Positions 1 through 64,000 of a stretch of 64,000 nucleotides of DNA are shown piece by piece (positions within the stretch are counted from its first letter, which is position 1; every line of letters begins with the position of its first letter). The notes under the pieces were generated by a model. It did no database searches. It saw only the letters and a list, made by a program, of their open reading frames with translations, and was not told the origin of the DNA. The DNA is from Thermoanaerobaculaceae bacterium (GTDB lineage Bacteria; Acidobacteriota; Thermoanaerobaculia; Thermoanaerobaculales; Thermoanaerobaculaceae), in NCBI GenBank assembly GCA_035542455.1, contig DATKLI010000066.1:2870-66869 (forward strand), given 5' to 3'. A program made the translations under genes and the position numbers.

Positions 1-468
1 GCCCCCCGCCGCGTTCACCTTGACGGTCCCGGTCATCATGGCGCCGTGAACGGTGCAGAAGTACGGGTACGTCCCCGCGGTCATGAACGCGTAGGAGAAG
101 CTCCCAGAGGAGCGCACCCCCGAGTCCCACATCCCGCTGGCCGTGCAGCAATTTCCCGACGTCGTGGAGTGCGAGCCGCCGGCCCACATCCACGTCACCG
201 TCTGGCCCGCCTGGATCGTCGTCGTGCTGGTACCGCTCTGCGAGTCCACGAACGTGTTGCCGCTGCCTCCGACCGTGACCGTCGGGCTGGCGCCCGATCC
301 CGGGGCCGGCGTCATCTTCGGCTCGGTCGGCGTCGAGCTGTTGCTGCCGCACGCGGCGGCCACGACGAGAACGAGCGCCGGAACGCCGGCGCGCAGCACC
401 CGCGCGGCCCGCGGACGCGGGCCGGCGAGACCGGCGGCGATGAGCGAACCTCGTGAATCCCATCTCAC
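1..468 (-). CDS. Cupredoxin-domain (plastocyanin/azurin-family) copper-binding lipoprotein; C-terminus runs off the window start
   Basis: Absent from the ORF track because there is no stop in the window. My minus-strand translation starts at GTG 468, with AAGGAGG 5 nt upstream. It gives MRWDSRGS...LVLVVAAACGS (lipobox), then GGSHSTTSG and YPYFCTVHGAMMTGTVKV, a type-1 Cu ligand pattern H...C-x2-H-x2-M. Confidence 0.7.
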   Translation of the reverse strand, partial: MRWDSRGSLIAAGLAGPRPRAARVLRAGVPALVLVVAAACGSNSSTPTEPKMTPAPGSGASPTVTVGGSGNTFVDSQSGTSTTTIQAGQTVTWMWAGGSHSTTSGNCCTASGMWDSGVRSSGSFSYAFMTAGTYPYFCTVHGAMMTGTVKVNAAGG

Positions 469-830
469 AGAAGCCTCCTTTCGCGACGGCCGATGCGACC
501 GCACCTCCCCGCTCCGGCAGGCTCTACGTCTCTCACCCCGCACCGGATGTCACGGCCGCGGCGGCGGGCGTCACGGCACGGCACGCGCGTGACCGCGCTC
601 ACGCCGCCGCTGCGGCCCAAGACCCGGCCTCGCGACTCCCACGGACCGGGCGGGTAGCCGTGGCGCGCTGCGCGTCGCGCCGCCCGTGGCCGGACATGGC
701 GCGCCCAACGGAGCACGGTGGCCCGGGGAAGTAGCGAAGGACACAGACGCTCACTGTCTCGTCCCTCGCTCCTTCGCTCCCCTGCCCCTCGGCTCCTCTG
801 CTGTCTCCGATCCGACTCCGCCGACGCGCT

Positions 831-1295
831 CTACTCGACGCGCCAGTGCTCGCGCTCGGCCAGCCACCCTTCGAGCACGTGCTCCGGCGGCCGCGCGATG
901 AGCGCCCGGCACGTCGCGCTGACCTCGCCGTCGGGGAGGCGGATCTCCGCCGCCGTCAGCGAACGGCGCGCGTCGTCGCGCTCGACCCACCCGACGACCG
1001 TGAGCGGCACGCCGGTCGGGGTCGGGCGTCGGTATGCGACCTCGAGCTTGACCGTCACCCACAGCCGGTCGAAGTCACCGTCCACCATCAGCGCCCTGCC
1101 GGCGGTCTCGTCCAGCAGCGCCGCGACCACGCCGCCGTGGACGATGCCGGGGTAACCGTTGTACTCCTCGGCCACGGTGACGAGGGCGCGCACCTGCCGC
1201 GCCTCGCGGTCGTTGGTCCACCTGGCGTGGAGGCTCGCGGGGTTGTCGCGTCCGCACACGAAGCAGTACCGGGAGGTCGGCTGGGCGTCGCTCAT
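831..1295 (-). CDS. PaaI-family hotdog-fold thioesterase
   Basis: 154-aa ORF with CFVCGRDNP and GIVHGGVVAALLDE motifs typical of PaaI/phenylacetic-acid-degradation-type thioesterases. TAG stop. Confidence 0.85.
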   Translation of the reverse strand: MSDAQPTSRYCFVCGRDNPASLHARWTNDREARQVRALVTVAEEYNGYPGIVHGGVVAALLDETAGRALMVDGDFDRLWVTVKLEVAYRRPTPTGVPLTVVGWVERDDARRSLTAAEIRLPDGEVSATCRALIARPPEHVLEGWLAEREHWRVE

Positions 1296-1320
1296 GCGGG
1301 CACTATCGCACGCGCGCCAC

Positions 1321-1418
1321 AGAAGAGGAAAGAAGGAAGAGGGAAGACGGAAGAGGAAAGGCGGGACCCCAGGGGCCGCGGTTTGCCCTCTACCCTCTTC
1401 CCTCTACCGTCTTCCCTC
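1321..1418. repeat. GA-rich/CT-rich imperfect palindrome (family member 1)
   Basis: Purine-only tract at 1321-1366 faces a pyrimidine tract at 1385-1418. Positions 1339-1356 (gagggaagacggaagagg) pair with 1401-1418 (cctctaccgtcttccctc): 18 positions with 1 mismatch. It sits in the divergent promoter region. Confidence 0.75.
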
Positions 1419-1460
1419 GGCCTCCGAAGGCACTGGCCACCGAGGTGGTATGGTTCGCGG

Positions 1461-3206
1461 GTGACGCGGAGGACCTCGCTCGCCCTGGCGCTCGCTCTGG
1501 TTGCCGCGACCGTCGTCGCGTACCTGCCCGCGCTCTCGGCTGGGTTCGTCTGGAACGACGACACGTACCTGACCGACAACCCGACGCTGGACGGGACGCA
1601 CGGGTTGCGCCTGATCTGGACGGACACGAGGGCGAACGAGCAGTACTACCCCGCCGTGTTCACCTCGTTCTGGGTGGAGAAGCGGGTGTGGGGCCTCCAC
1701 CCGCTCGGCTACCACCTGGTCAACGTCCTCCTGCACGCGGGGTCCGCGCTCCTCCTGTGGTGGTTCCTGCGCCGGTTCGGGCTCCCCGGCGCCTGGGTCG
1801 CCGCCGCGGCGTTCGCGCTCCACCCGGTGTGCGTCGAGTCGGCCGCGTGGGTCACCGAGCGCAAGAACGCGCTCTCGATGCTGCTCACCCTCCTCGCCGC
1901 CCACGCCTTCGTCGCGGCGATGGACGCACGCGCTGCGGACTCGCAGCCGCCGGGAAAGCGGCGCCGTGCCGCACGGCTGCCGTGGTACCGGCGCTCGTCG
2001 GTCCTGTACCCGGCTTCGATCGCGGCGTTCACGCTGGCGCTGTTCGCGAAGACCACCGCCTGCCTCCTCCCCGCGGTGCTGCTCGTGCTCGCGTGGTGGC
2101 GGCGCGGGCGTGTGCGGGGAACCGACGTCCGGCCGCTGGTGCCGTTCTTCGCGATCGGCGCGGCGCTCGCACTCAACACGGCGTGGCTCGAGCGCACGAT
2201 GGTGCAGGCGCGGGGCGCGGAGTGGTCGCTGGGCGCGGCCGGAAGGGTCGTCCTGGCGGGACGCGCGCTCGCGTTCTACATCGGGAAGCTCGTCTGGCCC
2301 TCGGACCTCTCGTTCATCTACCCGCGCTGGACGATCGATCCGCGGGTCGCATGGCAATGGGCACCCGCGCTCGGCGCCCTCGTCGCGCTCGCGGCGGCGT
2401 GGGCGCTGCGCCGTCGGCTCGGGCGCGGACCGCTCGCCTCGATGCTCCTGTTCGGCGGCGTCGTATTTCCCGCGATGGGCTTCTTCAACGTCTACGCGAT
2501 GCGCTACTCCTACGTCGCGGATCACTTCGCGTACCAGGCGGTCGCGGTCGCGTCCGCCGCCGTCGCGTGCGGGGCCGCCGGGTCCACCGCCCGCGCGGGC
2601 GTGACGGCGCGACGGGCGGCGGCCGTCGCGGGGGTCGCCGTGCTCGCGGCGCTCGGTGTGCTGACGTTCCGCCAGTGCCGCGCCTACCGGAGCGAGGACG
2701 CGCTGTGGCGGGACGCGCTGGCCAAGAACCCGGACTGCTTCATCTGCCACACGAACTACGGGCACTGGCTCGCGGTCAACGGCCGGGTCTCCGACGCGGT
2801 GGGTCACTTCGAGGAGGCGCTTCGGCTCAAGCCGGACAACGTGCTCGCGCTGCTCAACCTCGCACGGATCGAGGAGCAGCGCGGGGACTTCGACGGGGCG
2901 GTCGCGCGCTACCGCGCCGCGCTCGCGATCGACCCGGCCGACGCGGACGCACTCGTGAACCTCGGGACGCTGTACACGAAGGCGCACAGGCCGGACGACG
3001 CGATCGCTCAGTACGAGGAGGCGCTGCGCCACCCCTCGCCGGACGACTACCTCGCCCACAACGGGATGGGCGTCGCGCTGATGCAGCAGGGGCGAGCGGC
3101 CGAGGCGGTGGAGCAGTTCCGCGAGTCGCTGCGGCTGCGCCCCGGGTACGGGATGGCGGCCGCAAACCTAGAGCGGGCGCTCGCGATGTCGGCCGCCCCG
3201 CGCTGA
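1461..3206 (+). CDS. TMTC/DUF1736-like multi-pass membrane (GT-C type) protein with C-terminal TPR repeats
   Basis: In-frame GTG at 1461 inside ORF 846..3206; the upstream part is an Arg/Pro-rich shadow. The N-terminus has TM helices and a GFVWNDD motif as in TMTC-type O-mannosyltransferase homologues. C-terminal TPRs include AVGHFEEALRLKPDN, AVARYRAALAIDPAD and AVEQFRESLRLRPGY. Confidence 0.75.
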   Translation: MTRRTSLALALALVAATVVAYLPALSAGFVWNDDTYLTDNPTLDGTHGLRLIWTDTRANEQYYPAVFTSFWVEKRVWGLHPLGYHLVNVLLHAGSALLLWWFLRRFGLPGAWVAAAAFALHPVCVESAAWVTERKNALSMLLTLLAAHAFVAAMDARAADSQPPGKRRRAARLPWYRRSSVLYPASIAAFTLALFAKTTACLLPAVLLVLAWWRRGRVRGTDVRPLVPFFAIGAALALNTAWLERTMVQARGAEWSLGAAGRVVLAGRALAFYIGKLVWPSDLSFIYPRWTIDPRVAWQWAPALGALVALAAAWALRRRLGRGPLASMLLFGGVVFPAMGFFNVYAMRYSYVADHFAYQAVAVASAAVACGAAGSTARAGVTARRAAAVAGVAVLAALGVLTFRQCRAYRSEDALWRDALAKNPDCFICHTNYGHWLAVNGRVSDAVGHFEEALRLKPDNVLALLNLARIEEQRGDFDGAVARYRAALAIDPADADALVNLGTLYTKAHRPDDAIAQYEEALRHPSPDDYLAHNGMGVALMQQGRAAEAVEQFRESLRLRPGYGMAAANLERALAMSAAPR

Positions 3207-3228
3207 CGGCGCGCCCGGGTTTCCCCGT

Positions 3229-4857
3229 TCACCGCGCCTGGAGCGCCGCGCCTCTCCGGGCGCGTGTGCCGGACGTCGCGGTGACGTCCTGCCACGCCGA
3301 CGGGAGCACCACCGCGAGCTCGTGCAGGAGTTCGTCGACGGGCTTCGAGCGGTCGAGCACGACGCGCTTGTCGCCGGCGATCTCCTCGGGGGCCTCGAAC
3401 TCGGCGAGCTGGCGGTGGTAGATCTCCCACCGCCCGTCCGATACGGTACCGGCCTTCTGGGCGCGCCGCTCGAGCCGCTCCCTGATCACGTCCTCGCTGG
3501 TGCGGCACTCGAGCAGGAGGAACGGCACCCCGAGGCGCCGCGCAAGGTCGACCGCGCCGTCCCGCTGGAGCCGCTTCGTGTAGCAGCCGTCGAGCACGAC
3601 GGAGTGTCCGACCTCGAGCAACGCCTTCGCCCGCTCGAGCATCTCGGCGTACGTGCGGTCGGTCATCTCGGGGGAGTACTCGCCCTGGTCGTACGGCAGC
3701 CACCGCCGCTCGTCGGGCGCAATCCCGACGAGCTCCTTGCGCACGACATCGGAGCGGATGAGCTGGAGCGAGTACAGCTCGCCGAGCTTGCGGGCGAGCG
3801 TGCTCTTGCCGCTGCCGGTCAGGCCGCACGTCACGATCAGCCGGCGGGGGTTGCACGCCGCTGCGTAGTGCGCGGCCAGCTCGTAGTAGTGCGAGGCCGT
3901 GGCGCGGCTCGCGTCGCGCGCCGCCGCCGGGATGTGCGGGTCGTCGGATGCGAACGAGTTGATCTTGGCGCGGACGTACGCGCGGTACGTCTTGTAGAAC
4001 GCCAGCAGCTCCAACAGCTCGGCATCGCCCGAGGCCGCGACGTACGCCTCCACGAACTTCCGGGCGAACGGCGCGTACCCGTGGAACTCCAGGTCCATCG
4101 CGAGGAAGCCGACCTCCTCGGCGGCGTCCTGGATCCGGAAGCGCTCGTTGAACTCGATGCAGTCGAAGATCCGGACCGGGTCGGTGGCGCAGATCGAGTC
4201 GAGGTGAAGGTCGCCGTGGCCGTCCACGATGCGGCGCTCCTCGACGCGCCGAGCGAACAGGCCCCCCTTGCGCTTGAAGAACAAATCGGTGGAGTTCCGG
4301 ATGAGCTCGAACGCCCGGCGCGGAAGGAGCGAGCCGATGTACTTCTCCGTCTGCGCGAAGTTCTCGTCGCAGTTGAACTTCGGCCGCTCGACCCCCGACA
4401 TCCCCTCGCCGGTGCGCGGTGCCGGGGCCCGGCGGTGGAAGTCGGCGAGCGTGACCGCGATGCGTTCGAACAGCGCCTCGTTCCCCTCCCCGCGGGCGAG
4501 CACTTGGCGGAGCATCCGCTCGCGCGGGAGCCGCCGCATCTTGACCGCGACCTCGACCGTCTCTCCAGGCCCGCCGATCGAGAGCGACCCGTCGCTCTCG
4601 TTGAGCTCGATCACGCCGAGGTAGATGTCCGGGCACAGCCGCGAGTTGAGAGCCACCTCGCGCTCGCACATCTGGCGCCGCTTGGCGAGCGTCGTGTAGT
4701 CGAGGAACCCGAAGTCGACCGGCTTCTTGACCTTGTACGCGTGAGCGTCGGTGAGGAAGATGAACGAGATGTGCGTTTGGATGACCTCGACGCCGGTGGT
4801 GGGTTCGGGGTAGAAGGCAGGGTTCGAGAGGTGCTCGACGAGCCGGTCAAGGTTCAT
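3229..4857 (-). CDS. Bifunctional aminoglycoside-phosphotransferase-like / P-loop (AAA_33) kinase protein
   Basis: 542-aa ORF. The N-terminal APH-like part carries DGHGDLHLDSI. The C-terminal part has the Walker A motif CGLTGSGKSTLA. Confidence 0.8.
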   Translation of the reverse strand: MNLDRLVEHLSNPAFYPEPTTGVEVIQTHISFIFLTDAHAYKVKKPVDFGFLDYTTLAKRRQMCEREVALNSRLCPDIYLGVIELNESDGSLSIGGPGETVEVAVKMRRLPRERMLRQVLARGEGNEALFERIAVTLADFHRRAPAPRTGEGMSGVERPKFNCDENFAQTEKYIGSLLPRRAFELIRNSTDLFFKRKGGLFARRVEERRIVDGHGDLHLDSICATDPVRIFDCIEFNERFRIQDAAEEVGFLAMDLEFHGYAPFARKFVEAYVAASGDAELLELLAFYKTYRAYVRAKINSFASDDPHIPAAARDASRATASHYYELAAHYAAACNPRRLIVTCGLTGSGKSTLARKLGELYSLQLIRSDVVRKELVGIAPDERRWLPYDQGEYSPEMTDRTYAEMLERAKALLEVGHSVVLDGCYTKRLQRDGAVDLARRLGVPFLLLECRTSEDVIRERLERRAQKAGTVSDGRWEIYHRQLAEFEAPEEIAGDKRVVLDRSKPVDELLHELAVVLPSAWQDVTATSGTRARRGAALQAR

Positions 4858-4930
4858 TGTGCCCCCGTCTTCGCATTATACGGGAGTCGTCGGCCGCAAG
4901 CAGGGGCGCGGAGTGGCGACAACCGTCCGG

Positions 4931-5014
4931 AGGTTCGAATGTTCACAGGTTCGAACGTTCCACGACGGCACCTGAACTCCCGCACCTCCAGGCAACCTTT
5001 GAACATTCGAACCT
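4931..5014. repeat. Long imperfect palindrome with ggttcgaa-type low-complexity arms
   Basis: Positions 4931-4951 (aggttcgaatgttcacaggtt) pair with 4994-5014 (aacctttgaacattcgaacct): 21 positions with 1 mismatch and a 42-nt loop. Extra ggttcgaac/gttcgaac copies occur inside and outside the stem. Confidence 0.8.
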
Positions 5015-5089
5015 ATGAACCTTCGAACAGGTGTTCCTCCTCTGCCCCTCTGCTCCTCCGCCGATCTCTCGGGGCCACCGGCTACGCCT

Positions 5090-5584
5090 CTACGACTTCG
5101 CCCCCAGCAGTTTGATCAGGAGTCGCACCTGTCCGGCGTGGTACAGGTCGTGCGCTGCGATGCCGTAGATGAGCCGGCCGGCCGTCGACCTCCCGTGCCG
5201 CTCCCCGAGCCGGCGCGCCGGGAACGAGGCGACGGCGGCGCGCAGGAGCCGGTGCGACTCGTCGAGGAGGGCGAGATCGGCTCTCCACGCGGCGGTGTCC
5301 GGGCGCTCCGGGAGCCGGGGCCAGTTGCTGGGACGGCGCGGGAACGAGCCGCGGGCGCCTTCACCCGTGAGGCGGCGGCGGACGGCGTACTTCCAGTACG
5401 CGCAGTGCAGCGCGATCTCCCAGATGCAGTGGCGCCCCGGCGCCGGCCGGCGCGCCGCCTGCGAGGCGGTCAGCCCCTTGAGCGCGCCGCGCAGGTTGGG
5501 GCCGTGCCACGCCGGCGCGTCGAACCCTTCGTCCAGGAGGTCGGTCAGGACTTTGATCGCATCCGATCCGCGGCGGTGCGCCAT
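5090..5584 (-). CDS. DinB-family protein
   Basis: 164-aa ORF with a four-helix DinB-like pattern (WHGPNL..., HCAYW, AHDLYHAGQV). TAG stop. Confidence 0.75.
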   Translation of the reverse strand: MAHRRGSDAIKVLTDLLDEGFDAPAWHGPNLRGALKGLTASQAARRPAPGRHCIWEIALHCAYWKYAVRRRLTGEGARGSFPRRPSNWPRLPERPDTAAWRADLALLDESHRLLRAAVASFPARRLGERHGRSTAGRLIYGIAAHDLYHAGQVRLLIKLLGAKS

Positions 5585-5585
5585 C

Positions 5586-6377
5586 TCACCCTCCTCCCGA
5601 CCCGGGGGCGCGCCGTCGGTCGCGGCACAGCACTCCGTGCGGGTCGTGCGTGAAGTGGTACAGCTTGGAGACCTCGACCTCGAACTTCCGGAGCCACGTG
5701 AGGCGGTGCGACGAGAACGCGAGGAGCGTCCCCGCCACCGGTCCGGCCAGGTACACCCAAAAGGCGCGCCACACCCCCGAGACGACCGCCGGTCCCAGGG
5801 TGCGGGCGGGGTTGGTGCTGGTTCCGGAGATCGGCGCCTCCGCCCAAACCATCAGCGCGTACAGCGCGGGGAACAGCAGCGGCGTGAAGCGGCGCAGCCT
5901 CGCGTGGCCCACGAACACGAACACGCCCACGACGAGCGCGGCCGTGGTCGCGGTCTCGCCCGCCAGCGCCGTCCACGCGCCGACACCGGCGCCGGGGACC
6001 GTCGCACCGTACGCGACCGAGGCCCCGATCGGACCCCAGGCCAGCAGCGGGAGCGCGCCCGCGACCGCGCCCGCAAGCTGCGCGGCGACGTACCCGACCG
6101 CGTACCGCCCCCGCATCGTGCCGTTGAGCCAGAACGCGAGCGTCACCACCGGGTTGATGTGCGCGCCGCTGGCCTTACCGAGGGGGGAGATCGCGATCAG
6201 CGCGCCCACGCACCCGAACCCGAACCCTGTCAGGGCGCGCCGCGCGGCCTCCGACGGGATCGCCGCGGCCACCGGGCTCCCGGAGCCGAAGTCGAGGATG
6301 ACGAGCGAGACGCCGGCCGCAACGAGCAGCGCCGTGCCCGCGAACTCCGCCCAGAAGAGCGCCCACTCCGACCTCAC
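5586..6377 (-). CDS. MIP/aquaporin-family channel
   Basis: 263-aa hydrophobic ORF with SGAHINPVVT (NPV variant of the first NPA box) and TSTNPARTLGP (second NPA box). Confidence 0.85.
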   Translation of the reverse strand: MRSEWALFWAEFAGTALLVAAGVSLVILDFGSGSPVAAAIPSEAARRALTGFGFGCVGALIAISPLGKASGAHINPVVTLAFWLNGTMRGRYAVGYVAAQLAGAVAGALPLLAWGPIGASVAYGATVPGAGVGAWTALAGETATTAALVVGVFVFVGHARLRRFTPLLFPALYALMVWAEAPISGTSTNPARTLGPAVVSGVWRAFWVYLAGPVAGTLLAFSSHRLTWLRKFEVEVSKLYHFTHDPHGVLCRDRRRAPGSGGG

Positions 6378-6425
6378 GACGTCACCCCGGGCGCCGATGT
6401 TCGCGACGGCCCGGCGCGTCCACGG

Positions 6426-6782
6426 TCACTCTGCGCCCCGCGCGCCCAGGAGCGCGTCGAGCAGCTCCGGCAGCCGCTCGAGGAACACCGAGCGCGGGAG
6501 CACGACCGCGCCCGCCGCGCGAACGGCGGCGAGGCGCTCGCCCTCGACGTGGGGTCCGAAGACGAGCACCGAGGCGCCGGCCGCGGCGATGGCGCCCACG
6601 GCCGCCACCGGGTCGGCGCCGAGGGCGTCGAGGTCCGCGATCACCGCCCTGCACCCGGACCCCGTCGCCGCGGCGGCGTCAGCGAGCGCGACCGCGTCGG
6701 CGCGCCCCCGCACCGCAGCCTCCACCGGGACGCGCATGAACAGGTTCGGGATGAGCAGCCCCACTCGCACGCGCTCAGCCAC
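6426..6782 (-). CDS. Hypothetical protein (small alpha/beta, receiver-like layout)
   Basis: 118-aa ORF. Its GTG start overlaps the upstream stop as GTGGCTGA (6775-6782). Coding-like composition, but I recognise no motif. Confidence 0.5.
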   Translation of the reverse strand: MAERVRVGLLIPNLFMRVPVEAAVRGRADAVALADAAAATGSGCRAVIADLDALGADPVAAVGAIAAAGASVLVFGPHVEGERLAAVRAAGAVVLPRSVFLERLPELLDALLGARGAE

Positions 6783-7434
6783 GCAGCACCTCCAGTGCCA
6801 GCACCGGGTCGTTCGTCGTGATCGAACCCACTCGCAGCGCGGCGAGCTCGCGCATGCGCGCCGCGTCGTCCACCGTCCAGGGGTGCAGCGGGCGCCCCCG
6901 TCCCACCAGCGACTCGACCAGCCGGTGCTCCGGCGACAGCTCCACGTCCGCAGGAAGCCGCTCCGGGATGACGTCGAACACGAGCGAGCGCGAGACCGCC
7001 GGCAGCGCTCCCGCCACAGCGGCGAGCACCGTTCCGTCCGACGAGATCACGCGCGAGAAGGCGAGCCGGCGCTCCAGCAGCTCGGCGAGCGCCGGCACTC
7101 CGGGCCGGAGATCGGACGCCGGGAGCGGTTTGACCTCGACGTACAGCCACCGGTCGGCGGGCACCGCGTCCGCGACGTCCGCGAGCGTCGGCACGCCCTG
7201 GCGGCGCAGCTCCGCCAGCGCCCACGCCGCCACCGGCCGCCCCGCCCGCGTCCGGTCGTGGTGGCACACCCACGTCCCGTCCGCGCACCGCCTGACGTCC
7301 ACCTCGACGCCGTCGGCCCCCGCTGTGATCGCGGCCTGCACGCCGGCGAGCGAGTTGTCCGGGAACGCCGCGGCGAAGCCGCGGTGGCCGATGATCAGGA
7401 GGCCGGCATCCGGTGTCCGGGTTCCGAGTTCCAC
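6775..7434 (-). CDS. Glycerophosphodiester phosphodiesterase (GDPD) family protein
   Basis: Only the last 219 codons of ORF 6775..9168 look real. GTG at 7434, then LLIIGHRGF, GADGVEVDV and HPWTVDD motifs. Confidence 0.8.
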   Translation of the reverse strand: MELGTRTPDAGLLIIGHRGFAAAFPDNSLAGVQAAITAGADGVEVDVRRCADGTWVCHHDRTRAGRPVAAWALAELRRQGVPTLADVADAVPADRWLYVEVKPLPASDLRPGVPALAELLERRLAFSRVISSDGTVLAAVAGALPAVSRSLVFDVIPERLPADVELSPEHRLVESLVGRGRPLHPWTVDDAARMRELAALRVGSITTNDPVLALEVLRG

Positions 7435-7457
7435 GACACAGCTCCTCCGGGGGCGGC

Positions 7458-8216
7458 TCAGGCGAGGATCGAGTAGCCCCCGTCCACCACGACCGTCTGG
7501 CCGTGGATCATCGATGCGTACTCGGTGCACAGGAAGACGACCACGTTGGCGACGTCCTGCGGCGTGATCAGGCGCCCCGCCGGCGTGCGCCGCGCCGACT
7601 CTCCGAGCAGCTGCTCGCGGTTCGGGAAGTGCTTGAGCGCGTCGGTGTCCACCGTCCCCGCGGAGACCGCGTTGACGCGGACGCCGTGGGGCGCGAGCTC
7701 GGCGGCGAGGTGCCGCACCATCGACTCGAGAGCCGCCTTGGAGGCACCAACGGCGGTGTAGTTCGGGATCGCGCGGACCGCGCCGAGCGACGACACCGCG
7801 ACCACCGAGCGCGGCCCCTTCGCCGGCATGTGGAGGAAGTGCTGCACGAGCGGGAGCAGCGCCGCGGCGTTGATGTCCATCGTCCAGTGGAAGTGGTGCA
7901 GCGTCAGCTCCGCGACCGGCTTGAGCACGCCGGACGCGGCGTTGGAGACCAGGATGTCGAGGCCGCCCCACGCCGCTTCGATCTCGTCGAACATCCGCAG
8001 CACGTGGGCCTCGTCCGCGACGTTCCCGCGCACCAGCAGGGCGCGCGCCCCGCGCGCCTCGATCTCCTTCGCCACCGCCTCCGCCGGGCCGCGGTGGCGG
8101 AAGAAGTTGATCGCGACGTCCACCTTGAAGTCCGCCAGCGACAACGCGATGGCGCGGCCGATCCCGCGCGACGATCCGGTGACCAGGGCGCGTTTGCCCC
8201 GCAGTCTCAAGTCCAT
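7458..8216 (-). CDS. fabL: Enoyl-[acyl-carrier-protein] reductase, FabL-like SDR
   Basis: ATG at 8216 with GGAGG 8 nt upstream. ALVTGSSRGIG, NAASGVL, NYTAVGASKAALE and DTDALKHFPNRE closely track Bacillus FabL as I recall it. Confidence 0.8.
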   Translation of the reverse strand: MDLRLRGKRALVTGSSRGIGRAIALSLADFKVDVAINFFRHRGPAEAVAKEIEARGARALLVRGNVADEAHVLRMFDEIEAAWGGLDILVSNAASGVLKPVAELTLHHFHWTMDINAAALLPLVQHFLHMPAKGPRSVVAVSSLGAVRAIPNYTAVGASKAALESMVRHLAAELAPHGVRVNAVSAGTVDTDALKHFPNREQLLGESARRTPAGRLITPQDVANVVVFLCTEYASMIHGQTVVVDGGYSILA

Positions 8217-8349
8217 TGCAAGTGCCTCCGCACGCAACGATACCCGGATCTCGTCTCAACGACAAGACACCAACGGTTCGCGCGTCACGATCCCGGCTCC
8301 GGTGGTATACTTCGCGCCCCCGGCGACCGCCGGGTGCGGAGGTTGTTCT

Positions 8350-8910
8350 ATGCAGTTGGTCGCCACCGAGATGCGCGCCGGCAACATCATCGTCTACAAC
8401 GGCCAGCTCCACCGGGTGTTGCAGGTCATCCACGTCACGCCCGGCAACTGGCGCGGGATGGTGCAGTGCAAGTTGCGGAACCTCAAGACCGGCAACCAGC
8501 TCGAGCACAGGTTCCGGTCCGAGGACAGGGTCGAGAAGGCGAGCCTCGACACCCACGAGATGCAGTACCTGTACTCCGATCCGTCGGGCAACCACTTCAT
8601 GAACACCGAGACGTTCGAGCAGCTCTCGCTCACCGACGAGGTGCTCGGCGACTCGAAGGGGTTCCTGCTGCCCGACACCGTGATCACGGTCGACTTCTAC
8701 GACAGCCAGCCGGTCGGCCTCGAGCTGCCGAACACGGTGGTGCTCCAGGTCGTCGAGACGGACCCCCCGCTCAAGGGCGCGACGGCCGCCGGCGGCTCGA
8801 AGCCCGCCAAGCTGGAGACGGGCGTCACGGTCGCGGTGCCGCAGTTCATCGACACCGGCACCAAGATCGTCGTCGACACCCGCACCGGCGAGTACGTCTC
8901 CCGCGCGTAG
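8350..8910 (+). CDS. efp: Elongation factor P
   Basis: ATG at 8350 inside ORF 7828..8910. MQLVATEMRAGNIIVYNGQLHRVL...KPAKLETG...VPQFI is a classic EF-P sequence. Confidence 0.95.
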   Translation: MQLVATEMRAGNIIVYNGQLHRVLQVIHVTPGNWRGMVQCKLRNLKTGNQLEHRFRSEDRVEKASLDTHEMQYLYSDPSGNHFMNTETFEQLSLTDEVLGDSKGFLLPDTVITVDFYDSQPVGLELPNTVVLQVVETDPPLKGATAAGGSKPAKLETGVTVAVPQFIDTGTKIVVDTRTGEYVSRA

Positions 8911-9033
8911 CGACCGGGCTCCGGGTTCCCACAAGAACGAAGCCAGTAGCACAGCGTGTGCGCCCGCGCCGCTGCTACGCCCGACGTCCGGGGTCCGCAA
9001 GAACGAAACGAGCAGTGCCGTGGCGAATCGCGT

Positions 9034-9162
9034 GCAGCCGCGTCGCCGAGAGTGGGCCAGATGCGAGGCGGACGAGGCGGGAGGAGCGGAGCGTAGCCGG
9101 AGGCTACGTGAGCATCCGATCCGCCGAGTCCAACGCCGCAGATGGTCCGCTATCGGCGGCGC
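9034..9162 (+). repeat. 129-nt structured interspersed element, copy 1
   Basis: Differs from the copies at 21522-21650 and 30723-30851 at 8-9 positions by manual count. Internal stems are CGGATGC/GCATCCG and GCGTAGCC-GGA-GGCTACGT. It ends 6 nt from the stop of the BamA-like gene. Confidence 0.85.
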
Positions 9163-9168
9163 AAGCAA

Positions 9169-10725
9169 TCAGAACAGCGAGGTGCCGGAAATGAGGAACA
9201 CTGCCTTCCCCCCCCGGTCCGGCACCGCCACCTCGACCCGGACCACCCTCAGCAGCGCCGCGCGGGTGGATTCGATCAGCAGGCCCACGCCGGCGTCGGA
9301 CCTGATCCCGTCGGTCGAAGGCCCGACGCGCGGAGCCCACGTCTTCCCGGCGTCCGCAAACACGACGCCGCCGATGATCCCGAGGTGGAGCACCTCGCCG
9401 GTGAGCACGTGCCGCCACTCCAGGTTCGCGACCGCCCGCGAGGTTCCGTCGAATGTGTCGGGATCCCACCCGCGCAGCCCCGTGTCGGCGCCGAGCGTGA
9501 GCTGCTGATCCCCGTCCAGGTTGTGCCCGACGTCCACCGAGATCCGCGCGCGCCACCCCACGCTCCCGGTCCGCGCCGTCCCGGCGTCGAGGTGCGTCAC
9601 CTGGTTGACGAGCGCCCCGCCCTCGAGCCGTCCGTCGCTGGCGACGTTTATCCACGAGTACTGAGCACCCGAGAGGAACCCGAGGTTCAGCACGCCGTCG
9701 AGCTTGACCCTCGAGCGATCGCCGCCGAACGCCGGGAGAGACACGCCGGCCGTGACGGTCCAGTTGGGACCGAGGGGGACGTCCTCCTGCCGCTGCCACG
9801 CGCGGAACCCGCTCACCACGAGCCAGCGGTCGACCTGGTGGTCCCACCCGACCAGGACCCCCTGCATGTCGTGCCCCGCGGGATCGGGGTACGGTTGGCC
9901 GCCAACGGTGCTCCAGTTCAGGAACTCCACCTGGTCCTTGAACACGCCGAGCGTGAGCCGGTCGGTCGTGCCCGAGTCCCACGGCATCCGCACCCCTCCC
10001 CACAACTGGAACGCGTCGACGTCCGCCTTGCCGCGCACCGCCTCGTGGCCGTTGACGTACAGGTACTCGGTCTGGTCGTCGCGTTGCAGGGAGAAGCCGC
10101 CGGCGCGCGGCGTCGCGAGGGCGAAAAACGGGTACACGAGGGATACCTCGTCGCCCCTGCCGTCCGAGAGCCTCTTGTGTTGGACCTCGAGCTGCCAGCG
10201 GCTCCCGAGGAACAGAGAGTCCTTGTACCGCAACGTCGTCGTGGTGCGCTCGGTGGACTGGTCGTACTCGACGAGCAGCTGCTTCCCCCATCCGAGGAAG
10301 TTGTCCTCCGCCAGGCTGCCGCCGACGTGGTGCCGGTTCCCCGCGATGCCCAGGCTCAACCCCACCAGGGTCGTCCACTGGTCGTGCGTCCTCACCGTGA
10401 CCTCGGCGCCACCCGGGGCGGGCTTGGCCGTGATCGTGACGGGGCTCAGGAAGCCGGTGCCCCGCAGGATCCGCTCGCTCTCGGCGAGCTGCGCGGGGTC
10501 GAGCCTGTCGCCTTCCTTGAAGAGCAGGAGCGAGCGGATGTACCGCTCGCGCGTGAGGACGTGGAGGGCGTTCGCCCAGCGGTACGGCCAGGAGGACGTG
10601 GCACGGTCGGCGGTGTCGAAGATGTCGTCGCGGACCACTGTGATCGCCACGATCGGCGTACCCGGCGGCACGCCGGTCGTGTCGGGCGCTGCCGCCGCGG
10701 CGATCAGGAGCAGTGCGGCGATCAT
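9169..10725 (-). CDS. BamA/TamA-family outer-membrane beta-barrel protein (single POTRA-like N-terminus)
   Basis: ORF 9169..10776. The likely start is the internal ATG at 10725, giving signal peptide MIAALLLIAAAAAP. It has alternating beta-strand patterning and a C-terminal aromatic ending (...FLISGTSLF). Confidence 0.75.
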   Translation of the reverse strand: MIAALLLIAAAAAPDTTGVPPGTPIVAITVVRDDIFDTADRATSSWPYRWANALHVLTRERYIRSLLLFKEGDRLDPAQLAESERILRGTGFLSPVTITAKPAPGGAEVTVRTHDQWTTLVGLSLGIAGNRHHVGGSLAEDNFLGWGKQLLVEYDQSTERTTTTLRYKDSLFLGSRWQLEVQHKRLSDGRGDEVSLVYPFFALATPRAGGFSLQRDDQTEYLYVNGHEAVRGKADVDAFQLWGGVRMPWDSGTTDRLTLGVFKDQVEFLNWSTVGGQPYPDPAGHDMQGVLVGWDHQVDRWLVVSGFRAWQRQEDVPLGPNWTVTAGVSLPAFGGDRSRVKLDGVLNLGFLSGAQYSWINVASDGRLEGGALVNQVTHLDAGTARTGSVGWRARISVDVGHNLDGDQQLTLGADTGLRGWDPDTFDGTSRAVANLEWRHVLTGEVLHLGIIGGVVFADAGKTWAPRVGPSTDGIRSDAGVGLLIESTRAALLRVVRVEVAVPDRGGKAVFLISGTSLF

Positions 10726-10804
10726 TCGCACCGATTCTACGTTGCCGGGTCCTCCCTGCGTTGCGACACGGCTCACCCCGAGCCGGCGGCGTGGCCGCCG
10801 GCCG

Positions 10805-13084
10805 CTACCGCGCGGGAGGGACTTCCCCCCGCCCGCCCGCCAGCGACCACCCGGTCCGGAGCCCGACGACGAACCAACCGAGCGCGAGCACGCCGACCGC
10901 GAACACCGTGTCGCCGACGACCCGCAGCCACCGGAAGAAGTGCACGGCCGGCGTCTGCGTGAACTCGGCGGAGCGCGCGTACCACATCCCGTGGGTCACG
11001 CTCGCCCACGTCTGGAGCAGTCCGACGGGGAGCAGGCTCAGCACGCACATGAGCGCGAGGCCCGCATTGATCGCCCAGAAGGAGAAGGCCAGAACGCGGG
11101 TCTTCCACGCCTCTCGCGCCGCGAGCCCCTTGATGCAGAACAGCATCAGGCCGATCCCGAGCATCCCGTACACGCCGAACAGCGCCGCGTGCCCGTGCAG
11201 CGGGGTCGTGTTGAGCCCCTGCATGTAGTAGAGCGCAATCGGAGGGTTGATGAGGAACCCGAAGATCCCAGCGCCCACGAGGTTCCAGAACGCGACCGCG
11301 ACGAAGAAGTAGATCGGCCACCGGTATCCCGCGACCCACGGCCGCGCGCGCGCGAGCGTGAGGTTGCCGTACGCCTCGAACCCGATCAGCACGAGCGGCA
11401 CGACCTCGAGCGCCGAGAACGAGGCGCCCAGCGCGAGCACCGAGACCGGCGTCCCCGTGAAGTAGAGGTGGTGGAACGTCCCGATGATCCCGCCGGCGAG
11501 GAAGATCGTCGTCGAGAACAGCACCGCCGCGGTCGCCGACCCCACCCGCAGCAGCCCCATCCTGGTGAACAGGAACGCGATGACCACGGTCGCGAACACC
11601 TCGAAGAACCCCTCGACCCAGAGGTGCACGACCCACCACCGCCAGTACTCGGCGACCGCGAGGTTGGTCTGCCGCCCCCACATCAGTCCCGCTCCGTAGA
11701 ACAGCGCGATCGCCACCGTGGAGACGAAGAACAGGCCGAGCAGCGAGCGGCTCTCGCCGGGGCGGCGTAGCGCAGGCGCCAGCGCCCGCCCCATCAGCGC
11801 GAGCCAGATCAGGAGGCCGACGAACAGGAAGATCTGCCAGAACCGTCCGAGGTCCACGTACTCGTACCCCTGGTGCCCGAACCAGAAGTTGGCGGCGAGG
11901 CCGAGCCTCTGCATCACGCCGAGCCACTGCCCCACCATCGAGCCGACGACGATCACCAGCAGGCAGAGGTACAGCACGTTGACGAGCCCCCGCTGTCCGC
12001 GCGGCTCGTGCCCGGACACCGCCAGCGCCATGTACAGGCCCGTTGCGAGCCACGCCGTCGCGATCCAGAAGATCCCGAGCTGCAGGTGCCACGTCCGCGT
12101 GACCGCGTACGGCAGCCACCGCGCGATCGGTACGCCGTAGAACCCGCCGCCCTCGACGCCGTAGTGCGCGGTGATCGCGCCGAGGACGATCTGCACGACC
12201 AGCAGTGCAGCGGCCGTCCAGAAGTACTTGAGGGTCGCCCTCATCGACGGCGTCGGCGCGGCCCCCAGGAGCGGGTCGGTGTCGGGGAAGGGAGCGTCGC
12301 CCTCCTGGTGCCGGCGCTGGACCGCGAACGTCCACGCCAGCGCCCCGATCCCCGCGATCAGGAGGATGACGCTCGCGCCCGTCCAGAGGATCAGCGACGC
12401 CGACGGCCGGTTGCCGACGAGGTTCTCAGGAGGCCAGTTGTTGGTGTACGTCACGGCGCCGCCGGGCCGCTCGGTGGTGCAGGCCCAGGCGGCCCAGAAG
12501 AAGAACCCGTTCAGCTTGCGGAGGCGCTCCGGGTCCTTGATCGCGTCGGCGGGAAGGGCGTAGGCGTTGCGCAGCCCCGCCAGCGCGGGGTCGTGCCCGA
12601 ACAGCGCGGTGTAGTGGGCCGCAACGGCCGCGATCGCGGCCGCCCGGTCGGCCGAGACCGCGAGGTCGCCGGTCGAGCGGTCGTAGGTGTTCGCCCGCTC
12701 CTCCCGAGCGAGGCGTGCCCGCAGCATCGCCTGCGCCTCGCCGTCGAGCTCCGAGTACGCCTTGCCGTACGCCCCGCGCGCCCAGTGGTCGAGCAGGAAC
12801 GTCGCCTCGCGGTGCAGCCAGTCGGCGGACCAGTCGGGCGCGACGTACGCACCGTGCCCCCACACCGTCCCGACCTCCTGCCCACCCATCGACTGCCAGA
12901 CGTTCTGGCCGTCCTTGATGTCCTCCCCGGTCCACAGGACGGAGCCGTCGGGAGTGACGACCCGCGCCGGAACCGGCGGCGCCTCGCGGTAGATCTCGCG
13001 CCCGACGGACCCCAGCACGGCGAACGAGCCGACGACGACGACGGTCAGCGCGATCCACAACCCCCGGTTCGACCTCTCAGCCAT
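10805..13084 (-). CDS. norB: Quinol-dependent nitric-oxide reductase (qNOR), large subunit with N-terminal extension
   Basis: 759-aa ORF. The heme-copper oxidase core has HLWVEGFFE, GTFHHLY and HGHAALFG histidine ligands. A roughly 280-aa N-terminal extension is typical of qNOR. Confidence 0.9.
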   Translation of the reverse strand: MAERSNRGLWIALTVVVVGSFAVLGSVGREIYREAPPVPARVVTPDGSVLWTGEDIKDGQNVWQSMGGQEVGTVWGHGAYVAPDWSADWLHREATFLLDHWARGAYGKAYSELDGEAQAMLRARLAREERANTYDRSTGDLAVSADRAAAIAAVAAHYTALFGHDPALAGLRNAYALPADAIKDPERLRKLNGFFFWAAWACTTERPGGAVTYTNNWPPENLVGNRPSASLILWTGASVILLIAGIGALAWTFAVQRRHQEGDAPFPDTDPLLGAAPTPSMRATLKYFWTAAALLVVQIVLGAITAHYGVEGGGFYGVPIARWLPYAVTRTWHLQLGIFWIATAWLATGLYMALAVSGHEPRGQRGLVNVLYLCLLVIVVGSMVGQWLGVMQRLGLAANFWFGHQGYEYVDLGRFWQIFLFVGLLIWLALMGRALAPALRRPGESRSLLGLFFVSTVAIALFYGAGLMWGRQTNLAVAEYWRWWVVHLWVEGFFEVFATVVIAFLFTRMGLLRVGSATAAVLFSTTIFLAGGIIGTFHHLYFTGTPVSVLALGASFSALEVVPLVLIGFEAYGNLTLARARPWVAGYRWPIYFFVAVAFWNLVGAGIFGFLINPPIALYYMQGLNTTPLHGHAALFGVYGMLGIGLMLFCIKGLAAREAWKTRVLAFSFWAINAGLALMCVLSLLPVGLLQTWASVTHGMWYARSAEFTQTPAVHFFRWLRVVGDTVFAVGVLALGWFVVGLRTGWSLAGGRGEVPPAR

Positions 13085-14474
13085 GCGTCCCCCCCTCGAC
13101 GGCCACGGATCGCCGCCGCGCCAGCATCGCGCGCGCCAGGCGTGCGCCCCAGACCGCCAGACCGGCCACCTCGAGAACCCCGCTCGCGCCGGCGAGCGGG
13201 AACGCCGCCGCCGTGAAGTCGGTCGCGACCTGCATCGTCACCCTCAGGGCGCACCCGGTGGTCACCAGCGCGAACGGGAGCCGCAGGCGGCCGACGTCGG
13301 GCGCCCACGGCGCAGCGTGCGCCGACACCACCCTCGCTGCCACGCCCATGATCGTCAGCGAGATGAAGCCGACCGTGATCGCGTGCCGCATCGCTCCGTA
13401 CCAGGCGTGCGAGAAGTGCGTCCCGACGACCGCGAAGTACACGGGCGCCAGGACCAGCATCGCGAGGGCGATCACCAGCCACACCTGAGCCGCGCGCACG
13501 AACTTGAGCGAGCGATCGGGGCGCTCGACCCGCACCCACAGGCGCTCGTTGGCCGCGAACGCGACGGCGCAGGCCGCGAGCACGAGCGCGGCAACCCCGG
13601 ACACCGCGAGCCACAGGTGCCGCCCGCTGCCCATCCCGACCGCGAACGCCGCCGTCTCGAGCGCGACCGCGAGCTGGAGCGGCAGCCACAGCCGCCGCGC
13701 GCGCCCGGCGTCGGGGACGGGGGTGCCGAACCATGCCGGGAACTGCCGCATCGACACCCCGAAGATCATCATCATCGCGAGCCCATGGATCTGCAGATCG
13801 CGCAGCGGGAACTGCCACACCTCGACCTGACGGACCACATCGGCGGCCGTCGCGGCGCCGACCATCCGTGCGACGTGGAACACGTCCACGGCGCCCGCGG
13901 CGACGAACCACCCCACGGCCGCCGCGATGTAGCGGTCCGACACCGTAGGGCGCGCGCCGGAGCCGCTCCGTGTGGCGAGCAGCACCGCGGCGAACGCCGC
14001 CACGGCGGCGAGCTGCGCGGCCGCTCCGGCGACCGCCGTCGGCGCGAACCCCGCGATCTCGTGCAACGGCTCGCCGAGCGCGCGCAGGACGATCCCCGCG
14101 GCCATCAGGAGCCACGACGCGAGCGCCGCCCCCGGCCACCGCAGGCGTACCCGCCAGAACCGCGGGAACGCCGTGTACGCGAACCCCATCACGAACATCC
14201 CAACCCAGCCGTAGATCTGTGCCTGGGCGTGCGCGTCGATCTCGAAGATCGAGACCGAGGTGAGGGAACGATGGGCGGCGATGCGGAGGAGCACGATCGC
14301 ACCCCACGTCGCTCCGGCGGAGAGCGTCGCCGCGATCCCGGTCAGGAAGAAGCGCGGGAACGCGTCCGGATCGGGCGGAACGGCCGGCAACGCCGCCCCC
14401 GGAGCGCGGTGGGGAGCTCCCGCGGCGGCACCACCGCCGACGGCTGCAGCGCGGCGCGCCACGGCGTCAGACAC
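13077..14474 (-). CDS. nnrS: NnrS-family heme/copper membrane protein
   Basis: The hydrophobic C-terminal 465 codons of ORF 13077..14675 look real. GTG at 14474 overlaps the hemerythrin stop (GTGTCTGA). Its own stop overlaps the norB start (ATGGCTGA). Confidence 0.75.
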   Translation of the reverse strand: MSDAVARRAAAVGGGAAAGAPHRAPGAALPAVPPDPDAFPRFFLTGIAATLSAGATWGAIVLLRIAAHRSLTSVSIFEIDAHAQAQIYGWVGMFVMGFAYTAFPRFWRVRLRWPGAALASWLLMAAGIVLRALGEPLHEIAGFAPTAVAGAAAQLAAVAAFAAVLLATRSGSGARPTVSDRYIAAAVGWFVAAGAVDVFHVARMVGAATAADVVRQVEVWQFPLRDLQIHGLAMMMIFGVSMRQFPAWFGTPVPDAGRARRLWLPLQLAVALETAAFAVGMGSGRHLWLAVSGVAALVLAACAVAFAANERLWVRVERPDRSLKFVRAAQVWLVIALAMLVLAPVYFAVVGTHFSHAWYGAMRHAITVGFISLTIMGVAARVVSAHAAPWAPDVGRLRLPFALVTTGCALRVTMQVATDFTAAAFPLAGASGVLEVAGLAVWGARLARAMLARRRSVAVEGGTHG

Positions 14475-15012
14475 CCGCCAGCCGGTGCGCCAGCTCGTGG
14501 TACCGCTCGTGGACCCCCTCCCCGATTTCCTCCGCCTCGACCTGGTCGAACTGCGCCGCAAGCGTCGCCTGCTCATCGGCGGCGAGGAGGCGGTCGGCCA
14601 TCGGGAAGAGCACGTTGTTCTCCTTGAAGATGTGGTTGCGCAGGAGCTCGACGTACTCGAGCAGCGCGTCGGCAAGCGCCGCCGCCGCGCGGCGGTCCCC
14701 GTTGCGCGCGCCGGGGAGCGACTCCGTGATCGCGCGGATCGCGGCGCGTCCCTGCTCGTGCTCGTACAGCATCACCGCAACCGGGCCCGTCTCGGCCGGG
14801 AACCCCTTCGAGCCGAGCGCGGGGAACAGGTGGCGCTCCTCCTTCGCGTGGTGACAGCGGTCCACGAAGTTCTTGAAGAAGTCCGTCATCTCCTCGATCG
14901 TCTCGGCGTGGACCTCGCCGCCGTTGCGGATGGCGAGCGCCTCGCGCTCCGTCCCCTGCAGGACGAGCTCCACGATCTTGTGCTCGTGCTTCAGCGTCTC
15001 CGTCGGTGTCAT
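14467..15012 (-). CDS. Hemerythrin-domain protein
   Basis: 181-aa ORF with LKHEH, CHHAKEE, LYEHE and NHIFKENNVLFP His/Glu di-iron ligand spacing. Confidence 0.85.
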   Translation of the reverse strand: MTPTETLKHEHKIVELVLQGTEREALAIRNGGEVHAETIEEMTDFFKNFVDRCHHAKEERHLFPALGSKGFPAETGPVAVMLYEHEQGRAAIRAITESLPGARNGDRRAAAALADALLEYVELLRNHIFKENNVLFPMADRLLAADEQATLAAQFDQVEAEEIGEGVHERYHELAHRLAGV

Positions 15013-15022
15013 CTCTGCCTCC

Positions 15023-15253
15023 TCATCGCGAACTGGCGCGAGCGCCCCTCCCGGCGCGTCGGACCTCGTCCAGCAGCGCGTCTTCGTCGAAGCCGTACGT
15101 CTCGGCGGCCACGCGCACCGTGTCGAACGGCGCCATGGCGCACCCCGGGCACGCCATCCCGCGTCCGATCAGGACCGGGCCGGCGGCCGGCCAGCGGCGG
15201 AGCAGCTCGGCGACTGTCAGAGCCGGTGTCGGTTTGGCACGTCTCGCGCCCAT
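15023..15253 (-). CDS. DUF1858-domain protein (hybrid-cluster-associated redox disulfide domain)
   Basis: 76-aa ORF with LTVAELLRRWP...GMACPGCAMAPFDTV, the hallmark of this domain. Confidence 0.75.
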   Translation of the reverse strand: MGARRAKPTPALTVAELLRRWPAAGPVLIGRGMACPGCAMAPFDTVRVAAETYGFDEDALLDEVRRAGRGARASSR

Positions 15254-15290
15254 CGCGAGAGCACGCTACGCGGTGGCAGGCGCATCGTCT

Positions 15291-15304
15291 TTGCGCTGGA
15301 GCAA
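15291..15304. promoter_or_regulatory. Candidate Crp/Fnr (Dnr/NnrR-type) box TTGCGCTGGAGCAA
   Basis: TTG-N8-CAA dyad centred about 44 nt upstream of the DUF1858 ATG (15253). An Fnr-family regulator gene lies immediately upstream. Confidence 0.35.
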
Positions 15305-15321
15305 CCAGAGACAGGAAAAGG

Positions 15322-15417
15322 GGGAAAGGGGAAACGGCAAAGGGAAGACGAGCAACGGCAGCCGAACGCCTGAGGGGGCGGTGTCGTCCTCTTGACGTTT
15401 GCCCTTTACCCTTTCCC
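15322..15417. repeat. GA-rich/CT-rich imperfect palindrome (family member 2)
   Basis: Positions 15322-15343 (gggaaaggggaaacggcaaagg) pair with 15396-15417 (cgtttgccctttaccctttccc): 22 positions with 3 mismatches. The right arm overlaps the last codons of the Crp/Fnr gene. Confidence 0.7.
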
Positions 15418-16152
15418 TCGCCTCTCCTCCGGCAGGTCCTCCGCGATCGCGACAAGACCGTGCGGGTTCGTCACGGTCACCCGCTCCCGGCCGCTCTCGA
15501 TGATCCCGCGCGCCTCCCACTCCGAGAGGACGCGGCTTACCGTGAACAGCGTCGTCCCGGTCATCTCGGCGAGGTCCTGCCGCGACAGGGGCAGGTCGAT
15601 GAGCACCCCCACCTCGACCTTGCGGCCGGCCTGGCGGACCAGGCGCAGGAGAGCGCGCGCCACGCGCTGGGCCACGCGCTCGGTCGCGAGCTCGCGGAAG
15701 CGCTCCTGCACCTCCCGCAGGCGCTCGGAGAGCAGGCGCACCGTGTTCACCGCAAGCGCGGTGTGACGGCGGAGCAGCGCCTGGACCGCCTCGCGCTCCC
15801 ACTCCAGCACCGACGTCGGCCCGACGGCCCGGGCGGTGAGCGGGTACTCGGTCCCCTCGAAGATCGCGAGCGCGGCCGTCGCCTCGCCCGGCCCGACGAA
15901 GCGGAGGATCACCTCGTTGCCGTCCGCCCCGAGCTGGGTCAGCTTTAGCCTGCCGTCCGTCACGACGCAGAACCGGTCGGCGGGCTCGCCCTCCCGGAAC
16001 ACGGCCTCGCCCTCCTCGACCCGCCGCTCGCACGCCGCGGCCACCACCTCGGCGAGCGCCCCCGGTTGGAGCCCCTGGAAGAACGCCCCGCGGGCGAGCA
16101 CGTCGAGGAGAGCGGCGCGTCTGCTGGCCATGGCGGGGTCATGGTGACACAC
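15406..16152 (-). CDS. Crp/Fnr-family transcriptional regulator (likely NO-responsive Dnr/NnrR type by context)
   Basis: cNMP-binding-like N-terminus (FFQGL...[18 protein letters not shown]) and C-terminal HTH ([24 protein letters not shown]). The start may be GTG 16152 or ATG 16131. Confidence 0.85.
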
Positions 16153-16253
16153 GCGACGGCGCCCGGCGAAACGGCCGTCACGGTGCGCCTTGCGCCCCCG
16201 GGGCAGTAGGGTGTATGATCCCCTGCCCGCCGTTCGGGGCCGTGGAGGTTCGC

Positions 16254-16466
16254 ATGAAGGAAGGGATCCACCCCGTGTACCAAGAGGTCGAGGTGCACTG
16301 CGCCTGCGGCAACACCTTCAAGACCAGGTCCACCAAGAAGGAGATCCGCCTAGAGATCTGCTCCGCCTGCCACCCCCTGTTCACCGGCAAGCAGAAGCTT
16401 ATCGACTCCGCAGGGATGGTCGAGCGCTTCCAGCGCCGGTACAAGAGGAGCGAGAAGAAGGCGTAA
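16254..16466 (+). CDS. rpmE: 50S ribosomal protein L31
   Basis: [27 protein letters not shown]...[13 protein letters not shown]. Internal ATG at 16254 of ORF 16215..16466. Confidence 0.95.
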
Positions 16467-16491
16467 CGGCCGTTGCGACCCGGAAACCGAT

Positions 16492-16526
16492 CCAGCCGGG
16501 GGCGCGTCCCCCGGCTGGTTGCTTTG
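16492..16526 (+). terminator. Rho-independent terminator/attenuator after rpmE
   Basis: 11-bp stem ccagccggggg / cccccggctgg (16492-16502 / 16508-16518) with loop cgcgt, followed by ttgctttgg. Confidence 0.55.
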
Positions 16527-16589
16527 GGGTGGCGGATCGCCGGACCCCGCCCGGTTGCCGGAACCTGCTGAGAAAGGTAGGCTTGCGCC

Positions 16590-17678
16590 GTGAACGGGAT
16601 GCTGCAGCGCCTCGACGAGGTGACCCGCCGCTGGCAGGACCTGCGCGACGAGCAGGCCAGCCCCGAGGTGCTCACCGACCGCAAGCGCCTGCTCGAGGTG
16701 AGCAAGAAGCTCGCCGAGATCGAGCCGGTGGTCGCGGCGTACCAGGCGTACCGCAAGCTCCTCGACGAGGAGCGCGGCGCGCGCGAGCTGATGGCGGGCG
16801 AGAGCGACCCCGAGCTCCGTGCGATGGCCGAGGACGAGGTGAAGCGGCTCGCCAGCGAGCTCGCCGGCCGGGAGCGCGCCCTCAAGCTGCTGCTGCTGCC
16901 CGCCGACCCCAACGACAAGCGGAACGTCGTCCTCGAGGTGCGGGCGGGCACGGGCGGCGAGGAGGCTGCCCTGTTCGCGGCGGAGCTGCTCCGCATGTAC
17001 ACCCGGTACGCCGAGGGGAGGCGGTGGCGCGTCACGGTCACCGATCTCTCCGAGGCGGGGATGGGCGGCGTCAAGGACGCGGTGGCCCTGATCGAGGGCG
17101 AGGGTGCCTACTCGCGCCTCAAGTACGAGTCCGGCGTCCACCGTGTGCAGCGCGTCCCGGCGACCGAGGCCTCGGGCCGGATCCACACGTCGGCCGCCAC
17201 CGTCGCGGTGATGCCGGAGGCCGAGGAGGTCGAGGTCGAGATCGACCCCAAGGACCTCCGCATCGACACGTTCTGCTCGTCGGGGCACGGTGGGCAGTCG
17301 GTCAACACCACGTATTCGGCCGTGCGCATCACGCACCTCCCGACTGGCCTCGCCGTCTCGTGCCAGAACGAGCGCTCGCAGATCCAGAACCGCGCGCAGG
17401 CGATGCGCATCCTGAAGGCTCGGCTGTATGAGATCGCGCAGGCCGAGCAGCAGGCCAAGCTCTCCGCGGAGCGACGCTCGATGGTCGGCAGCGGCGACCG
17501 GTCGGAGAAGATCCGGACGTACAACTTCCCGCAGTCGCGCGTGACCGACCACCGCATCGGGCTCACCGTCCACCGGATCGCCGAGATCCTCAACGGGGAA
17601 CTCGACCTCCTGCTCGACCCGCTGATCGCCCACCTCCAGGCCGAGCGGCTGGAACGTGAGCTGGCCTCCTCCGGATGA
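16590..17678 (+). CDS. prfA: Peptide chain release factor 1
   Basis: 362-aa ORF with the GGQ motif ([12 protein letters not shown]), PATE-like tripeptide region ([14 protein letters not shown]) and [14 protein letters not shown]. Confidence 0.95.
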
Positions 17679-18184
17679 GCACCCGCGAGGAACGCCGGGA
17701 TGCCGCATCCGGCCGGCCCCGGCAGGCCTCACCGTCACCCGAGCCCGCACCGACCGGGTGGCACCGCCTGTTCCGCCGGCCGCGGGTGCTCGCCGAGGTC
17801 AGGTTCGCGTTCGGCGCGGCGCTCGTGATGGCGGCCGCGGGCACCGTCATCGCGTTCTGGATGCCTCCGTTCCGGCTGATGCCGAGCGAGGCGCCCGCCG
17901 TGCGCACCTTCGTGCAGGCCGCGGTAGGGTTCGGGCTCGGGTGGTGGGGGGGGCTGTTCTGGAGCACCGCTCTCGTCTTCTACGCCCGCCGCCACCGCCC
18001 GCTGCCGCCGGTCGCGGCGCTCACGCCCGCGACGTGGCTGGCCGGCGTCCTCGTCGCCGCGGGCACGCTGGCGATGCGGAGGCTCGGGGCCTCGGTGATC
18101 GTCAGCATCGGCGTGGGCGTCGTGGTCGCGACGGTCGCCGCGCGCCTGGTCGTCGGCCGCGCGGCGCGCAGAGCGATGCCGTGA
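17675..18184 (+). CDS. Hypothetical 4-TM membrane protein wedged between prfA and prmC
   Basis: 169-aa ORF. It has 4-nt overlaps at both ends (ATGA with the prfA stop, GTGA with the prmC start). There are four hydrophobic segments after a charged N-terminus. Confidence 0.5.
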
Positions 18185-19017
18185 CCGTCGGCGAGCTCCA
18201 GGCGTACGCCGCGGCCGCGCTTTCCCGGCGCGAGGGACTCCCCGACCCGGCGCGGGAGGCGCGCTGGCTGCTGGCGCACGCGCTCGAGCGCCCCGAGGCG
18301 TGGGTCCTCGCGCACCCCGGCGACGGTGTGCCGGAGCGCGCCGAGGCCGTCCTCCGCGACTGGCTCCGGCGGCGGGCCGCCGGCGAGCCCGCGCACTACA
18401 TCACCGGAACGTGCCCGTTCTGGGGACGGCCGTTCGAGGTCACGCCTGCGGTGCTGATCCCGCGGCCCGAGACGGAGCTCATCGTCGAGTGCGCGCTCCG
18501 CCTGCCTCGCGGCGAGCGCCCACGCCTCCTCGACGTCGGAACGGGTTCGGGGTGCCTGGCGGTCACGCTCGCGCTCGAGCTGCCGGGCGCCCGGGCCGTC
18601 GCCACCGACCTCTCGCCGTCGGCCGTGCTCGTCGCCCGCCGCAACGCCCGCGCACTGGGGGCGGAGGTGAGCTTCGCGGTGGGTGACCTGACGGCCCACG
18701 TCCGCGGTCCGTTCGACCTCGTGGTCGCGAACCTGCCGTACGTGCCGGTCGCCGAGATCCCCGGCCTTTCGGTCGAGATCCGCGGCCACGAGCCGCACAT
18801 GGCGCTGGCGGGTGGGGAGGATGGCACCGACCTCATCCGCGGGCTCCTGTCGGACCTCCCCCACCTGCTCGCCCCTGGCGGCCACGCCATGCTGGAGATG
18901 GGGCCACGGCAGCGCGTCAGCCTCGGACCTGTGCTCGCCGGCGCGGGGCTCGCCGAGGTCCACCGCGGTCTCGACCACGCCGGTGTCGAGAGGGTGCTCG
19001 TCGTTCAGCGAGGGTGA
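18181..19017 (+). CDS. prmC: Release-factor glutamine N5-methyltransferase PrmC/HemK
   Basis: GTG at 18181 inside ORF 17656..19017. SAM motif LLDVGTGSGCLAV. The catalytic tetrapeptide reads NLPY (18730-18741) instead of canonical NPPY. Confidence 0.85.
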   Translation: MTVGELQAYAAAALSRREGLPDPAREARWLLAHALERPEAWVLAHPGDGVPERAEAVLRDWLRRRAAGEPAHYITGTCPFWGRPFEVTPAVLIPRPETELIVECALRLPRGERPRLLDVGTGSGCLAVTLALELPGARAVATDLSPSAVLVARRNARALGAEVSFAVGDLTAHVRGPFDLVVANLPYVPVAEIPGLSVEIRGHEPHMALAGGEDGTDLIRGLLSDLPHLLAPGGHAMLEMGPRQRVSLGPVLAGAGLAEVHRGLDHAGVERVLVVQRG

Positions 19018-19067
19018 GCCCGTCCGCACGCTCGCGGGTTCGAGCGTCCGGACGCCGTCTACACGCC

Positions 19068-19153
19068 GGAAGAGGGTAGAGGGTAGCAGGAAGAGGGAGA
19101 GCTGCGACAAAGCTGAAGCCGCGGCCTTCGGGCTCCCCCCTCGCTCCTGCCGC
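19068..19153. repeat. GA-rich/CT-rich element (family member 3, degenerate)
   Basis: ggaagagggtagagggtagcaggaagagggagagc shares GGTAGAGGG/GGAAGAGGG words with members 1 and 4. It is followed by gctcccccctcgctcctgccgcc, and pairing is weak. Confidence 0.5.
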
Positions 19154-19334
19154 CTGGCGGGCCCGCATCGAGGTGCCTGCGGCGCGGCGCCGCTGGACGC
19201 GCGGCTCCCCAGGGACGATCTTGAGTACGGGGGCCTGCTCCCGCCGCGTCCGTGCGCGGACTCGAACGCCACACCAGGACCCTCACCGAGAGGAGCGTGG
19301 CACGAGCGGGCGAACGCCTCCCGGGGAGGACACC

Positions 19335-19754
19335 ATGAGAACCCTCACCATCGCGCTCTCGGCGGCCATCGTCATCGCCGGCTGCGCGCATAACGCCCCG
19401 TCCGGCGTGGGGGCGCGCGCCGAGGCCGCGAGCGACGAAGCCGGCCTCGCCGAGGCGCTCGCGGGTCGGACCGCCGGGCCGCCGCAGGAGTGCGTGGCGA
19501 TGGCGGATCTCGGCGCCCAGCGGTCGTACGGGAGAGGCGTGATCGTGTTCGACGGCCGCACCGAGGACGTCGTCTACGTGAACCGCCCGCCGGTCGCCTG
19601 TCCCGGGCTCGACGCCGGACGGGCGCTCAAGAGCGCGACGACCGTGACGCGGCTGTGCCGCGGCGACATCGTCACCGTGTTCGACCCGGTGGGCGGCGTC
19701 GGCGTCGGCAGCTGCAGCCTCGGCCAGTTCGTCCCCTACCGCCGCACCCGGTAG
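19335..19754 (+). CDS. Hypothetical lipoprotein
   Basis: ATG at 19335 in ORF 19173..19754. MRTLTIALSAAIVIAGCAHN is a lipobox signal peptide. Four further Cys; no recognisable domain. Confidence 0.6.
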   Translation: MRTLTIALSAAIVIAGCAHNAPSGVGARAEAASDEAGLAEALAGRTAGPPQECVAMADLGAQRSYGRGVIVFDGRTEDVVYVNRPPVACPGLDAGRALKSATTVTRLCRGDIVTVFDPVGGVGVGSCSLGQFVPYRRTR

Positions 19755-19809
19755 CGGGCGCGATCGGGAGGCCTCGACCCACGAGGAGAGCACCGCCGCA
19801 CGGCGCATC

Positions 19810-21225
19810 TCAGCGGCGGACCCGGCGCGCGACGCGGCGGCCGTCGACCGGGGAGAACCCCACGCCCGTGGCGCGATCGTACTCGCCGCCCCTGGCCACG
19901 ACGCCGACGTCGAACGCGCCCGCCGGCACCTCCGCGAACGTGAACCTGGGAGAGTCCGTGGACGCGACCCGCCCTCCGGGGCCCCACACCTCGTACCGGG
20001 TCGCGTCCGCCTGCGCCTCCCACTCGAGAGCCAGTGGGGCCGCCGGCGAGACCCTGACGGGCACCCAGTCGGGGTTGCGTGCGCCGTACTGGAGCCTTCT
20101 TCCCCTGTTCCAGCAGTTGCCCGCGCCGTACGTCGGGTCGAACGCGCGAAAGTCGTACCGTCCGGGGAGGAACGCCCCCTCACCGAGCAGCACCCTCGCG
20201 ACCCGGCCGGCCGGGATGAAGCGCGGGATCGCGCTCGAGACGCCGGGGTCGTCGCACGGCCCGATCTCGCCGCGCGCGTCGAGACAGCCGTTGACGTAGG
20301 AGCGCCCGTCGGGGGTCGCGGTCAGCTGCAGCCAGCCGAACAGCGACGCGATCGTGGCGAGCACGGCCGGGTCGCGGTAGAACTCCGGCAGGGGCGTGCC
20401 CGCCAGCCAGTAGGCGTAGAAGGCGTTGGCCAGCTCGATCAGGAGGACCCCGCCGTACACGGCGCTCTGGCCGCCGTGGTTGTTCATCATGACGTACGCG
20501 TTGCCGTCGATCGGCGACGTCTGCACCGTCAGGGCGTACGTCCCCGCCTCGGTCGAGAACGCGAGCCTGAAGTACTCCTCCTCGAGCAGGCGCAGCGCCC
20601 CGTCCCCGACGCGGGCGACGACGTTGGGGAACAGCTGGCGCACCGTCGCGACGGCCTTCAGCATCGACCCGAAGTCCTCGGAGCACGAGTTCCAGGGGTC
20701 GATGCCGCACGACGTGTCGACCCGGAACGTCCGCTCGTCGACGGCGTCCTCCATGATGCGGTCGATCTGCTCCGCGAGCGCGCCGGGGAGCTGTGACCGG
20801 AGCTCGAACGCCCGCACGCCCAGGTCGTACACGACGAACTTGGAGAGCCACCCGTTCCCCCACGTGCCGTCGCCGGCGGAGAAGAGGTAGTACCTGTCGG
20901 CGACGTACTGGAGCGCCGCGACGTCGGCGTCCGCCAGGAGGTCGATGTAGTAGTTGGCCTCCGCCGCGCCGGAACCCGTGCGCTGGAGCCAACTCATGTC
21001 GCCGGGCTCACCCGCCGTGGCGGCCGACACCACCGCCCCGTCCCGGCCCGGGGATGCGGCGCCTGCCGCCGGCGCCGCCAGGCCCGCCGCGCACGGCGCG
21101 AGGAGCACCGCGAACGCGACCGTCCACGCCCGCCACACCTCGGCGGCCAGCGCAGATACCCGGCGCCGCACCTCCGATCCACGATCGGCCCACCTCGTGC
21201 GAGTGTCCGCGGTCCCGACTCTCAT
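19810..21225 (-). CDS. Hypothetical secreted protein, unknown fold, C-terminal beta-sandwich-like tail
   Basis: ATG at 21225 with GGGGAGGTG 4 nt upstream, inside ORF 19810..21306. TM/signal segment VWRAWTVAFAVLLAPCAAG. Well-balanced composition, and I recognise no motif. Confidence 0.65.
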   Translation of the reverse strand: MRVGTADTRTRWADRGSEVRRRVSALAAEVWRAWTVAFAVLLAPCAAGLAAPAAGAASPGRDGAVVSAATAGEPGDMSWLQRTGSGAAEANYYIDLLADADVAALQYVADRYYLFSAGDGTWGNGWLSKFVVYDLGVRAFELRSQLPGALAEQIDRIMEDAVDERTFRVDTSCGIDPWNSCSEDFGSMLKAVATVRQLFPNVVARVGDGALRLLEEEYFRLAFSTEAGTYALTVQTSPIDGNAYVMMNNHGGQSAVYGGVLLIELANAFYAYWLAGTPLPEFYRDPAVLATIASLFGWLQLTATPDGRSYVNGCLDARGEIGPCDDPGVSSAIPRFIPAGRVARVLLGEGAFLPGRYDFRAFDPTYGAGNCWNRGRRLQYGARNPDWVPVRVSPAAPLALEWEAQADATRYEVWGPGGRVASTDSPRFTFAEVPAGAFDVGVVARGGEYDRATGVGFSPVDGRRVARRVRR

Positions 21226-21521
21226 GGGCACCTCCCCGCGCTCCTCGCTCTCCACGCTGGTGCCCGGGCCGACCATGCTCGTGACGGCGCCGCCACGCCG
21301 GAGCAACGGTTGGCCAACGCGGGGGCAACGGATGAATCAGGGCTTCATGACACCGGGGGCGCAACGAACTGGGCTGCCCGAGAGTCTTAGGGCACGTTGA
21401 CGGCACGGAAGCGTCAAAGGGCAAACGCTCAACGGAGGACGCGGCGAGGCAAGTGGTGGAGACGAGACGAGCCGTGGCGAAGCGTGCGCGGCCGCCGCTG
21501 CAGGGTCGACGCTACGCGCGT

Positions 21522-21650
21522 GTAGCCGCGCCGCCCAGAGTGGGCCGGATGCAAGGCGGACGAGGCGGCAGGAGCGGAGCGTAGCCGGAGGCTACGTGAG
21601 CATCCGATCCGACGAGTCCAACGCCGCAGACGGTCCGCTATCGGCGGCGC
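21522..21650 (+). repeat. 129-nt structured interspersed element, copy 2
   Basis: Same length and orientation as copy 1, with 8 mismatches by manual count. It ends exactly at the stop codon (21651) of the ABC permease gene. Confidence 0.85.
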
Positions 21651-22883
21651 CTATCCGCGCAATGCTTCCACGGGAGTCATGCGGGAGGCCGTCATCGCCG
21701 GAAACACCCCCGCAAACAACCCCGTCGCGACCGCGAACGCGATCCCGAGCACGAGGCCGAGCGGCGCGAGCGCGAGCCCCGCGGGGAACGCCGACGACGC
21801 GGCGGCGGTGATCCCGGCGCCGACGAGACAGCCGATCAGCGCGCCCAGCGTCGAGAGCGCGGTAGATTCGACCATGAACTGCAGCAGGATGGCGCGGTCG
21901 GAGGCGCCGATCGCCTTTCGCAGGCCGATCTCGTACAGGCGCTCGGCGAGCGAGATCTTGAGCACCGAGTAGATCCCGATCCCGCCGACGAGCAGCGAGA
22001 TCCCGGCGAGGGAGGCGAGGATGATCGTCCAGTTGCGCAGCTCCTTGGCGACCTCCTTCTCCGCCCGCAGGATCTCGTCGGCGATGTTCTCGACCTCGAA
22101 GTCCGAGATCCCGTGGTGGGCGCGCCGCACCAGCCGCTCGACCTCCTTCTTGACCAGGTTGAGCCTGTCCTTTGAGGTCGTCTTGACGGTGAGGAGAGCG
22201 ATGCGCTCCCCGCCCTGCAGGTACGCGCGGAACGACGAGAGAGGGATCAGCACGCCGTCCATCTCGCGTCGCGTCCACCCCGAGTCCGCCATCTTGTTGC
22301 CGAGCTCGGTTTCGACGCCCACCACGCGGAACAGCGCGTCGCCGATCCGCACGTTCCGACCGAGCGGGCTCTCCGTCCCGAACAGCCGCTCCGCCAGCAG
22401 CTTCCCCAACACCGCGACCTTGCGCGACTCGATCTGGTCGCCCTCGTCGAGCCATCGGCCCGCGCTCACGTTGCGGTCGTGCACCTGCCCGTACGAGGGG
22501 GTGATCCCGTACACCCGGACGCGGCGCTCGACGCCCTGCGCCGAGACCACGAGCTGCGAGATGCGCACCGCCGCCACCGCCTGGATCGCCTCACCCTCCT
22601 CGCGCACGACGCCCGCGTCGGGCGCCTCGAGCCCGCGCGAGTACCCCTGCTTGAGGCGCTCGATCGGGTCCTCGGGCTCGCGCGCCGAGACGAACATCAC
22701 GCCGTCGAACCCGAGGCTCGCGATCCCGTCCCACACCATCACCTTCACGCCCTCGATGATCGTGATCATCACGACCACCGCGGCGGTGCCCAGGATGACG
22801 CCCACGAGTGTGAGCCCCGAGCGGAGCTTGTGCGCCCAGATCTCCGCGAGCGTCGTCCGGACGGCCTCCCAGAACGCCATCAC
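21651..22883 (-). CDS. ABC transporter permease, MacB/FtsX type
   Basis: 410-aa ORF. N-terminal TM (KLRSGLTLVGVILGTAAVV), a large periplasmic domain, and a C-terminal FtsX 3-TM bundle. Confidence 0.85.
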   Translation of the reverse strand: MMAFWEAVRTTLAEIWAHKLRSGLTLVGVILGTAAVVVMITIIEGVKVMVWDGIASLGFDGVMFVSAREPEDPIERLKQGYSRGLEAPDAGVVREEGEAIQAVAAVRISQLVVSAQGVERRVRVYGITPSYGQVHDRNVSAGRWLDEGDQIESRKVAVLGKLLAERLFGTESPLGRNVRIGDALFRVVGVETELGNKMADSGWTRREMDGVLIPLSSFRAYLQGGERIALLTVKTTSKDRLNLVKKEVERLVRRAHHGISDFEVENIADEILRAEKEVAKELRNWTIILASLAGISLLVGGIGIYSVLKISLAERLYEIGLRKAIGASDRAILLQFMVESTALSTLGALIGCLVGAGITAAASSAFPAGLALAPLGLVLGIAFAVATGLFAGVFPAMTASRMTPVEALRG

Positions 22884-22890
22884 CCGCCCC

Positions 22891-24123
22891 TCACTCGTAC
22901 CTGAGCGCGACCACCGGGTCGAGCCGCGCGGCCTTCACCGCCGGGTAGAACCCGAACACGAGGCCGACGCTCGTCGCCGAGGTGACCGCCCCGGCGACCA
23001 TCGCGGGCGTGAGCGCCGCGGGCTGGTTCAGCATCCCCGCCATGATGTGCACGAACCCGACGCCGAGCGCGAGGCCCGCGGCGCCGCCGAGCCCGGTCAC
23101 GATCGCGGACTCGAGGAGGAACTGCACCGCGATGTGCCACCCCTTCGCGCCGAGCGCCTTGCGCACCCCGACCTCGCGCATGCGCTCGGTGAACGAGGCC
23201 ATCAGGATGTTTGCGACGACGATCCCGCCGACGAGCAGCGAGATCAGGCCGCACACCAGGAAGGCGATGTCGTACACCTGGCCGTTCTGGTTCATCTGCT
23301 CCATGCGCTCCTTGCGGGCGTACACCTCGAAGTCGTCCGCTCCGTGGCGGTTGAACAGGAGGCGCCGGAGTGCGGGCACCGCCTTCTCGTAGACGTCCAG
23401 GGAGGACATGTGCAGCCCGATCTGGTCCACCTTGCGCTCGCCGGCGCCGATGTGGCGCGCCTGCATCGTGGTCACCGGCACGAGCACCATCTCGTTCATC
23501 CACCCGAGCGCGTTGTATGTGTCGCCGGCGTTCCAGTAGAACTCGCGGTACTGCTGCACGCCGGCGATCGTGTACAGGTGGTCGCCGATGCGGAGCGTCT
23601 TGCCGACCGGGTCCTCGCTGCCGAAGAACTCGCGCGCGCGGTCGGCACCCAACACGCACACGGTCGCGGAGGCGCGCACGTCGTCGTCCGTGATGAAGCG
23701 GCCGCTCTCGAGGCGCAGCTCGTTGAGCTCCGCGTACAGCGGCCCGACGCCGCTCACCTCGTAGCGCTTGGTCGCGCGCGCGCTCGTGATCTGGAGGCGG
23801 CGGTCGACCTCGGGCTCCACCAGGTCGAACCCCGGAATCGACGCGCGGATCGCCGCGATGTCGTCGAGCGTGAGCCCGCGGCTCGCCATCTCGCGCGCGG
23901 AGGCGTGCACCGTCTCGGCCTGCTTCGTCCACACGAGGACCTTGAGCACGCCGCCGCTCTGCGTGAAGTACTGCATGCTCTGCGCCCGGCCGCCCGCGGT
24001 GAGGCCCATGGTGGCGACCACCGACGCGACCCCGAGCACGACCCCGAGCGTCTGCAGCGCGGTCCGCCCGGCGTGCGCGCGCACGTCCGCGAAACCGTCC
24101 GAGACCACCTCGAGGAGGTTCAT
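22891..24123 (-). CDS. ABC transporter permease, MacB/FtsX type (second paralog)
   Basis: 410-aa ORF with the same architecture (RTALQTLGVVLGVASVV ... REVGVRKALGA). Confidence 0.85.
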   Translation of the reverse strand: MNLLEVVSDGFADVRAHAGRTALQTLGVVLGVASVVATMGLTAGGRAQSMQYFTQSGGVLKVLVWTKQAETVHASAREMASRGLTLDDIAAIRASIPGFDLVEPEVDRRLQITSARATKRYEVSGVGPLYAELNELRLESGRFITDDDVRASATVCVLGADRAREFFGSEDPVGKTLRIGDHLYTIAGVQQYREFYWNAGDTYNALGWMNEMVLVPVTTMQARHIGAGERKVDQIGLHMSSLDVYEKAVPALRRLLFNRHGADDFEVYARKERMEQMNQNGQVYDIAFLVCGLISLLVGGIVVANILMASFTERMREVGVRKALGAKGWHIAVQFLLESAIVTGLGGAAGLALGVGFVHIMAGMLNQPAALTPAMVAGAVTSATSVGLVFGFYPAVKAARLDPVVALRYE

Positions 24124-24816
24124 CTACGCCGCCCTCGCCTCGTCGAGCGAGATCCGCCCGTCCACGATGCGGATGATCCGGTGCGCGTGCGCGGCGACAC
24201 CCGGATCGTGCGTCACGATGATCACCGTCTGGCCGAACCCGTTGAGGGCGTCGAAGATGTCCATCACCTCGCCCCCCGAGGTCTGGTCGAGGTTCCCGGT
24301 GGGCTCGTCCGCGAGCAGCAGCGCGGGCCGGGTGACGAGTGCACGGGCGATCGCGGCGCGCTGGCGCTGCCCGCCCGAGAGCTGGCTGGGCATGTGCTTC
24401 TCGCGGTCGGCGAGGCCGATGTGGTCGAGCATCTCGCGGGCGCGGGCCTTGCGCTCCTCGGCGCCGATCCCCGCGTACAGCATCGGCAGCTCGACGTTGC
24501 GCAGCAGCGTCGCCCGGGACAGCAGGTTGAAGCTCTGGAACACGAACCCGATGAACTTGTTGCGGAGCGCCGCGAGGCGGCCGGGCGAGAGGTTGGCGAC
24601 CTCCTCCCCGGCGAGCCGGTAGCTCCCGGCGGTCGGCGTGTCGAGGCAGCCGAGGATGTGCATCAGGGTGGACTTGCCGGAGCCGGACGGGCCCATGATC
24701 GCGATGTACTCGCCCTGTTCGACCGCCAGGTCGATGCCGCGCAGCGCCTCGACCGCGACCTCGCCGGCGTCGTAGACCTTGCGCACGCCCTCGAGGACGA
24801 TCAGCGGCTCGCTCAC
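24124..24816 (-). CDS. ABC transporter ATP-binding protein (MacB/LolD-like)
   Basis: GTG at 24816 with AGGAGG upstream; only the last 230 codons of ORF 24124..25977 are real. Walker A GPSGSGKST, signature LSGGQRQR, Walker B LLLADEPT. Confidence 0.9.
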   Translation of the reverse strand: MSEPLIVLEGVRKVYDAGEVAVEALRGIDLAVEQGEYIAIMGPSGSGKSTLMHILGCLDTPTAGSYRLAGEEVANLSPGRLAALRNKFIGFVFQSFNLLSRATLLRNVELPMLYAGIGAEERKARAREMLDHIGLADREKHMPSQLSGGQRQRAAIARALVTRPALLLADEPTGNLDQTSGGEVMDIFDALNGFGQTVIIVTHDPGVAAHAHRIIRIVDGRISLDEARAA

Positions 24817-24827
24817 CGGTTCTCCTC

Positions 24828-25997
24828 CTACTTCTTCGGCCGCGTCGGGTCCTCGAGCGCGACCTCCTGCCCCGCGGTCAGCCCGGCCATGATCTGCACG
24901 TGGGACATCGAGGAGATCCCGGTGTCCACCTTGCGCTCCTCGAACTGCTGCTTCCAGGCGTCGCGCGGGTTCGGAGTTGCCTTCGGCGCGGGCTGCTTGC
25001 CGACCGGCGCCGCCTTCTTCAGGTAGACGACCTCGCCGTCCTCGCGGTGGAACACCGCCTCCAGGGGCACCGCGAGCACGTGGTCGGCCCGGTCGCCCTT
25101 GATCGTCACGTTCGCCGTCATCCCGGTGCGCAACTCCTTCCCCTGGTTGTCGAGCGTGACCTCGACGTCGAACACCTTGACCTGGTCCTGCAGGCGGGCC
25201 GCAGGAGCGATCCGGGAGACCTTTCCGGCGAAGCGCACCTTCGGGTACGCGTCGAGCGTGATCAGGACCGGCGCGGCGAGCCGGACCTTGCCGATGTCCA
25301 CCTCCGAGACGCCGGCCTTGACGATCATCTTGGAGAGATCCGCCACGGTGGCGATCACGGTCCCGGCGTTGAACGACCCGGCGCCCGTCACCGCCTCGCC
25401 GAACTCCACCGAGCGCGTGATCACGACTCCGTCCATCGGCGAGCCGATGTTGAGAACCTGGTTCGGGTTCGTCGAGAGCGGGATCCCCGACGACTCGACG
25501 ATCCCCGCCTTCTCGCGCGCGGCGGCGAGCGCCTCCCGGTTGGTCTTGAACCGGGTCTCGGAGGTGCGCAGAGCCTCGTCCGACAGCAGGCCGCTCTTGT
25601 ACAACTCGAGCTTGGCCTTGTAGTCCTTCTCGGCGTCGGAGAAGTCGATCTCCTGCTGGTTCACCGACCGGCGGACCGCGGCGAGCGTCTGGGCCTGGTT
25701 GACGTCGGGCTCGATCGCCGCCAGGAGCTGCCCCTTCCTCACCACGTCGCCCTCGCGGACCGGAAGCTCCACGACCTTGCCGGACAGCGCGGACTTGACG
25801 TCCACCTTGACCTCGGGCTGGACCGTCCCGATCTCGGTGACCTCGACCTGGACGTCGGCGAAGTCGGCCTTCGCGATCGGCGTCTCGTCCTTGGCCTGCG
25901 CGTTCCCCTTGGAGCGCGACCCGAGCGCCACGGTCGTTCCGACCACGACCACGCCGACGGCGACACCGATGAGCCACCTCTTGCGCTTCTTCGTCAT
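24828..25997 (-). CDS. Efflux periplasmic adaptor (HlyD/MacA-family membrane fusion protein)
   Basis: Likely start is MTKKRKRWLIGVAVGVVVVG (ATG 25997) inside ORF 24828..26054. It has lipoyl-like, coiled-coil and beta-barrel segments. Confidence 0.85.
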   Translation of the reverse strand: MTKKRKRWLIGVAVGVVVVGTTVALGSRSKGNAQAKDETPIAKADFADVQVEVTEIGTVQPEVKVDVKSALSGKVVELPVREGDVVRKGQLLAAIEPDVNQAQTLAAVRRSVNQQEIDFSDAEKDYKAKLELYKSGLLSDEALRTSETRFKTNREALAAAREKAGIVESSGIPLSTNPNQVLNIGSPMDGVVITRSVEFGEAVTGAGSFNAGTVIATVADLSKMIVKAGVSEVDIGKVRLAAPVLITLDAYPKVRFAGKVSRIAPAARLQDQVKVFDVEVTLDNQGKELRTGMTANVTIKGDRADHVLAVPLEAVFHREDGEVVYLKKAAPVGKQPAPKATPNPRDAWKQQFEERKVDTGISSMSHVQIMAGLTAGQEVALEDPTRPKK

Positions 25998-26079
25998 GAC
26001 GGCCTCCAGCCGAGACATCAGTTCATACGTCCACCGGCACCGGGTTGTTCTCAAGACGCCGGCGCGCGCGGTCGCGCTC

Positions 26080-26508
26080 TCAGCGGCCGGGCGCCCGCAG
26101 GAAGCGGCCGAGCGAGGCCTGGTTGAGAGCGGCGAGGGCGCGCCCGAGAGATGCCGCCGGCACGAGGAAGTGGTCGGTGTCGTGGCTCGAGAACACCATC
26201 ACCGGCACTCCCACTTCGGCCAGGGCGCCGCTGACCGTCGCGAGGACGCCCACGGTTCCGAGCGGGAACACCGCCTCGAGGGTGAGCGCCCGCCACCCCC
26301 TGAACACCTCGTCGCCGGGCAGGGCGAGGTCGCCGATCACATCCTCGGGCGCGAGCACGCTCACCTCGCCGTGGCCGACGATCACCGCGACCGGGGGACC
26401 GCCTACGGTGTGCGAGGGGAGACCTTCAGGGACGGTGTCCAGTCGGGCGATCGCGTACACCTGCGGCCAGAGACGCACGCCGACCACCGGCTCCTGGAGA
26501 GGTTCCAT
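26080..26508 (-). CDS. ACT-domain-containing protein
   Basis: 142-aa ORF. Its C-terminal half (GVLATVSGALAEVGVPVMVFSSHDTDHFLVP) resembles ACT_7/CASTOR-type ACT domains. Confidence 0.6.
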   Translation of the reverse strand: MEPLQEPVVGVRLWPQVYAIARLDTVPEGLPSHTVGGPPVAVIVGHGEVSVLAPEDVIGDLALPGDEVFRGWRALTLEAVFPLGTVGVLATVSGALAEVGVPVMVFSSHDTDHFLVPAASLGRALAALNQASLGRFLRAPGR

Positions 26509-26531
26509 CTCGTTCTCGTCAGTGGTGTGGG

Positions 26532-27410
26532 TCAGTAGGCGTCGAGGATGTAGTAGAGCGGGTTCTGCTTCTCACCGTCTTTCCAGACCTCGTAGTGGAG
26601 GTGCGGCCCCGTCGTGCGCCCGGACATCCCCACCTTCCCGATCGGCTGGCCGCGGGTGACCCGGCTGCCCTCCTTGACGAGGAAGCGGTCGAGGTGTCCG
26701 TACATGGTGGTGTAGCCGTAGCCGTGGTTGATCTTGAGGAGGCGGCCGTACCCGCTGTCCCGGTCCGCGAACGTCACGACGCCGTCCGCCGGCGCCGAGA
26801 TCACGGTGCCGAACGCGACCGAGATGTCGAGCCCGTCGTGGAAGGCGGGCTGGTGGGTCACCGGGTCGATCCGGGGCCCGAACCCGTCCGTGATGACGCC
26901 CACCACCGGTGCCACCACCGGCGTGTGCGACAGGACGAGCGCCTGCTCGGAGAGCCGCTTCTCGACCTTCGCGAGCTGTTGATCGAGCTGTTCCTGCTTC
27001 CGGACCAGCGCCTCGGGCTCGCCCGCCAGCCTGGTCAGCGGGCCGCCGCTGCCGGCGACGGCGGGCGCGGCACCGCTGGTGTCGGAGAACAGGTTGGCGA
27101 CCCCGGCCGCGATCGCCAGCGCCTTCGTGCGCTGCTCGAACTGCGCCAGTCTCGTCTGGACCTGCGTCAACGTCTGGGCCAGGCGCTGGTTGTTGCCCTT
27201 GAGCTGCTTGTTCTCGCTCTGGAGGGCGCGGAAGAGGGCACGCTGACGGAGGAAGTTGCCCGACGCCACGATCGAGACGACGGACAGGACGGCGACCGCG
27301 ATCCCGAGGAACGCCAGTGATTTGAGGAGGACCGGAGAGAGCTGGATCTTGAAGACCTTGCCGTGGGCGTGAGGAACGATGATGATCGTGCTGTGTCGCT
27401 TCTCAGTCAC
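26532..27410 (-). CDS. M23-family metallopeptidase (peptidoglycan DD-endopeptidase type) with coiled-coil N-terminus
   Basis: GTG at 27410 with GAAGGAGG 8 nt upstream, inside ORF 26532..27563. HDGLDI and MYGHL...GPHLHYEV zinc-ligand motifs. Confidence 0.85.
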   Translation of the reverse strand: MTEKRHSTIIIVPHAHGKVFKIQLSPVLLKSLAFLGIAVAVLSVVSIVASGNFLRQRALFRALQSENKQLKGNNQRLAQTLTQVQTRLAQFEQRTKALAIAAGVANLFSDTSGAAPAVAGSGGPLTRLAGEPEALVRKQEQLDQQLAKVEKRLSEQALVLSHTPVVAPVVGVITDGFGPRIDPVTHQPAFHDGLDISVAFGTVISAPADGVVTFADRDSGYGRLLKINHGYGYTTMYGHLDRFLVKEGSRVTRGQPIGKVGMSGRTTGPHLHYEVWKDGEKQNPLYYILDAY

Positions 27411-27607
27411 GCCTCTCGCCTCCTTCAGGACGGCATTACCTCGATCTCGAACCGGCACAGCCTCGCGTGCTGCGACTAATGATGCTGCCACAGCCTTTTT
27501 GTCGCTGTCAAGCAACCGGGGGGCACCCCGTAAGTACCTGGGAAAGCTGGTGAACCGACCCACCCGGAGAAGGCCCGAAACGCCGGGAAACCAGTTGGAG
27601 GTGGACC

Positions 27608-27916
27608 ATGCTGCTGGCCGAGTTCTCGCTGACCCCGCTCGACAAGGGTGCGAGCGTCTCGCCGTGGGTGTCGCGCTCCCTCGACATCATCGACAAGTCA
27701 GGCGTTCCCTAGAGGTTGGGCCCGATGGGAACGTGCGTCGAAGGGGAGTGGGACGAGGTCATGGCCGTCCTCAAGGCGTGCTTCGACCGGATGGCCGGGG
27801 ATTGCGACCGCATCAGCGTCGCCTTCAAGGGCGACTGGCGCCGGGGGGCTTCCGGCCGCCTCGCCGCCAAGGTCGAGAAGGTCGAGGCCACGCTCGGGCG
27901 GAAGCTCAAGACCTGA
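27608..27916 (+). pseudogene. MTH1187/YkoF-family (DUF77) thiamine-binding-like protein interrupted by an in-frame TAG
   Basis: ATG 27608 with GGAGGTGG upstream. MLLAEFSLTPLDKGASVSPWVSRSLDIIDKSGVP-TAG(27710-27712)-RLGPMGTCVEGEWDEV...FKGDWRRG. The family normally has Tyr at that position (SG..Y...PMGT). Confidence 0.7.
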
Positions 27917-27949
27917 GATGAGGGGCCGGAGGAACCGCGCAAAGGGGCG

Positions 27950-28090
27950 TGGCTGGAGGGAAGAGAGAAGAAGGTAGAGGGAAGACAAGCCACGCCGACG
28001 TCTGGAGGCGTGCCCTCCGCCTTCCGTCTTCCACCTTCCGCCTTTCGTCTTCCCTCTCCCGTCTCCCCTCTTCCCGCTCCTGTCCCTCGC
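27950..28090. repeat. GA-rich/CT-rich imperfect palindrome (family member 4)
   Basis: Purine tract ggagggaagagagaagaaggtagagggaagac, central cacgcc-N10-ggcgtg stem, then a roughly 75-nt pyrimidine tract (ccttccgtcttccaccttccgcctttcgtcttccctctccc...). Confidence 0.7.
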
Positions 28091-28149
28091 GTGTCGCCGT
28101 CCTCCGACGTACGGGAAACCCGCTGCCGGAGCGGAGCGTAGACGGCCTC

Positions 28150-28845
28150 ATGACCTCGCCCGAGGCGAACCCAACCCCCGCGCCCCCGGCCGCGTCGAGG
28201 ATCTCGCGCGCCGTGAGCGCCGCCGAGTTCCTCCTCGCCGCCGCGATCGTGATCGCCCACAACGTCTATCGCGTCGTCCCGAACGAGGTCCCGATCCTGT
28301 TCATCCTCGGGATGCTCTCGTTCCGCATTCGGGACGGCGGATGGCAGGCGATGGGGTTCCGGCGGCCGGAGTCGTGGGGCCGCGTCGTTGCGATCGCGGT
28401 GGCGGCCGCCGCGCTGCGGCTCGCGCTCGGCAGCCTCGTCGTCGAGCCGCTGACCGGCCTGGTGTGGCCGCCGATCCACCCCCCCGCGATAGCCTCCGGC
28501 ATCCCGGGGAACCTCCGCAACGCGCTCCTCGCGCTCCTCATCGTGTGGACGTTCGCGGCGGTCGGCGAGGAGGTTTCGTACCGCGGCTACCTCACCGGAC
28601 GCGCGGCGGACCTCGGCGGCCGCACGACCGCAGCGTGGTGGGCCGCGACCGTGGTCGCCTCGGTCCTGTTCGGCTACGGGCACTTCTACAAGGGCCCGGC
28701 CGGGATCGTCGACTCCGGCGTCGCCGGGCTCATCCTCGGCACCGCGTACCTGCTCACCGGCCGCAACCTGTGGACGTGCGTCCTCGCGCACGGCCTCATC
28801 GACACGGCCGCACTCGTCGCGCTGTTCTTCGGCTGGGCGTCGTAG
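28150..28845 (+). CDS. CPBP-family intramembrane glutamic endopeptidase (CAAX protease-like)
   Basis: ATG at 28150 inside ORF 27949..28845. Motifs EEVSYRGY, FGYGH and LAHGLID. Confidence 0.8.
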   Translation: MTSPEANPTPAPPAASRISRAVSAAEFLLAAAIVIAHNVYRVVPNEVPILFILGMLSFRIRDGGWQAMGFRRPESWGRVVAIAVAAAALRLALGSLVVEPLTGLVWPPIHPPAIASGIPGNLRNALLALLIVWTFAAVGEEVSYRGYLTGRAADLGGRTTAAWWAATVVASVLFGYGHFYKGPAGIVDSGVAGLILGTAYLLTGRNLWTCVLAHGLIDTAALVALFFGWAS

Positions 28846-28912
28846 GCGCCGGTCTGCCGGACGGGACGCGAGCCCGGAGCCGATATACTCCGCGCGGACG
28901 CCGGAGGGGTTC

Positions 28913-30466
28913 TTGCGACGAGCCAGGGTTCTGTTGACCGTTGTCGCCGCGACGAGCGCAGCGTGGGCGGCGGCGGGGAGCGGGACGTGGACCTCGGCAG
29001 GACCGCCCGCGATCATACTGTCGCTCGCGGTGGACCCCTCGACGCCGGGCACCGTCTACGCCGGGAGCTCGGCCGCTGGCGCGTTCCGGAGCACCGACGG
29101 CGGCGCCAGCTGGGGCGGCTTCGGCCTCGGCTCCAACTCGGTTCTCGCGCTCGCGGTCGCGGCCACGACGCCCGCCACCGTCTACGCCGGGACCGCCGCC
29201 TCCGGCGTCCTGACCAACTCGGCCTCCGCACCGAACTGGACCTCCTCCGGTCTTCTCTACAACTCGGTCCAGGCCCTCGCCGCGCTCCCGGGGACGGCGG
29301 CAACGGTGTTCGCCGGCACCAACGTCAACGGGGTGATGAAGACGACGGACAGCGGCGTCACCTGGGTGAAGTCCGGCCTCGGCAACACCTCGGTTCTGGC
29401 GCTCGCGATCGACCCCGTCGACACCGCCACGATGTACGCCGCGACCGGCAGCGGCGTCTTCCGAAGCGGCGACCACGGCTCCAGCTGGGTCTCGGCCAAC
29501 GTCGGCCTCGCGGGCGTCACGGTTCGAGCGCTTGCCGTCGACCCCGCCGGCGCCGGAACGGTGTACGCGGCGAGCACGGCGGGGGTGTTCAAGACGGTTG
29601 ACGGCGGCTCGACCTGGAGCCCGGTGAGCTCCGGCCTGACGACCCTCTCGGTCACGTCGCTGGCGGTCACGACGTGGTCCGCGCCGAAGGTGTACGCCGG
29701 AACCGCAGGCGGAGGCGTGTCCGTGAGCACGAACGGCGGAGGGAGCTGGAGCGCGCTCCTCGGCGGACTCGCGAACCTCTCCGTCAACGCCCTCGCCGTC
29801 GCGCCGACGGTCCCTCCCACCGTGTACGCCGGCACCGCCGGCGGGGTCTTCGCGTACACCGAGCCGGTGGTTTGCAGGGCGCCGTCCGGTCTCGTCAACA
29901 ACACGGCGGTCGACGCCGACCCGTGCGCGAAGAAGGGACTCTCGATCGCCTGGACGGCCCCCGCGGACTGGGGAGACAGCGGCGTCGGCACCCGCACCTT
30001 CGACGTGCTGCGCAACGACATCCCGGTGGCGACCGGCCTCGCCGAGACGGCCCACGCCTACACCGACACGACCGCCGTCGCGTACGTCGAGTACGCGTAC
30101 GCGGTGCGCGCGGACAACGGGTGCGGGCTGTCGGCGACGACGGTCGGGGCGATCGCCTCCGACACGACGGCGCGGCCGGCGATCCAGGCCCAGCCCAGCA
30201 GCGGCACGATCTGGGCGGGCCACTCCACGCTGCTCTCCGTGACCGCATCGGGCGCGACCGGCTACCAGTGGTACACGGGCACGAGCGGCGACACGTCGCA
30301 CCCGGTCGTCGGCGCGACGGCGTTCCGGTACTCCACCCCGAAGCTGTACTCCAACACCTCGTACTGGGTCCAGGTCACCAACGCCTGCGGCAGCACCGCG
30401 AGCGACACCGCTGCCATCACGCTGAAGTGGCACCGGCTCCGCCCCCACGTCGGCAGGGCGCAGTAG
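28913..30466 (+). CDS. Secreted Asp-box (BNR/sortilin-Ycf48-like) beta-propeller protein with C-terminal Fn3/Ig-like domains
   Basis: Signal peptide MRRARVLLTVVAATSAAWAAAG. Repeated S/T-x-D-G-G-x-x-W boxes (STDGGASW, TTDSGVTW, SGDHGSSW, TVDGGSTW, STNGGGSW). The tail carries Ig-like GYQWY. Confidence 0.75.
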   Translation: MRRARVLLTVVAATSAAWAAAGSGTWTSAGPPAIILSLAVDPSTPGTVYAGSSAAGAFRSTDGGASWGGFGLGSNSVLALAVAATTPATVYAGTAASGVLTNSASAPNWTSSGLLYNSVQALAALPGTAATVFAGTNVNGVMKTTDSGVTWVKSGLGNTSVLALAIDPVDTATMYAATGSGVFRSGDHGSSWVSANVGLAGVTVRALAVDPAGAGTVYAASTAGVFKTVDGGSTWSPVSSGLTTLSVTSLAVTTWSAPKVYAGTAGGGVSVSTNGGGSWSALLGGLANLSVNALAVAPTVPPTVYAGTAGGVFAYTEPVVCRAPSGLVNNTAVDADPCAKKGLSIAWTAPADWGDSGVGTRTFDVLRNDIPVATGLAETAHAYTDTTAVAYVEYAYAVRADNGCGLSATTVGAIASDTTARPAIQAQPSSGTIWAGHSTLLSVTASGATGYQWYTGTSGDTSHPVVGATAFRYSTPKLYSNTSYWVQVTNACGSTASDTAAITLKWHRLRPHVGRAQ

Positions 30467-30542
30467 GAAGACAGGGTCTCGACTTTCGACTTTCGACCGG
30501 AACGAAACAAGCAGCTCCGTTGCGTAGTGCGTGTAGTTGCGT

Positions 30543-30729
30543 CGCCGCGACAACTACTGCTCGTGGATCGTGGGTCGTGGATCGTGTGTCGTAGATGCGA
30601 GACTAGCAGGGCCGAGGCGAGTCGCGTGCAGCCGCGCCGCCGCGACAACTACTGCTCGTGGGTCGTGGATCGTTGGTCGTGGATCGTAGATACGAGACAA
30701 GCAGGGCCGACGCACGACGCGTGGAGCCG
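30543..30729 (+). repeat. Tandem duplication (units of 95 and 92 nt) of a variable-block plus conserved-junction module, directly upstream of element copy 3
   Basis: Units start at 30543 and 30638 with cgccgcgacaactactgctcgtgg. Both contain gtggatcgt/ggtcgtgg low-complexity repeats and end ...agcagggccga..gcgtg.agccgcgc. Confidence 0.8.
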
Positions 30730-30851
30730 CGCCGCCGAGAGTGGGCCGGATGCCAGGCGGACGAGGCGGGAGGGGCGGAGCGTAGCCGAAGGCTACGTGA
30801 GCATCCGATCCGCCGAGTCCAACGCCGCAGACGGTCCGCTATCGCCGACGC
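30723..30851 (+). repeat. 129-nt structured interspersed element, copy 3
   Basis: Same length and orientation, with 9 mismatches to copy 1 by manual count. It ends 14 nt from the ALDH stop codon. Confidence 0.85.
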
Positions 30852-30865
30852 CCAGACTGCAAGCG

Positions 30866-32287
30866 CTACATACTTGGCAGATACCAGCAGATGACCTTGG
30901 GCTCCGTCATCTCCTGCAGCGAGAACTTGATCCCCTCCCGCCCCAGCCCCGAGTTCTTGATCCCGCCGAACGGCATCGAGTCGAGGCGGTAGTCGGTCGA
31001 GTCGTTGACCATGATCCCGCCGGCGTCGAGGCCGAGCGCGAGCTTGAACGAGGTGTCCACGTCGCGGGTGAAGAGCGCGGCGTGCAGGCCGAACGGGAGC
31101 GAGTTCGCCTCGGCGAGCGCCTCCTCGATCGTCGCGACCGGGTACAGGTTGACGGTCGGCCCGAACACCTCGGAGTGGTGGATGGTGGCGGTCTTGGGGA
31201 CGTTCTCAAGCACGGTCGGCTGCATCAGGGCTCCCGTGCGCCCGCCGCCGATCAGCACCTTGGCGCCGGCCGACCTCGCCTCCGCGACCCAGCGCTCGAC
31301 GCGCTTCGCCTCGCCCTCGGCGATCATCGGCCCCATGTCGGTCTCTTCCTTCATCTTGTCGCCGATCTTGTACTTCGAGGTGAACTCCACCATCCCGTCC
31401 CGAAACGCGGCGTACACGTCGTTGTGGACGTAGATACGCTGAACGCCGATGCAGTTCTGCCCCGCCGCCCAGAACGCCCCCGACACGCACGTCTCTGCCG
31501 CCCAGCGGACGTCGGCGTCCTTCCAGACGACCACCGGCGAGTTGCTGCCGAGCTCCATCCCGATCTTCTTGATCCCGGCAAGCGTGGTGATGCGCTGCCC
31601 GGCCTCGAGCCCGCCGGTGAACGAGATCATGCGCACGCGGCCGCCCCTCACGAGCGGGTCGCCGATCTCGGCGCCGTGCCCCGTGATCGTCTGCAGAACG
31701 AGCGGGGGCAGCCCCGCCTCGACGAACGCCTCGGTGAGCTTGAGCGCCGAGAGCGGCGTCACGGTCGCCGGCTTGAGGATCACGGAGTTGCCGGCGGCGA
31801 CCGCCGGCCCCAGCTTGTGCGCGACCAGGTTCAACGGGTCGTTGAACGGCGTGATCGCGAGCACCACCCCGACCGGCACGCGCTGGTAGTAGCCGACGCG
31901 CTTCTCGCCCCCCGGGAACGAGTCGAACGGGATCGTCTCGCCCTGGATCCGCTTCGCCTCCTCAGCGGAGATCGTGAGCGTGTTGACGCAGCGCCGCGCC
32001 TCCTTGCGCGCCTCGCGGATCGTCTTCGAGCCCTCGCGCGCGATCGTCGTCGCGAACTCCTCGAGCCTGCCCTGCACGATCGCCGCAGTCCTGAAGAGCA
32101 CCTGGGCGCGCTCGTACACGGTCATCCGCCGGGCGACCTCGAACCCCTTCACCGCCGCGGCGAGCGCGGTCTCGACGTCGGCTGCGGTCGCGCGCGGCAC
32201 GGTGTCCACGAGCGAATTGTCGAACGGGTCGCGGACCTCGATCTTCTTGTCGCGGTCCACCCACGAACCGGCGAGCAGCATCTTCAT
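30866..32287 (-). CDS. NAD(P)-dependent aldehyde dehydrogenase family protein
   Basis: ATG at 32287 overlaps the hom stop (ATGA). Motifs ELGSNSP (catalytic Glu) and AAGQNCIGVQR (catalytic Cys). It is the C-terminal 473 codons of ORF 30866..33370. Confidence 0.9.
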   Translation of the reverse strand: MKMLLAGSWVDRDKKIEVRDPFDNSLVDTVPRATAADVETALAAAVKGFEVARRMTVYERAQVLFRTAAIVQGRLEEFATTIAREGSKTIREARKEARRCVNTLTISAEEAKRIQGETIPFDSFPGGEKRVGYYQRVPVGVVLAITPFNDPLNLVAHKLGPAVAAGNSVILKPATVTPLSALKLTEAFVEAGLPPLVLQTITGHGAEIGDPLVRGGRVRMISFTGGLEAGQRITTLAGIKKIGMELGSNSPVVVWKDADVRWAAETCVSGAFWAAGQNCIGVQRIYVHNDVYAAFRDGMVEFTSKYKIGDKMKEETDMGPMIAEGEAKRVERWVAEARSAGAKVLIGGGRTGALMQPTVLENVPKTATIHHSEVFGPTVNLYPVATIEEALAEANSLPFGLHAALFTRDVDTSFKLALGLDAGGIMVNDSTDYRLDSMPFGGIKNSGLGREGIKFSLQEMTEPKVICWYLPSM

Positions 32288-33309
32288 GAGCGCCTCCGCA
32301 CGATGTGGAGCAGGTCCGTGAGCATCGAGAACCCGGTCTGCGCGCGCCCCGCTCCGGGGCCCACGATCGTGACCTCGCCGAGGGCGTCGGTCTTGATCGC
32401 GACCGCGTTGGTCGCGCCCATCACCCCGGCGAGCGGCTGGGAGAGGTCCACGAGGCGCGGGGCCACGGCGGCCTTCACCGCTCCACCCTCCCGCCACACT
32501 CTCCCGATCAGCTTGTACCGCTTCCCCTCGGCCTTCGCCTTCGCGATGTCGGCCGCCGTGATCTTGGTGATCCCCTCGCACGGGCTCTCGGCCGGCTTCA
32601 GGGACGCGCCGAACACCACGTTCGCCAGGATCGTGACCTTTGCGAGCGCGTCCCATCCCAGGACGTCGGCGTCCGGGACGGCCTCCGCGTACCCGAGCTC
32701 CTGCGCCTTCTTGAGGGCGTCCTCGTACGACAACCCCTCCTCCATCCGGGTCAGGATGTAGTTGGTGGTGCCGTTGAGGATCCCCTGCATCTCCATGATC
32801 GCCGCGCCCGCGAGCGTCTCGCGCACGAGGTTGAGCACCGGCGTGCCGCTCATGACGGTGCCCTCGAACAGGAACTCGGCGTTGTGCTTGGCCGCGAGAT
32901 CTGCGAGCTCGCGGTAGTGGAGCGCGAGCGGGCCCTTGTTGGTCGTCACGACGTGCACCCCGCGTCCGAGCGCCGCTCGGATGTGCGCGGTGGCGGGCTC
33001 GCCGGTCTTGATGTCGGTGTACGTCGCCTCGAGCAGCGCGTCGGCGTCGGCGCGCTGCGCCATCGCGAGCGCGTCCCACCCCTTGCCGCCGCGGTCGAGC
33101 GCGGCGAGCGACTCGCCCTTGCCGGCGAGGGCGAGCGCCTTCGCGAGGTCGATGCCGGTCGGGTCGTACGCGTTCCCCTTGAGGGTGTCGGCGATCCCCG
33201 TCACCGTCCAGTCGAAGCCGTACCGCTGCTTGAGCTCGTCGCGCTTGGCGAGCAGCAGCTCCGCCAGCCCCTGTCCCACCGTCCCGAATCCCAGGAACAC
33301 CAGTTTCAT
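32284..33309 (-). CDS. hom: Homoserine dehydrogenase
   Basis: 341-aa ORF with LGFGTVGQG NAD-binding motif, VVTTNKGPLA, and GTTNYIL...LGYAE substrate-domain motifs. Confidence 0.85.
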   Translation of the reverse strand: MKLVFLGFGTVGQGLAELLLAKRDELKQRYGFDWTVTGIADTLKGNAYDPTGIDLAKALALAGKGESLAALDRGGKGWDALAMAQRADADALLEATYTDIKTGEPATAHIRAALGRGVHVVTTNKGPLALHYRELADLAAKHNAEFLFEGTVMSGTPVLNLVRETLAGAAIMEMQGILNGTTNYILTRMEEGLSYEDALKKAQELGYAEAVPDADVLGWDALAKVTILANVVFGASLKPAESPCEGITKITAADIAKAKAEGKRYKLIGRVWREGGAVKAAVAPRLVDLSQPLAGVMGATNAVAIKTDALGEVTIVGPGAGRAQTGFSMLTDLLHIVRRRS

Positions 33310-33357
33310 CGCAACCTCCTGCGCATGTGCGCGAGACGTGCGTCTCCGTTTCGCCTA

Positions 33358-33459
33358 GCTGACAGCTCACAGCCGACAGCCAACAGCAGACAACGACAAC
33401 CGACTGGTTCCTCTGCGCTCTTGCTTCTGGCTATCAGCTGTCGGCTGTCGGCTGTCAGC
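33358..33459. repeat. Long imperfect palindrome with cagccgaca-type low-complexity arms
   Basis: Positions 33358-33387 (gctgacagctcacagccgacagccaacagc) pair with 33430-33459 (gctatcagctgtcggctgtcggctgtcagc): 30 positions with 5 mismatches. Confidence 0.8.
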
Positions 33460-33517
33460 CAGCCCCGGCCAGGCACGGCGTTCGCACCGGCACGCAGCGC
33501 CACGACCGCCCGGCTCA

Positions 33518-34891
33518 CTAGATCTTCCCGAGGGCCTGCTCGAGGTCCGCGATTACGTCGTCCGGGTGCTCGCCGCCCACGCACAGCCGCACCATCGTCG
33601 GCGGGATTCCGGCGAGCTTGCGCCCCTCCTCCCCCTGCTGCGAGTGGGTAGAGATCGCCGGCAGCGTGGCGACCGATTTGATGCGTCCGAGGTCGGTGGC
33701 GCGGTAGATGCGCTGCAGCGCGTCGAAGAACCGGCGCGTGTCCGCGGGCGACCCCTTGATGTCGAACGACATCAGGTGCCCGAACGTCGGCGTGCCGTCG
33801 TCCACGAGCCGCAGGTACCGGCTTGCGAGCTCGTGCTGGCGGTGGTGCGGGAGCCCGAGGTAGTCCACGCGCTCCACCCTCGGGTGCTGCTCGAGGAAGC
33901 GCGCCACCGCCATCGTGTTGGCGGAGAACCGCTCCATCTTGAGCCTGAGCGTGCGCAGCTCGTTCAGGAACATGAACGCCGAGTTCGCGGACATGCACGG
34001 CCCGGCGTCGCGGAACGGCCACAGCTTGAGCCACGTCGCGTAGTCCTTCTTCGCCTCGTCCGCGAGGTGTCGGCTCGTGAGGTTGTGCCGCGCGACGATC
34101 CCGCCGCCGATCGAGAACCCGCCCGCGCCGACGGTTTTCGTGAGCGAGTGCACGACGACGTCCGCGCCGTGCGCGAGCGGGCGCATGAGCGCCGGCGTCG
34201 CGACGGTGCTGTCCACGATCAGCGGGATCCCGTGGCGGTGCGCGAGCGCGGCGACCGCGGCGACGTCGAAGCACGACTGCTGCGGGTTCGAGGGCATCTC
34301 GCCGTAGATGAAGCGGGTGTTCTCGTCCACCTGGGAGCGCCACGCCTCGAGGTCCCACGGCTCGGCCACGAAGCGCACCTTCGCGCCCCGCTCGCGCATC
34401 CGGACGTTGAACGCCTGGAACGTCCCGCCGTACACCTGCGCCGCCGAGACGAAGTTGATCTCCTCGTGTTCCTCGCGCTGCTTCGCGAGCAGCGGCTCCA
34501 CCGCCAGCTTGATCGCCGACATCCCGGAGGACGTGCATAGCCCCGAGGCGTCCTCCGTGCACCCGTACGACTCCAGCAGCGCCAGCGTCTCCTCGAGGTA
34601 GAACACGGTCGGGTTGTGGATGCGCGAGTAGCACCACGTGGGGATCAGGTAGCCGAGCCCGGCCTCCATCTCGTCGCTGTCGCGGTACGCCTGCGACGTC
34701 GAGGGGAAGACCGGCTCGATGATGCCGCCCTGGCCGGCCGCGAACGCCTCCTCGACGCCGTAGGTGCCGTGCACCGCGATCGTGTCGAACTTGAGCCGCC
34801 GGACGCCGGCGCGGAACTCGGCCCTCCGCGCGCCCGTCTCCCTGGCCATGTCGACGTACCTCTGGACTCCGGGCGAGAGCTTCTGCTCCAT
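33518..34891 (-). CDS. O-acetylhomoserine sulfhydrylase-like PLP enzyme (Cys/Met metabolism family)
   Basis: 457-aa ORF. TIAVHG, the PLP-lysine motif HSLTKTVGAGG, and the C-terminal RLCVGGEHPDD signature. Confidence 0.85.
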   Translation of the reverse strand: MEQKLSPGVQRYVDMARETGARRAEFRAGVRRLKFDTIAVHGTYGVEEAFAAGQGGIIEPVFPSTSQAYRDSDEMEAGLGYLIPTWCYSRIHNPTVFYLEETLALLESYGCTEDASGLCTSSGMSAIKLAVEPLLAKQREEHEEINFVSAAQVYGGTFQAFNVRMRERGAKVRFVAEPWDLEAWRSQVDENTRFIYGEMPSNPQQSCFDVAAVAALAHRHGIPLIVDSTVATPALMRPLAHGADVVVHSLTKTVGAGGFSIGGGIVARHNLTSRHLADEAKKDYATWLKLWPFRDAGPCMSANSAFMFLNELRTLRLKMERFSANTMAVARFLEQHPRVERVDYLGLPHHRQHELASRYLRLVDDGTPTFGHLMSFDIKGSPADTRRFFDALQRIYRATDLGRIKSVATLPAISTHSQQGEEGRKLAGIPPTMVRLCVGGEHPDDVIADLEQALGKI

Positions 34892-35078
34892 CTACTCCTC
34901 CGCTTCGTTGGTCGTTGGTCCGGCGGTGCTGCGAAGGTGCGGCCCCACGGCGGCCTCCCGGGGACGGATCAGCACGGGAGTTGTACCACCGAATTTGTGA
35001 AATCTCAACACAAGGTGAGACATCGTCGCGCCGCGCCGCGACCGACGCGGAGCGGGCGCCCCACGACCCGGCGGGCCG

Positions 35079-36290
35079 TCAGCGCGCGGCCCGGGCGGTT
35101 GCCGCGGTGACGGCGGCGAGCGCCTGCTCGAGGTCCGCGCGCAGGTCCTCTACGTCCTCGCACCCGACCGCGAGCCGCACAAGGCCGGGGGTGATCCCCT
35201 GCCGGAGCTGCTCGTCGGCCGGCACCTTCGAGTGCGTCATCGAGGCGGGGTGCTCGATCAGCGACTCGATCCCGCCGAGCGACACCGCGAGCGTGATCAC
35301 CTTCACCGAGTCCATGAGCCGGCGCCCGGCCTCCACGCCGCCCCGCAGCTCGAACGCGATCACCGACCCCGGACCGTCCATCTGCCTCTCGGCGAGCTCG
35401 TGCTGCGGGTGCGACGGCAGCCCCGGGTACCGCAGCCACTCGATCGCCGGGTGCGACTCGAGCCACGCCGCCAGGACCTGCGCGTTCGCCTGGGCGCGCT
35501 CGACGCGCATCCCGAGCGAGCGGATCCCTCGCAGCACGAGCCACGCCTGGTGCGGGTCCATCGTGAGGCCGAACGTCCGCGCGACGTCGGTGAGCGCGAC
35601 CAGGTGCTTGGGCTCCTTGGCGACGACGATCCCGGCGACGACGTCCGAGTGCCCGTTGAGCGACTTCGTCATCGAGTGCAGCACGATGTCGGCGCCGTGC
35701 TCGAGCGGCCGCTGCAGGTGCGGGCTCGCGAACGTGTTGTCCACGACGAGCGGCACGCCCGCCCGGTGCGCAGCGCGCGCGGCGGCGGCCAGGTCCACCA
35801 GGTCGAGGTTCGGGTTGGCCGGCGTCTCGACGTACACCATCCGCGTCTCGGGCCGGATCGCCGCGCCGAGCCCCTCCGTGTCGGCCGCGCCGACGAACGT
35901 CGAGGTCACGCCGAGCCGCGAGAAGTACCTGTCCAGCAGGCCGCGCGACGGACCGTACAGAGGGTGCGTCCCGACCACGTGGTCGCCCGCGCGCAGGAGG
36001 GTCAGGAAGGCGGTGCTCACGGCTGCCATCCCGGTGGCCGTGCCGACCGCGCCGCACCCGCCCTCGAGCTTCGCGACGCACTCCTCGAGCGCCGCCACCG
36101 TGGGGTTCCCGAGACGCGTGTAGATCGGGCCGCGCGAGGTCCCCGCGAACCGCGCCGCGCCCTCCTCGGCGGTCGGGAACGCGAACGTCGAGGTCTGGTA
36201 GATCGGGACCGAGACCGCGCCGTGGTGCTTCTCGGACTCGAGCCCGCCGTGGATCGCCTTGGAGTGACGCCCCTTCACCTTCGATGCCAT
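35079..36290 (-). CDS. Trans-sulfuration PLP enzyme (methionine gamma-lyase / cystathionine gamma-synthase family)
   Basis: ATG at 36290 (MASKVKGRHSKAIHGG). YTRLGNPT, HSMTKSLNGHSD (PLP Lys) and RLAVGCEDVEDL. Confidence 0.85.
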   Translation of the reverse strand: MASKVKGRHSKAIHGGLESEKHHGAVSVPIYQTSTFAFPTAEEGAARFAGTSRGPIYTRLGNPTVAALEECVAKLEGGCGAVGTATGMAAVSTAFLTLLRAGDHVVGTHPLYGPSRGLLDRYFSRLGVTSTFVGAADTEGLGAAIRPETRMVYVETPANPNLDLVDLAAAARAAHRAGVPLVVDNTFASPHLQRPLEHGADIVLHSMTKSLNGHSDVVAGIVVAKEPKHLVALTDVARTFGLTMDPHQAWLVLRGIRSLGMRVERAQANAQVLAAWLESHPAIEWLRYPGLPSHPQHELAERQMDGPGSVIAFELRGGVEAGRRLMDSVKVITLAVSLGGIESLIEHPASMTHSKVPADEQLRQGITPGLVRLAVGCEDVEDLRADLEQALAAVTAATARAAR

Positions 36291-36309
36291 GCGACCTCCC
36301 CCGCGCAAT

Positions 36310-37206
36310 CTAGCAGGTCCGGCCGGCGGTGCCTTCCTCGCGCAACACCAGCGTCACGCCCGCGAGGATGACGGCCGTGCCCGCGAGCATGGTGGCCGTC
36401 ACCGGCTCGTGGAGCAGCAGCGCGCCCAGGATCACGGCGATGACGGGGTTGACGTACGTCGAGGTCGAGACCCGTGTCGCCCCCCAGTGCTGGAGCAGGT
36501 AGAAGTACGCCGCGAACGCGACCACCGACCCGAACACCACGAGGTATCCGAGCGCGGCCAGGGCCCGCGGGGTCACCGGGCCGACGACGGCGCGCCCGGT
36601 GAGCGCGGCCGTCGCGAGCAGGATCGGGGCGCCCGCCGCCATGTGCGCGACCGAGAGCGCCATCGGGTCGTAGCGGCCGCGGATCCGGCGCACCCACAGC
36701 GACCCGGCCGCCCACGTCACGACCGAGAGCTCCACCACGAGGGCGGCCGCGATGTCCACGGCGCCCGCGCGCCACGGCTCGAACAGGATCGCCGTCCCCA
36801 CGAACCCGGCGCCGATACCGGCCCATCCGAGCGCTCCGGGGCGTCGCTCGCCGGGCACGAGCGGGGACAGCGCCGCCGTGCCGAGCGGGCTCGTCGTCAG
36901 GATCAGCGCGGTGAACCCGGAGCCGAGCCGCGTCTCCCCCCAGAACACCATCCCGTTCGAGAGCGCGATGAACAGCACCCCGATCCCGAACGCCGGCCAC
37001 CAGCGCGAGAAAGGCCCCGGGAACGTCACGCCGCGCCACCTCGCCACCGAGTACGTGACCCCGCCGGCGAGCAGGTAGCGCACCCCCGCGAAGAAGAACG
37101 GGTCGAAGCTCTCAAGCCCGACCTTGATCGCGAGGTACGTGCTCCCCCAGATCACGCAGATCGCCGCGTACGCGGCGGCCGGCCCCCACCGGGACGGCTC
37201 AGGCAT
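36310..37206 (-). CDS. EamA/DMT-family transporter
   Basis: 298-aa, 10-TM-like ORF with duplicated EamA halves (WGSTYLAIK...). Confidence 0.8.
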   Translation of the reverse strand: MPEPSRWGPAAAYAAICVIWGSTYLAIKVGLESFDPFFFAGVRYLLAGGVTYSVARWRGVTFPGPFSRWWPAFGIGVLFIALSNGMVFWGETRLGSGFTALILTTSPLGTAALSPLVPGERRPGALGWAGIGAGFVGTAILFEPWRAGAVDIAAALVVELSVVTWAAGSLWVRRIRGRYDPMALSVAHMAAGAPILLATAALTGRAVVGPVTPRALAALGYLVVFGSVVAFAAYFYLLQHWGATRVSTSTYVNPVIAVILGALLLHEPVTATMLAGTAVILAGVTLVLREEGTAGRTC

Positions 37207-37325
37207 GGCGCGCAGGGTATCAGGACGCCGCGCAGCGGGCCGATGTTGAGAGCGCCCCGGGGCCGGCGATCTCCCGGCCCCTTGGCGTCGGCGACCCGCT
37301 CGTGGTATCGTTCGCGACCCGGAGA

Positions 37326-37401
37326 GCCAACGTAGCTCAGCCGGTAGAGCAGCTGATTCGTAATCAGCAGGTCCGCGGTTCGATCCCGCGCGTTGGCTCC
37401 A
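37326..37401 (+). tRNA. tRNA-Thr (anticodon CGT), CCA encoded
   Basis: Manual cloverleaf: acceptor GCCAACG/CGTTGGC, D-arm GCTC-AGCCGGTA-GAGC, anticodon arm GCTGA-TTCGTAA-TCAGC, T-arm CGCGG-TTCGATC-CCGCG, then discriminator T and CCA. Confidence 0.9.
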
Positions 37402-37543
37402 ATCCTTTCAATAACTCAGCGTGCCGCGCCCCGCGCTTTGGGGACAGTAGTCACACAATAGTCACACCGGCCTTCAAATTCGCCCCGGCCAAACCCGCAG
37501 GGTTCGACGCCGAGTTGATGGTCCCGTAATCAGACCTGCGGCC

Positions 37544-37708
37544 TCAGTTCTCCTTCCGGAGAGTCCTCTCGCAACGGGCACGGACAAGCACCTGAGCGTC
37601 ACGTTGAGGTAGGTGGAGGTGCGCGGCCTCAAGGGGTTCCAGCTCGCGCGTCGGGCCGCCGCACCACCGGCAGCGGGGCGGGGTGACTTTCAGTAGCGGC
37701 TCGGTCAC
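37544..37708 (-). CDS. Unannotated 54-aa zinc-ribbon-like small protein (paralog 1, second CxxC degenerate)
   Basis: Below the ORF-track cutoff. My translation is MTEPLLKVTPPRCRWCGGPTRELEPLEAAHLHLPQRDAQVLVRARCERTLRKEN. It shares 30/54 residues and the same length with the ORF at 51046..51210. No obvious SD. Confidence 0.5.
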   Translation of the reverse strand: MTEPLLKVTPPRCRWCGGPTRELEPLEAAHLHLPQRDAQVLVRARCERTLRKEN

Positions 37709-38156
37709 AGAGGGAGCGTAGCACTGGCCCGCTTTGCCCCAGAACGCAGCAATAGAGTGGGGCCTGGAGATGATCTCCCCCCGGGAGGGGTAAGGTATCG
37801 GGCCGGGAGAAATCGGGTCAGAAACAGCCCGTACGGGACGCGCCAGCAGACAATAGCCCTCTTGGGGTACCCAGGGTCCGTTGCCCCCCAGCGGGCCTTC
37901 ACTTGGCCATCAACCGCCTGTCCTATTCGACCGGTGTTTCTCGATCCGGTTTGGGTGCAGTGGGCTGGGGTCTATCCCCTCCACACTCACCGCCGACGCA
38001 CTGGCCGGTGTGCCGCTGAAACGCGGGGCTAGCCGGCGGAGAGACGATACCCATGAGGAAACTCGAGCACCCGAGCCCGATCGACCGCATCGGACGGGCA
38101 CTTCAAGCTCGAACCTGCGCCGCGACGCGGTTGGCCGAGGCCCCTCCTCGTCAACG

Positions 38157-39101
38157 CTACGGTCCCGAGCAGCTTGGAGGACACGGAAAGTCGCTCCTCA
38201 GGGCCCCACCCACTGATCCAGGAATGACCGCCACAAACTCCGGATCGTTGAGCGGCGAGTAGATCATGGACGCATAGGTGAAGTAGGGAGCCTCGGGATC
38301 GTCCGCCTGAACTTCGAAAACGTGTGGGCCAGCGTAGCCACCGCCCGCGTAGACCGGCCAACAGCCACTAGCATAGGTGCACCAGACCAGCTTGGAGAAG
38401 ATGTCATCGACCTGGTGCCATCCCCAAGGTGGCAGGACCACCACGAGCGGCTGGAGAGCGATGGCGTCGAGCCAGAAGCGCGGGTCCTGAACACCCTGGC
38501 TGTTGGTCGCCATCAGGACCCGCGACGGAAAGACCCGCAGCGTGACTTGGTTCGCACTCGGGTTTACGAATCCCACGCTCATTCGGAACGAGCCTTCCCC
38601 CGCCGTCGACCATGGGATCGTGACGGGGCCGATGAACGGTGCGGACGACCCAGGCGTCAGTTGGCCGCTCCCGAGGAGCGCCGCCCCCTGCGCACCCTGG
38701 CTGTTGACGTTGTGAAGATACACGGCCACGCTCCCTGGGATATCCAACGCAACCGCCGCGTGTGCGGCGCTTACTCCCTGGAGCAGGTCGCTGCCCTTCA
38801 GCACGATCATCCGCGCCTGGTCTCGTGATGACAAAGCCGGAAAACTCCACGCCGGGGCTGTGCCCGGATCGTCGACAAACCCCCCACCCTCTACGGCAAC
38901 CCACAGACGCCGCACGACTATGTCCTGCTGGAGCGACAAGAGCAGGATTCTGACCTCGCTGTCCCAAAAGCTGCCGTTGAGGCCGCGTGTGCCCTTCACC
39001 ACAACAGGCAGAACATACGTCGTCGCTGGGGCGGATGCGGCGCTCGCCACTAGGAGCACGAGTGCCACCGCGACGCTGCTCCTCAGGCGACCGGTGCTCA
39101 C
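38157..39101 (-). CDS. Hypothetical secreted protein (two beta-rich modules)
   Basis: GTG at 39101 with TAGGAGG 5-6 nt upstream. Signal peptide VAVALVLLVASAASA. The YVLPVVVKGTRGLNGSFWDSEVRI opening resembles uncharacterised secreted families of soil bacteria. Lower GC. Confidence 0.7.
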   Translation of the reverse strand: MSTGRLRSSVAVALVLLVASAASAPATTYVLPVVVKGTRGLNGSFWDSEVRILLLSLQQDIVVRRLWVAVEGGGFVDDPGTAPAWSFPALSSRDQARMIVLKGSDLLQGVSAAHAAVALDIPGSVAVYLHNVNSQGAQGAALLGSGQLTPGSSAPFIGPVTIPWSTAGEGSFRMSVGFVNPSANQVTLRVFPSRVLMATNSQGVQDPRFWLDAIALQPLVVVLPPWGWHQVDDIFSKLVWCTYASGCWPVYAGGGYAGPHVFEVQADDPEAPYFTYASMIYSPLNDPEFVAVIPGSVGGALRSDFPCPPSCSGP

Positions 39102-39122
39102 CGTGACCTCCTACGGCGCAGT

Positions 39123-39428
39123 CTACACGCATTGCGCGAAGTCCTGGTTCGGCCCTTTGTCATCCAACCCCGGAACAGGGTTTCCGTTGATCCCCTCGTA
39201 GACGATCTCGATCGTGAAGCTGTTCCCGGCGAAATCACTCGGCTCTTTCCGAATGAACAACACATTGCTGTCCTGACTAGGAACGTCACCCTCGTCCCGA
39301 ACCGTGTAACCCTGCAGATCTGAGAAGTTCGAGTAGCAGAAATATGTGCTGTTGTACAGGAACATGAATAGGCTGTTCACGTAGCTCTCGCGTGCACCTG
39401 CCTGTCCAAAGCGATCCATGAAGACCAT
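39123..39428 (-). CDS. Hypothetical small protein upstream of the secreted protein
   Basis: The low-GC coding-like part of ORF 39123..39602 starts at ATG 39428 (MVFMDRFGQAGARESYVNSLFMFLYNSTYFCYSNF...). The start is uncertain. Confidence 0.4.
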   Translation of the reverse strand: MVFMDRFGQAGARESYVNSLFMFLYNSTYFCYSNFSDLQGYTVRDEGDVPSQDSNVLFIRKEPSDFAGNSFTIEIVYEGINGNPVPGLDDKGPNQDFAQCV

Positions 39429-39626
39429 TACCGCCACCACGTCCTTGTTCGCGTTGGCTCGTGTTAGACCGACTCTCGACGAGGATTCCCCAGGCGCCAA
39501 GCGCGCCGCCCCGTCGGGCAGGGTGCTTGCCCCGCGTCCATCGGGATGTCCCAGGACATCTGGCACTGCCCGCAGTGGCGTGCCACACTCTCGCCAGGCC
39601 ACGAGCCTGAGGAGGGGTCTCGGGCA

Positions 39627-40466
39627 ATGCCGGGTCGGACAGTTAGCCGCACCGCTCTAGGTACTGCCTACGTGCGGGCGGCGCACCAGTTGCTCGACGC
39701 ATCACCCCACATCCTCGAGGACCCCCTCGCTGTGACGATCCTGGGGCCGGCTGGTGTCCAGAGAATCTATGACTCCGCCGAGAGCTACCAAACCGCCCAG
39801 CGGAGAGCTCTGCGCGCCCACATCGTCCTAAGATCCCGGTTCGCCGAAGACCGACTCGCCGCGTCCCTCCTGCGGGGCGTCACCCAGTACGTCATTCTGG
39901 GCGCCGGCTTCGACACCTTCGCCCTTCGGATGCCGTCCTGGGCCCACTCCCTGCAGGTTGTTGAGGTCGATCATGCCGCGACCCAGGAAGTGAAACGCTC
40001 CCGGATCGTTGCCACCGGGCTGGCGGTTCCCAAGAACGTCCACTTCGCCGCGATCGACTTCGAGCAGGAATCCCTCTGTGACAGCCTACGGAGGAACGCG
40101 GTAGCGATGGACACCCCGACCTTCTTCTCCTGGCTCGGCGTGACGATGTACCTCACTCAGGAGGCGATCGATGCCACGCTTCGGTGTCTCGGGTCCTTCC
40201 CCCTGGGCAGTGAGGTTGTGCTGACGTTCGCCCCTCCGTCTACGGGTGCTCCCTCGCCATTCAGCCAAGCGGCCGACGGCGTCGGCGAGTCGTGGATCAG
40301 CCACTTCGAGCCGGAAGCGCTGAAGGAGAGGCTCCAGAGCGCACGCTTCTCTCTGGTCGAGTTTCTCCTGCCCGCAGAAGCTAACGCAAGGTACTTTCGA
40401 CAGCGTCCCCAGGATCTCCCACCGCCGACAAGAACGAACATTGTGACGGCTGTGCGTGCGCCCTAG
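39627..40466 (+). CDS. Class I SAM-dependent methyltransferase (LCMT / TIGR00027-like O-methyltransferase family)
   Basis: Internal ATG at 39627 (MPGRTVSRTALGTAYVRA). VILGAGFDT SAM motif and FSWLGVTMYL. Confidence 0.75.
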   Translation: MPGRTVSRTALGTAYVRAAHQLLDASPHILEDPLAVTILGPAGVQRIYDSAESYQTAQRRALRAHIVLRSRFAEDRLAASLLRGVTQYVILGAGFDTFALRMPSWAHSLQVVEVDHAATQEVKRSRIVATGLAVPKNVHFAAIDFEQESLCDSLRRNAVAMDTPTFFSWLGVTMYLTQEAIDATLRCLGSFPLGSEVVLTFAPPSTGAPSPFSQAADGVGESWISHFEPEALKERLQSARFSLVEFLLPAEANARYFRQRPQDLPPPTRTNIVTAVRAP

Positions 40467-40830
40467 TTGCTGGAGCGCGCTCAAGGTCTGGGCCCGACTC
40501 CGGTGGACCCACAGGCCACCAACGGATGGCACAGCCCAATCGGAGGGCAGCTACTGACACCCGAGACGACCATGCTCTGGCCGCCTAGCTCGGGTTTGCC
40601 CCGCCAGGCGGCGGGCACGAGTGAACTCGGTAGGACCACATACCGCAACCGGGGCTAAGTCACAGCCGAGCCGATCCCGAGCAACATGGCCAAGCTGAGA
40701 GTCGGAGTTGGGGCCCTTGACCCGCCACCTGGCTGCGCTCCGCCTCTTCGGGCTCCGCTCCGCCTGGTGGCAACCCTGGGAGGACTAAAATAGGGACTGG
40801 TACCACAACTGGGGGCAGGTCAGGTGCCGG

Positions 40831-43491
<2,661 letters not shown>

Positions 43492-43525
43492 TGAGGCGCT
43501 GCCCTCTTGGCTGAGATTCTACCCC
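43492..43525 (-). promoter_or_regulatory. Conserved kinase leader block (GGTAGAATCTCA...AGAGGG...CCTCA-ATG), copy 1
   Basis: The minus-strand reading GGGGTAGAATCTCAGCCAAGAGGGCAGCGCCTCA-ATG aligns with the blocks upstream of the other two kinases. TAGAAT is -10-like and AGAGGG is SD-like. Confidence 0.45.
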
Positions 43526-43608
43526 TCGCCCGGCTCTCCGGGGTGGGTCAAAGGCCTCAGCTTTGACCTTCTCCTTGAACTCGTTTCCGATGGAAAGGTG
43601 ACGCGGCC

Positions 43609-44307
43609 TCACCTGCCGTTCTCAAAGGTCAGAGTTGACCGCGTGCTTGCCGGGAGGCGGAACAGGATGACCACCCCTCCGACCCGCACCTGGTCGCCGT
43701 GGTGCAGCGTCCTGGGTGCCGTAATGCGGTCCTGGCCCACGAATGTGCCATTCTTGCTTCCGATATCCTCAATCGTCGCGCCCCCGGCGCTCACGACGAT
43801 ACGACAATGGTGGCGGGAGCCCCCCTCGTAGTCGACGTGAACCGCGGCATCGCTCGCACGACCGACCACGTGCACCCCTTCCCCGAGCGGGATCCGCCGT
43901 CCCGCAACGAACAGGACGCAGGCCACGGACGCATCATCCGGGGAAGCGCCGGCTGCGGGCTCGACGGGCGCAATCACCCGGTAGCCACGTTTCGGAACGG
44001 TCTCGATGAAGCGGGGGACGCGGGCGTCATCGTCGAGAGCCGTCCTCAACTCGGCCACCAGCCCGTTCAGCGCCGACTCGGCCATGAACTTCTTCGCCCA
44101 AAGACCCTCGAGGATCTCCTCTTTCGGGACCACCTCCCCTGCGCGCTTGCCCAGGAGGACGAGGAGGTCCATCAGCTTCGGGCGGAGGTGCCTCTCGATC
44201 TCGCCGCGCCTGATGCGGTTCGATGGCGGCTCGACCAGCCACTCGCCGAGACGGAAGTTGCGTGCGCTCTCCGCCACCCAGACCCCCTTGGATTCGCTCA
44301 TGCCCAT
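43609..44307 (-). CDS. Winged-helix (OmpR/CadC-type Trans_reg_C) DNA-binding domain fused to an FHA domain
   Basis: wHTH: RLGEWLVEPPSNRI...LRPKLMDLLVLL...IETVPKRGYRV. FHA: VVGRASDAAVHVDYEGGSRHHCRI...DIGSKNGTFVG...GDQVRVGG. The start may be ATG 44307, ATG 44301 or TTG 44325. Confidence 0.8.
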   Translation of the reverse strand: MGMSESKGVWVAESARNFRLGEWLVEPPSNRIRRGEIERHLRPKLMDLLVLLGKRAGEVVPKEEILEGLWAKKFMAESALNGLVAELRTALDDDARVPRFIETVPKRGYRVIAPVEPAAGASPDDASVACVLFVAGRRIPLGEGVHVVGRASDAAVHVDYEGGSRHHCRIVVSAGGATIEDIGSKNGTFVGQDRITAPRTLHHGDQVRVGGVVILFRLPASTRSTLTFENGR

Positions 44308-44437
44308 GATAGGACCTGGCGGCAACGACCGAGAGCCGCGACGCTACAGGTTCCAGCTTCGGAGCAGACGCGTGGCCACCATCAGGACGGTGGAGCATGC
44401 GGGACCTCGCGCCCAACCGCAGCGCAGTCGGAGGGCT

Positions 44438-45061
44438 CTATCGGCCGCAGTTCGCAGCAACGAGCGTGTTGATCTCAGCAGAGGTGAGAGCCGTCGGGTC
44501 AGGGGGCCGCTCTCGCAGGCCCCCGAGGTGGAGCGTTTCGTGGATGAGGATGAGGGCGGCCGCGCGGACGGGAAGCTCCCCGAACCTCGGGCACAGGCGG
44601 ATCACCCGACCCCTGACCTCTGTGACCGCAACGGCGCACCCGGCGCACACGTCTCGATCCCGACTCGTGGATGACGGGGCGAAGATCGCCTGCCCCAGAA
44701 GCCGGGGGCCCAGCGCGCCGAGGTTCGTGAAGAGCTCACCGCATTGCGCGTTCGTCCGGAGCCTCTCCTGCGCCATTCTGTAGGCGGAGCCGAGGGCGAC
44801 CCAAACGGGAGAGGGGAGGTTCCCAGCGATGCTGGGCAGGCTCGACCGATCGGCGGCCGCATGTCCCCGGCCATCGCTGCGACCCACATCGAAGGCTGCG
44901 CCTGAAGCACCGTTCCGTTGCCCCTCTCGACGTGTGTTCGCTGTCGGACCCTGGGCCAGTGCTGTTCCCGCGAGCCCAAGACTCACGACGAGGGTCGAAA
45001 GAAGACCCCGGAGGACAGCCCCGCCCCGGCCCGAATTCGCGCGCTGACGGTTGCTGGCCAT
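44438..45061 (-). CDS. Hypothetical secreted protein with HExxH motif (putative zinc metallopeptidase-like)
   Basis: Signal-like LLSTLVVSLGLAGTALAQG. C-terminal ILIHETLHLGG (HExxH) and four Cys. Confidence 0.55.
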   Translation of the reverse strand: MASNRQRANSGRGGAVLRGLLSTLVVSLGLAGTALAQGPTANTRREGQRNGASGAAFDVGRSDGRGHAAADRSSLPSIAGNLPSPVWVALGSAYRMAQERLRTNAQCGELFTNLGALGPRLLGQAIFAPSSTSRDRDVCAGCAVAVTEVRGRVIRLCPRFGELPVRAAALILIHETLHLGGLRERPPDPTALTSAEINTLVAANCGR

Positions 45062-45351
45062 CCCGACGCCCTCCTGCGAGCAGCGTCGGGGCCGGGGGAG
45101 CCGAAGTCCTCAGGAAGTTCTCGGATCGAGGCGAGAGAAACCCCAGGGTTTCCCTCGAACTCCTTTCCGGGCGGTGGAGGACGATGACGCGCCAACCTCG
45201 AGGGGACCGTGACGAGGGCGGCGTATGCCGGGCGGTTCCTCCCCGAGGGGTGTCTCAACCCAGCACGGAGGCTTCCGGATGAAGACACCGGGGTGCAGGG
45301 CCCGCGCGCGGTTCACTCCCCATGTGGAGCTCGGGCCTGAGTGAGATCCAT

Positions 45352-47973
45352 CTAATCCTTGATCGCGTACTTCGCGAGCAACGCCTGGAACCGCGCATCG
45401 GAACGGAGCGGGTCCCACCGTGGCTCGAGACGGAGGAAGTTGACGGTGTAATACCCGCTGGCCGCCAGGAGGCGGTCGAGGGTCGCGACCGCCTCGCTGG
45501 GCTGGCCGACCGTCGCATAGACCTCGGCCAGGTCCTCGAGACGCTGGAGGGCTTCCCAGGCGTCTCTCGTGGGCGGCATCAGTTCGCAGGCGAGCCTCGC
45601 CTCGCGCACCGCCGGCTCAACCCGACCCAGGCCCGCATACGCGAGACCGAGTAGGCTGTGGGAACCGGCTTCGGCGGGGTCCGCCACGGTCTTCGGCTCG
45701 GACTCGAGCGCCACCGCTTCGAAGGTACGGCGCGCCTGGTCACGCTCGCCCTCGAGCTGCAGAACCTGTGCGCGAAGGAGGAGGCCCCTTCCGATGAAAT
45801 ACTGCTCAACCGAGGGGAGGCCAAGGAGAGTATCGAGGTGTCGCAGCGCTCCCGGATAGTCTCTTCGGCACATGGCGAACCACGCCAGGACGTACACGGG
45901 CCCTACCCTGAGGCCACCTGTTCGCTCGCGTGCCTCGAGAATCGCCACCCCCTTCTTGAGGTCGCCGCGCCACAGGACGTGCAGCCACGCCCTATTGATA
46001 TACGGGTTGCCCCACTCCGGGCTCAACGCGATGGCCTCTTCCAGGGCACGGTCGGCATCGGCGTACCGTCGCGCGTGGAGGCAGCTGACTCCGAAGTCGT
46101 TCAGCAACTCGGGGTCCTTGGGATCGAACCTGAGCGCAGCGTCCACCGCGTCTGCCGCCTCGGCCCAGTGGGCCTGACGGCGTAGGACGCATCCGGTCCC
46201 GTAGAGCGCGTCGCGATCGTTCGGCTGGATTGCCCGCGCGGCGGCGAATTCTCTGAGCGCCTGTTGATAGTCACGCAGGCCTGAGTAGAGGTACCAGCCC
46301 ATGCCAACGTGCGTTTCGACAAGGTCGGGGCGGAGGGCCAGCGCCCGTTCGGCAGCCACTTTCGCTTTCTCGAGCCGTGGCTGGGTCCTATCCCCGCCCC
46401 TTTCGTACATGTCGGCGTGCAAACCCGCGAGCGAGGCGAGCGCCTGTGCAAAGCGAGGGTCACGATCGACCGCCGCCTGGTACATCGGGAGCGCGGTCTC
46501 CGTGTTGCCACCGCGGTGCTCGAGGGCCTTCCCTCGGAGGTAGAGACTGTAGGCTTCGGTGTCGCTGGTTGCGACCTCCTGGAGCGCTGCTCGTTCTCGA
46601 GGCAGCAGCACAAGGCCCATCGCCTTCACGGCGCTTTCCGCCACCTCCGACTGGATTGAGAACACGTCCGTGAGGGGACGCTCGTAGCGGTCGGCCCACA
46701 CGTGGGTGTCGTCGGCGACCCGGATGAGCTGCGGCGTGACGCGCACCCGGCTCTCCCGCCCCTTCTCGTGCTCCCAGCGCACGCTGCCCTCGAGGACGTA
46801 GTCGACCCCGAGGTCGGCACCAATTTGCCTGACCGTCTTGCCCTTGCGTTCGTACTCGAAGGCGGACGTGCGCGAGATAACGCCCAGGTCATGCACGTTC
46901 GCGAGCCGACTGGTGATCTCCTCGGCCATGCCCGAGGCGAAGTAGGCATCGTCCGGCGGACCCAGGTTCTCGAACGGCAAGACGACGATCCTCGTCAACC
47001 CGCGCGGGGCGGTGGGGAGGGCTTTCCGCCCAAGCTTCCCTACCAGCAGGACGATCAAGGTGGCGGCGACGGCGACCCCGACCCCGGCTCCAGCCAGCCG
47101 CCACCGCCCCGCGGGACTGTGCCGCTCGCGTGGGGTCACCTGCTCGGTCGCCTCGAGGGCGAGGGCAACGTCATGCGCACTCGCGAAGCGATCCTCCGGG
47201 TGCTTCTCGAGGCAGCGTCGAACTACCGCAGCAAGCACCCGTGGGATCTTGGGTGGGAGCGGCAGTGGATCTTCTCTCAGGATTGCAGCCATCACATCGC
47301 CAGTCGTTTCGCCCGGGAAAGGGCGGTCCCCCGAGAGCATCTCGTAGAGCACGCCCCCGAGCGAAAAGACGTCGCTTCTCTCGTCCGTCGGCTGCCCTCG
47401 CACCTGCTCGGGTGCCATGTACCCGGCTGTTCCCACGACCTGCCCCGTCGTCGTCGACGAGGCGGCAGCCTCCGTGGAGAGCTCCGTGGCGCCGTGCTTC
47501 AGGGCCAGCTTGGCCAGCCCGAAGTCGAGCAGCTTGACCTGACCTTCCCCTCCCAGGAAGACATTCGAGGGCTTGAGATCGCGATGGATGATCCCTTTCG
47601 AGTGCGCCGCCGCGAGCGCGCGCGCGACCTGGATGCCGATTGCGATGGCTGTGCCGACCGGAATTCCGTCGCCCTCGAGACGGTCCCGTAGTGATTCGCC
47701 CTCGAGCAGCTCGGTGACGAGGTACGGCGCGCCCTCGTGGCTGCCCACGTCGTGGATCGCCAGGATGTTGGGGTGGTCGAGCGCCGCGACGGCCCGCGCT
47801 TCCTGCTCGAAGCGGCGCAGCCGGCCGGGATCGCCCGCATACTCCGCCGGCAGCACCTTGATCGCGACGTCGCGCCCGAGGCGCGTGTCGCGGGCTCGAT
47901 AGACCTCCCCCATCCCGCCTGCACCGACCAGGCTGATGATCTCGAAGTGGGCGATCCGGCTGCCCGGCTGCAT
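45352..47973 (-). CDS. Hanks-type Ser/Thr protein kinase with TM, TolB-N-like module and TPR C-terminus (paralog 2)
   Basis: The first 44 residues are identical to paralog 1. HRDLKPSNVF, DFGLAK and YMAPEQ, with the same downstream architecture. Confidence 0.9.
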   Translation of the reverse strand: MQPGSRIAHFEIISLVGAGGMGEVYRARDTRLGRDVAIKVLPAEYAGDPGRLRRFEQEARAVAALDHPNILAIHDVGSHEGAPYLVTELLEGESLRDRLEGDGIPVGTAIAIGIQVARALAAAHSKGIIHRDLKPSNVFLGGEGQVKLLDFGLAKLALKHGATELSTEAAASSTTTGQVVGTAGYMAPEQVRGQPTDERSDVFSLGGVLYEMLSGDRPFPGETTGDVMAAILREDPLPLPPKIPRVLAAVVRRCLEKHPEDRFASAHDVALALEATEQVTPRERHSPAGRWRLAGAGVGVAVAATLIVLLVGKLGRKALPTAPRGLTRIVVLPFENLGPPDDAYFASGMAEEITSRLANVHDLGVISRTSAFEYERKGKTVRQIGADLGVDYVLEGSVRWEHEKGRESRVRVTPQLIRVADDTHVWADRYERPLTDVFSIQSEVAESAVKAMGLVLLPRERAALQEVATSDTEAYSLYLRGKALEHRGGNTETALPMYQAAVDRDPRFAQALASLAGLHADMYERGGDRTQPRLEKAKVAAERALALRPDLVETHVGMGWYLYSGLRDYQQALREFAAARAIQPNDRDALYGTGCVLRRQAHWAEAADAVDAALRFDPKDPELLNDFGVSCLHARRYADADRALEEAIALSPEWGNPYINRAWLHVLWRGDLKKGVAILEARERTGGLRVGPVYVLAWFAMCRRDYPGALRHLDTLLGLPSVEQYFIGRGLLLRAQVLQLEGERDQARRTFEAVALESEPKTVADPAEAGSHSLLGLAYAGLGRVEPAVREARLACELMPPTRDAWEALQRLEDLAEVYATVGQPSEAVATLDRLLAASGYYTVNFLRLEPRWDPLRSDARFQALLAKYAIKD

Positions 47974-48007
47974 TGAGGTGCTGTCCTCTTGGTTGAGATC
48001 TTACCGT
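47974..48007 (-). promoter_or_regulatory. Conserved kinase leader block, copy 2
   Basis: Minus-strand reading: ACGGTAAGATCTCAACCAAGAGGACAGCACCTCA-ATG. Confidence 0.45.
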
Positions 48008-48202
48008 CTATATCAAGGTCCGGCGAAACTCGCTGACACGATGCCCACTCGGCAGAGTTCCGCCTTGCCTCGGGCCTTGCCACTAGCGCCACCAGCGCCT
48101 CGCCCTGCGCCGGGTGCCCTGCGGCCGTTCGCTCACGGCTACTATGGGCGGGGGACGACCCGGAGACAGGGAGCGGCCTGGCGCAGCGCCAAGGAGGCTT
48201 CG

Positions 48203-49021
48203 ATGGGCGAGCGGGAGCGTCTCGACGGGATGGTGGCGATCGTGACCGGCGGCGGCCGCGGGCTCGGCCGGGCGATTGCCCTCGGCCTCGCGCACGCGGG
48301 GGCGCGCGTCGCGATCACGGCGGCGCGCTCGCGGGACGAGATCGAGGCGGTCGCCGGGGAGGCCCGGCCCGGGCGCATCCTGCCGCTGACGGCCGACGTC
48401 GGCAGCGAGGAGGAGTGCGCGCGCGTCGCGGCCGAGGTCGCGAACCGCCTCGGGCAGGTGGACATCCTCGTGAACAACGCCGGGCGCGGGATGCGCTTCG
48501 TTTCCGATCGGTTCATGAGCGAGCCGACCAGGTTCTGGGAGACCGGCACCGAAGCCTGGCGGATGGTGATCGCGACCAACGTCAACGGGCCATTCTTCAT
48601 GGCGCGGGCGGTGGTGCCGCCAATGCTCGCGAAGGGGTGGGGGCGCATCATCAACGTCTCGATGAACCACGCGACGATGCGGCGGCGTGGCTTCTCGCCC
48701 TACGGCCCTTCCAAGGCCGCGCTCGAATCGGAGACGATCATCTGGGCGCAGGAGCTCGACGGCACGGGCGTCACCGTCAATGCGCTGCTGCCAGGAGGCG
48801 CCACGCGGACCGGCATGGTGCCGGACCACGTCCCTGAGGAGATCCGCCACTCGCTGCTGGAGCCGGAGGTCATCGTGCCCCCGCTCCTGTGGCTCGTCTC
48901 GCGGGACGCCGACGGCGTCACGGGGAAGCGGGTCGTCGCGTCGAGATGGGACCCGAAGCTGCCCGACGCCGCGGCGGCAGCGAACGCGGTCGAGCCCGCC
49001 GGGTGGACCACAACGGCGTAG
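48203..49021 (+). CDS. SDR-family oxidoreductase
   Basis: ATG at 48203 with AAGGAGG upstream. TGGGRGLG, NNAG and YGPSKAA catalytic motif. Confidence 0.85.
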   Translation: MGERERLDGMVAIVTGGGRGLGRAIALGLAHAGARVAITAARSRDEIEAVAGEARPGRILPLTADVGSEEECARVAAEVANRLGQVDILVNNAGRGMRFVSDRFMSEPTRFWETGTEAWRMVIATNVNGPFFMARAVVPPMLAKGWGRIINVSMNHATMRRRGFSPYGPSKAALESETIIWAQELDGTGVTVNALLPGGATRTGMVPDHVPEEIRHSLLEPEVIVPPLLWLVSRDADGVTGKRVVASRWDPKLPDAAAAANAVEPAGWTTTA

Positions 49022-49159
49022 AGCTCGGCCCTCGGCGCGCCCCGACCGCGGAGCGGCGGGCCGTCAACGTCCGCCCGCACCAGCCTCACACAACCCTCCG
49101 CGGGCCGCGGTCGGTGATCCCGGATGACGGTCGAGACGATGACCGCGTACCGGCAGGCG

Positions 49160-50464
49160 CTACCTCCGGTACACGACGCCGTTCTTCATGACGAAGCTCA
49201 CGTGCTCGAGCACGGAGATGTCCTGGAGCGGATCGCCGGGGACCGCGATGACGTCGGCGTAGAACCCCGGTTTGATCTGGCCGATGACGTCCTGCCAGCC
49301 GAGGAGCCGCGCGCCGTTCAGCAAGCCGGCGCGGAGCACGTCGACCGCCGGCATGCCGTACTTCACCATCAGCTCGAATTCGCGCGCCTGCGTGCCGTGC
49401 GGGAAAGGGCCGACGTCGGAGCCCACCGCCATCGGGACGCCCGCCGCGAGCTGCTTGCCGAACTCGCCGACGTGGAACGCGAGGACCGCGCGCTGCCGCT
49501 CGGCTGCCGCAGGCGACTCGGCGTGGTCGGCGAAGTACTCGGAGACGGCGAACGTGGGGACGGCGAAGATCTGCTTCTCGCGCATGATGCGCATCGTCTC
49601 CGAGCCGAGCTGGTCGGCGTGATCGATCGAGGCGACCCCGGCCTCGGCAGCGTAGAGAGCGCCCGGCTCGCCCGTGCAGTGGACGCCCACGCGCCTGCCC
49701 ACTCGCGCCGTTTCCCGGACGGCGGTCTCGAGCTCGCCCTCGGTGTACTGGTAGGGCGTGCTGAACACGCCGGCGACGAGGCGGTCGGCTCCGGTCTGGT
49801 AGATCTTGATGAAGTCCGCGCCCTCCTTCAGCTGCTGCCGGATCACCGCAACCAGCTCGTCGGCGTTGTTGGCATAGGTGGCGTTCGACGAGATGTGCTC
49901 GGCCGGGTTGAAGTGGATGGCATCCTCGTGGCCGCCCAAGATGCTGATCGCGTTGCCGCTCACGCGCATGCGGGGACCAGGAATCAGCCCCGAGTCGATG
50001 GCGTTGCGCACCGCCGTGTCGGCCGAGCCCGCGCCCTCGGTTCCCATGTCGCGTTCGGCGGTGAAGCCCGCCATCAGGTCCTCGCGGGCCGCGATCTCGG
50101 CGAGGATCGTCCGCTCGGGTACGGATTCGACGACGGTCTGGAGATCCTCGGCCCCTGGATGGAGGAAGAGGTGAACGTGGGCGTCGATAAGTCCGGGCAT
50201 GAGCGTCGCCGCGCCCAGGTCGATCACGGTGGCGCCTTCGGGACGGGCGACCGAGGAGCCGGCCTCGACGATTCGGTTGCCGCGCACCAGCACCTCTCCA
50301 GGGCTGACGAGAGTGCCACGCTCCACGTCGAGGAGGTGGGCGGCACGCAGCACGAGAGCCGCGGTGGTCGGAGCGCCGGGCGATTGAGCCCGGAGGACAC
50401 GGACGCCGGCGAGAGCCAGGATGGGGAGCAGTAGACACGTGACAACGCGCACGGATCGGGACAT
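49160..50464 (-). CDS. Secreted amidohydrolase-family metal-dependent hydrolase
   Basis: 434-aa ORF with a signal peptide, then PGLIDAHVHL metal-binding motif, and later HC/HADQ motifs. Confidence 0.85.
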   Translation of the reverse strand: MSRSVRVVTCLLLPILALAGVRVLRAQSPGAPTTAALVLRAAHLLDVERGTLVSPGEVLVRGNRIVEAGSSVARPEGATVIDLGAATLMPGLIDAHVHLFLHPGAEDLQTVVESVPERTILAEIAAREDLMAGFTAERDMGTEGAGSADTAVRNAIDSGLIPGPRMRVSGNAISILGGHEDAIHFNPAEHISSNATYANNADELVAVIRQQLKEGADFIKIYQTGADRLVAGVFSTPYQYTEGELETAVRETARVGRRVGVHCTGEPGALYAAEAGVASIDHADQLGSETMRIMREKQIFAVPTFAVSEYFADHAESPAAAERQRAVLAFHVGEFGKQLAAGVPMAVGSDVGPFPHGTQAREFELMVKYGMPAVDVLRAGLLNGARLLGWQDVIGQIKPGFYADVIAVPGDPLQDISVLEHVSFVMKNGVVYRR

Positions 50465-50551
50465 GAAGGGGATGCTAGCACTCCGCGCGGGGGCGGCGGT
50501 CCACCGAAGCGGTGACCCTTTGCCCGGTTGAACCTCGAGCCCACGTGCAAG

Positions 50552-50905
50552 CTAGGGCGTCGGTGGACAGGGCGGGATCCGGCCCGAGCGGTTCCATGCC
50601 ACAACGATGCCGTCCCGATTCACGCAGAGCGCCATCTGTGTCACGAACGACTCCGCGGTCGCGGCAACGTAGGGAAAGTCATTGACTTCATCCCAATACG
50701 ACGAAGGAAGGGCGTGATCGAACTGCCAGGTGCAGATCGCGCAGCCGCCATCGACCTACTGGATGCTCGTGGGAGGCCCTTTCTCAGCGACCACGTCGTC
50801 GATCCGGCGGCCGGTCCGGTCCCCGCTGCGCGCGACCGAGGCGCAGGACCCGCACGCGATCGAGGCCACCGCTGCGAGCGCCCAGAGTGTGATCGACCGA
50901 GCCAT
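50552..50905 (-). pseudogene. Putative small lipoprotein gene with in-frame TAG (50756-50758)
   Basis: My translation: MARSITLWALAAVASIACGSCAS...EKGPPTSIQ-TAG-VDGGCAICTWQFDHALPSSYWDEVNDFPYVAATAESFVTQMALCVNRDGIVVAWNRSG.... Both halves look coding-like. Confidence 0.35.
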
Positions 50906-51045
50906 GGGCCACCTCTGCAGCCGACAAGTCCAAGCCCCGTGCCGCGATCGAGTGAGACGGTCGGGATTTGATCGTGCGGGCGACGGCATGCGCAAGTGAC
51001 GGCCGCTCCTCGCCGGATGACGGTGGGACCGGCGATCCCGGCCGC

Positions 51046-51210
51046 TCAGTTCTCCTTCCGCGTCGTCCGCTCGCAGCGCCCGCAGGTGAGGATCTCCGCC
51101 TCTCGCGTCGGCAGCTTGAGGTTCGCAGCGCCGAGCGGATCGTGGTCGTGCGTCGGCTTCCCGCACCAAGGGCATCGGCGTCCGCCCCCTTCCGTCGACG
51201 GCTCAGTCAC
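51046..51210 (-). CDS. Unannotated 54-aa zinc-ribbon small protein (paralog 2, CxxC...CxxC intact)
   Basis: My translation: MTEPSTEGGGRRCPWCGKPTHDHDPLGAANLKLPTREAEILTCGRCERTTRKEN. It is the same length as the ORF at 37544..37708 and has the same termini (MTEP...RCERTxRKEN). Confidence 0.5.
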   Translation of the reverse strand: MTEPSTEGGGRRCPWCGKPTHDHDPLGAANLKLPTREAEILTCGRCERTTRKEN

Positions 51211-51718
51211 CGGCACTGGCTAGCGCCAGGGTCGGTCTCTGAAGGCGAGGGTTGCCCTGCGACGCCCGCGGGAAGTGCTCACCCCGGGGGCGTCTAGTCG
51301 AAATGACAGCGGGCATCGTGGAGTCGGCCGGTGAGTGTCTTCGGGCAGCGGACGAGCGACGCAGTACCTCTCCGTACTCTGGTCAGGGATGAGGGAGGTC
51401 ACCTTCGATCGCTCGCTGGTCGCTTGCCTGATCTGCTCGGCCGTCTTCTTCCTGCTCGCTCGCGCGAGCGTTCTCGGTCGCGGGCTGCGGTCCGGGGCAC
51501 GATCCAAGCTCGTCGTGCTGACAGTGCTGGGTCGTGTGCACGTGCGCACGCACTTCATGCTGCTTCCGCTAGTGTCGGAGCGGTTCTTCCTGCCCCGTAC
51601 TTGGTCGGCTGGTGGGCTCTCTTCGCTCTGGTCTCTTGACAGGCGCGAGGTACGGCCTTCGATGTCGCCACCGCGGACAAGGGGTCGGCGCCGAGTGAGG
51701 CGCTCGGGAGTCGGGCGC

Positions 51719-54340
51719 TCAGCGAGCCGGCTTGAGCAGGTCCTGAAAGGGAGCGTAGGTCCACAGCGGGTGGAGCCGGAAATCCGCGTGCATTTCAAAA
51801 GTCTGCTGACCCTGGGCGATTGCCTCGCGGAGGAGCGATACCGCCTGTCCCGTCTCGCCGAGCCAGGCGGCGATAGCGGCCCTACCCCGCGCCGGCTCGC
51901 CGAAAAGGTAGGGGCGATCCAGATGCTCAAGCCACTGCTCGACCTCCCCGGCGCGGTGCCGATCCCCACTCCGCGCGGCGATGATCCCGAGGAGCGTCAT
52001 GTAGGCCACGTCGTCGGGCCGCTCCGAGGTCAGGTCCGCGAGTTCGGTCGCGGCCTCGCTGGGGCGATCGGCCAGGAACAGCGCGAACGCGAGGGCGGCG
52101 CGATTCGCAGCGGCCCTGCGTTCCTGGTCCGGCCGGGAGTTCAACCAGGTGAGGGTCCGTTGCACGAGCACGCCGCCGGACTCGACGTGGCCATGCCAGA
52201 CAAGCTCCTGAGCCCAACCCAGCATGACGCTCCCGGCCCTGGCGTGCGCCTCACCGGGAAGCGCGAGCAGTTGGTCGCTGAGTCGCTCGAGCTCGTCGAG
52301 ACGACCTAGGCCGATCACAGCGTCGCCCTCGTCCCCGACCAGATCAATCAGGTCGGGGTGAATCTCTCGGCCCGCGCGCGCCGTCCGGAGCTCGCCAGCG
52401 TAGTCGCCCGCCAAGTGCTGGGAGATCGCCAGCACGCGCCAGTACGGCAGCCAGTCGCGTGCAATTGGAGAATCCCGCTTGAAGCGCCCCAGCACCTCGA
52501 TCGCCTCGCGCGGCCGGTTCGCAAAGAGCAAGACCCGGCCGAGCTCGATGCCCTGCCCGGAAAGAGGGGCGAGCTCTGCGGCCCTCCGCGCTGCGATGAC
52601 CTGCCCGGCAGTGTCTCCGCGAAGTCGTGCCTCGAGCTCCTCGAGGATCGCCCGGTCGAGTTCCGGGAGGCGATCGCGGGTACCCGCAAGCTCGCGTAGC
52701 GTCTCGGCAAGAGCGGGAAAGTCACTCAGGTTTGCCTGGCAATAGGCCGCGAGCAGCCGGGCGTGGGCGAACGAGGCGTTGGTCGCCGCGACGCGCTGGA
52801 AGAGGGGCATGGCACCCCGGAAGTCACGTGCAATGAATCGCTCCATGGCCGCGATGTAGACCTGGTACGCCTCGTAGCTCGGCAGGGGTGCGATCACCGC
52901 CGCGATTGGCGCGGAGCGGGGGTCGAGGGCCATCGCGATCGTGGCCATGACCCGTTCTCTCAACCTCTCGACCGCGCCGAGAGGCTGATCGGCCGGAGCT
53001 GTAGTCGGTCCGATTGCACCGAGCACCGAGTTCTTCCCGGCGTCGTAGACCGTTGCCTGGACCTGCAGGACGCCGCCGGACAGGTAGTACGCGCCCGATA
53101 CCACGGTTCCGGCGCCGAGCTCCTTGCCCAGCCACGTTCGTTCCTCGGCCTCTCCGCCTGCGGCCGACCTCCGACCCGGTTGGCGCCCGTACGCGAGCGA
53201 TGTTGCAAGCGGGATGACCCGGACGATACCGGTCTCGGAGAGCCCTTGGATGATCCAGTCCGCGCTCATCGCGCCGACCGTGTCGAGGTGCGGGTCACCA
53301 GTGCGGTTCTCGAAGGGAAGCACCAGGACACACCTGCGGTCGGGAGTCGGCGGCGGTCCCCCACGGCTCAGATGGTCGTGGACCAATACGACGTACCCGC
53401 CCACGAGACCGGCAATCGCGGCCGCGGCGCTCGCCGCAGCCAGCCAGGGGCGACGTCGAAGCGAACACTTCAGTGAGATCCAGGGCGACACCGCGCGCTC
53501 GACCATCGCTGACTCCAGTGCCGCAAGGACTTCACCCGCGTTGCGGTACCGCTCGTCTTGTTCCTTCCGGAGGCACTTCTGGATTACCGACGCAAGCTGC
53601 GACGGTACGGCCGCGGGAAGAGGCGCCGGGTCCCCCTTGAGTATCGCCGCCACGGTGTCCGCTGCCGTTTTCCCATGGAACGGCTGCGCCCCCGCCACCA
53701 TCTCGTACAGCACGATCCCGAGGGCGAAGACGTCCGCCCGCGGGTCGACCGGCATCCCACGTGCCTGCTCCGGCGCCATGTACGCGACCGTCCCGAGTAC
53801 CCGCCCGAACTCCGTCGCTCCCGTCGGAGCGTGCGTGAGTGTCTCGACCTCGCGGACCGGGACGGCCTCCGCCTCCTTCGCCAGCCCGAAGTCCAGGACC
53901 TTCACCACGCCTCGCGTTGTGAGGAAGACGTTCGCCGGCTTGAGGTCGCGGTGGACGATCCCCTTCTCATGCGCCGCCGCGAGACCGCGGGCGATCTGAA
54001 CGGCGACCACCAGGGCGTCGCCCGCCGGGAGCGCGCCCTTCGCGAGCCGCTCGGCTAGGGACTCACCCTCGAGCAGCTCCTCGACCAGAAACGGCACGCC
54101 GTCGGTCGTTCCGACGTCGTGCACGTCGAGGATGTTGGGATGCGAAAGCGCGGCAGTCGCCTTCGCCTCGCGCTCGAAGCGGCGGAGGCGATCAGGGTCC
54201 GAAGCGAACTCCGCCGGCAGCACCTTGATCGCGACGTCGCGGCCAAGGCGGGTATCGCGTGCCCGGTAGATCTCGCCCATCCCACCCGCGCCGATGCGGG
54301 CGATGATCTCGAAGTGGGCGATCCGGTTGCCCGGTTGCAT
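51719..54340 (-). CDS. Hanks-type Ser/Thr protein kinase with TM and divergent TolB-N-like/TPR-like C-terminus (paralog 3)
   Basis: GAGGMGEIY, AIKVL, HRDLKPANVF, DFGLAKE and YMAPEQ. TM segment WLAAASAAAAIAGLVGGYVVLV. Confidence 0.9.
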   Translation of the reverse strand: MQPGNRIAHFEIIARIGAGGMGEIYRARDTRLGRDVAIKVLPAEFASDPDRLRRFEREAKATAALSHPNILDVHDVGTTDGVPFLVEELLEGESLAERLAKGALPAGDALVVAVQIARGLAAAHEKGIVHRDLKPANVFLTTRGVVKVLDFGLAKEAEAVPVREVETLTHAPTGATEFGRVLGTVAYMAPEQARGMPVDPRADVFALGIVLYEMVAGAQPFHGKTAADTVAAILKGDPAPLPAAVPSQLASVIQKCLRKEQDERYRNAGEVLAALESAMVERAVSPWISLKCSLRRRPWLAAASAAAAIAGLVGGYVVLVHDHLSRGGPPPTPDRRCVLVLPFENRTGDPHLDTVGAMSADWIIQGLSETGIVRVIPLATSLAYGRQPGRRSAAGGEAEERTWLGKELGAGTVVSGAYYLSGGVLQVQATVYDAGKNSVLGAIGPTTAPADQPLGAVERLRERVMATIAMALDPRSAPIAAVIAPLPSYEAYQVYIAAMERFIARDFRGAMPLFQRVAATNASFAHARLLAAYCQANLSDFPALAETLRELAGTRDRLPELDRAILEELEARLRGDTAGQVIAARRAAELAPLSGQGIELGRVLLFANRPREAIEVLGRFKRDSPIARDWLPYWRVLAISQHLAGDYAGELRTARAGREIHPDLIDLVGDEGDAVIGLGRLDELERLSDQLLALPGEAHARAGSVMLGWAQELVWHGHVESGGVLVQRTLTWLNSRPDQERRAAANRAALAFALFLADRPSEAATELADLTSERPDDVAYMTLLGIIAARSGDRHRAGEVEQWLEHLDRPYLFGEPARGRAAIAAWLGETGQAVSLLREAIAQGQQTFEMHADFRLHPLWTYAPFQDLLKPAR

Positions 54341-54372
54341 TGTGGAGCGGCCCTCACTTGAGATTCTACCGC
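54341..54372 (-). promoter_or_regulatory. Conserved kinase leader block, copy 3
   Basis: Minus-strand reading: GCGGTAGAATCTCAAGTGAGGGCCGCTCCACA-ATG. Confidence 0.45.
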
Positions 54373-54479
54373 CCAGAGAGCAGGTTCAGGGAGGCGTCGA
54401 CGCCGGGCCTGCTCGTTGTCGGCATCGCAGCGCGTGAGCGGGCTCGCCCGCCCCGCCGATCCTCCCGCGACCTCTGGAA

Positions 54480-55412
54480 TCACGCCGAAGCGTCGTCGAG
54501 ACGCTTGCGCTCGTCGTCCCGGAGCTGCATGGAGACGAACGGCAGCAGCTCCTCGAGCTGTTCGGGGGTGCGGGCGCTGGCGATCGGGGCGACGACGGCG
54601 GGACGCGACCGAAGCCACGCGAGGGCGACCGCGGCGACCGTCGTCCGGCGCTCCGCGGCTATTTCGTCGAGCGCCGCGAGGACCCGGCGCCCCGTGTCGT
54701 CGAGGTACTCCCCGGCTCTCGCGGCGCGCGCGCTCGCCACCTCCGAGCCCGTACGGTACTTGCCGGAGAGGAAGCCGCTGGCGAGCGCGTAGTACGGGAA
54801 GCATGCCAGCCCCTCGCGGGTGCAGAGCGCGGCCAGTCCGCTCTCGTACTCGCTTCGGTGCACCAGGTTGTAGTGCGGCTGGAGCGCCACATACCGGACA
54901 ATTCCGAGACGCTTCGAGGTCGCCAGGGCCTCCGCGAGGCGCGCTTCGGTGTAGTTCGACGCCGCGACGTAGCGGATCTTCCCCTCGCGCACGAGCGCGT
55001 CGAGCGCTCCCAACGTCTCCTCGAGCGGAGTCGCCGGGTCGTCCCTGTGGGCGTAGTAGAGGTCGATGTGGTCCGTCTGCAGCCGGCGGAGCGACCCCTC
55101 GGCCGCCGCGCGGATGGTCTTAGCGGACAGCCCGCCGAGATCCGGGAACATCCCGACCTTCGTGGCCACGACCATCCGATCCCGGTTGCGCCTCTGGACC
55201 ATCCAGCGACCGATGATCGTCTCGGACTCACCCCCGGTGTGGCCCGGCACCCAGGCCGAGTAGACGTCCGCCGTGTCGACGAAGTTGCCGCCGGCGGCCG
55301 CGTAGGCATCGAGTACCGCGAACGATTGCTTTTCGTCGGCGGTCCACCCGAACACGTTGCCGCCGAGACAAAGCGGGAAGACGTCGATCGAACTCGTGGG
55401 GATCCGCGTCAT
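54480..55412 (-). CDS. Aldo/keto reductase
   Basis: 310-aa ORF with LGGNVFGW, FVDTADVYS and HRDDP motifs. Confidence 0.9.
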   Translation of the reverse strand: MTRIPTSSIDVFPLCLGGNVFGWTADEKQSFAVLDAYAAAGGNFVDTADVYSAWVPGHTGGESETIIGRWMVQRRNRDRMVVATKVGMFPDLGGLSAKTIRAAAEGSLRRLQTDHIDLYYAHRDDPATPLEETLGALDALVREGKIRYVAASNYTEARLAEALATSKRLGIVRYVALQPHYNLVHRSEYESGLAALCTREGLACFPYYALASGFLSGKYRTGSEVASARAARAGEYLDDTGRRVLAALDEIAAERRTTVAAVALAWLRSRPAVVAPIASARTPEQLEELLPFVSMQLRDDERKRLDDASA

Positions 55413-55720
55413 CGTTCCTCCTGGTCTTTGGCACGACCACGTCTCAAAACCGTAGCACGTGGGTCGAGTGCTCGTTCATAGGTCTCGGACGGCCATACCC
55501 CCGCAGCGCCCTCCAGCCGCTCATCTCAACCGGCGCCACGCCGAGCAGTCTTCCCTCGTCCGTGGTTCCGGTCAGCCGGGTCGGGAAAGGGATTGACTCC
55601 AGCCCCGGCGACACCCTACGATCTTCTTCGATTCAATACGCGGTTGAAACAACCTCTGCGCGCCGGCGATGGGATATCGTCCCGTCGCAGGCACGCGATC
55701 GAAAAGGGAGGAGGAGAAGA

Positions 55721-56389
55721 ATGAGACGTCTCGGAATCGTGATCGCTGTGATCCTGGCCTTCGCCGCCCCCGCAGCTCAGGCGGCCATCGTCTTCACCAA
55801 CCTCGGGACGAACAGCCCGCCGTCGATGCTCACCATCGCGCCGGTGACCGCGCTCGACACGACTCCGCAGGCCGCCATCGTCGACGGCACGCCGACGGGG
55901 TCGATCCCGGCCACGCCGCTGACCGGCAACCTCACGTTCTCGCAGAACCTGCGGAAGGAGACGGTCCCTTCGACGTGGGCGACGTGGAGCAACGGGTACA
56001 CGGGCCCGGTCTTCGAGTACAACACGGATCCGACGACGGTGACGATCACCCTCCCCGCCGGATCGACCGCCTTTTACGCCTACGTCGAACCTGACAACTT
56101 CGGCGCCTACAACGTCACGGCCGTCACGAACACGGGCGTGAGCTCGGGCGCGATCTCAGTGACGGGAGATAGCGGTGCCAATGGATTCGGGTTCAACACG
56201 ACCGACACCGCCGAGACGATCGCGAGCGTCACGATCACCGTGGACGCGGGGGCCGGCGGGTTCGCCGTCGGCGAGTTCGGCCTCTCCGAGACACCCAACC
56301 AGGCAATCCCCGCCTTGAACTGGGTTGGACTCGTGGTGCTCGCGGGGCTGCTGGCGCTGGGCGGTCTGATCGTCCTGCGCCGCCTCTAG
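55721..56389 (+). CDS. Secreted protein with IPTL-CTERM-type C-terminal sorting signal
   Basis: ATG at 55721 with GGGAGGAGG upstream. Signal peptide MRRLGIVIAVILAFAAPAAQA. The C-terminus IPALNWVGLVVLAGLLALGGLIVLRRL fits motif + TM + basic tail. Confidence 0.7.
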   Translation: MRRLGIVIAVILAFAAPAAQAAIVFTNLGTNSPPSMLTIAPVTALDTTPQAAIVDGTPTGSIPATPLTGNLTFSQNLRKETVPSTWATWSNGYTGPVFEYNTDPTTVTITLPAGSTAFYAYVEPDNFGAYNVTAVTNTGVSSGAISVTGDSGANGFGFNTTDTAETIASVTITVDAGAGGFAVGEFGLSETPNQAIPALNWVGLVVLAGLLALGGLIVLRRL

Positions 56390-56412
56390 AGCGTTCTCCG
56401 GCACGTTGGACG

Positions 56413-56446
56413 GCGCCGGCGCCCTCGGGTGCCGGCGCTTTTCTTC
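56413..56446 (+). terminator. Rho-independent terminator
   Basis: gcgccggcgccc / gggtgccggcgc stem (56413-56424 / 56427-56438), followed by ttttcttc. Confidence 0.7.
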
Positions 56447-56479
56447 GCCGGGGTCACGAACGGCCGCCCGGGAGCCGGG

Positions 56480-57460
56480 CTACTCGGTCGGCCCACCGAC
56501 AGCCGCGGCGACCTGATCGGCCTTTACCTTCGCCGCATCGAACCGCCGGGCGGACGCGACCATCTTCTCGACGGTGGCGTCGAACTCGGGGCTGCCGCCG
56601 CGCTGGAAGCGGAGCGGGTTGATCCGCGCGACCACGAACGCCTTCAGGTAGGGGCTCTCGAAGCCGCGGGCCTTGAGCGCCTTCACCGCCTCGCCGACCG
56701 CGTCGTCCAGCACGAGGAGCCTGTCGGCGCGGCCCTCGCGCTCGGCGAGGGCCGCCGGGAGCCCGGTGTGGAGGAAGCGCTCGACGCGCCGCAGCACCGG
56801 GTTGTAGGCGCCGCCCGCGAAGCGGCCGTTCTTCTCGTAGCAGCAGCCGAGCGTCAGCAGCGCGGGCTCCTCGAATTCGAGCGCGAACTCCGATTCCGCC
56901 CTGGCCGGGTGCGCGGCGGCCAGCGCCCGCGCCATCCGGATCACCTCCAGCGCCTTCTCGCGGATGTTGTGCGCCTTCTCGGTGTTGAGCGCCAGGATCT
57001 TGAACGCGACCTCCGGATCGGGAAGCACCAGCGCGACGATCGAGCGGCCGCCGAGCCCGCGAACGGCCGCGAGCCTGTGGTGCCCGTTCGGCGTCCACCA
57101 CCCGCCCTCCGCGCCGCGCACCGCGACGATCGGGTCCACGAAGCGGTCGAGCTTGTCGATGACGCCGGCGAGCCGCTCGACGTGCGTCTCGGAGAGGTCG
57201 CGCTGGAATGGCGTCGGAGCGACCTTCGCGATCGGGAGCGCGGCGAGGACGTGCCAGTGGCCGCCGACTGGGTCTCGAAACGCGCCGAGGAACGTGCCGC
57301 CGTCCGCCTCGATCTCGCGGCGGAGCCCCTCCACCTTCGCAGGCGGGTTCGACGCCGCAACCTGCCCCGCCGTCAGGCCGCGCGACGCCGGCTCGGCACC
57401 TGTCTTCCTCCGCCGCGCGCGCGTCGCCCCGCCCTTCGCCCTGCCCTTCGTCTCCGCCAT
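56480..57460 (-). CDS. ParB/Srx-fold (ParB N-terminal domain) protein
   Basis: ATG at 57460 with GGGGGAGG 8 nt upstream. PFQRDLSETHVERL and TPNGHHRLAA motifs of ParB-like nuclease/NTPase domains, plus a long helical C-terminus. Confidence 0.7.
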   Translation of the reverse strand: MAETKGRAKGGATRARRRKTGAEPASRGLTAGQVAASNPPAKVEGLRREIEADGGTFLGAFRDPVGGHWHVLAALPIAKVAPTPFQRDLSETHVERLAGVIDKLDRFVDPIVAVRGAEGGWWTPNGHHRLAAVRGLGGRSIVALVLPDPEVAFKILALNTEKAHNIREKALEVIRMARALAAAHPARAESEFALEFEEPALLTLGCCYEKNGRFAGGAYNPVLRRVERFLHTGLPAALAEREGRADRLLVLDDAVGEAVKALKARGFESPYLKAFVVARINPLRFQRGGSPEFDATVEKMVASARRFDAAKVKADQVAAAVGGPTE

Positions 57461-57638
57461 CGCCGCCGCCTCCCCCGGGGACGCCGCGCGAGCTCGAGCG
57501 CGGCACCCGTGCCGGCTGACCACCAATTATCGCCTCGCCGCGGGCACCGGCGACGTCGGGCCGACGCCTCGGCAGGGGCAGAGGCACTGCGGACGTGACC
57601 GCGCGCGCCGGAGGTGCCGGCGCCCTTCGGCGGCGGCG

Positions 57639-58001
57639 CTAGAACGACAGTGTCACCGCGCCCTGAGCGAGGTACTCGACGACACGCGCGGCGGTGACGA
57701 TCTTCGCACCCGGGATGAGGTGCTCGTCGGTAATCCCTCGCGGCTTGGTGCACGCGCCGCACGCCCAGATCTGCCCCCCATTCGCCACGAACGCCCGGAT
57801 CACGTCGTCGAGCGGGTCGAGACCGGCCTGGTGGATCCCGACCGCGTACCCCTTCGTCGCCAGCCACACCGCCTCGCTCGTCAGCAGAACGACCGCCTCC
57901 TGGTCGGCCGCCGCCGCCACGTTGCCCACGACGAACGGCAGGGTCGACCTCTCGGGGTCCTCCTTGCCGTGGTTTGCGCTCGCCACTATCTTCGCCGGCA
58001 T
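57639..58001 (-). CDS. DsrE/DsrF-family sulfur-relay protein
   Basis: 120-aa ORF with GGGAGGA SD. PFVVGNVAAA...VVLLTSEAV...IWACGAC is a DsrE-like layout with a conserved Cys. Confidence 0.7.
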   Translation of the reverse strand: MPAKIVASANHGKEDPERSTLPFVVGNVAAAADQEAVVLLTSEAVWLATKGYAVGIHQAGLDPLDDVIRAFVANGGQIWACGACTKPRGITDEHLIPGAKIVTAARVVEYLAQGAVTLSF

Positions 58002-58013
58002 TTGAGATCCTCC

Positions 58014-58706
58014 CTACTTCTTCCGCACGTAGAAACGGTTGCTCTCGCCATCGCTCCGTGCCGCGATCACGGGGTTCCCGGTCAGCGCACTCCACGAAGC
58101 GAGGTCCTGTGCAGCCGACGGCTCGCTGGAGACGATCTCCAGCACCTGGCCGCTCGCGAGATCACGGAGAGTCGCCTTGACGAGCGGCGTCAGCGTTGCA
58201 CAGCCGGCGTCGCCGCCATCCACGCTCGCCGCGACCTCGAACTCCTGGCTCCGAGTCGCCACGCCGGTGGGCTCCACCGTCTGCCGCTCGTATTGGAACC
58301 CCGAGCAGAGCAGGTCGAGCTCGGCGATGCTCCCGCCAAGGATCGTCGCGTACGCCTGCTGCTCGATCACGCGCGGCCCGCGAGCGTCGTGGACCCTCAG
58401 GCGCCACGCGAGATGCGCCCGGCCGGCTATCGCCTCGACTTCCCGGCCGAGCAGCTCCGCCCGCTCCGCGGAGCCGAACCAGCCCTGGAAGCAGCGCACC
58501 ACATCCTCCACGCCCGAGGCCTCCTGAAACCCCCGCGGAACGAGCGCGCGGAGCCGGGCCTCGGCCGCGAAGCACGACGCCAGGCCTGCGAAGTCGAGCT
58601 CGGCCACCGCCCTCACGAAGCGGTCCCCGACGGCGAGGTCGGGAGCCGGAGCAGCCCCGCCCGCCGGTGCGGGGGCTTGCCCGGGTGCGGTTTTGCGTCT
58701 CGTCAT
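58014..58706 (-). CDS. NTF2/SnoaL-like domain fused to TusA-like sulfur-carrier domain
   Basis: GGAGG SD. The C-terminal 75 aa (VDGGDAGCATLTPLVKATLRDLASGQVLEIVSSEPSAAQDLASWSALTGNPV) follow the TusA pattern, but with C-A-T-L-T-P instead of C-P-x-P. Confidence 0.65.
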   Translation of the reverse strand: MTRRKTAPGQAPAPAGGAAPAPDLAVGDRFVRAVAELDFAGLASCFAAEARLRALVPRGFQEASGVEDVVRCFQGWFGSAERAELLGREVEAIAGRAHLAWRLRVHDARGPRVIEQQAYATILGGSIAELDLLCSGFQYERQTVEPTGVATRSQEFEVAASVDGGDAGCATLTPLVKATLRDLASGQVLEIVSSEPSAAQDLASWSALTGNPVIAARSDGESNRFYVRKK

Positions 58707-58797
58707 GTCCGTGACCTCCGCGTTTCAGGCTAGGCGCCGCGTCCGAGCTGCACATCGGACGAACGTCCCATCGGAGGTCGTCCGGACCAAGCCGCCG

Positions 58798-60431
58798 CTA
58801 GGGGAGAAGCCCGTGTTCCATTGCGAACAGGGTGGCCTCGACGCGGGTCCGGACGTCGATCTTGCCGTAGATGTGCTCGAGGTGGTGCCGAACGGTGTGC
58901 TCGCTGACCGACAGCCGGGCAGCAATCGCCCGCCGGCTGGCACCCGTCGAGAGGATGCGGAGCACCTCCACCTCACGGTCCGTGAGGCCGGCCAGGCGGG
59001 GAGGCGCGGCGCAGGCGCCGGCAACGGCTCCCGGCGCGGCACACGGGGCTCCACGTCCGCGGCGCAGATCGCGACCTCGCGGAGCGCCGTCACCGCTTCA
59101 CGGCAGAACCCCGAACCCGACTCGCGCTCGATCGCGCAAAGCGCGTCGTCCGGGGCGAGAGCGGTGCGGCCCGGTCCCGAGTGCGTCAGCTCGTCGAAGT
59201 GATCGCAGGCACCGACGATGCGCGCGCCCATCGGGATGGCGTCGAGCGCGAGCCCCCGGTAGTACCCGCGTCCGTCCGGGCGCTCGTGGTGCGCTGCGAT
59301 TATCGGACACACCGGCAGGAGCGCCGGCACGCGGGCGAGGATGCGTTCGCCGTGGTACGGGTGGAGCCGGAGCGCCTCCCACTCCGCGCCGCTCATCCGG
59401 TCCTCGGGCTTGTGCAGGACGAACGAAGGCACCGCGACGAGACCTAGGTCGTGCAGGAGGGCGGCCCGGCGGATCGTCACGACGTCCACCGCCGGGAGGC
59501 CGAGCGCCGATGCGAGCCGTTCGGCGAGCGCCGCGACGCGCCGAGAGTGTCCGGCCGTGTAGAAGCTCTTCAGGTCGCCGAAATCGCCGAAGGCCCTGGC
59601 GATGTCGTCCAACCCCGAGGCGCCGAAGTAGCGTGCGGGCGAGTCCGGCTCCAGGCCGCACACGAGCGTCCAGATACGCTCGCTCTCGAGGTCGCGCCAG
59701 AATCCCTCGTCAGCGGCGAGGCGGAGGAACGCCTTCACCACGTCGGGATCGAACGCATCGCCGCACCGTCCGCGGGCAAGGCCGACAGCTGCGGTGCGCC
59801 CCTCCGCCCTGTGGAACACCTCGAGGAAGATCGCTGCGTACACGATGCGGGAGATCAGCGGGATCGACTCCGCCCTGCGGCCGATCGGACCCGAGCCGTC
59901 CCAGCGCTCGAACGCGAAGCGCAACGCCTGCTGCACGCCGGGCGACCGCTCGAGCCGCCCAGCGAAGCGCGCTGCGACCTCTGTGGTGTTGCGCATCCCC
60001 TCCACCATGAATTTGCGGCCGTGGACTGCGAAGTCGACCGCGCGCTTCACGCGGACGCCCGCCCGCTCGCCCACAGCCATGTACCGCGCGAGCCAGCGCA
60101 CGACGTCGCGCGGGTCGCCGTGATCGGTGAAGAAGAACAGCTCGCGGCGGGCCGCGGCGTCGTCGCCGAGGATTGTCGCCGCGACCTGGCTCGCCCACGC
60201 CGTGCATCCGGCGTCCATGAGAAGCGCGGCGTAGAACAGGTCTGTCTGCTCGCCCAGCGGCAGACCGAGGCGTGTGGCGATGCGCATCCCGATGTACGTC
60301 GTCCGCGCGCCGTGGCCCGCGGGAAGGCCGAGCGCCATGTCGGCGGCCAGCGAGAGCGCACCGAGCACCTCGATCGTCCGGAGTCGATCCTCGGCCGGAT
60401 CGGCCGCCGGGCAGGTTGATGGATGGTTCAT
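58798..60431 (-). pseudogene. Tandem HD / HD-GYP(GYY)-domain regulator fused to a LuxR-type HTH, with a frame break in the linker
   Basis: ATG at 60431 (MNHPSTC...). The first HD domain is degenerate (LLMDAGC). The second is intact (LLHDLGL...HHERPDGRGYYRG). The LuxR HTH (LTDREVEVLRILSTGASRRAIAARLSVSEHTVRHHLEHIYGKIDV..., stop 58798-58800) lies in another frame with no start codon of its own. The ORF-track frame instead runs on as Arg/Ser-rich sequence to 58725. Confidence 0.7.
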
Positions 60432-60755
60432 CGATCCCCTTGTCTCGCACCGCGGGCAGCCACCCAGGACGCGAACGCTCGCTGTGCCGCCTCGTTCGAG
60501 ACAGAGAACCCCGTCGCGGTCTCGATCTAATCCATGTGTGGCCGACGACGAGCGAGCGAGGGCCAGCCACGTTTGGCCGCCGGCACCCGGCCACGCGGCG
60601 GGAGGTCGCGTGATGCAGCGCACATTCCGCGCTCCTCCCGGTCGGCCAGCCCCGCGCGCCCCGCCGCGGCGCCGCCGGAGGGAGTACGATCGTCCGGACG
60701 AGCGCGGGCGGCGACGGGAAACCCGGGCGTCCGCGCTATGGGCGGAGGTCGAGCG

Positions 60756-63608
60756 ATGCGTCGGTCAGCCTCGCAGGTCCAACGGGCAGTGCTCAATGTG
60801 GCCGTCCTCGGGCTTGCCGGGGTCGCGGCGGTCGGGACCGCCTCCGGTGACTCGGCGCTCACGATCACGGCCAGCGCGGCGGCGACGCCACAGGGGCAGG
60901 TCGTGACCTTCACGTTCTCCCCGAAGGTCGCAGCCCAGGGCGACTCTGTGAAGTTCAACTTCGGTGACGGGACCTCGCAGACGATCGCGTACTCCGCCGT
61001 TTGCCAGAGCGCCGGCGGGTGCGACGAGATCACCCACCTCTACGCCCAGGCCGGGACGTACGCGGTGACTGGGAACGGCACGATCGGCGGGGTCACCGTT
61101 TCCGGCTCGGTCGCGGTCACGGTCGCCAACCTGACGATCACGCCCAGCCCCTCGACCGTCACACCCGGCCAACCGGTCACCTTCACGTTCACGCCGAACG
61201 TCTGGACGGCCAGCGACTCTCTCACGTTCTGGTGGGGCGACGGCTCGAGCGACCAGACGACCGGCTCCCCGTTCTGCCAGATCGTCGGCGGGTGCAACTC
61301 GATCAGTCACACGTACACCCAGTCGGGGGTGTTCGGAGTCGCCGCGGGTGGCGCGATCGGCGACGTCCCGGTGTTCGGCACGACCCAGGTGGCCGTGCAG
61401 AGCGTCTGCACGTCGCCCGTGCCTTCGGCGGCGTTCACGGTCGGCTCGTCGGCGATCCGGCCGTGGGAGCCGGTGCAGTTCACCGACCTCTCGACCGGGA
61501 GTCCGACGTCGTGGTCGTGGGACTTCGGCGACGGCAGCGCGGCGCTCGGAACGGTCGACGGGACGTCGGACAAGCAGAACCCCGTGTACACGTTCAACCG
61601 GGCGGGAACGTTCACCGTCACCCTGACCGCCACCAACTGCAAGGGCTCCGCCCAGACCCAGACGTCCGTGAGCGTGCTCGGCGACTGCACCGCGCACGGG
61701 GGCTCGGGCACCGGGTGCTGGAGCGGCGTCGGCCCGTACGGCGGGTACGTCACGGCGCTCGCGGAGGCACCCTCGGCCCCGGCCACGGTCTACGCCGCGA
61801 TCCGCGACGAGGGCGTGTTCCGGAGCCCCGACGGCGGTGCCACGTGGTCCCGAACCGGGGTGGCCATCCCCACGCGGTTCGTCACGGGGTTCGCGATCGA
61901 CGCGGTCAACCCCATGCTCGCGTACGCCGCGGGCGCGCCCCTCCTCAGGACGCTCGACGGCGGCGCCACCTGGGCCACGATGAACCTCGGCTTGCCGCCG
62001 TTCTGCACCACGGTCCTGGCGGCCGATCCGCAGACGACGAACACGGCCTGGCTCGGCGCCTGCACAGGGCTGTTCAGGACCGCAGACGGAGGCGCGACCT
62101 GGCCCGGCGTCACGTTCGACGGGGTGGCGCGCGGCGTCGCCGCGCTCGCGGTCGACCCCACCCACGGCGATACCGTCTACGCGATCGCGAACGGCCTGAG
62201 GAAGACGGTGGACGGGGGGGCGCACTGGCAGCTCCTCGACAACCTGACCATCGCCGGTACCTCGCCGTACTGGATCGCAATCGACCCCAAGAACCCGGCG
62301 ACGGTCTACGTCAGCACCAACGGCGGCGGGGTGTTCAAGACGGCCGACGGCGGGACGACGTGGGCCGCCCTCGACACCCACGCCGGCGGGGTCGGCAGCG
62401 TCGCGATCCAGCTGCTCGCGCTCGACCCCAACCACTCAGGCACCGTGTTCATCGAGGCCGACACCGGGGTGTTCAGGAGCACGGACGGAGGAGCCAGCTG
62501 GACGCGGCTCACACCCCGCACCGACGTCACGGCGCTCGTGCCGGACCCGAGCACCTCCGGGAGGTTCCTGGCCGGGCTCGGCGGCGGAGGCGTGCTGGTG
62601 AGCGCCGACGGCGGGTCGAGCTGGTCGCTGTCGAGCACCGGACTCGTGGGCGTCTACGTCAACGCGATGGTCACCGACCCGAACTCGGCGAAGACGGTGT
62701 ACGCGGCCACCGAGGACCAGTGGGTCCTGAAGACGACCGACGGCGGCGTCACGTGGTCGGCGAGCGGGATCGGCGCGGCCAACGCGCTTGCGCTCGACCC
62801 GAGCAGACCGGGCACCGTGTACGCCGGCGCGGCCAACGCGGTCATGAAGACCACCGACGGGGGTGCGACCTGGTCCAACCCGTCCGCTCCAGGCGCCGCC
62901 GTCTCCGGGCAGGTCGTCGGCCTCGGCCTCTCGCCCGCGAACCCCTGGAGCGTCTACGCGGCGACCGAGCTCAACGGCGTGTTCAAGAGCACCGACGGCG
63001 GAACCAGCTGGACGGCCGCCAACTCGGGGATCGGCGACACCTCGCCGACGCCGGCGACGGTCGCTGTGGCCGTCGATCCCACGAGCGCCGACGTGGCGTA
63101 CCTCGCGACCGGGCATCTTGGGGTCTTCAAGACGACGACCGGGGGAGCCGCGTGGAGTCCCGTCAACACCGGCCTGCCCGTCCCTCCCCTGCCGTTCCCC
63201 GGCTCGTTCGCGGTCGATCCGGCGGTGCCGGCGATGGTCTACGTCGGCATGTCGAATACCAGCGGGTCTCCCGCCGGCGTCTACAGGACGCTCGACGGCG
63301 GCCAGCACTGGAGCGCCACCGGCGGCCGGATCGTGACGCTCAGCATCCTGAGCCTGGCGATCGACCCTGCCGAGCGCTCGACCGTGTACGCGGGCACTCA
63401 GGGCGGCGGGGTGTTCCGCTCGACCGACGCGGGCGCGACGTGGCAGTGGATGGGGGACGGCCTCGGAAGCCTGACCGTCACCTCCATCGCGTTCGACGGG
63501 GGGAACCCGAACGTCCTCTACGCCGGGACGGCGGCGGGTGTGTACACGACGACGGTGACGCCGCCGCCCGCGCGGCTCCGCCGTCACCTCCGCCGGGTCG
63601 GGCCGTAG
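60756..63608 (+). CDS. Secreted protein: three PKD-like domains plus about 13 Asp-box repeats (double beta-propeller, sortilin/Ycf48-like)
   Basis: ATG at 60756 with GGAGG 7 nt upstream, inside ORF 60534..63608. PKD signatures FNFGDGTS, FWWGDGSS and WDFGDGSA. Asp-boxes SPDGGATW, TLDGGATW, TADGGATW, and so on. Confidence 0.8.
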   Translation: MRRSASQVQRAVLNVAVLGLAGVAAVGTASGDSALTITASAAATPQGQVVTFTFSPKVAAQGDSVKFNFGDGTSQTIAYSAVCQSAGGCDEITHLYAQAGTYAVTGNGTIGGVTVSGSVAVTVANLTITPSPSTVTPGQPVTFTFTPNVWTASDSLTFWWGDGSSDQTTGSPFCQIVGGCNSISHTYTQSGVFGVAAGGAIGDVPVFGTTQVAVQSVCTSPVPSAAFTVGSSAIRPWEPVQFTDLSTGSPTSWSWDFGDGSAALGTVDGTSDKQNPVYTFNRAGTFTVTLTATNCKGSAQTQTSVSVLGDCTAHGGSGTGCWSGVGPYGGYVTALAEAPSAPATVYAAIRDEGVFRSPDGGATWSRTGVAIPTRFVTGFAIDAVNPMLAYAAGAPLLRTLDGGATWATMNLGLPPFCTTVLAADPQTTNTAWLGACTGLFRTADGGATWPGVTFDGVARGVAALAVDPTHGDTVYAIANGLRKTVDGGAHWQLLDNLTIAGTSPYWIAIDPKNPATVYVSTNGGGVFKTADGGTTWAALDTHAGGVGSVAIQLLALDPNHSGTVFIEADTGVFRSTDGGASWTRLTPRTDVTALVPDPSTSGRFLAGLGGGGVLVSADGGSSWSLSSTGLVGVYVNAMVTDPNSAKTVYAATEDQWVLKTTDGGVTWSASGIGAANALALDPSRPGTVYAGAANAVMKTTDGGATWSNPSAPGAAVSGQVVGLGLSPANPWSVYAATELNGVFKSTDGGTSWTAANSGIGDTSPTPATVAVAVDPTSADVAYLATGHLGVFKTTTGGAAWSPVNTGLPVPPLPFPGSFAVDPAVPAMVYVGMSNTSGSPAGVYRTLDGGQHWSATGGRIVTLSILSLAIDPAERSTVYAGTQGGGVFRSTDAGATWQWMGDGLGSLTVTSIAFDGGNPNVLYAGTAAGVYTTTVTPPPARLRRHLRRVGP

Positions 63609-63798
63609 CGCTCCGGCGCCCCTGTCCGCCGGGGAATCGCCGGGACCGGGCGGTGCCCAGCCGTCGAGCCGGCTCGGCCGTCGGCTCCGCCACCGCGGGG
63701 CGCGGTAGACTGGCGCCGACGCCATTCGTCCCCGGTGCGGGCGCGCGCTCAAGCGCTCGAACGGCGTCGGCCGGGGTCCGGCGCGGAGGCTGCAGTCG

Positions 63799-64000
63799 AT
63801 GAAGGCGATCCCGGGACACGAGCGGGAGGCCATGGACCACGTGCTGATCGCACACGGGTACTCCCCCGAGGACTTCGAGGCGACGGTCGAGGAGAGCGCG
63901 CCGGGCGAGGCGGGCTCGATCGACGCCTGGGCGACGCGGACGGTCACCGTTCGGCGCAAGGGGGGTGGCCACCGACGCCGGTATCGGGACCTCCCGGGTA
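63799..64000 (+). CDS. Hypothetical protein, 5' fragment (runs off window end)
   Basis: ATG at 63799 with GGAGG 9 nt upstream. MKAIPGHEREAMDHVLIAHGYSPEDFEATVEE... has a coding-like composition. No stop in the window. Confidence 0.35.
   Translation, partial: MKAIPGHEREAMDHVLIAHGYSPEDFEATVEESAPGEAGSIDAWATRTVTVRRKGGGHRRRYRDLPG

Follow-up and report, generated by a model that had tools for sequence, protein, structure and literature searches.

A 123-nt hairpin repeat of an Acidobacteriota lineage that adjoins opposite-strand stop codons

Results

Three copies of a hairpin element in a 64-kb window

The DNA analyzed here, referred to as the window, is a 64-kb stretch with a GC content of 70% from a Thermoanaerobaculaceae bacterium. 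It contains three same-strand (+) copies of an element that we call H, a 123-nt rod-like hairpin with a conserved 5' tail made up of GCGTGNAGCC and ~25 nt more. The copies lie 9–12 kb apart, dispersed among housekeeping genes, and about 3 of the ~55 genes in the window carry one. The features of the three sites are as follows.

8946..8978, + strand: small GTAG..CTAC palindrome, GTAGCACAGCG..CGCTGCTAC, between the efp stop (8908–8910) and the copy 1 leader; read from the sequence
9003..9039, + strand: leader (5') of copy 1; repeat search and conservation over 93 copies; unstructured alone (z +1.3)
9030–9039, + strand: conserved decamer GCGTGCAGCC in the copy 1 leader
9040..9162, + strand: hairpin copy 1 (H); covariance model, 136.6 bits; RNA fold of 9034–9162, -86.6 kcal/mol, z -8.2
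9169..9171, - strand: stop codon (TGA) of an Omp85-family gene (gene 9169–10776; Pfam Omp85), 6 nt from the 3' end of copy 1
21491..21527, + strand: leader (5') of copy 2; sequence, repeat search and leader conservation
21518–21527, + strand: decamer GCGTGTAGCC in the copy 2 leader
21528..21650, + strand: hairpin copy 2 (H); covariance model, 132.2 bits; RNA fold; orthologous copies in loci L012 and L025
21651..21653, - strand: stop codon (TAG) of a MacB-like permease gene (gene 21651–22883; Pfam MacB_PCD and FtsX), 0 nt from copy 2
30503..30692, + strand: two tandem 95-nt units between the stop of a BNR/Ig_7 gene (30464–30466) and copy 3; repeat search and sequence
30692..30728, + strand: leader (5') of copy 3; sequence, repeat search and leader conservation
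30719–30728, + strand: decamer GCGTGGAGCC in the copy 3 leader
30729..30851, + strand: hairpin copy 3 (H); covariance model, 123.6 bits; RNA fold
30866..30868, - strand: stop codon (TAG) of an aldehyde dehydrogenase gene (Pfam Aldedh, 1.9e-151), 14 nt from copy 3

An earlier note on this DNA had described three near-identical + strand copies of 129 nt that differ at 8–9 positions. We find the copies in the same places, and their identity of 115–116/123 (93–94%) agrees with that count. The gaps of 6, 0 and 14 nt to the stop codons were correct by sequence, and Pfam matches bear out the reading of the adjoining genes as BamA-like (Omp85 family), MacB-like (MacB_PCD/FtsX permease) and aldehyde dehydrogenase. 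The 129-nt boundaries had to be given up: the natural unit is the 123-nt hairpin plus a 5' leader, set inside a mosaic of other repeats, and the repeat search extends the similarity in the 5' direction to a 160-nt unit (9003–9162, 21491–21650 and 30692–30851). The window has three occurrences of a 30-mer from the H core, where shuffles predict 0, and the covariance model matches only the three H copies there. On the leader side, copies 1, 2 and 3 neighbor efp (+), a minus-strand gene without an assigned product and the gene for the BNR/Ig_7 protein (+), respectively.

The leader and its upstream modules

Conservation 5' of the stem covers the 10 nt GCGTGNAGCC, which directly adjoin the stem, and a AGCAGGGCC motif ~20 nt further upstream. 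The decamer carries GTAG in 54 of 93 copies (58%) and GCAG or GGAG in most others, with CC between GTAG and the stem; an unpaired, conserved 5' tail, G(T/C/G)AGCC, sits at the foot of the hairpin. The leader by itself folds no better than shuffles. Further 5', the content varies with the lineage. Upstream of H, many MAGs carry runs of GTGGTCC-type heptamers, module B, the optional module C and leader L. In the window lineage, B, C and the main L variant are missing, and there are instead a leader variant of its own, the 95-nt tandem units and small GTAG..CTAC hairpins. Each 95-nt unit runs from a leader-like part through GCGCCGCC to a short GTAG..CTAC hairpin and CGTGGAT-type heptamers, and the pair at 30503..30692 is not significantly structured when folded.

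In the lineages that have it, module C forms, on the sense strand of the adjoining gene, a terminator-like hairpin that lies 56 nt past H' (the reverse complement of H) and has a T-rich tail. No terminator-like site was found on either strand around the three window copies, and no sigma-70-like promoter was found in or upstream of their leaders. The remaining window spacers are not structured, and no strong structure other than H' lies downstream of the three genes. After H' comes GGCUNCACGC, with no U-tract; as a hairpin without an immediate U-tract, and with no terminator-like site near the window copies, H' was rejected as an intrinsic (Rho-independent) terminator. Two candidate roles for the leader were also rejected. 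A sigma-54 -24/-12 motif, looked for by eye, has its spacing off by one and is missing from the window leader variant, and pairing of the leader GTAGCC with the apical GGCTAC is contradicted by the leader, which does not covary with apical-stem variants.

H is a single nested rod maintained by compensatory changes

Each copy folds as a single long imperfect hairpin. For the window copies, predicted RNA folding energies are -75 to -87 kcal/mol on the + strand (z -5.1 to -8.2) and -62 to -66 kcal/mol on the minus strand, H' (z -1.5 to -3.9). With DNA parameters, the values are -41.7 kcal/mol (z -5.1) and -31.5 kcal/mol (z -2.2), respectively. The separate arms of H fold no better than shuffles (z -0.18 and +0.67). 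Most of the internal complementarity reported previously was recovered: the GCGCCGCC/GGCGGCGC outer stem, CGGATGC/GCATCCG and the apical GCGTAGCC-GGA-GGCTACGT hairpin are parts of one nested rod. The proposed GCGGAC/GTCCGC pseudoknot, however, is refuted, because GGAC covaries with the GTCC of GAGTCCAAC (GGAC/GTCC versus GCAC/GTGC; C-G in 32 and G-C in 20 distinct sequences), its nested partner.

Covariation was assessed over 53 distinct sequences and 43 pairs, with 500 shuffles and slid alignments as controls. Standard pairing was present in 98.0% of cells, and double changes occurred at 22 of the 43 pairs (202 cells). None of the 500 shuffles reached the observed covariation values, and the slid controls gave at most 8 pairs with double changes and no more than 46% pairing. 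The same rod, with 13 compensated pairs, was returned by an independent MAFFT/RNAalifold analysis of 24 copies. The covariation analysis that the earlier note had suggested thus gives strong support to the structure, and the lack of codon periodicity that it had noticed among the substitutions holds as well, the changes being compensatory and pairing being preserved. A coding sequence was rejected on the same grounds, and also because flanks differ between copies and the only frame runs into unrelated flank. The most diverged copies, with 29–36 differences from the consensus, keep 39–43 of the 43 pairs. Their changes are not private: each helix has a few self-complementary versions, which are combined differently between copies. 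Internal loops, which are purine-rich on the + strand, are roughly as conserved as stems (0.13 versus 0.10 differences per column). The rod is thus kept by compensatory change at the level of the family.

The two strands are not equivalent. Three positions are near-fixed wobbles on the + strand (U-G in 53/53, G-U in 46/53 and G-U in 49/53 sequences), and the same positions are A-C mismatches in H' RNA. As a result, 98.0% of cells are paired on the + strand versus 91.5% on the minus strand, and all 43 pairs form on the + strand only, via G-T wobbles. Sporadic changes show no strand bias, with G-U and A-C cells equal at 16 each. We read foldability as selected at the family level, through source copies and exchange between copies, and do not take the changes as evidence that one RNA strand is selected per locus.

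An sRNA or antisense RNA made from the + strand by its own transcription, and acting on the convergent gene 3' end or in trans, would suit a fold that is far better than shuffles (z down to -8.2) and the purine-rich conserved internal loops and G-U pairs of that strand. The leader-side gene is on the + strand at ~60% of sites, so read-through could make such an RNA. We nevertheless consider it very unlikely, given sporadic mutations without bias toward + strand pairing, no sigma-70-like promoter in or upstream of the leader, no terminator after H, 3' flanks that are unrelated between copies and tandem minus-strand contexts in which nothing would transcribe H.

H forms a lineage-specific repeat family

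A genome collection was scanned with an apical pattern from H and metagenomes were scanned with a 5'-arm pattern; divergent relatives are under-sampled because both patterns were drawn from H itself. The genome-collection scan gave 28 loci, all in Acidobacteriota MAGs, from 11 assemblies, several of which are named Thermoanaerobaculaceae, and the metagenome scan found copies in 73 contigs. Applied to the loci, the covariance model identified 67 full copies, 53 of them distinct, plus truncated or interrupted copies. The pattern scans yielded >90 further copies beyond the window, where the earlier note had advised looking. At least seven metagenome contigs end within a copy, as expected from a multi-copy repeat. 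Some MAG contigs of 640–840 kb have one strict-pattern match only, so copy number may be low in some genomes.

Searches for H elsewhere were negative. No match was found by blastn with 11-base words in all complete E. coli genomes (5,426), and none in plasmids, phages and viral contigs. Rfam release 15, run on the whole window at the gathering threshold, matched a tRNA-Thr only, and permissive scans of 8800–9250 and L011:3650–4200 gave chance-level matches only; a known RNA family was rejected on these scans, in line with the previous failure to recognize one. Literature searches found no description of H in Acidobacteria. H is a repeat family restricted to an Acidobacteriota lineage, with several hosts named Thermoanaerobaculaceae, and the fold, the covariation and the family scans agree with its original description as a structured, interspersed element without a coding role.

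That the three copies are a product of chance, a neutral duplication remnant or a short coding sequence can be dismissed for practical purposes. The small copy number within the window would fit, but there are >90 copies in at least 11 MAGs and many metagenome contigs, the covariation is strong, the flanks are unrelated and the substitutions are compensatory, not codon-periodic.

H abuts the stop codons of opposite-strand genes

Genes in the loci were called with a GC3-based ORF filter made for this analysis. H stops sharply at its 3' end: the base that follows is C in 49/67 and A in 15/67 copies, and the flanks beyond are unrelated. By strict ORF criteria, an opposite-strand ORF ends beside H in 40 of 63 unique copies, and the stop lies 0–15 nt from H in 35 of the 40 scored copies, with a median of 3 nt. 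A conservative second test found such a stop in 39 of 67 copies. Inspection of the junctions added about a dozen that the filters had missed, including window copy 3, for a total of about three quarters. Adjacency to opposite-strand stops at 0–15 nt, first noticed for the window copies, is thus a property of the family. The adjoining stops are TAG in 59% of cases versus 34% in the background (p = 0.004), and GTAG-REPs are likewise associated with TAG stops (PMC3733652). TAG..CTA at both feet of H is found in a fraction of copies only.

The leader-side gene is usually 70–250 nt away; its strand is + in 43 cases and minus in 29. At ~6 independent sites, H has the opposite polarity, with a co-directional gene start or promoter 25–80 nt downstream. 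Convergent gene pairs without H often have spacers of 14–36 nt, which accounts for part of the closeness of H to stops. As an explanation, a mere by-product of tiny spacers contributes but leaves the median of 3 nt and the fixed polarity unexplained.

A narrow distance to the stop codon is known from mycobacteria. The 'Tuberculosis Rho-independent terminator' (TRIT) motif has 147 copies, a conserved sequence and structure and a narrow position relative to the stop codon (PMC3152330, Gardner et al. 2011), and a dsRNA-binding factor for the motif was suggested in the same study (PMC3152330). H' might similarly be, primarily, a host 3'-end signal: a sequence-specific RNA hairpin immediately after stops that is read by a dedicated termination, processing or dsRNA-binding factor and owes its spread and conservation to selection at each locus. 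The narrow stop-distance distribution, shared with TRIT in Mycobacterium (PMC3152330), points in this direction, as do the status of H' as the sole strong structure downstream of the three window genes and the order H'-L'-C', which, with C' terminator-like, suits a 3'UTR layout. Several properties of the family speak against such a signal: the three near-fixed + strand G-U pairs become A-C mismatches in H' RNA (98.0% versus 91.5% paired), sporadic mutations have no strand bias, H' lacks a U-tract, ~6 independent sites have reversed polarity upstream of a gene start, and only ~3 of ~55 window genes carry H. Comparison of orthologous sites bears on it further.

Copies turn over and exchange segments

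Two loci, L025 and L012, are syntenic with the window at 70–86% nucleotide identity, and four-fold degenerate sites in the flanking genes have an identity of 0.51–0.55; i.e., they are saturated. At the MacB site, H is kept in all three of these diverged genomes. At the efp/Omp85 site, H is found in the window, in L025/L062 and, with a nested insert, in L055, and L012 has a bare 36-nt spacer. Despite saturated synonymous sites, H is 95–96% identical between genomes, and similarity among copies is independent of orthology: window copy 2 shares 96% identity with L025a, which is not its ortholog, versus 73% with L025b, which is. L007 and L010 have different H subfamilies at one site within flanks that are ~90% identical.

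Another pair of loci, L089 and L020, has flanks that are 91.6% identical and the same through the stop plus one base (..TAAG). In L089 alone, the sequence then continues with H', which begins 2 nt past the stop, and with L', B', one additional gene and another B-L-H in inverted orientation; this whole stretch is missing from L020. Orthologous sites are therefore polymorphic for the presence of H (L012 empty versus window, L025 and L055 filled; L089 filled versus L020 empty). On the gene side of the L089/L020 junction, no target-site duplication was found. The 5' side of H is always leader, so the sequence sets no far boundary for a mobile unit. H itself carries insertions of two other small repeat families, some of them polymorphic between close relatives. 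The comparisons show that copies are gained and lost at orthologous sites, swap helix segments and are targets of other small elements.

For a host 3'-end signal, this evidence cuts both ways. The very high sequence conservation of H, 95–96% across genomes with saturated synonymous sites, favors a factor-dependent signal, and the conserved loop nucleotides and the retention of H at the MacB and Omp85 sites in several genomes would fit as well. Against it, an empty orthologous site is tolerated, similarity is independent of orthology and helix alleles recombine. We regard a host signal as the main rival reading of H, possible but less likely than not.

The folded + strand could instead act as single-stranded DNA, as a hairpin recognized by an HUH (RAYT/TIRYT-like) transposase or by a recombinase, in the manner of REPs/REPINs or attC sites, and might move adjacent genes. 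The 43 pairs that form on the + strand only via fixed G-T wobbles, the DNA folds of -41.7 versus -31.5 kcal/mol and the enrichment of TAG at the junction would agree with this, and the unpaired 5' tail G(T/C/G)AGCC at the foot, with GTAG in 54/93 copies, resembles the GTAG tag of REPs. RAYT or TIRYT enzymes go with GTAG-REPs, and the RAYT-like TIRYT transposases include an acidobacterial group (PMC3733652). Variable genes also lie beside H composites: in both L089 and L080, inverted B-L-H flanks geneX, and an extra gene lies beside copy 2 in the window. However, a weak test by tblastn and motif scan found no Y1/RAYT/IS200-like gene, and no Y1 transposase or recombinase was seen, in 716 kb of loci (102 sources: the window and 101 loci). 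The arms are not palindromic REPs themselves, the core sites run opposite to those of attC, whose GTT is not kept (AGT in the window), and copies are scattered among housekeeping genes without cassette arrays. The H'..gene..H arrangements enclose unrelated genes (for a HycI-like protease, small membrane proteins and a secreted protein) and no transposase, and were rejected as composite transposons. An active single-stranded DNA hairpin of this kind seems improbable to us.

H resembles, but does not match, known extragenic palindromes

The earlier note had recognized neither a REP nor a MITE, implying that H stands outside both groups. That implication does not survive: the anatomy and behavior of H fit interspersed extragenic palindromes, although the tests made revealed no shared sequence. 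H is small, multi-copy and without an ORF; where MITEs have terminal inverted repeats, the whole of H is an imperfect inverted repeat, and it shows presence/absence polymorphism at orthologous sites.

GTAG-REPs, REPINs and BIMEs have complementary stem subfamilies, G-T pairs, TAG-supplying termini and convergent or unidirectional locations (PMC3733652, Di Nocera 2013; PMC3116915, Bertels & Rainey 2011). H shares with them an extragenic location, mostly between convergent or unidirectional genes, subfamilies that differ by complementary stem changes with frequent G-T pairs, a possible G(T)AG tag at the stem foot, and termini at or supplying TAG stops. It also occurs in a mosaic with other motifs, as in BIMEs, and persists at vertically inherited sites. 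REPs, however, are 20–40 nt long with stems of 5–13 bp, and at 123 nt and 43 pairs H falls outside the size definition of GTAG-type REPs. Its tag, moreover, reads GTAG in only 58% of copies, and no RAYT was found in the sampled loci. A REP doublet, or REPIN, has a long hairpin as H does, but was rejected because the arms of H do not fold alone (z -0.18 and +0.67).

ERIC (or IRU) is a ~127-bp enterobacterial MITE, an imperfect palindrome that is co-transcribed and affects mRNA stability (PMC3184786, Delihas 2011). ERIC and H are nearly equal in length (~127 versus 123 nt), and both are imperfect palindromes that form one long hairpin, are intergenic and are conserved between species at varying locations; co-transcription at gene 3' ends, proposed for H, would be common to both as well. 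Unlike H, ERIC has TA flanks and target duplications, the latter not demonstrable for H, and occurs in both orientations without abutting stop codons. There is no sequence similarity between the two (blastn, 5,426 E. coli genomes). Variants of ERIC likewise reportedly carry internal insertions (Wilson & Sharp 2006).

SPRITE, Correia and other bacterial MITEs are, like H, small, ORF-less, multi-copy elements with long RNA hairpins and a bias toward gene ends (PMC3184786). SPRITE is terminator-like, and bacterial MITEs show insertion polymorphism between relatives as H does (PMC3184786). H differs from these elements in having no U-tract, no demonstrable target-site duplication and no cognate IS, and in being an inverted repeat over its whole length where they have terminal repeats around a core.

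Integron attC sites, for example the Vibrio VCRs (123–126 bp), are imperfect palindromes that immediately follow stop codons, and one of their strands forms the better fold. Size, imperfect palindromy, position behind a stop codon and strand-asymmetric folding are thus common to attC/VCR and H. Nevertheless, the polarity of the core sites is inverted on both strands (5' GTYRRRC .. GYCCRAC 3' in H versus RYYYAAC .. GTTRRRY), and GTT is not conserved, window copies having AGTGGGC versus GTTGGGC in others. With no cassette arrays and no integrase nearby, H was rejected as an attC site.

TRIT, with which H was compared by description only, is a close analogue in behavior: both are clade-restricted, multi-copy palindromic hairpins of high-GC hosts with conserved sequence and structure, both keep a position that varies very little with respect to the nearest stop codon, and any factor that reads them is putative in both cases. 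The TRIT motif is far smaller, and in most cases it begins within the coding sequence, at about -8. In contrast, H is a 43-bp rod 0–15 nt after the stop with a fixed polarity, a conserved 5' leader and a mosaic of repeats, and the two clades are unrelated.

H exceeds the length of a REP, does not consist of two hairpins, has no shown target duplication or transposase, no similarity to ERIC and no U-tract, and has reversed polarity compared with attC. Since it falls outside such strict definitions, we file it as a new family among interspersed extragenic palindromes.

Discussion

The best account of H, in which we place moderate confidence, is that of a lineage-specific interspersed extragenic palindromic repeat of the REP/REPIN, ERIC and TRIT kind. 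Copies would arise, or be overwritten, as DNA, through the action of a trans-acting enzyme or through gene conversion from one copy to another, and the substrate may be the folded + strand, in which all 43 pairs form, including the three fixed G-T wobbles. New copies would land, or survive, directly behind stop codons. With nothing between H and the stop codon, H' would be transcribed as the first element of the 3'UTR of the adjoining gene. Its RNA hairpin (about -62 to -66 kcal/mol, ~43 bp) might then serve as a barrier at the 3' end that protects the mRNA or blocks read-through or convergent transcription, and it would have to be partly melted by the terminating ribosome.

The terminator-like hairpin of C', beyond H' on the sense strand of the adjoining gene, favors the repeat account as regards polarity with respect to transcription. 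Other observations weigh against it. The very high conservation of H (95–96%) and the similar conservation of its loops and stems would also suit a host role that involves a sequence-specific partner, and H is kept at the MacB site in three diverged genomes. The perfectly pairing + strand differs from the strand that is certain to be transcribed. No transposase was found (a weak tblastn and motif test of 716 kb of loci), no target-site duplication could be demonstrated, copy number may be low in some genomes, H' has no U-tract and there is no terminator-like site near the window copies.

A bolder proposal is that H is the recognition hairpin of a novel gene-3'-end system in Thermoanaerobaculaceae, acting either as a factor-dependent termination or 3'-end signal or in strand-specific single-stranded DNA insertion or recombination just after stops. 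We consider this doubtful. If true, the near-invariant loops and three fixed wobbles would be protein contacts, and the termination version would represent a signal in a high-GC lineage without U-tract terminators.

H is a second independent case, after the mycobacterial TRIT, of a sequence-conserved hairpin that is tied to stop codons and whose host lineage is high in GC and has few canonical terminators, and it makes dedicated 3'-end signals in such bacteria testable. Peat, wetland and soil commonly harbor Thermoanaerobaculaceae, Acidobacteria that are mostly uncultured, and existing metatranscriptomes from these habitats could be used. H could also be a model for how repeat populations keep a structure through recombining compensatory 'alleles'. 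Intergenic DNA in this family is packed with an undescribed mosaic of repeats, of which H is the most conserved module, and H is a sharp marker for gene 3' ends and for strain-level rearrangement. It also breaks metagenome assemblies, several contigs stopping inside it, and yields spurious long ORFs in sequence of 70% GC.

Elements nested inside H

Among the sampled Acidobacteriota MAG and metagenome loci carrying H, the 123-nt rod-hairpin repeat, a second repeat family of approximately 95–110 nt (..GGCGAG..CGGGGGGTCTAGAGCG..GGGACCCCCCGCC..) sits within H at two different positions. Inserts of this family were found at:

L003
L015:2255-2360
L040:2643-2750
L101
L055:1700-1815

Close relatives are polymorphic for the insertions, as shown by L078 and L099, which have an uninterrupted H at these same loci. 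A third small element, of approximately 105 nt with terminal inverted repeats of roughly 19 bp (GGCCGGKSATCACACTTTG), breaks the 5' arm of H at an identical position in three different loci of one MAG, SCRJ01 (L004, L018, and L027); therefore, an H subfamily carrying this insert has itself been copied.

Modules and tandem units on the leader side

Many related MAGs have, next to the H leader, a spacer built as a mosaic from other conserved modules:

L010:1289-1420, mosaic spacer
L012:685-1010, mosaic spacer
L011, L017, L020, and others, mosaic spacers

The components are runs of GTGGTCC-type heptamers, module B (GAGCCGGCTGCGCCGGCCGCAGGCCGCGCGGCC..CCCTCGAAGACGA), and module C, which is optional and is terminator-like when read as its reverse complement (L010:1344-1368). 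The window lineage carries neither module B nor module C. Upstream of the third window copy of H lies the following feature:

30503-30692, two tandem 95-nt units, 78% identical to each other

Each unit opens like the H leader plus the initial 8 nt of the stem of H; in place of the big hairpin, it continues with a short hairpin (GTAG..CTAC) and heptamers of the CGTGGAT type. The units look like an "H-less" form of the leader-H unit.

H composites, gene ends, and assembly breakpoints

In L089:1160-2657 and L080:186-1622, a gene of lower GC content for a secreted protein of roughly 310 amino acids is flanked by two inverted B-leader-H composites. This gene is absent from L020, the sequence of which is otherwise 91.6% identical. 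In L023 (6263-6330) and L051, an opposite-strand ORF apparently continues into H', the reverse complement of H, and ends within it; in L023 the apparent stop is the TAG of the H apical hairpin. The H insertions at these two loci seem to have replaced the original gene end. Metagenome contigs start or end inside an H copy in L041, L047, L054, L058, L068, L078, L087, and L089, and assembly of these metagenomes evidently often breaks at H.

Extra blocks and other repeats in the window

Two window blocks are extra relative to the syntenic locus L025:

10790-14462, approximately 3.7 kb, including a NorB-like nitric oxide reductase
19034-21515, approximately 2.5 kb, containing a small lipoprotein-like gene together with a secreted protein of 498 aa that has no Pfam match

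The second block directly adjoins the leader side of copy 2 of H. Spacers also contain recurrent purine-rich (GGAAGAGGGTAGAGGGTAG..) and pyrimidine-rich (CCCTCTCCCGTCTCC..) stretches, which may be another repeat family:

19060-19160, 28024-28084, and 1386-1418 in the window
L002, L025, L030, and L087

In L002 and L025, the two types are opposed and form a long inverted repeat. Three paralogous gene segments, 4.5 and 6.4 kb apart with 66–79% DNA identity, are a tandemly expanded gene family; L034 and L101 contain repeats homologous to them:

40831-43518
45356-47779
53619-54331

Most direct-repeat families that find_repeats detected in the window derive from two genes (28913-30466 and 61750-63450) that encode many BNR/Asp-box-like repeats (..GVFKSTDGGTSW..).
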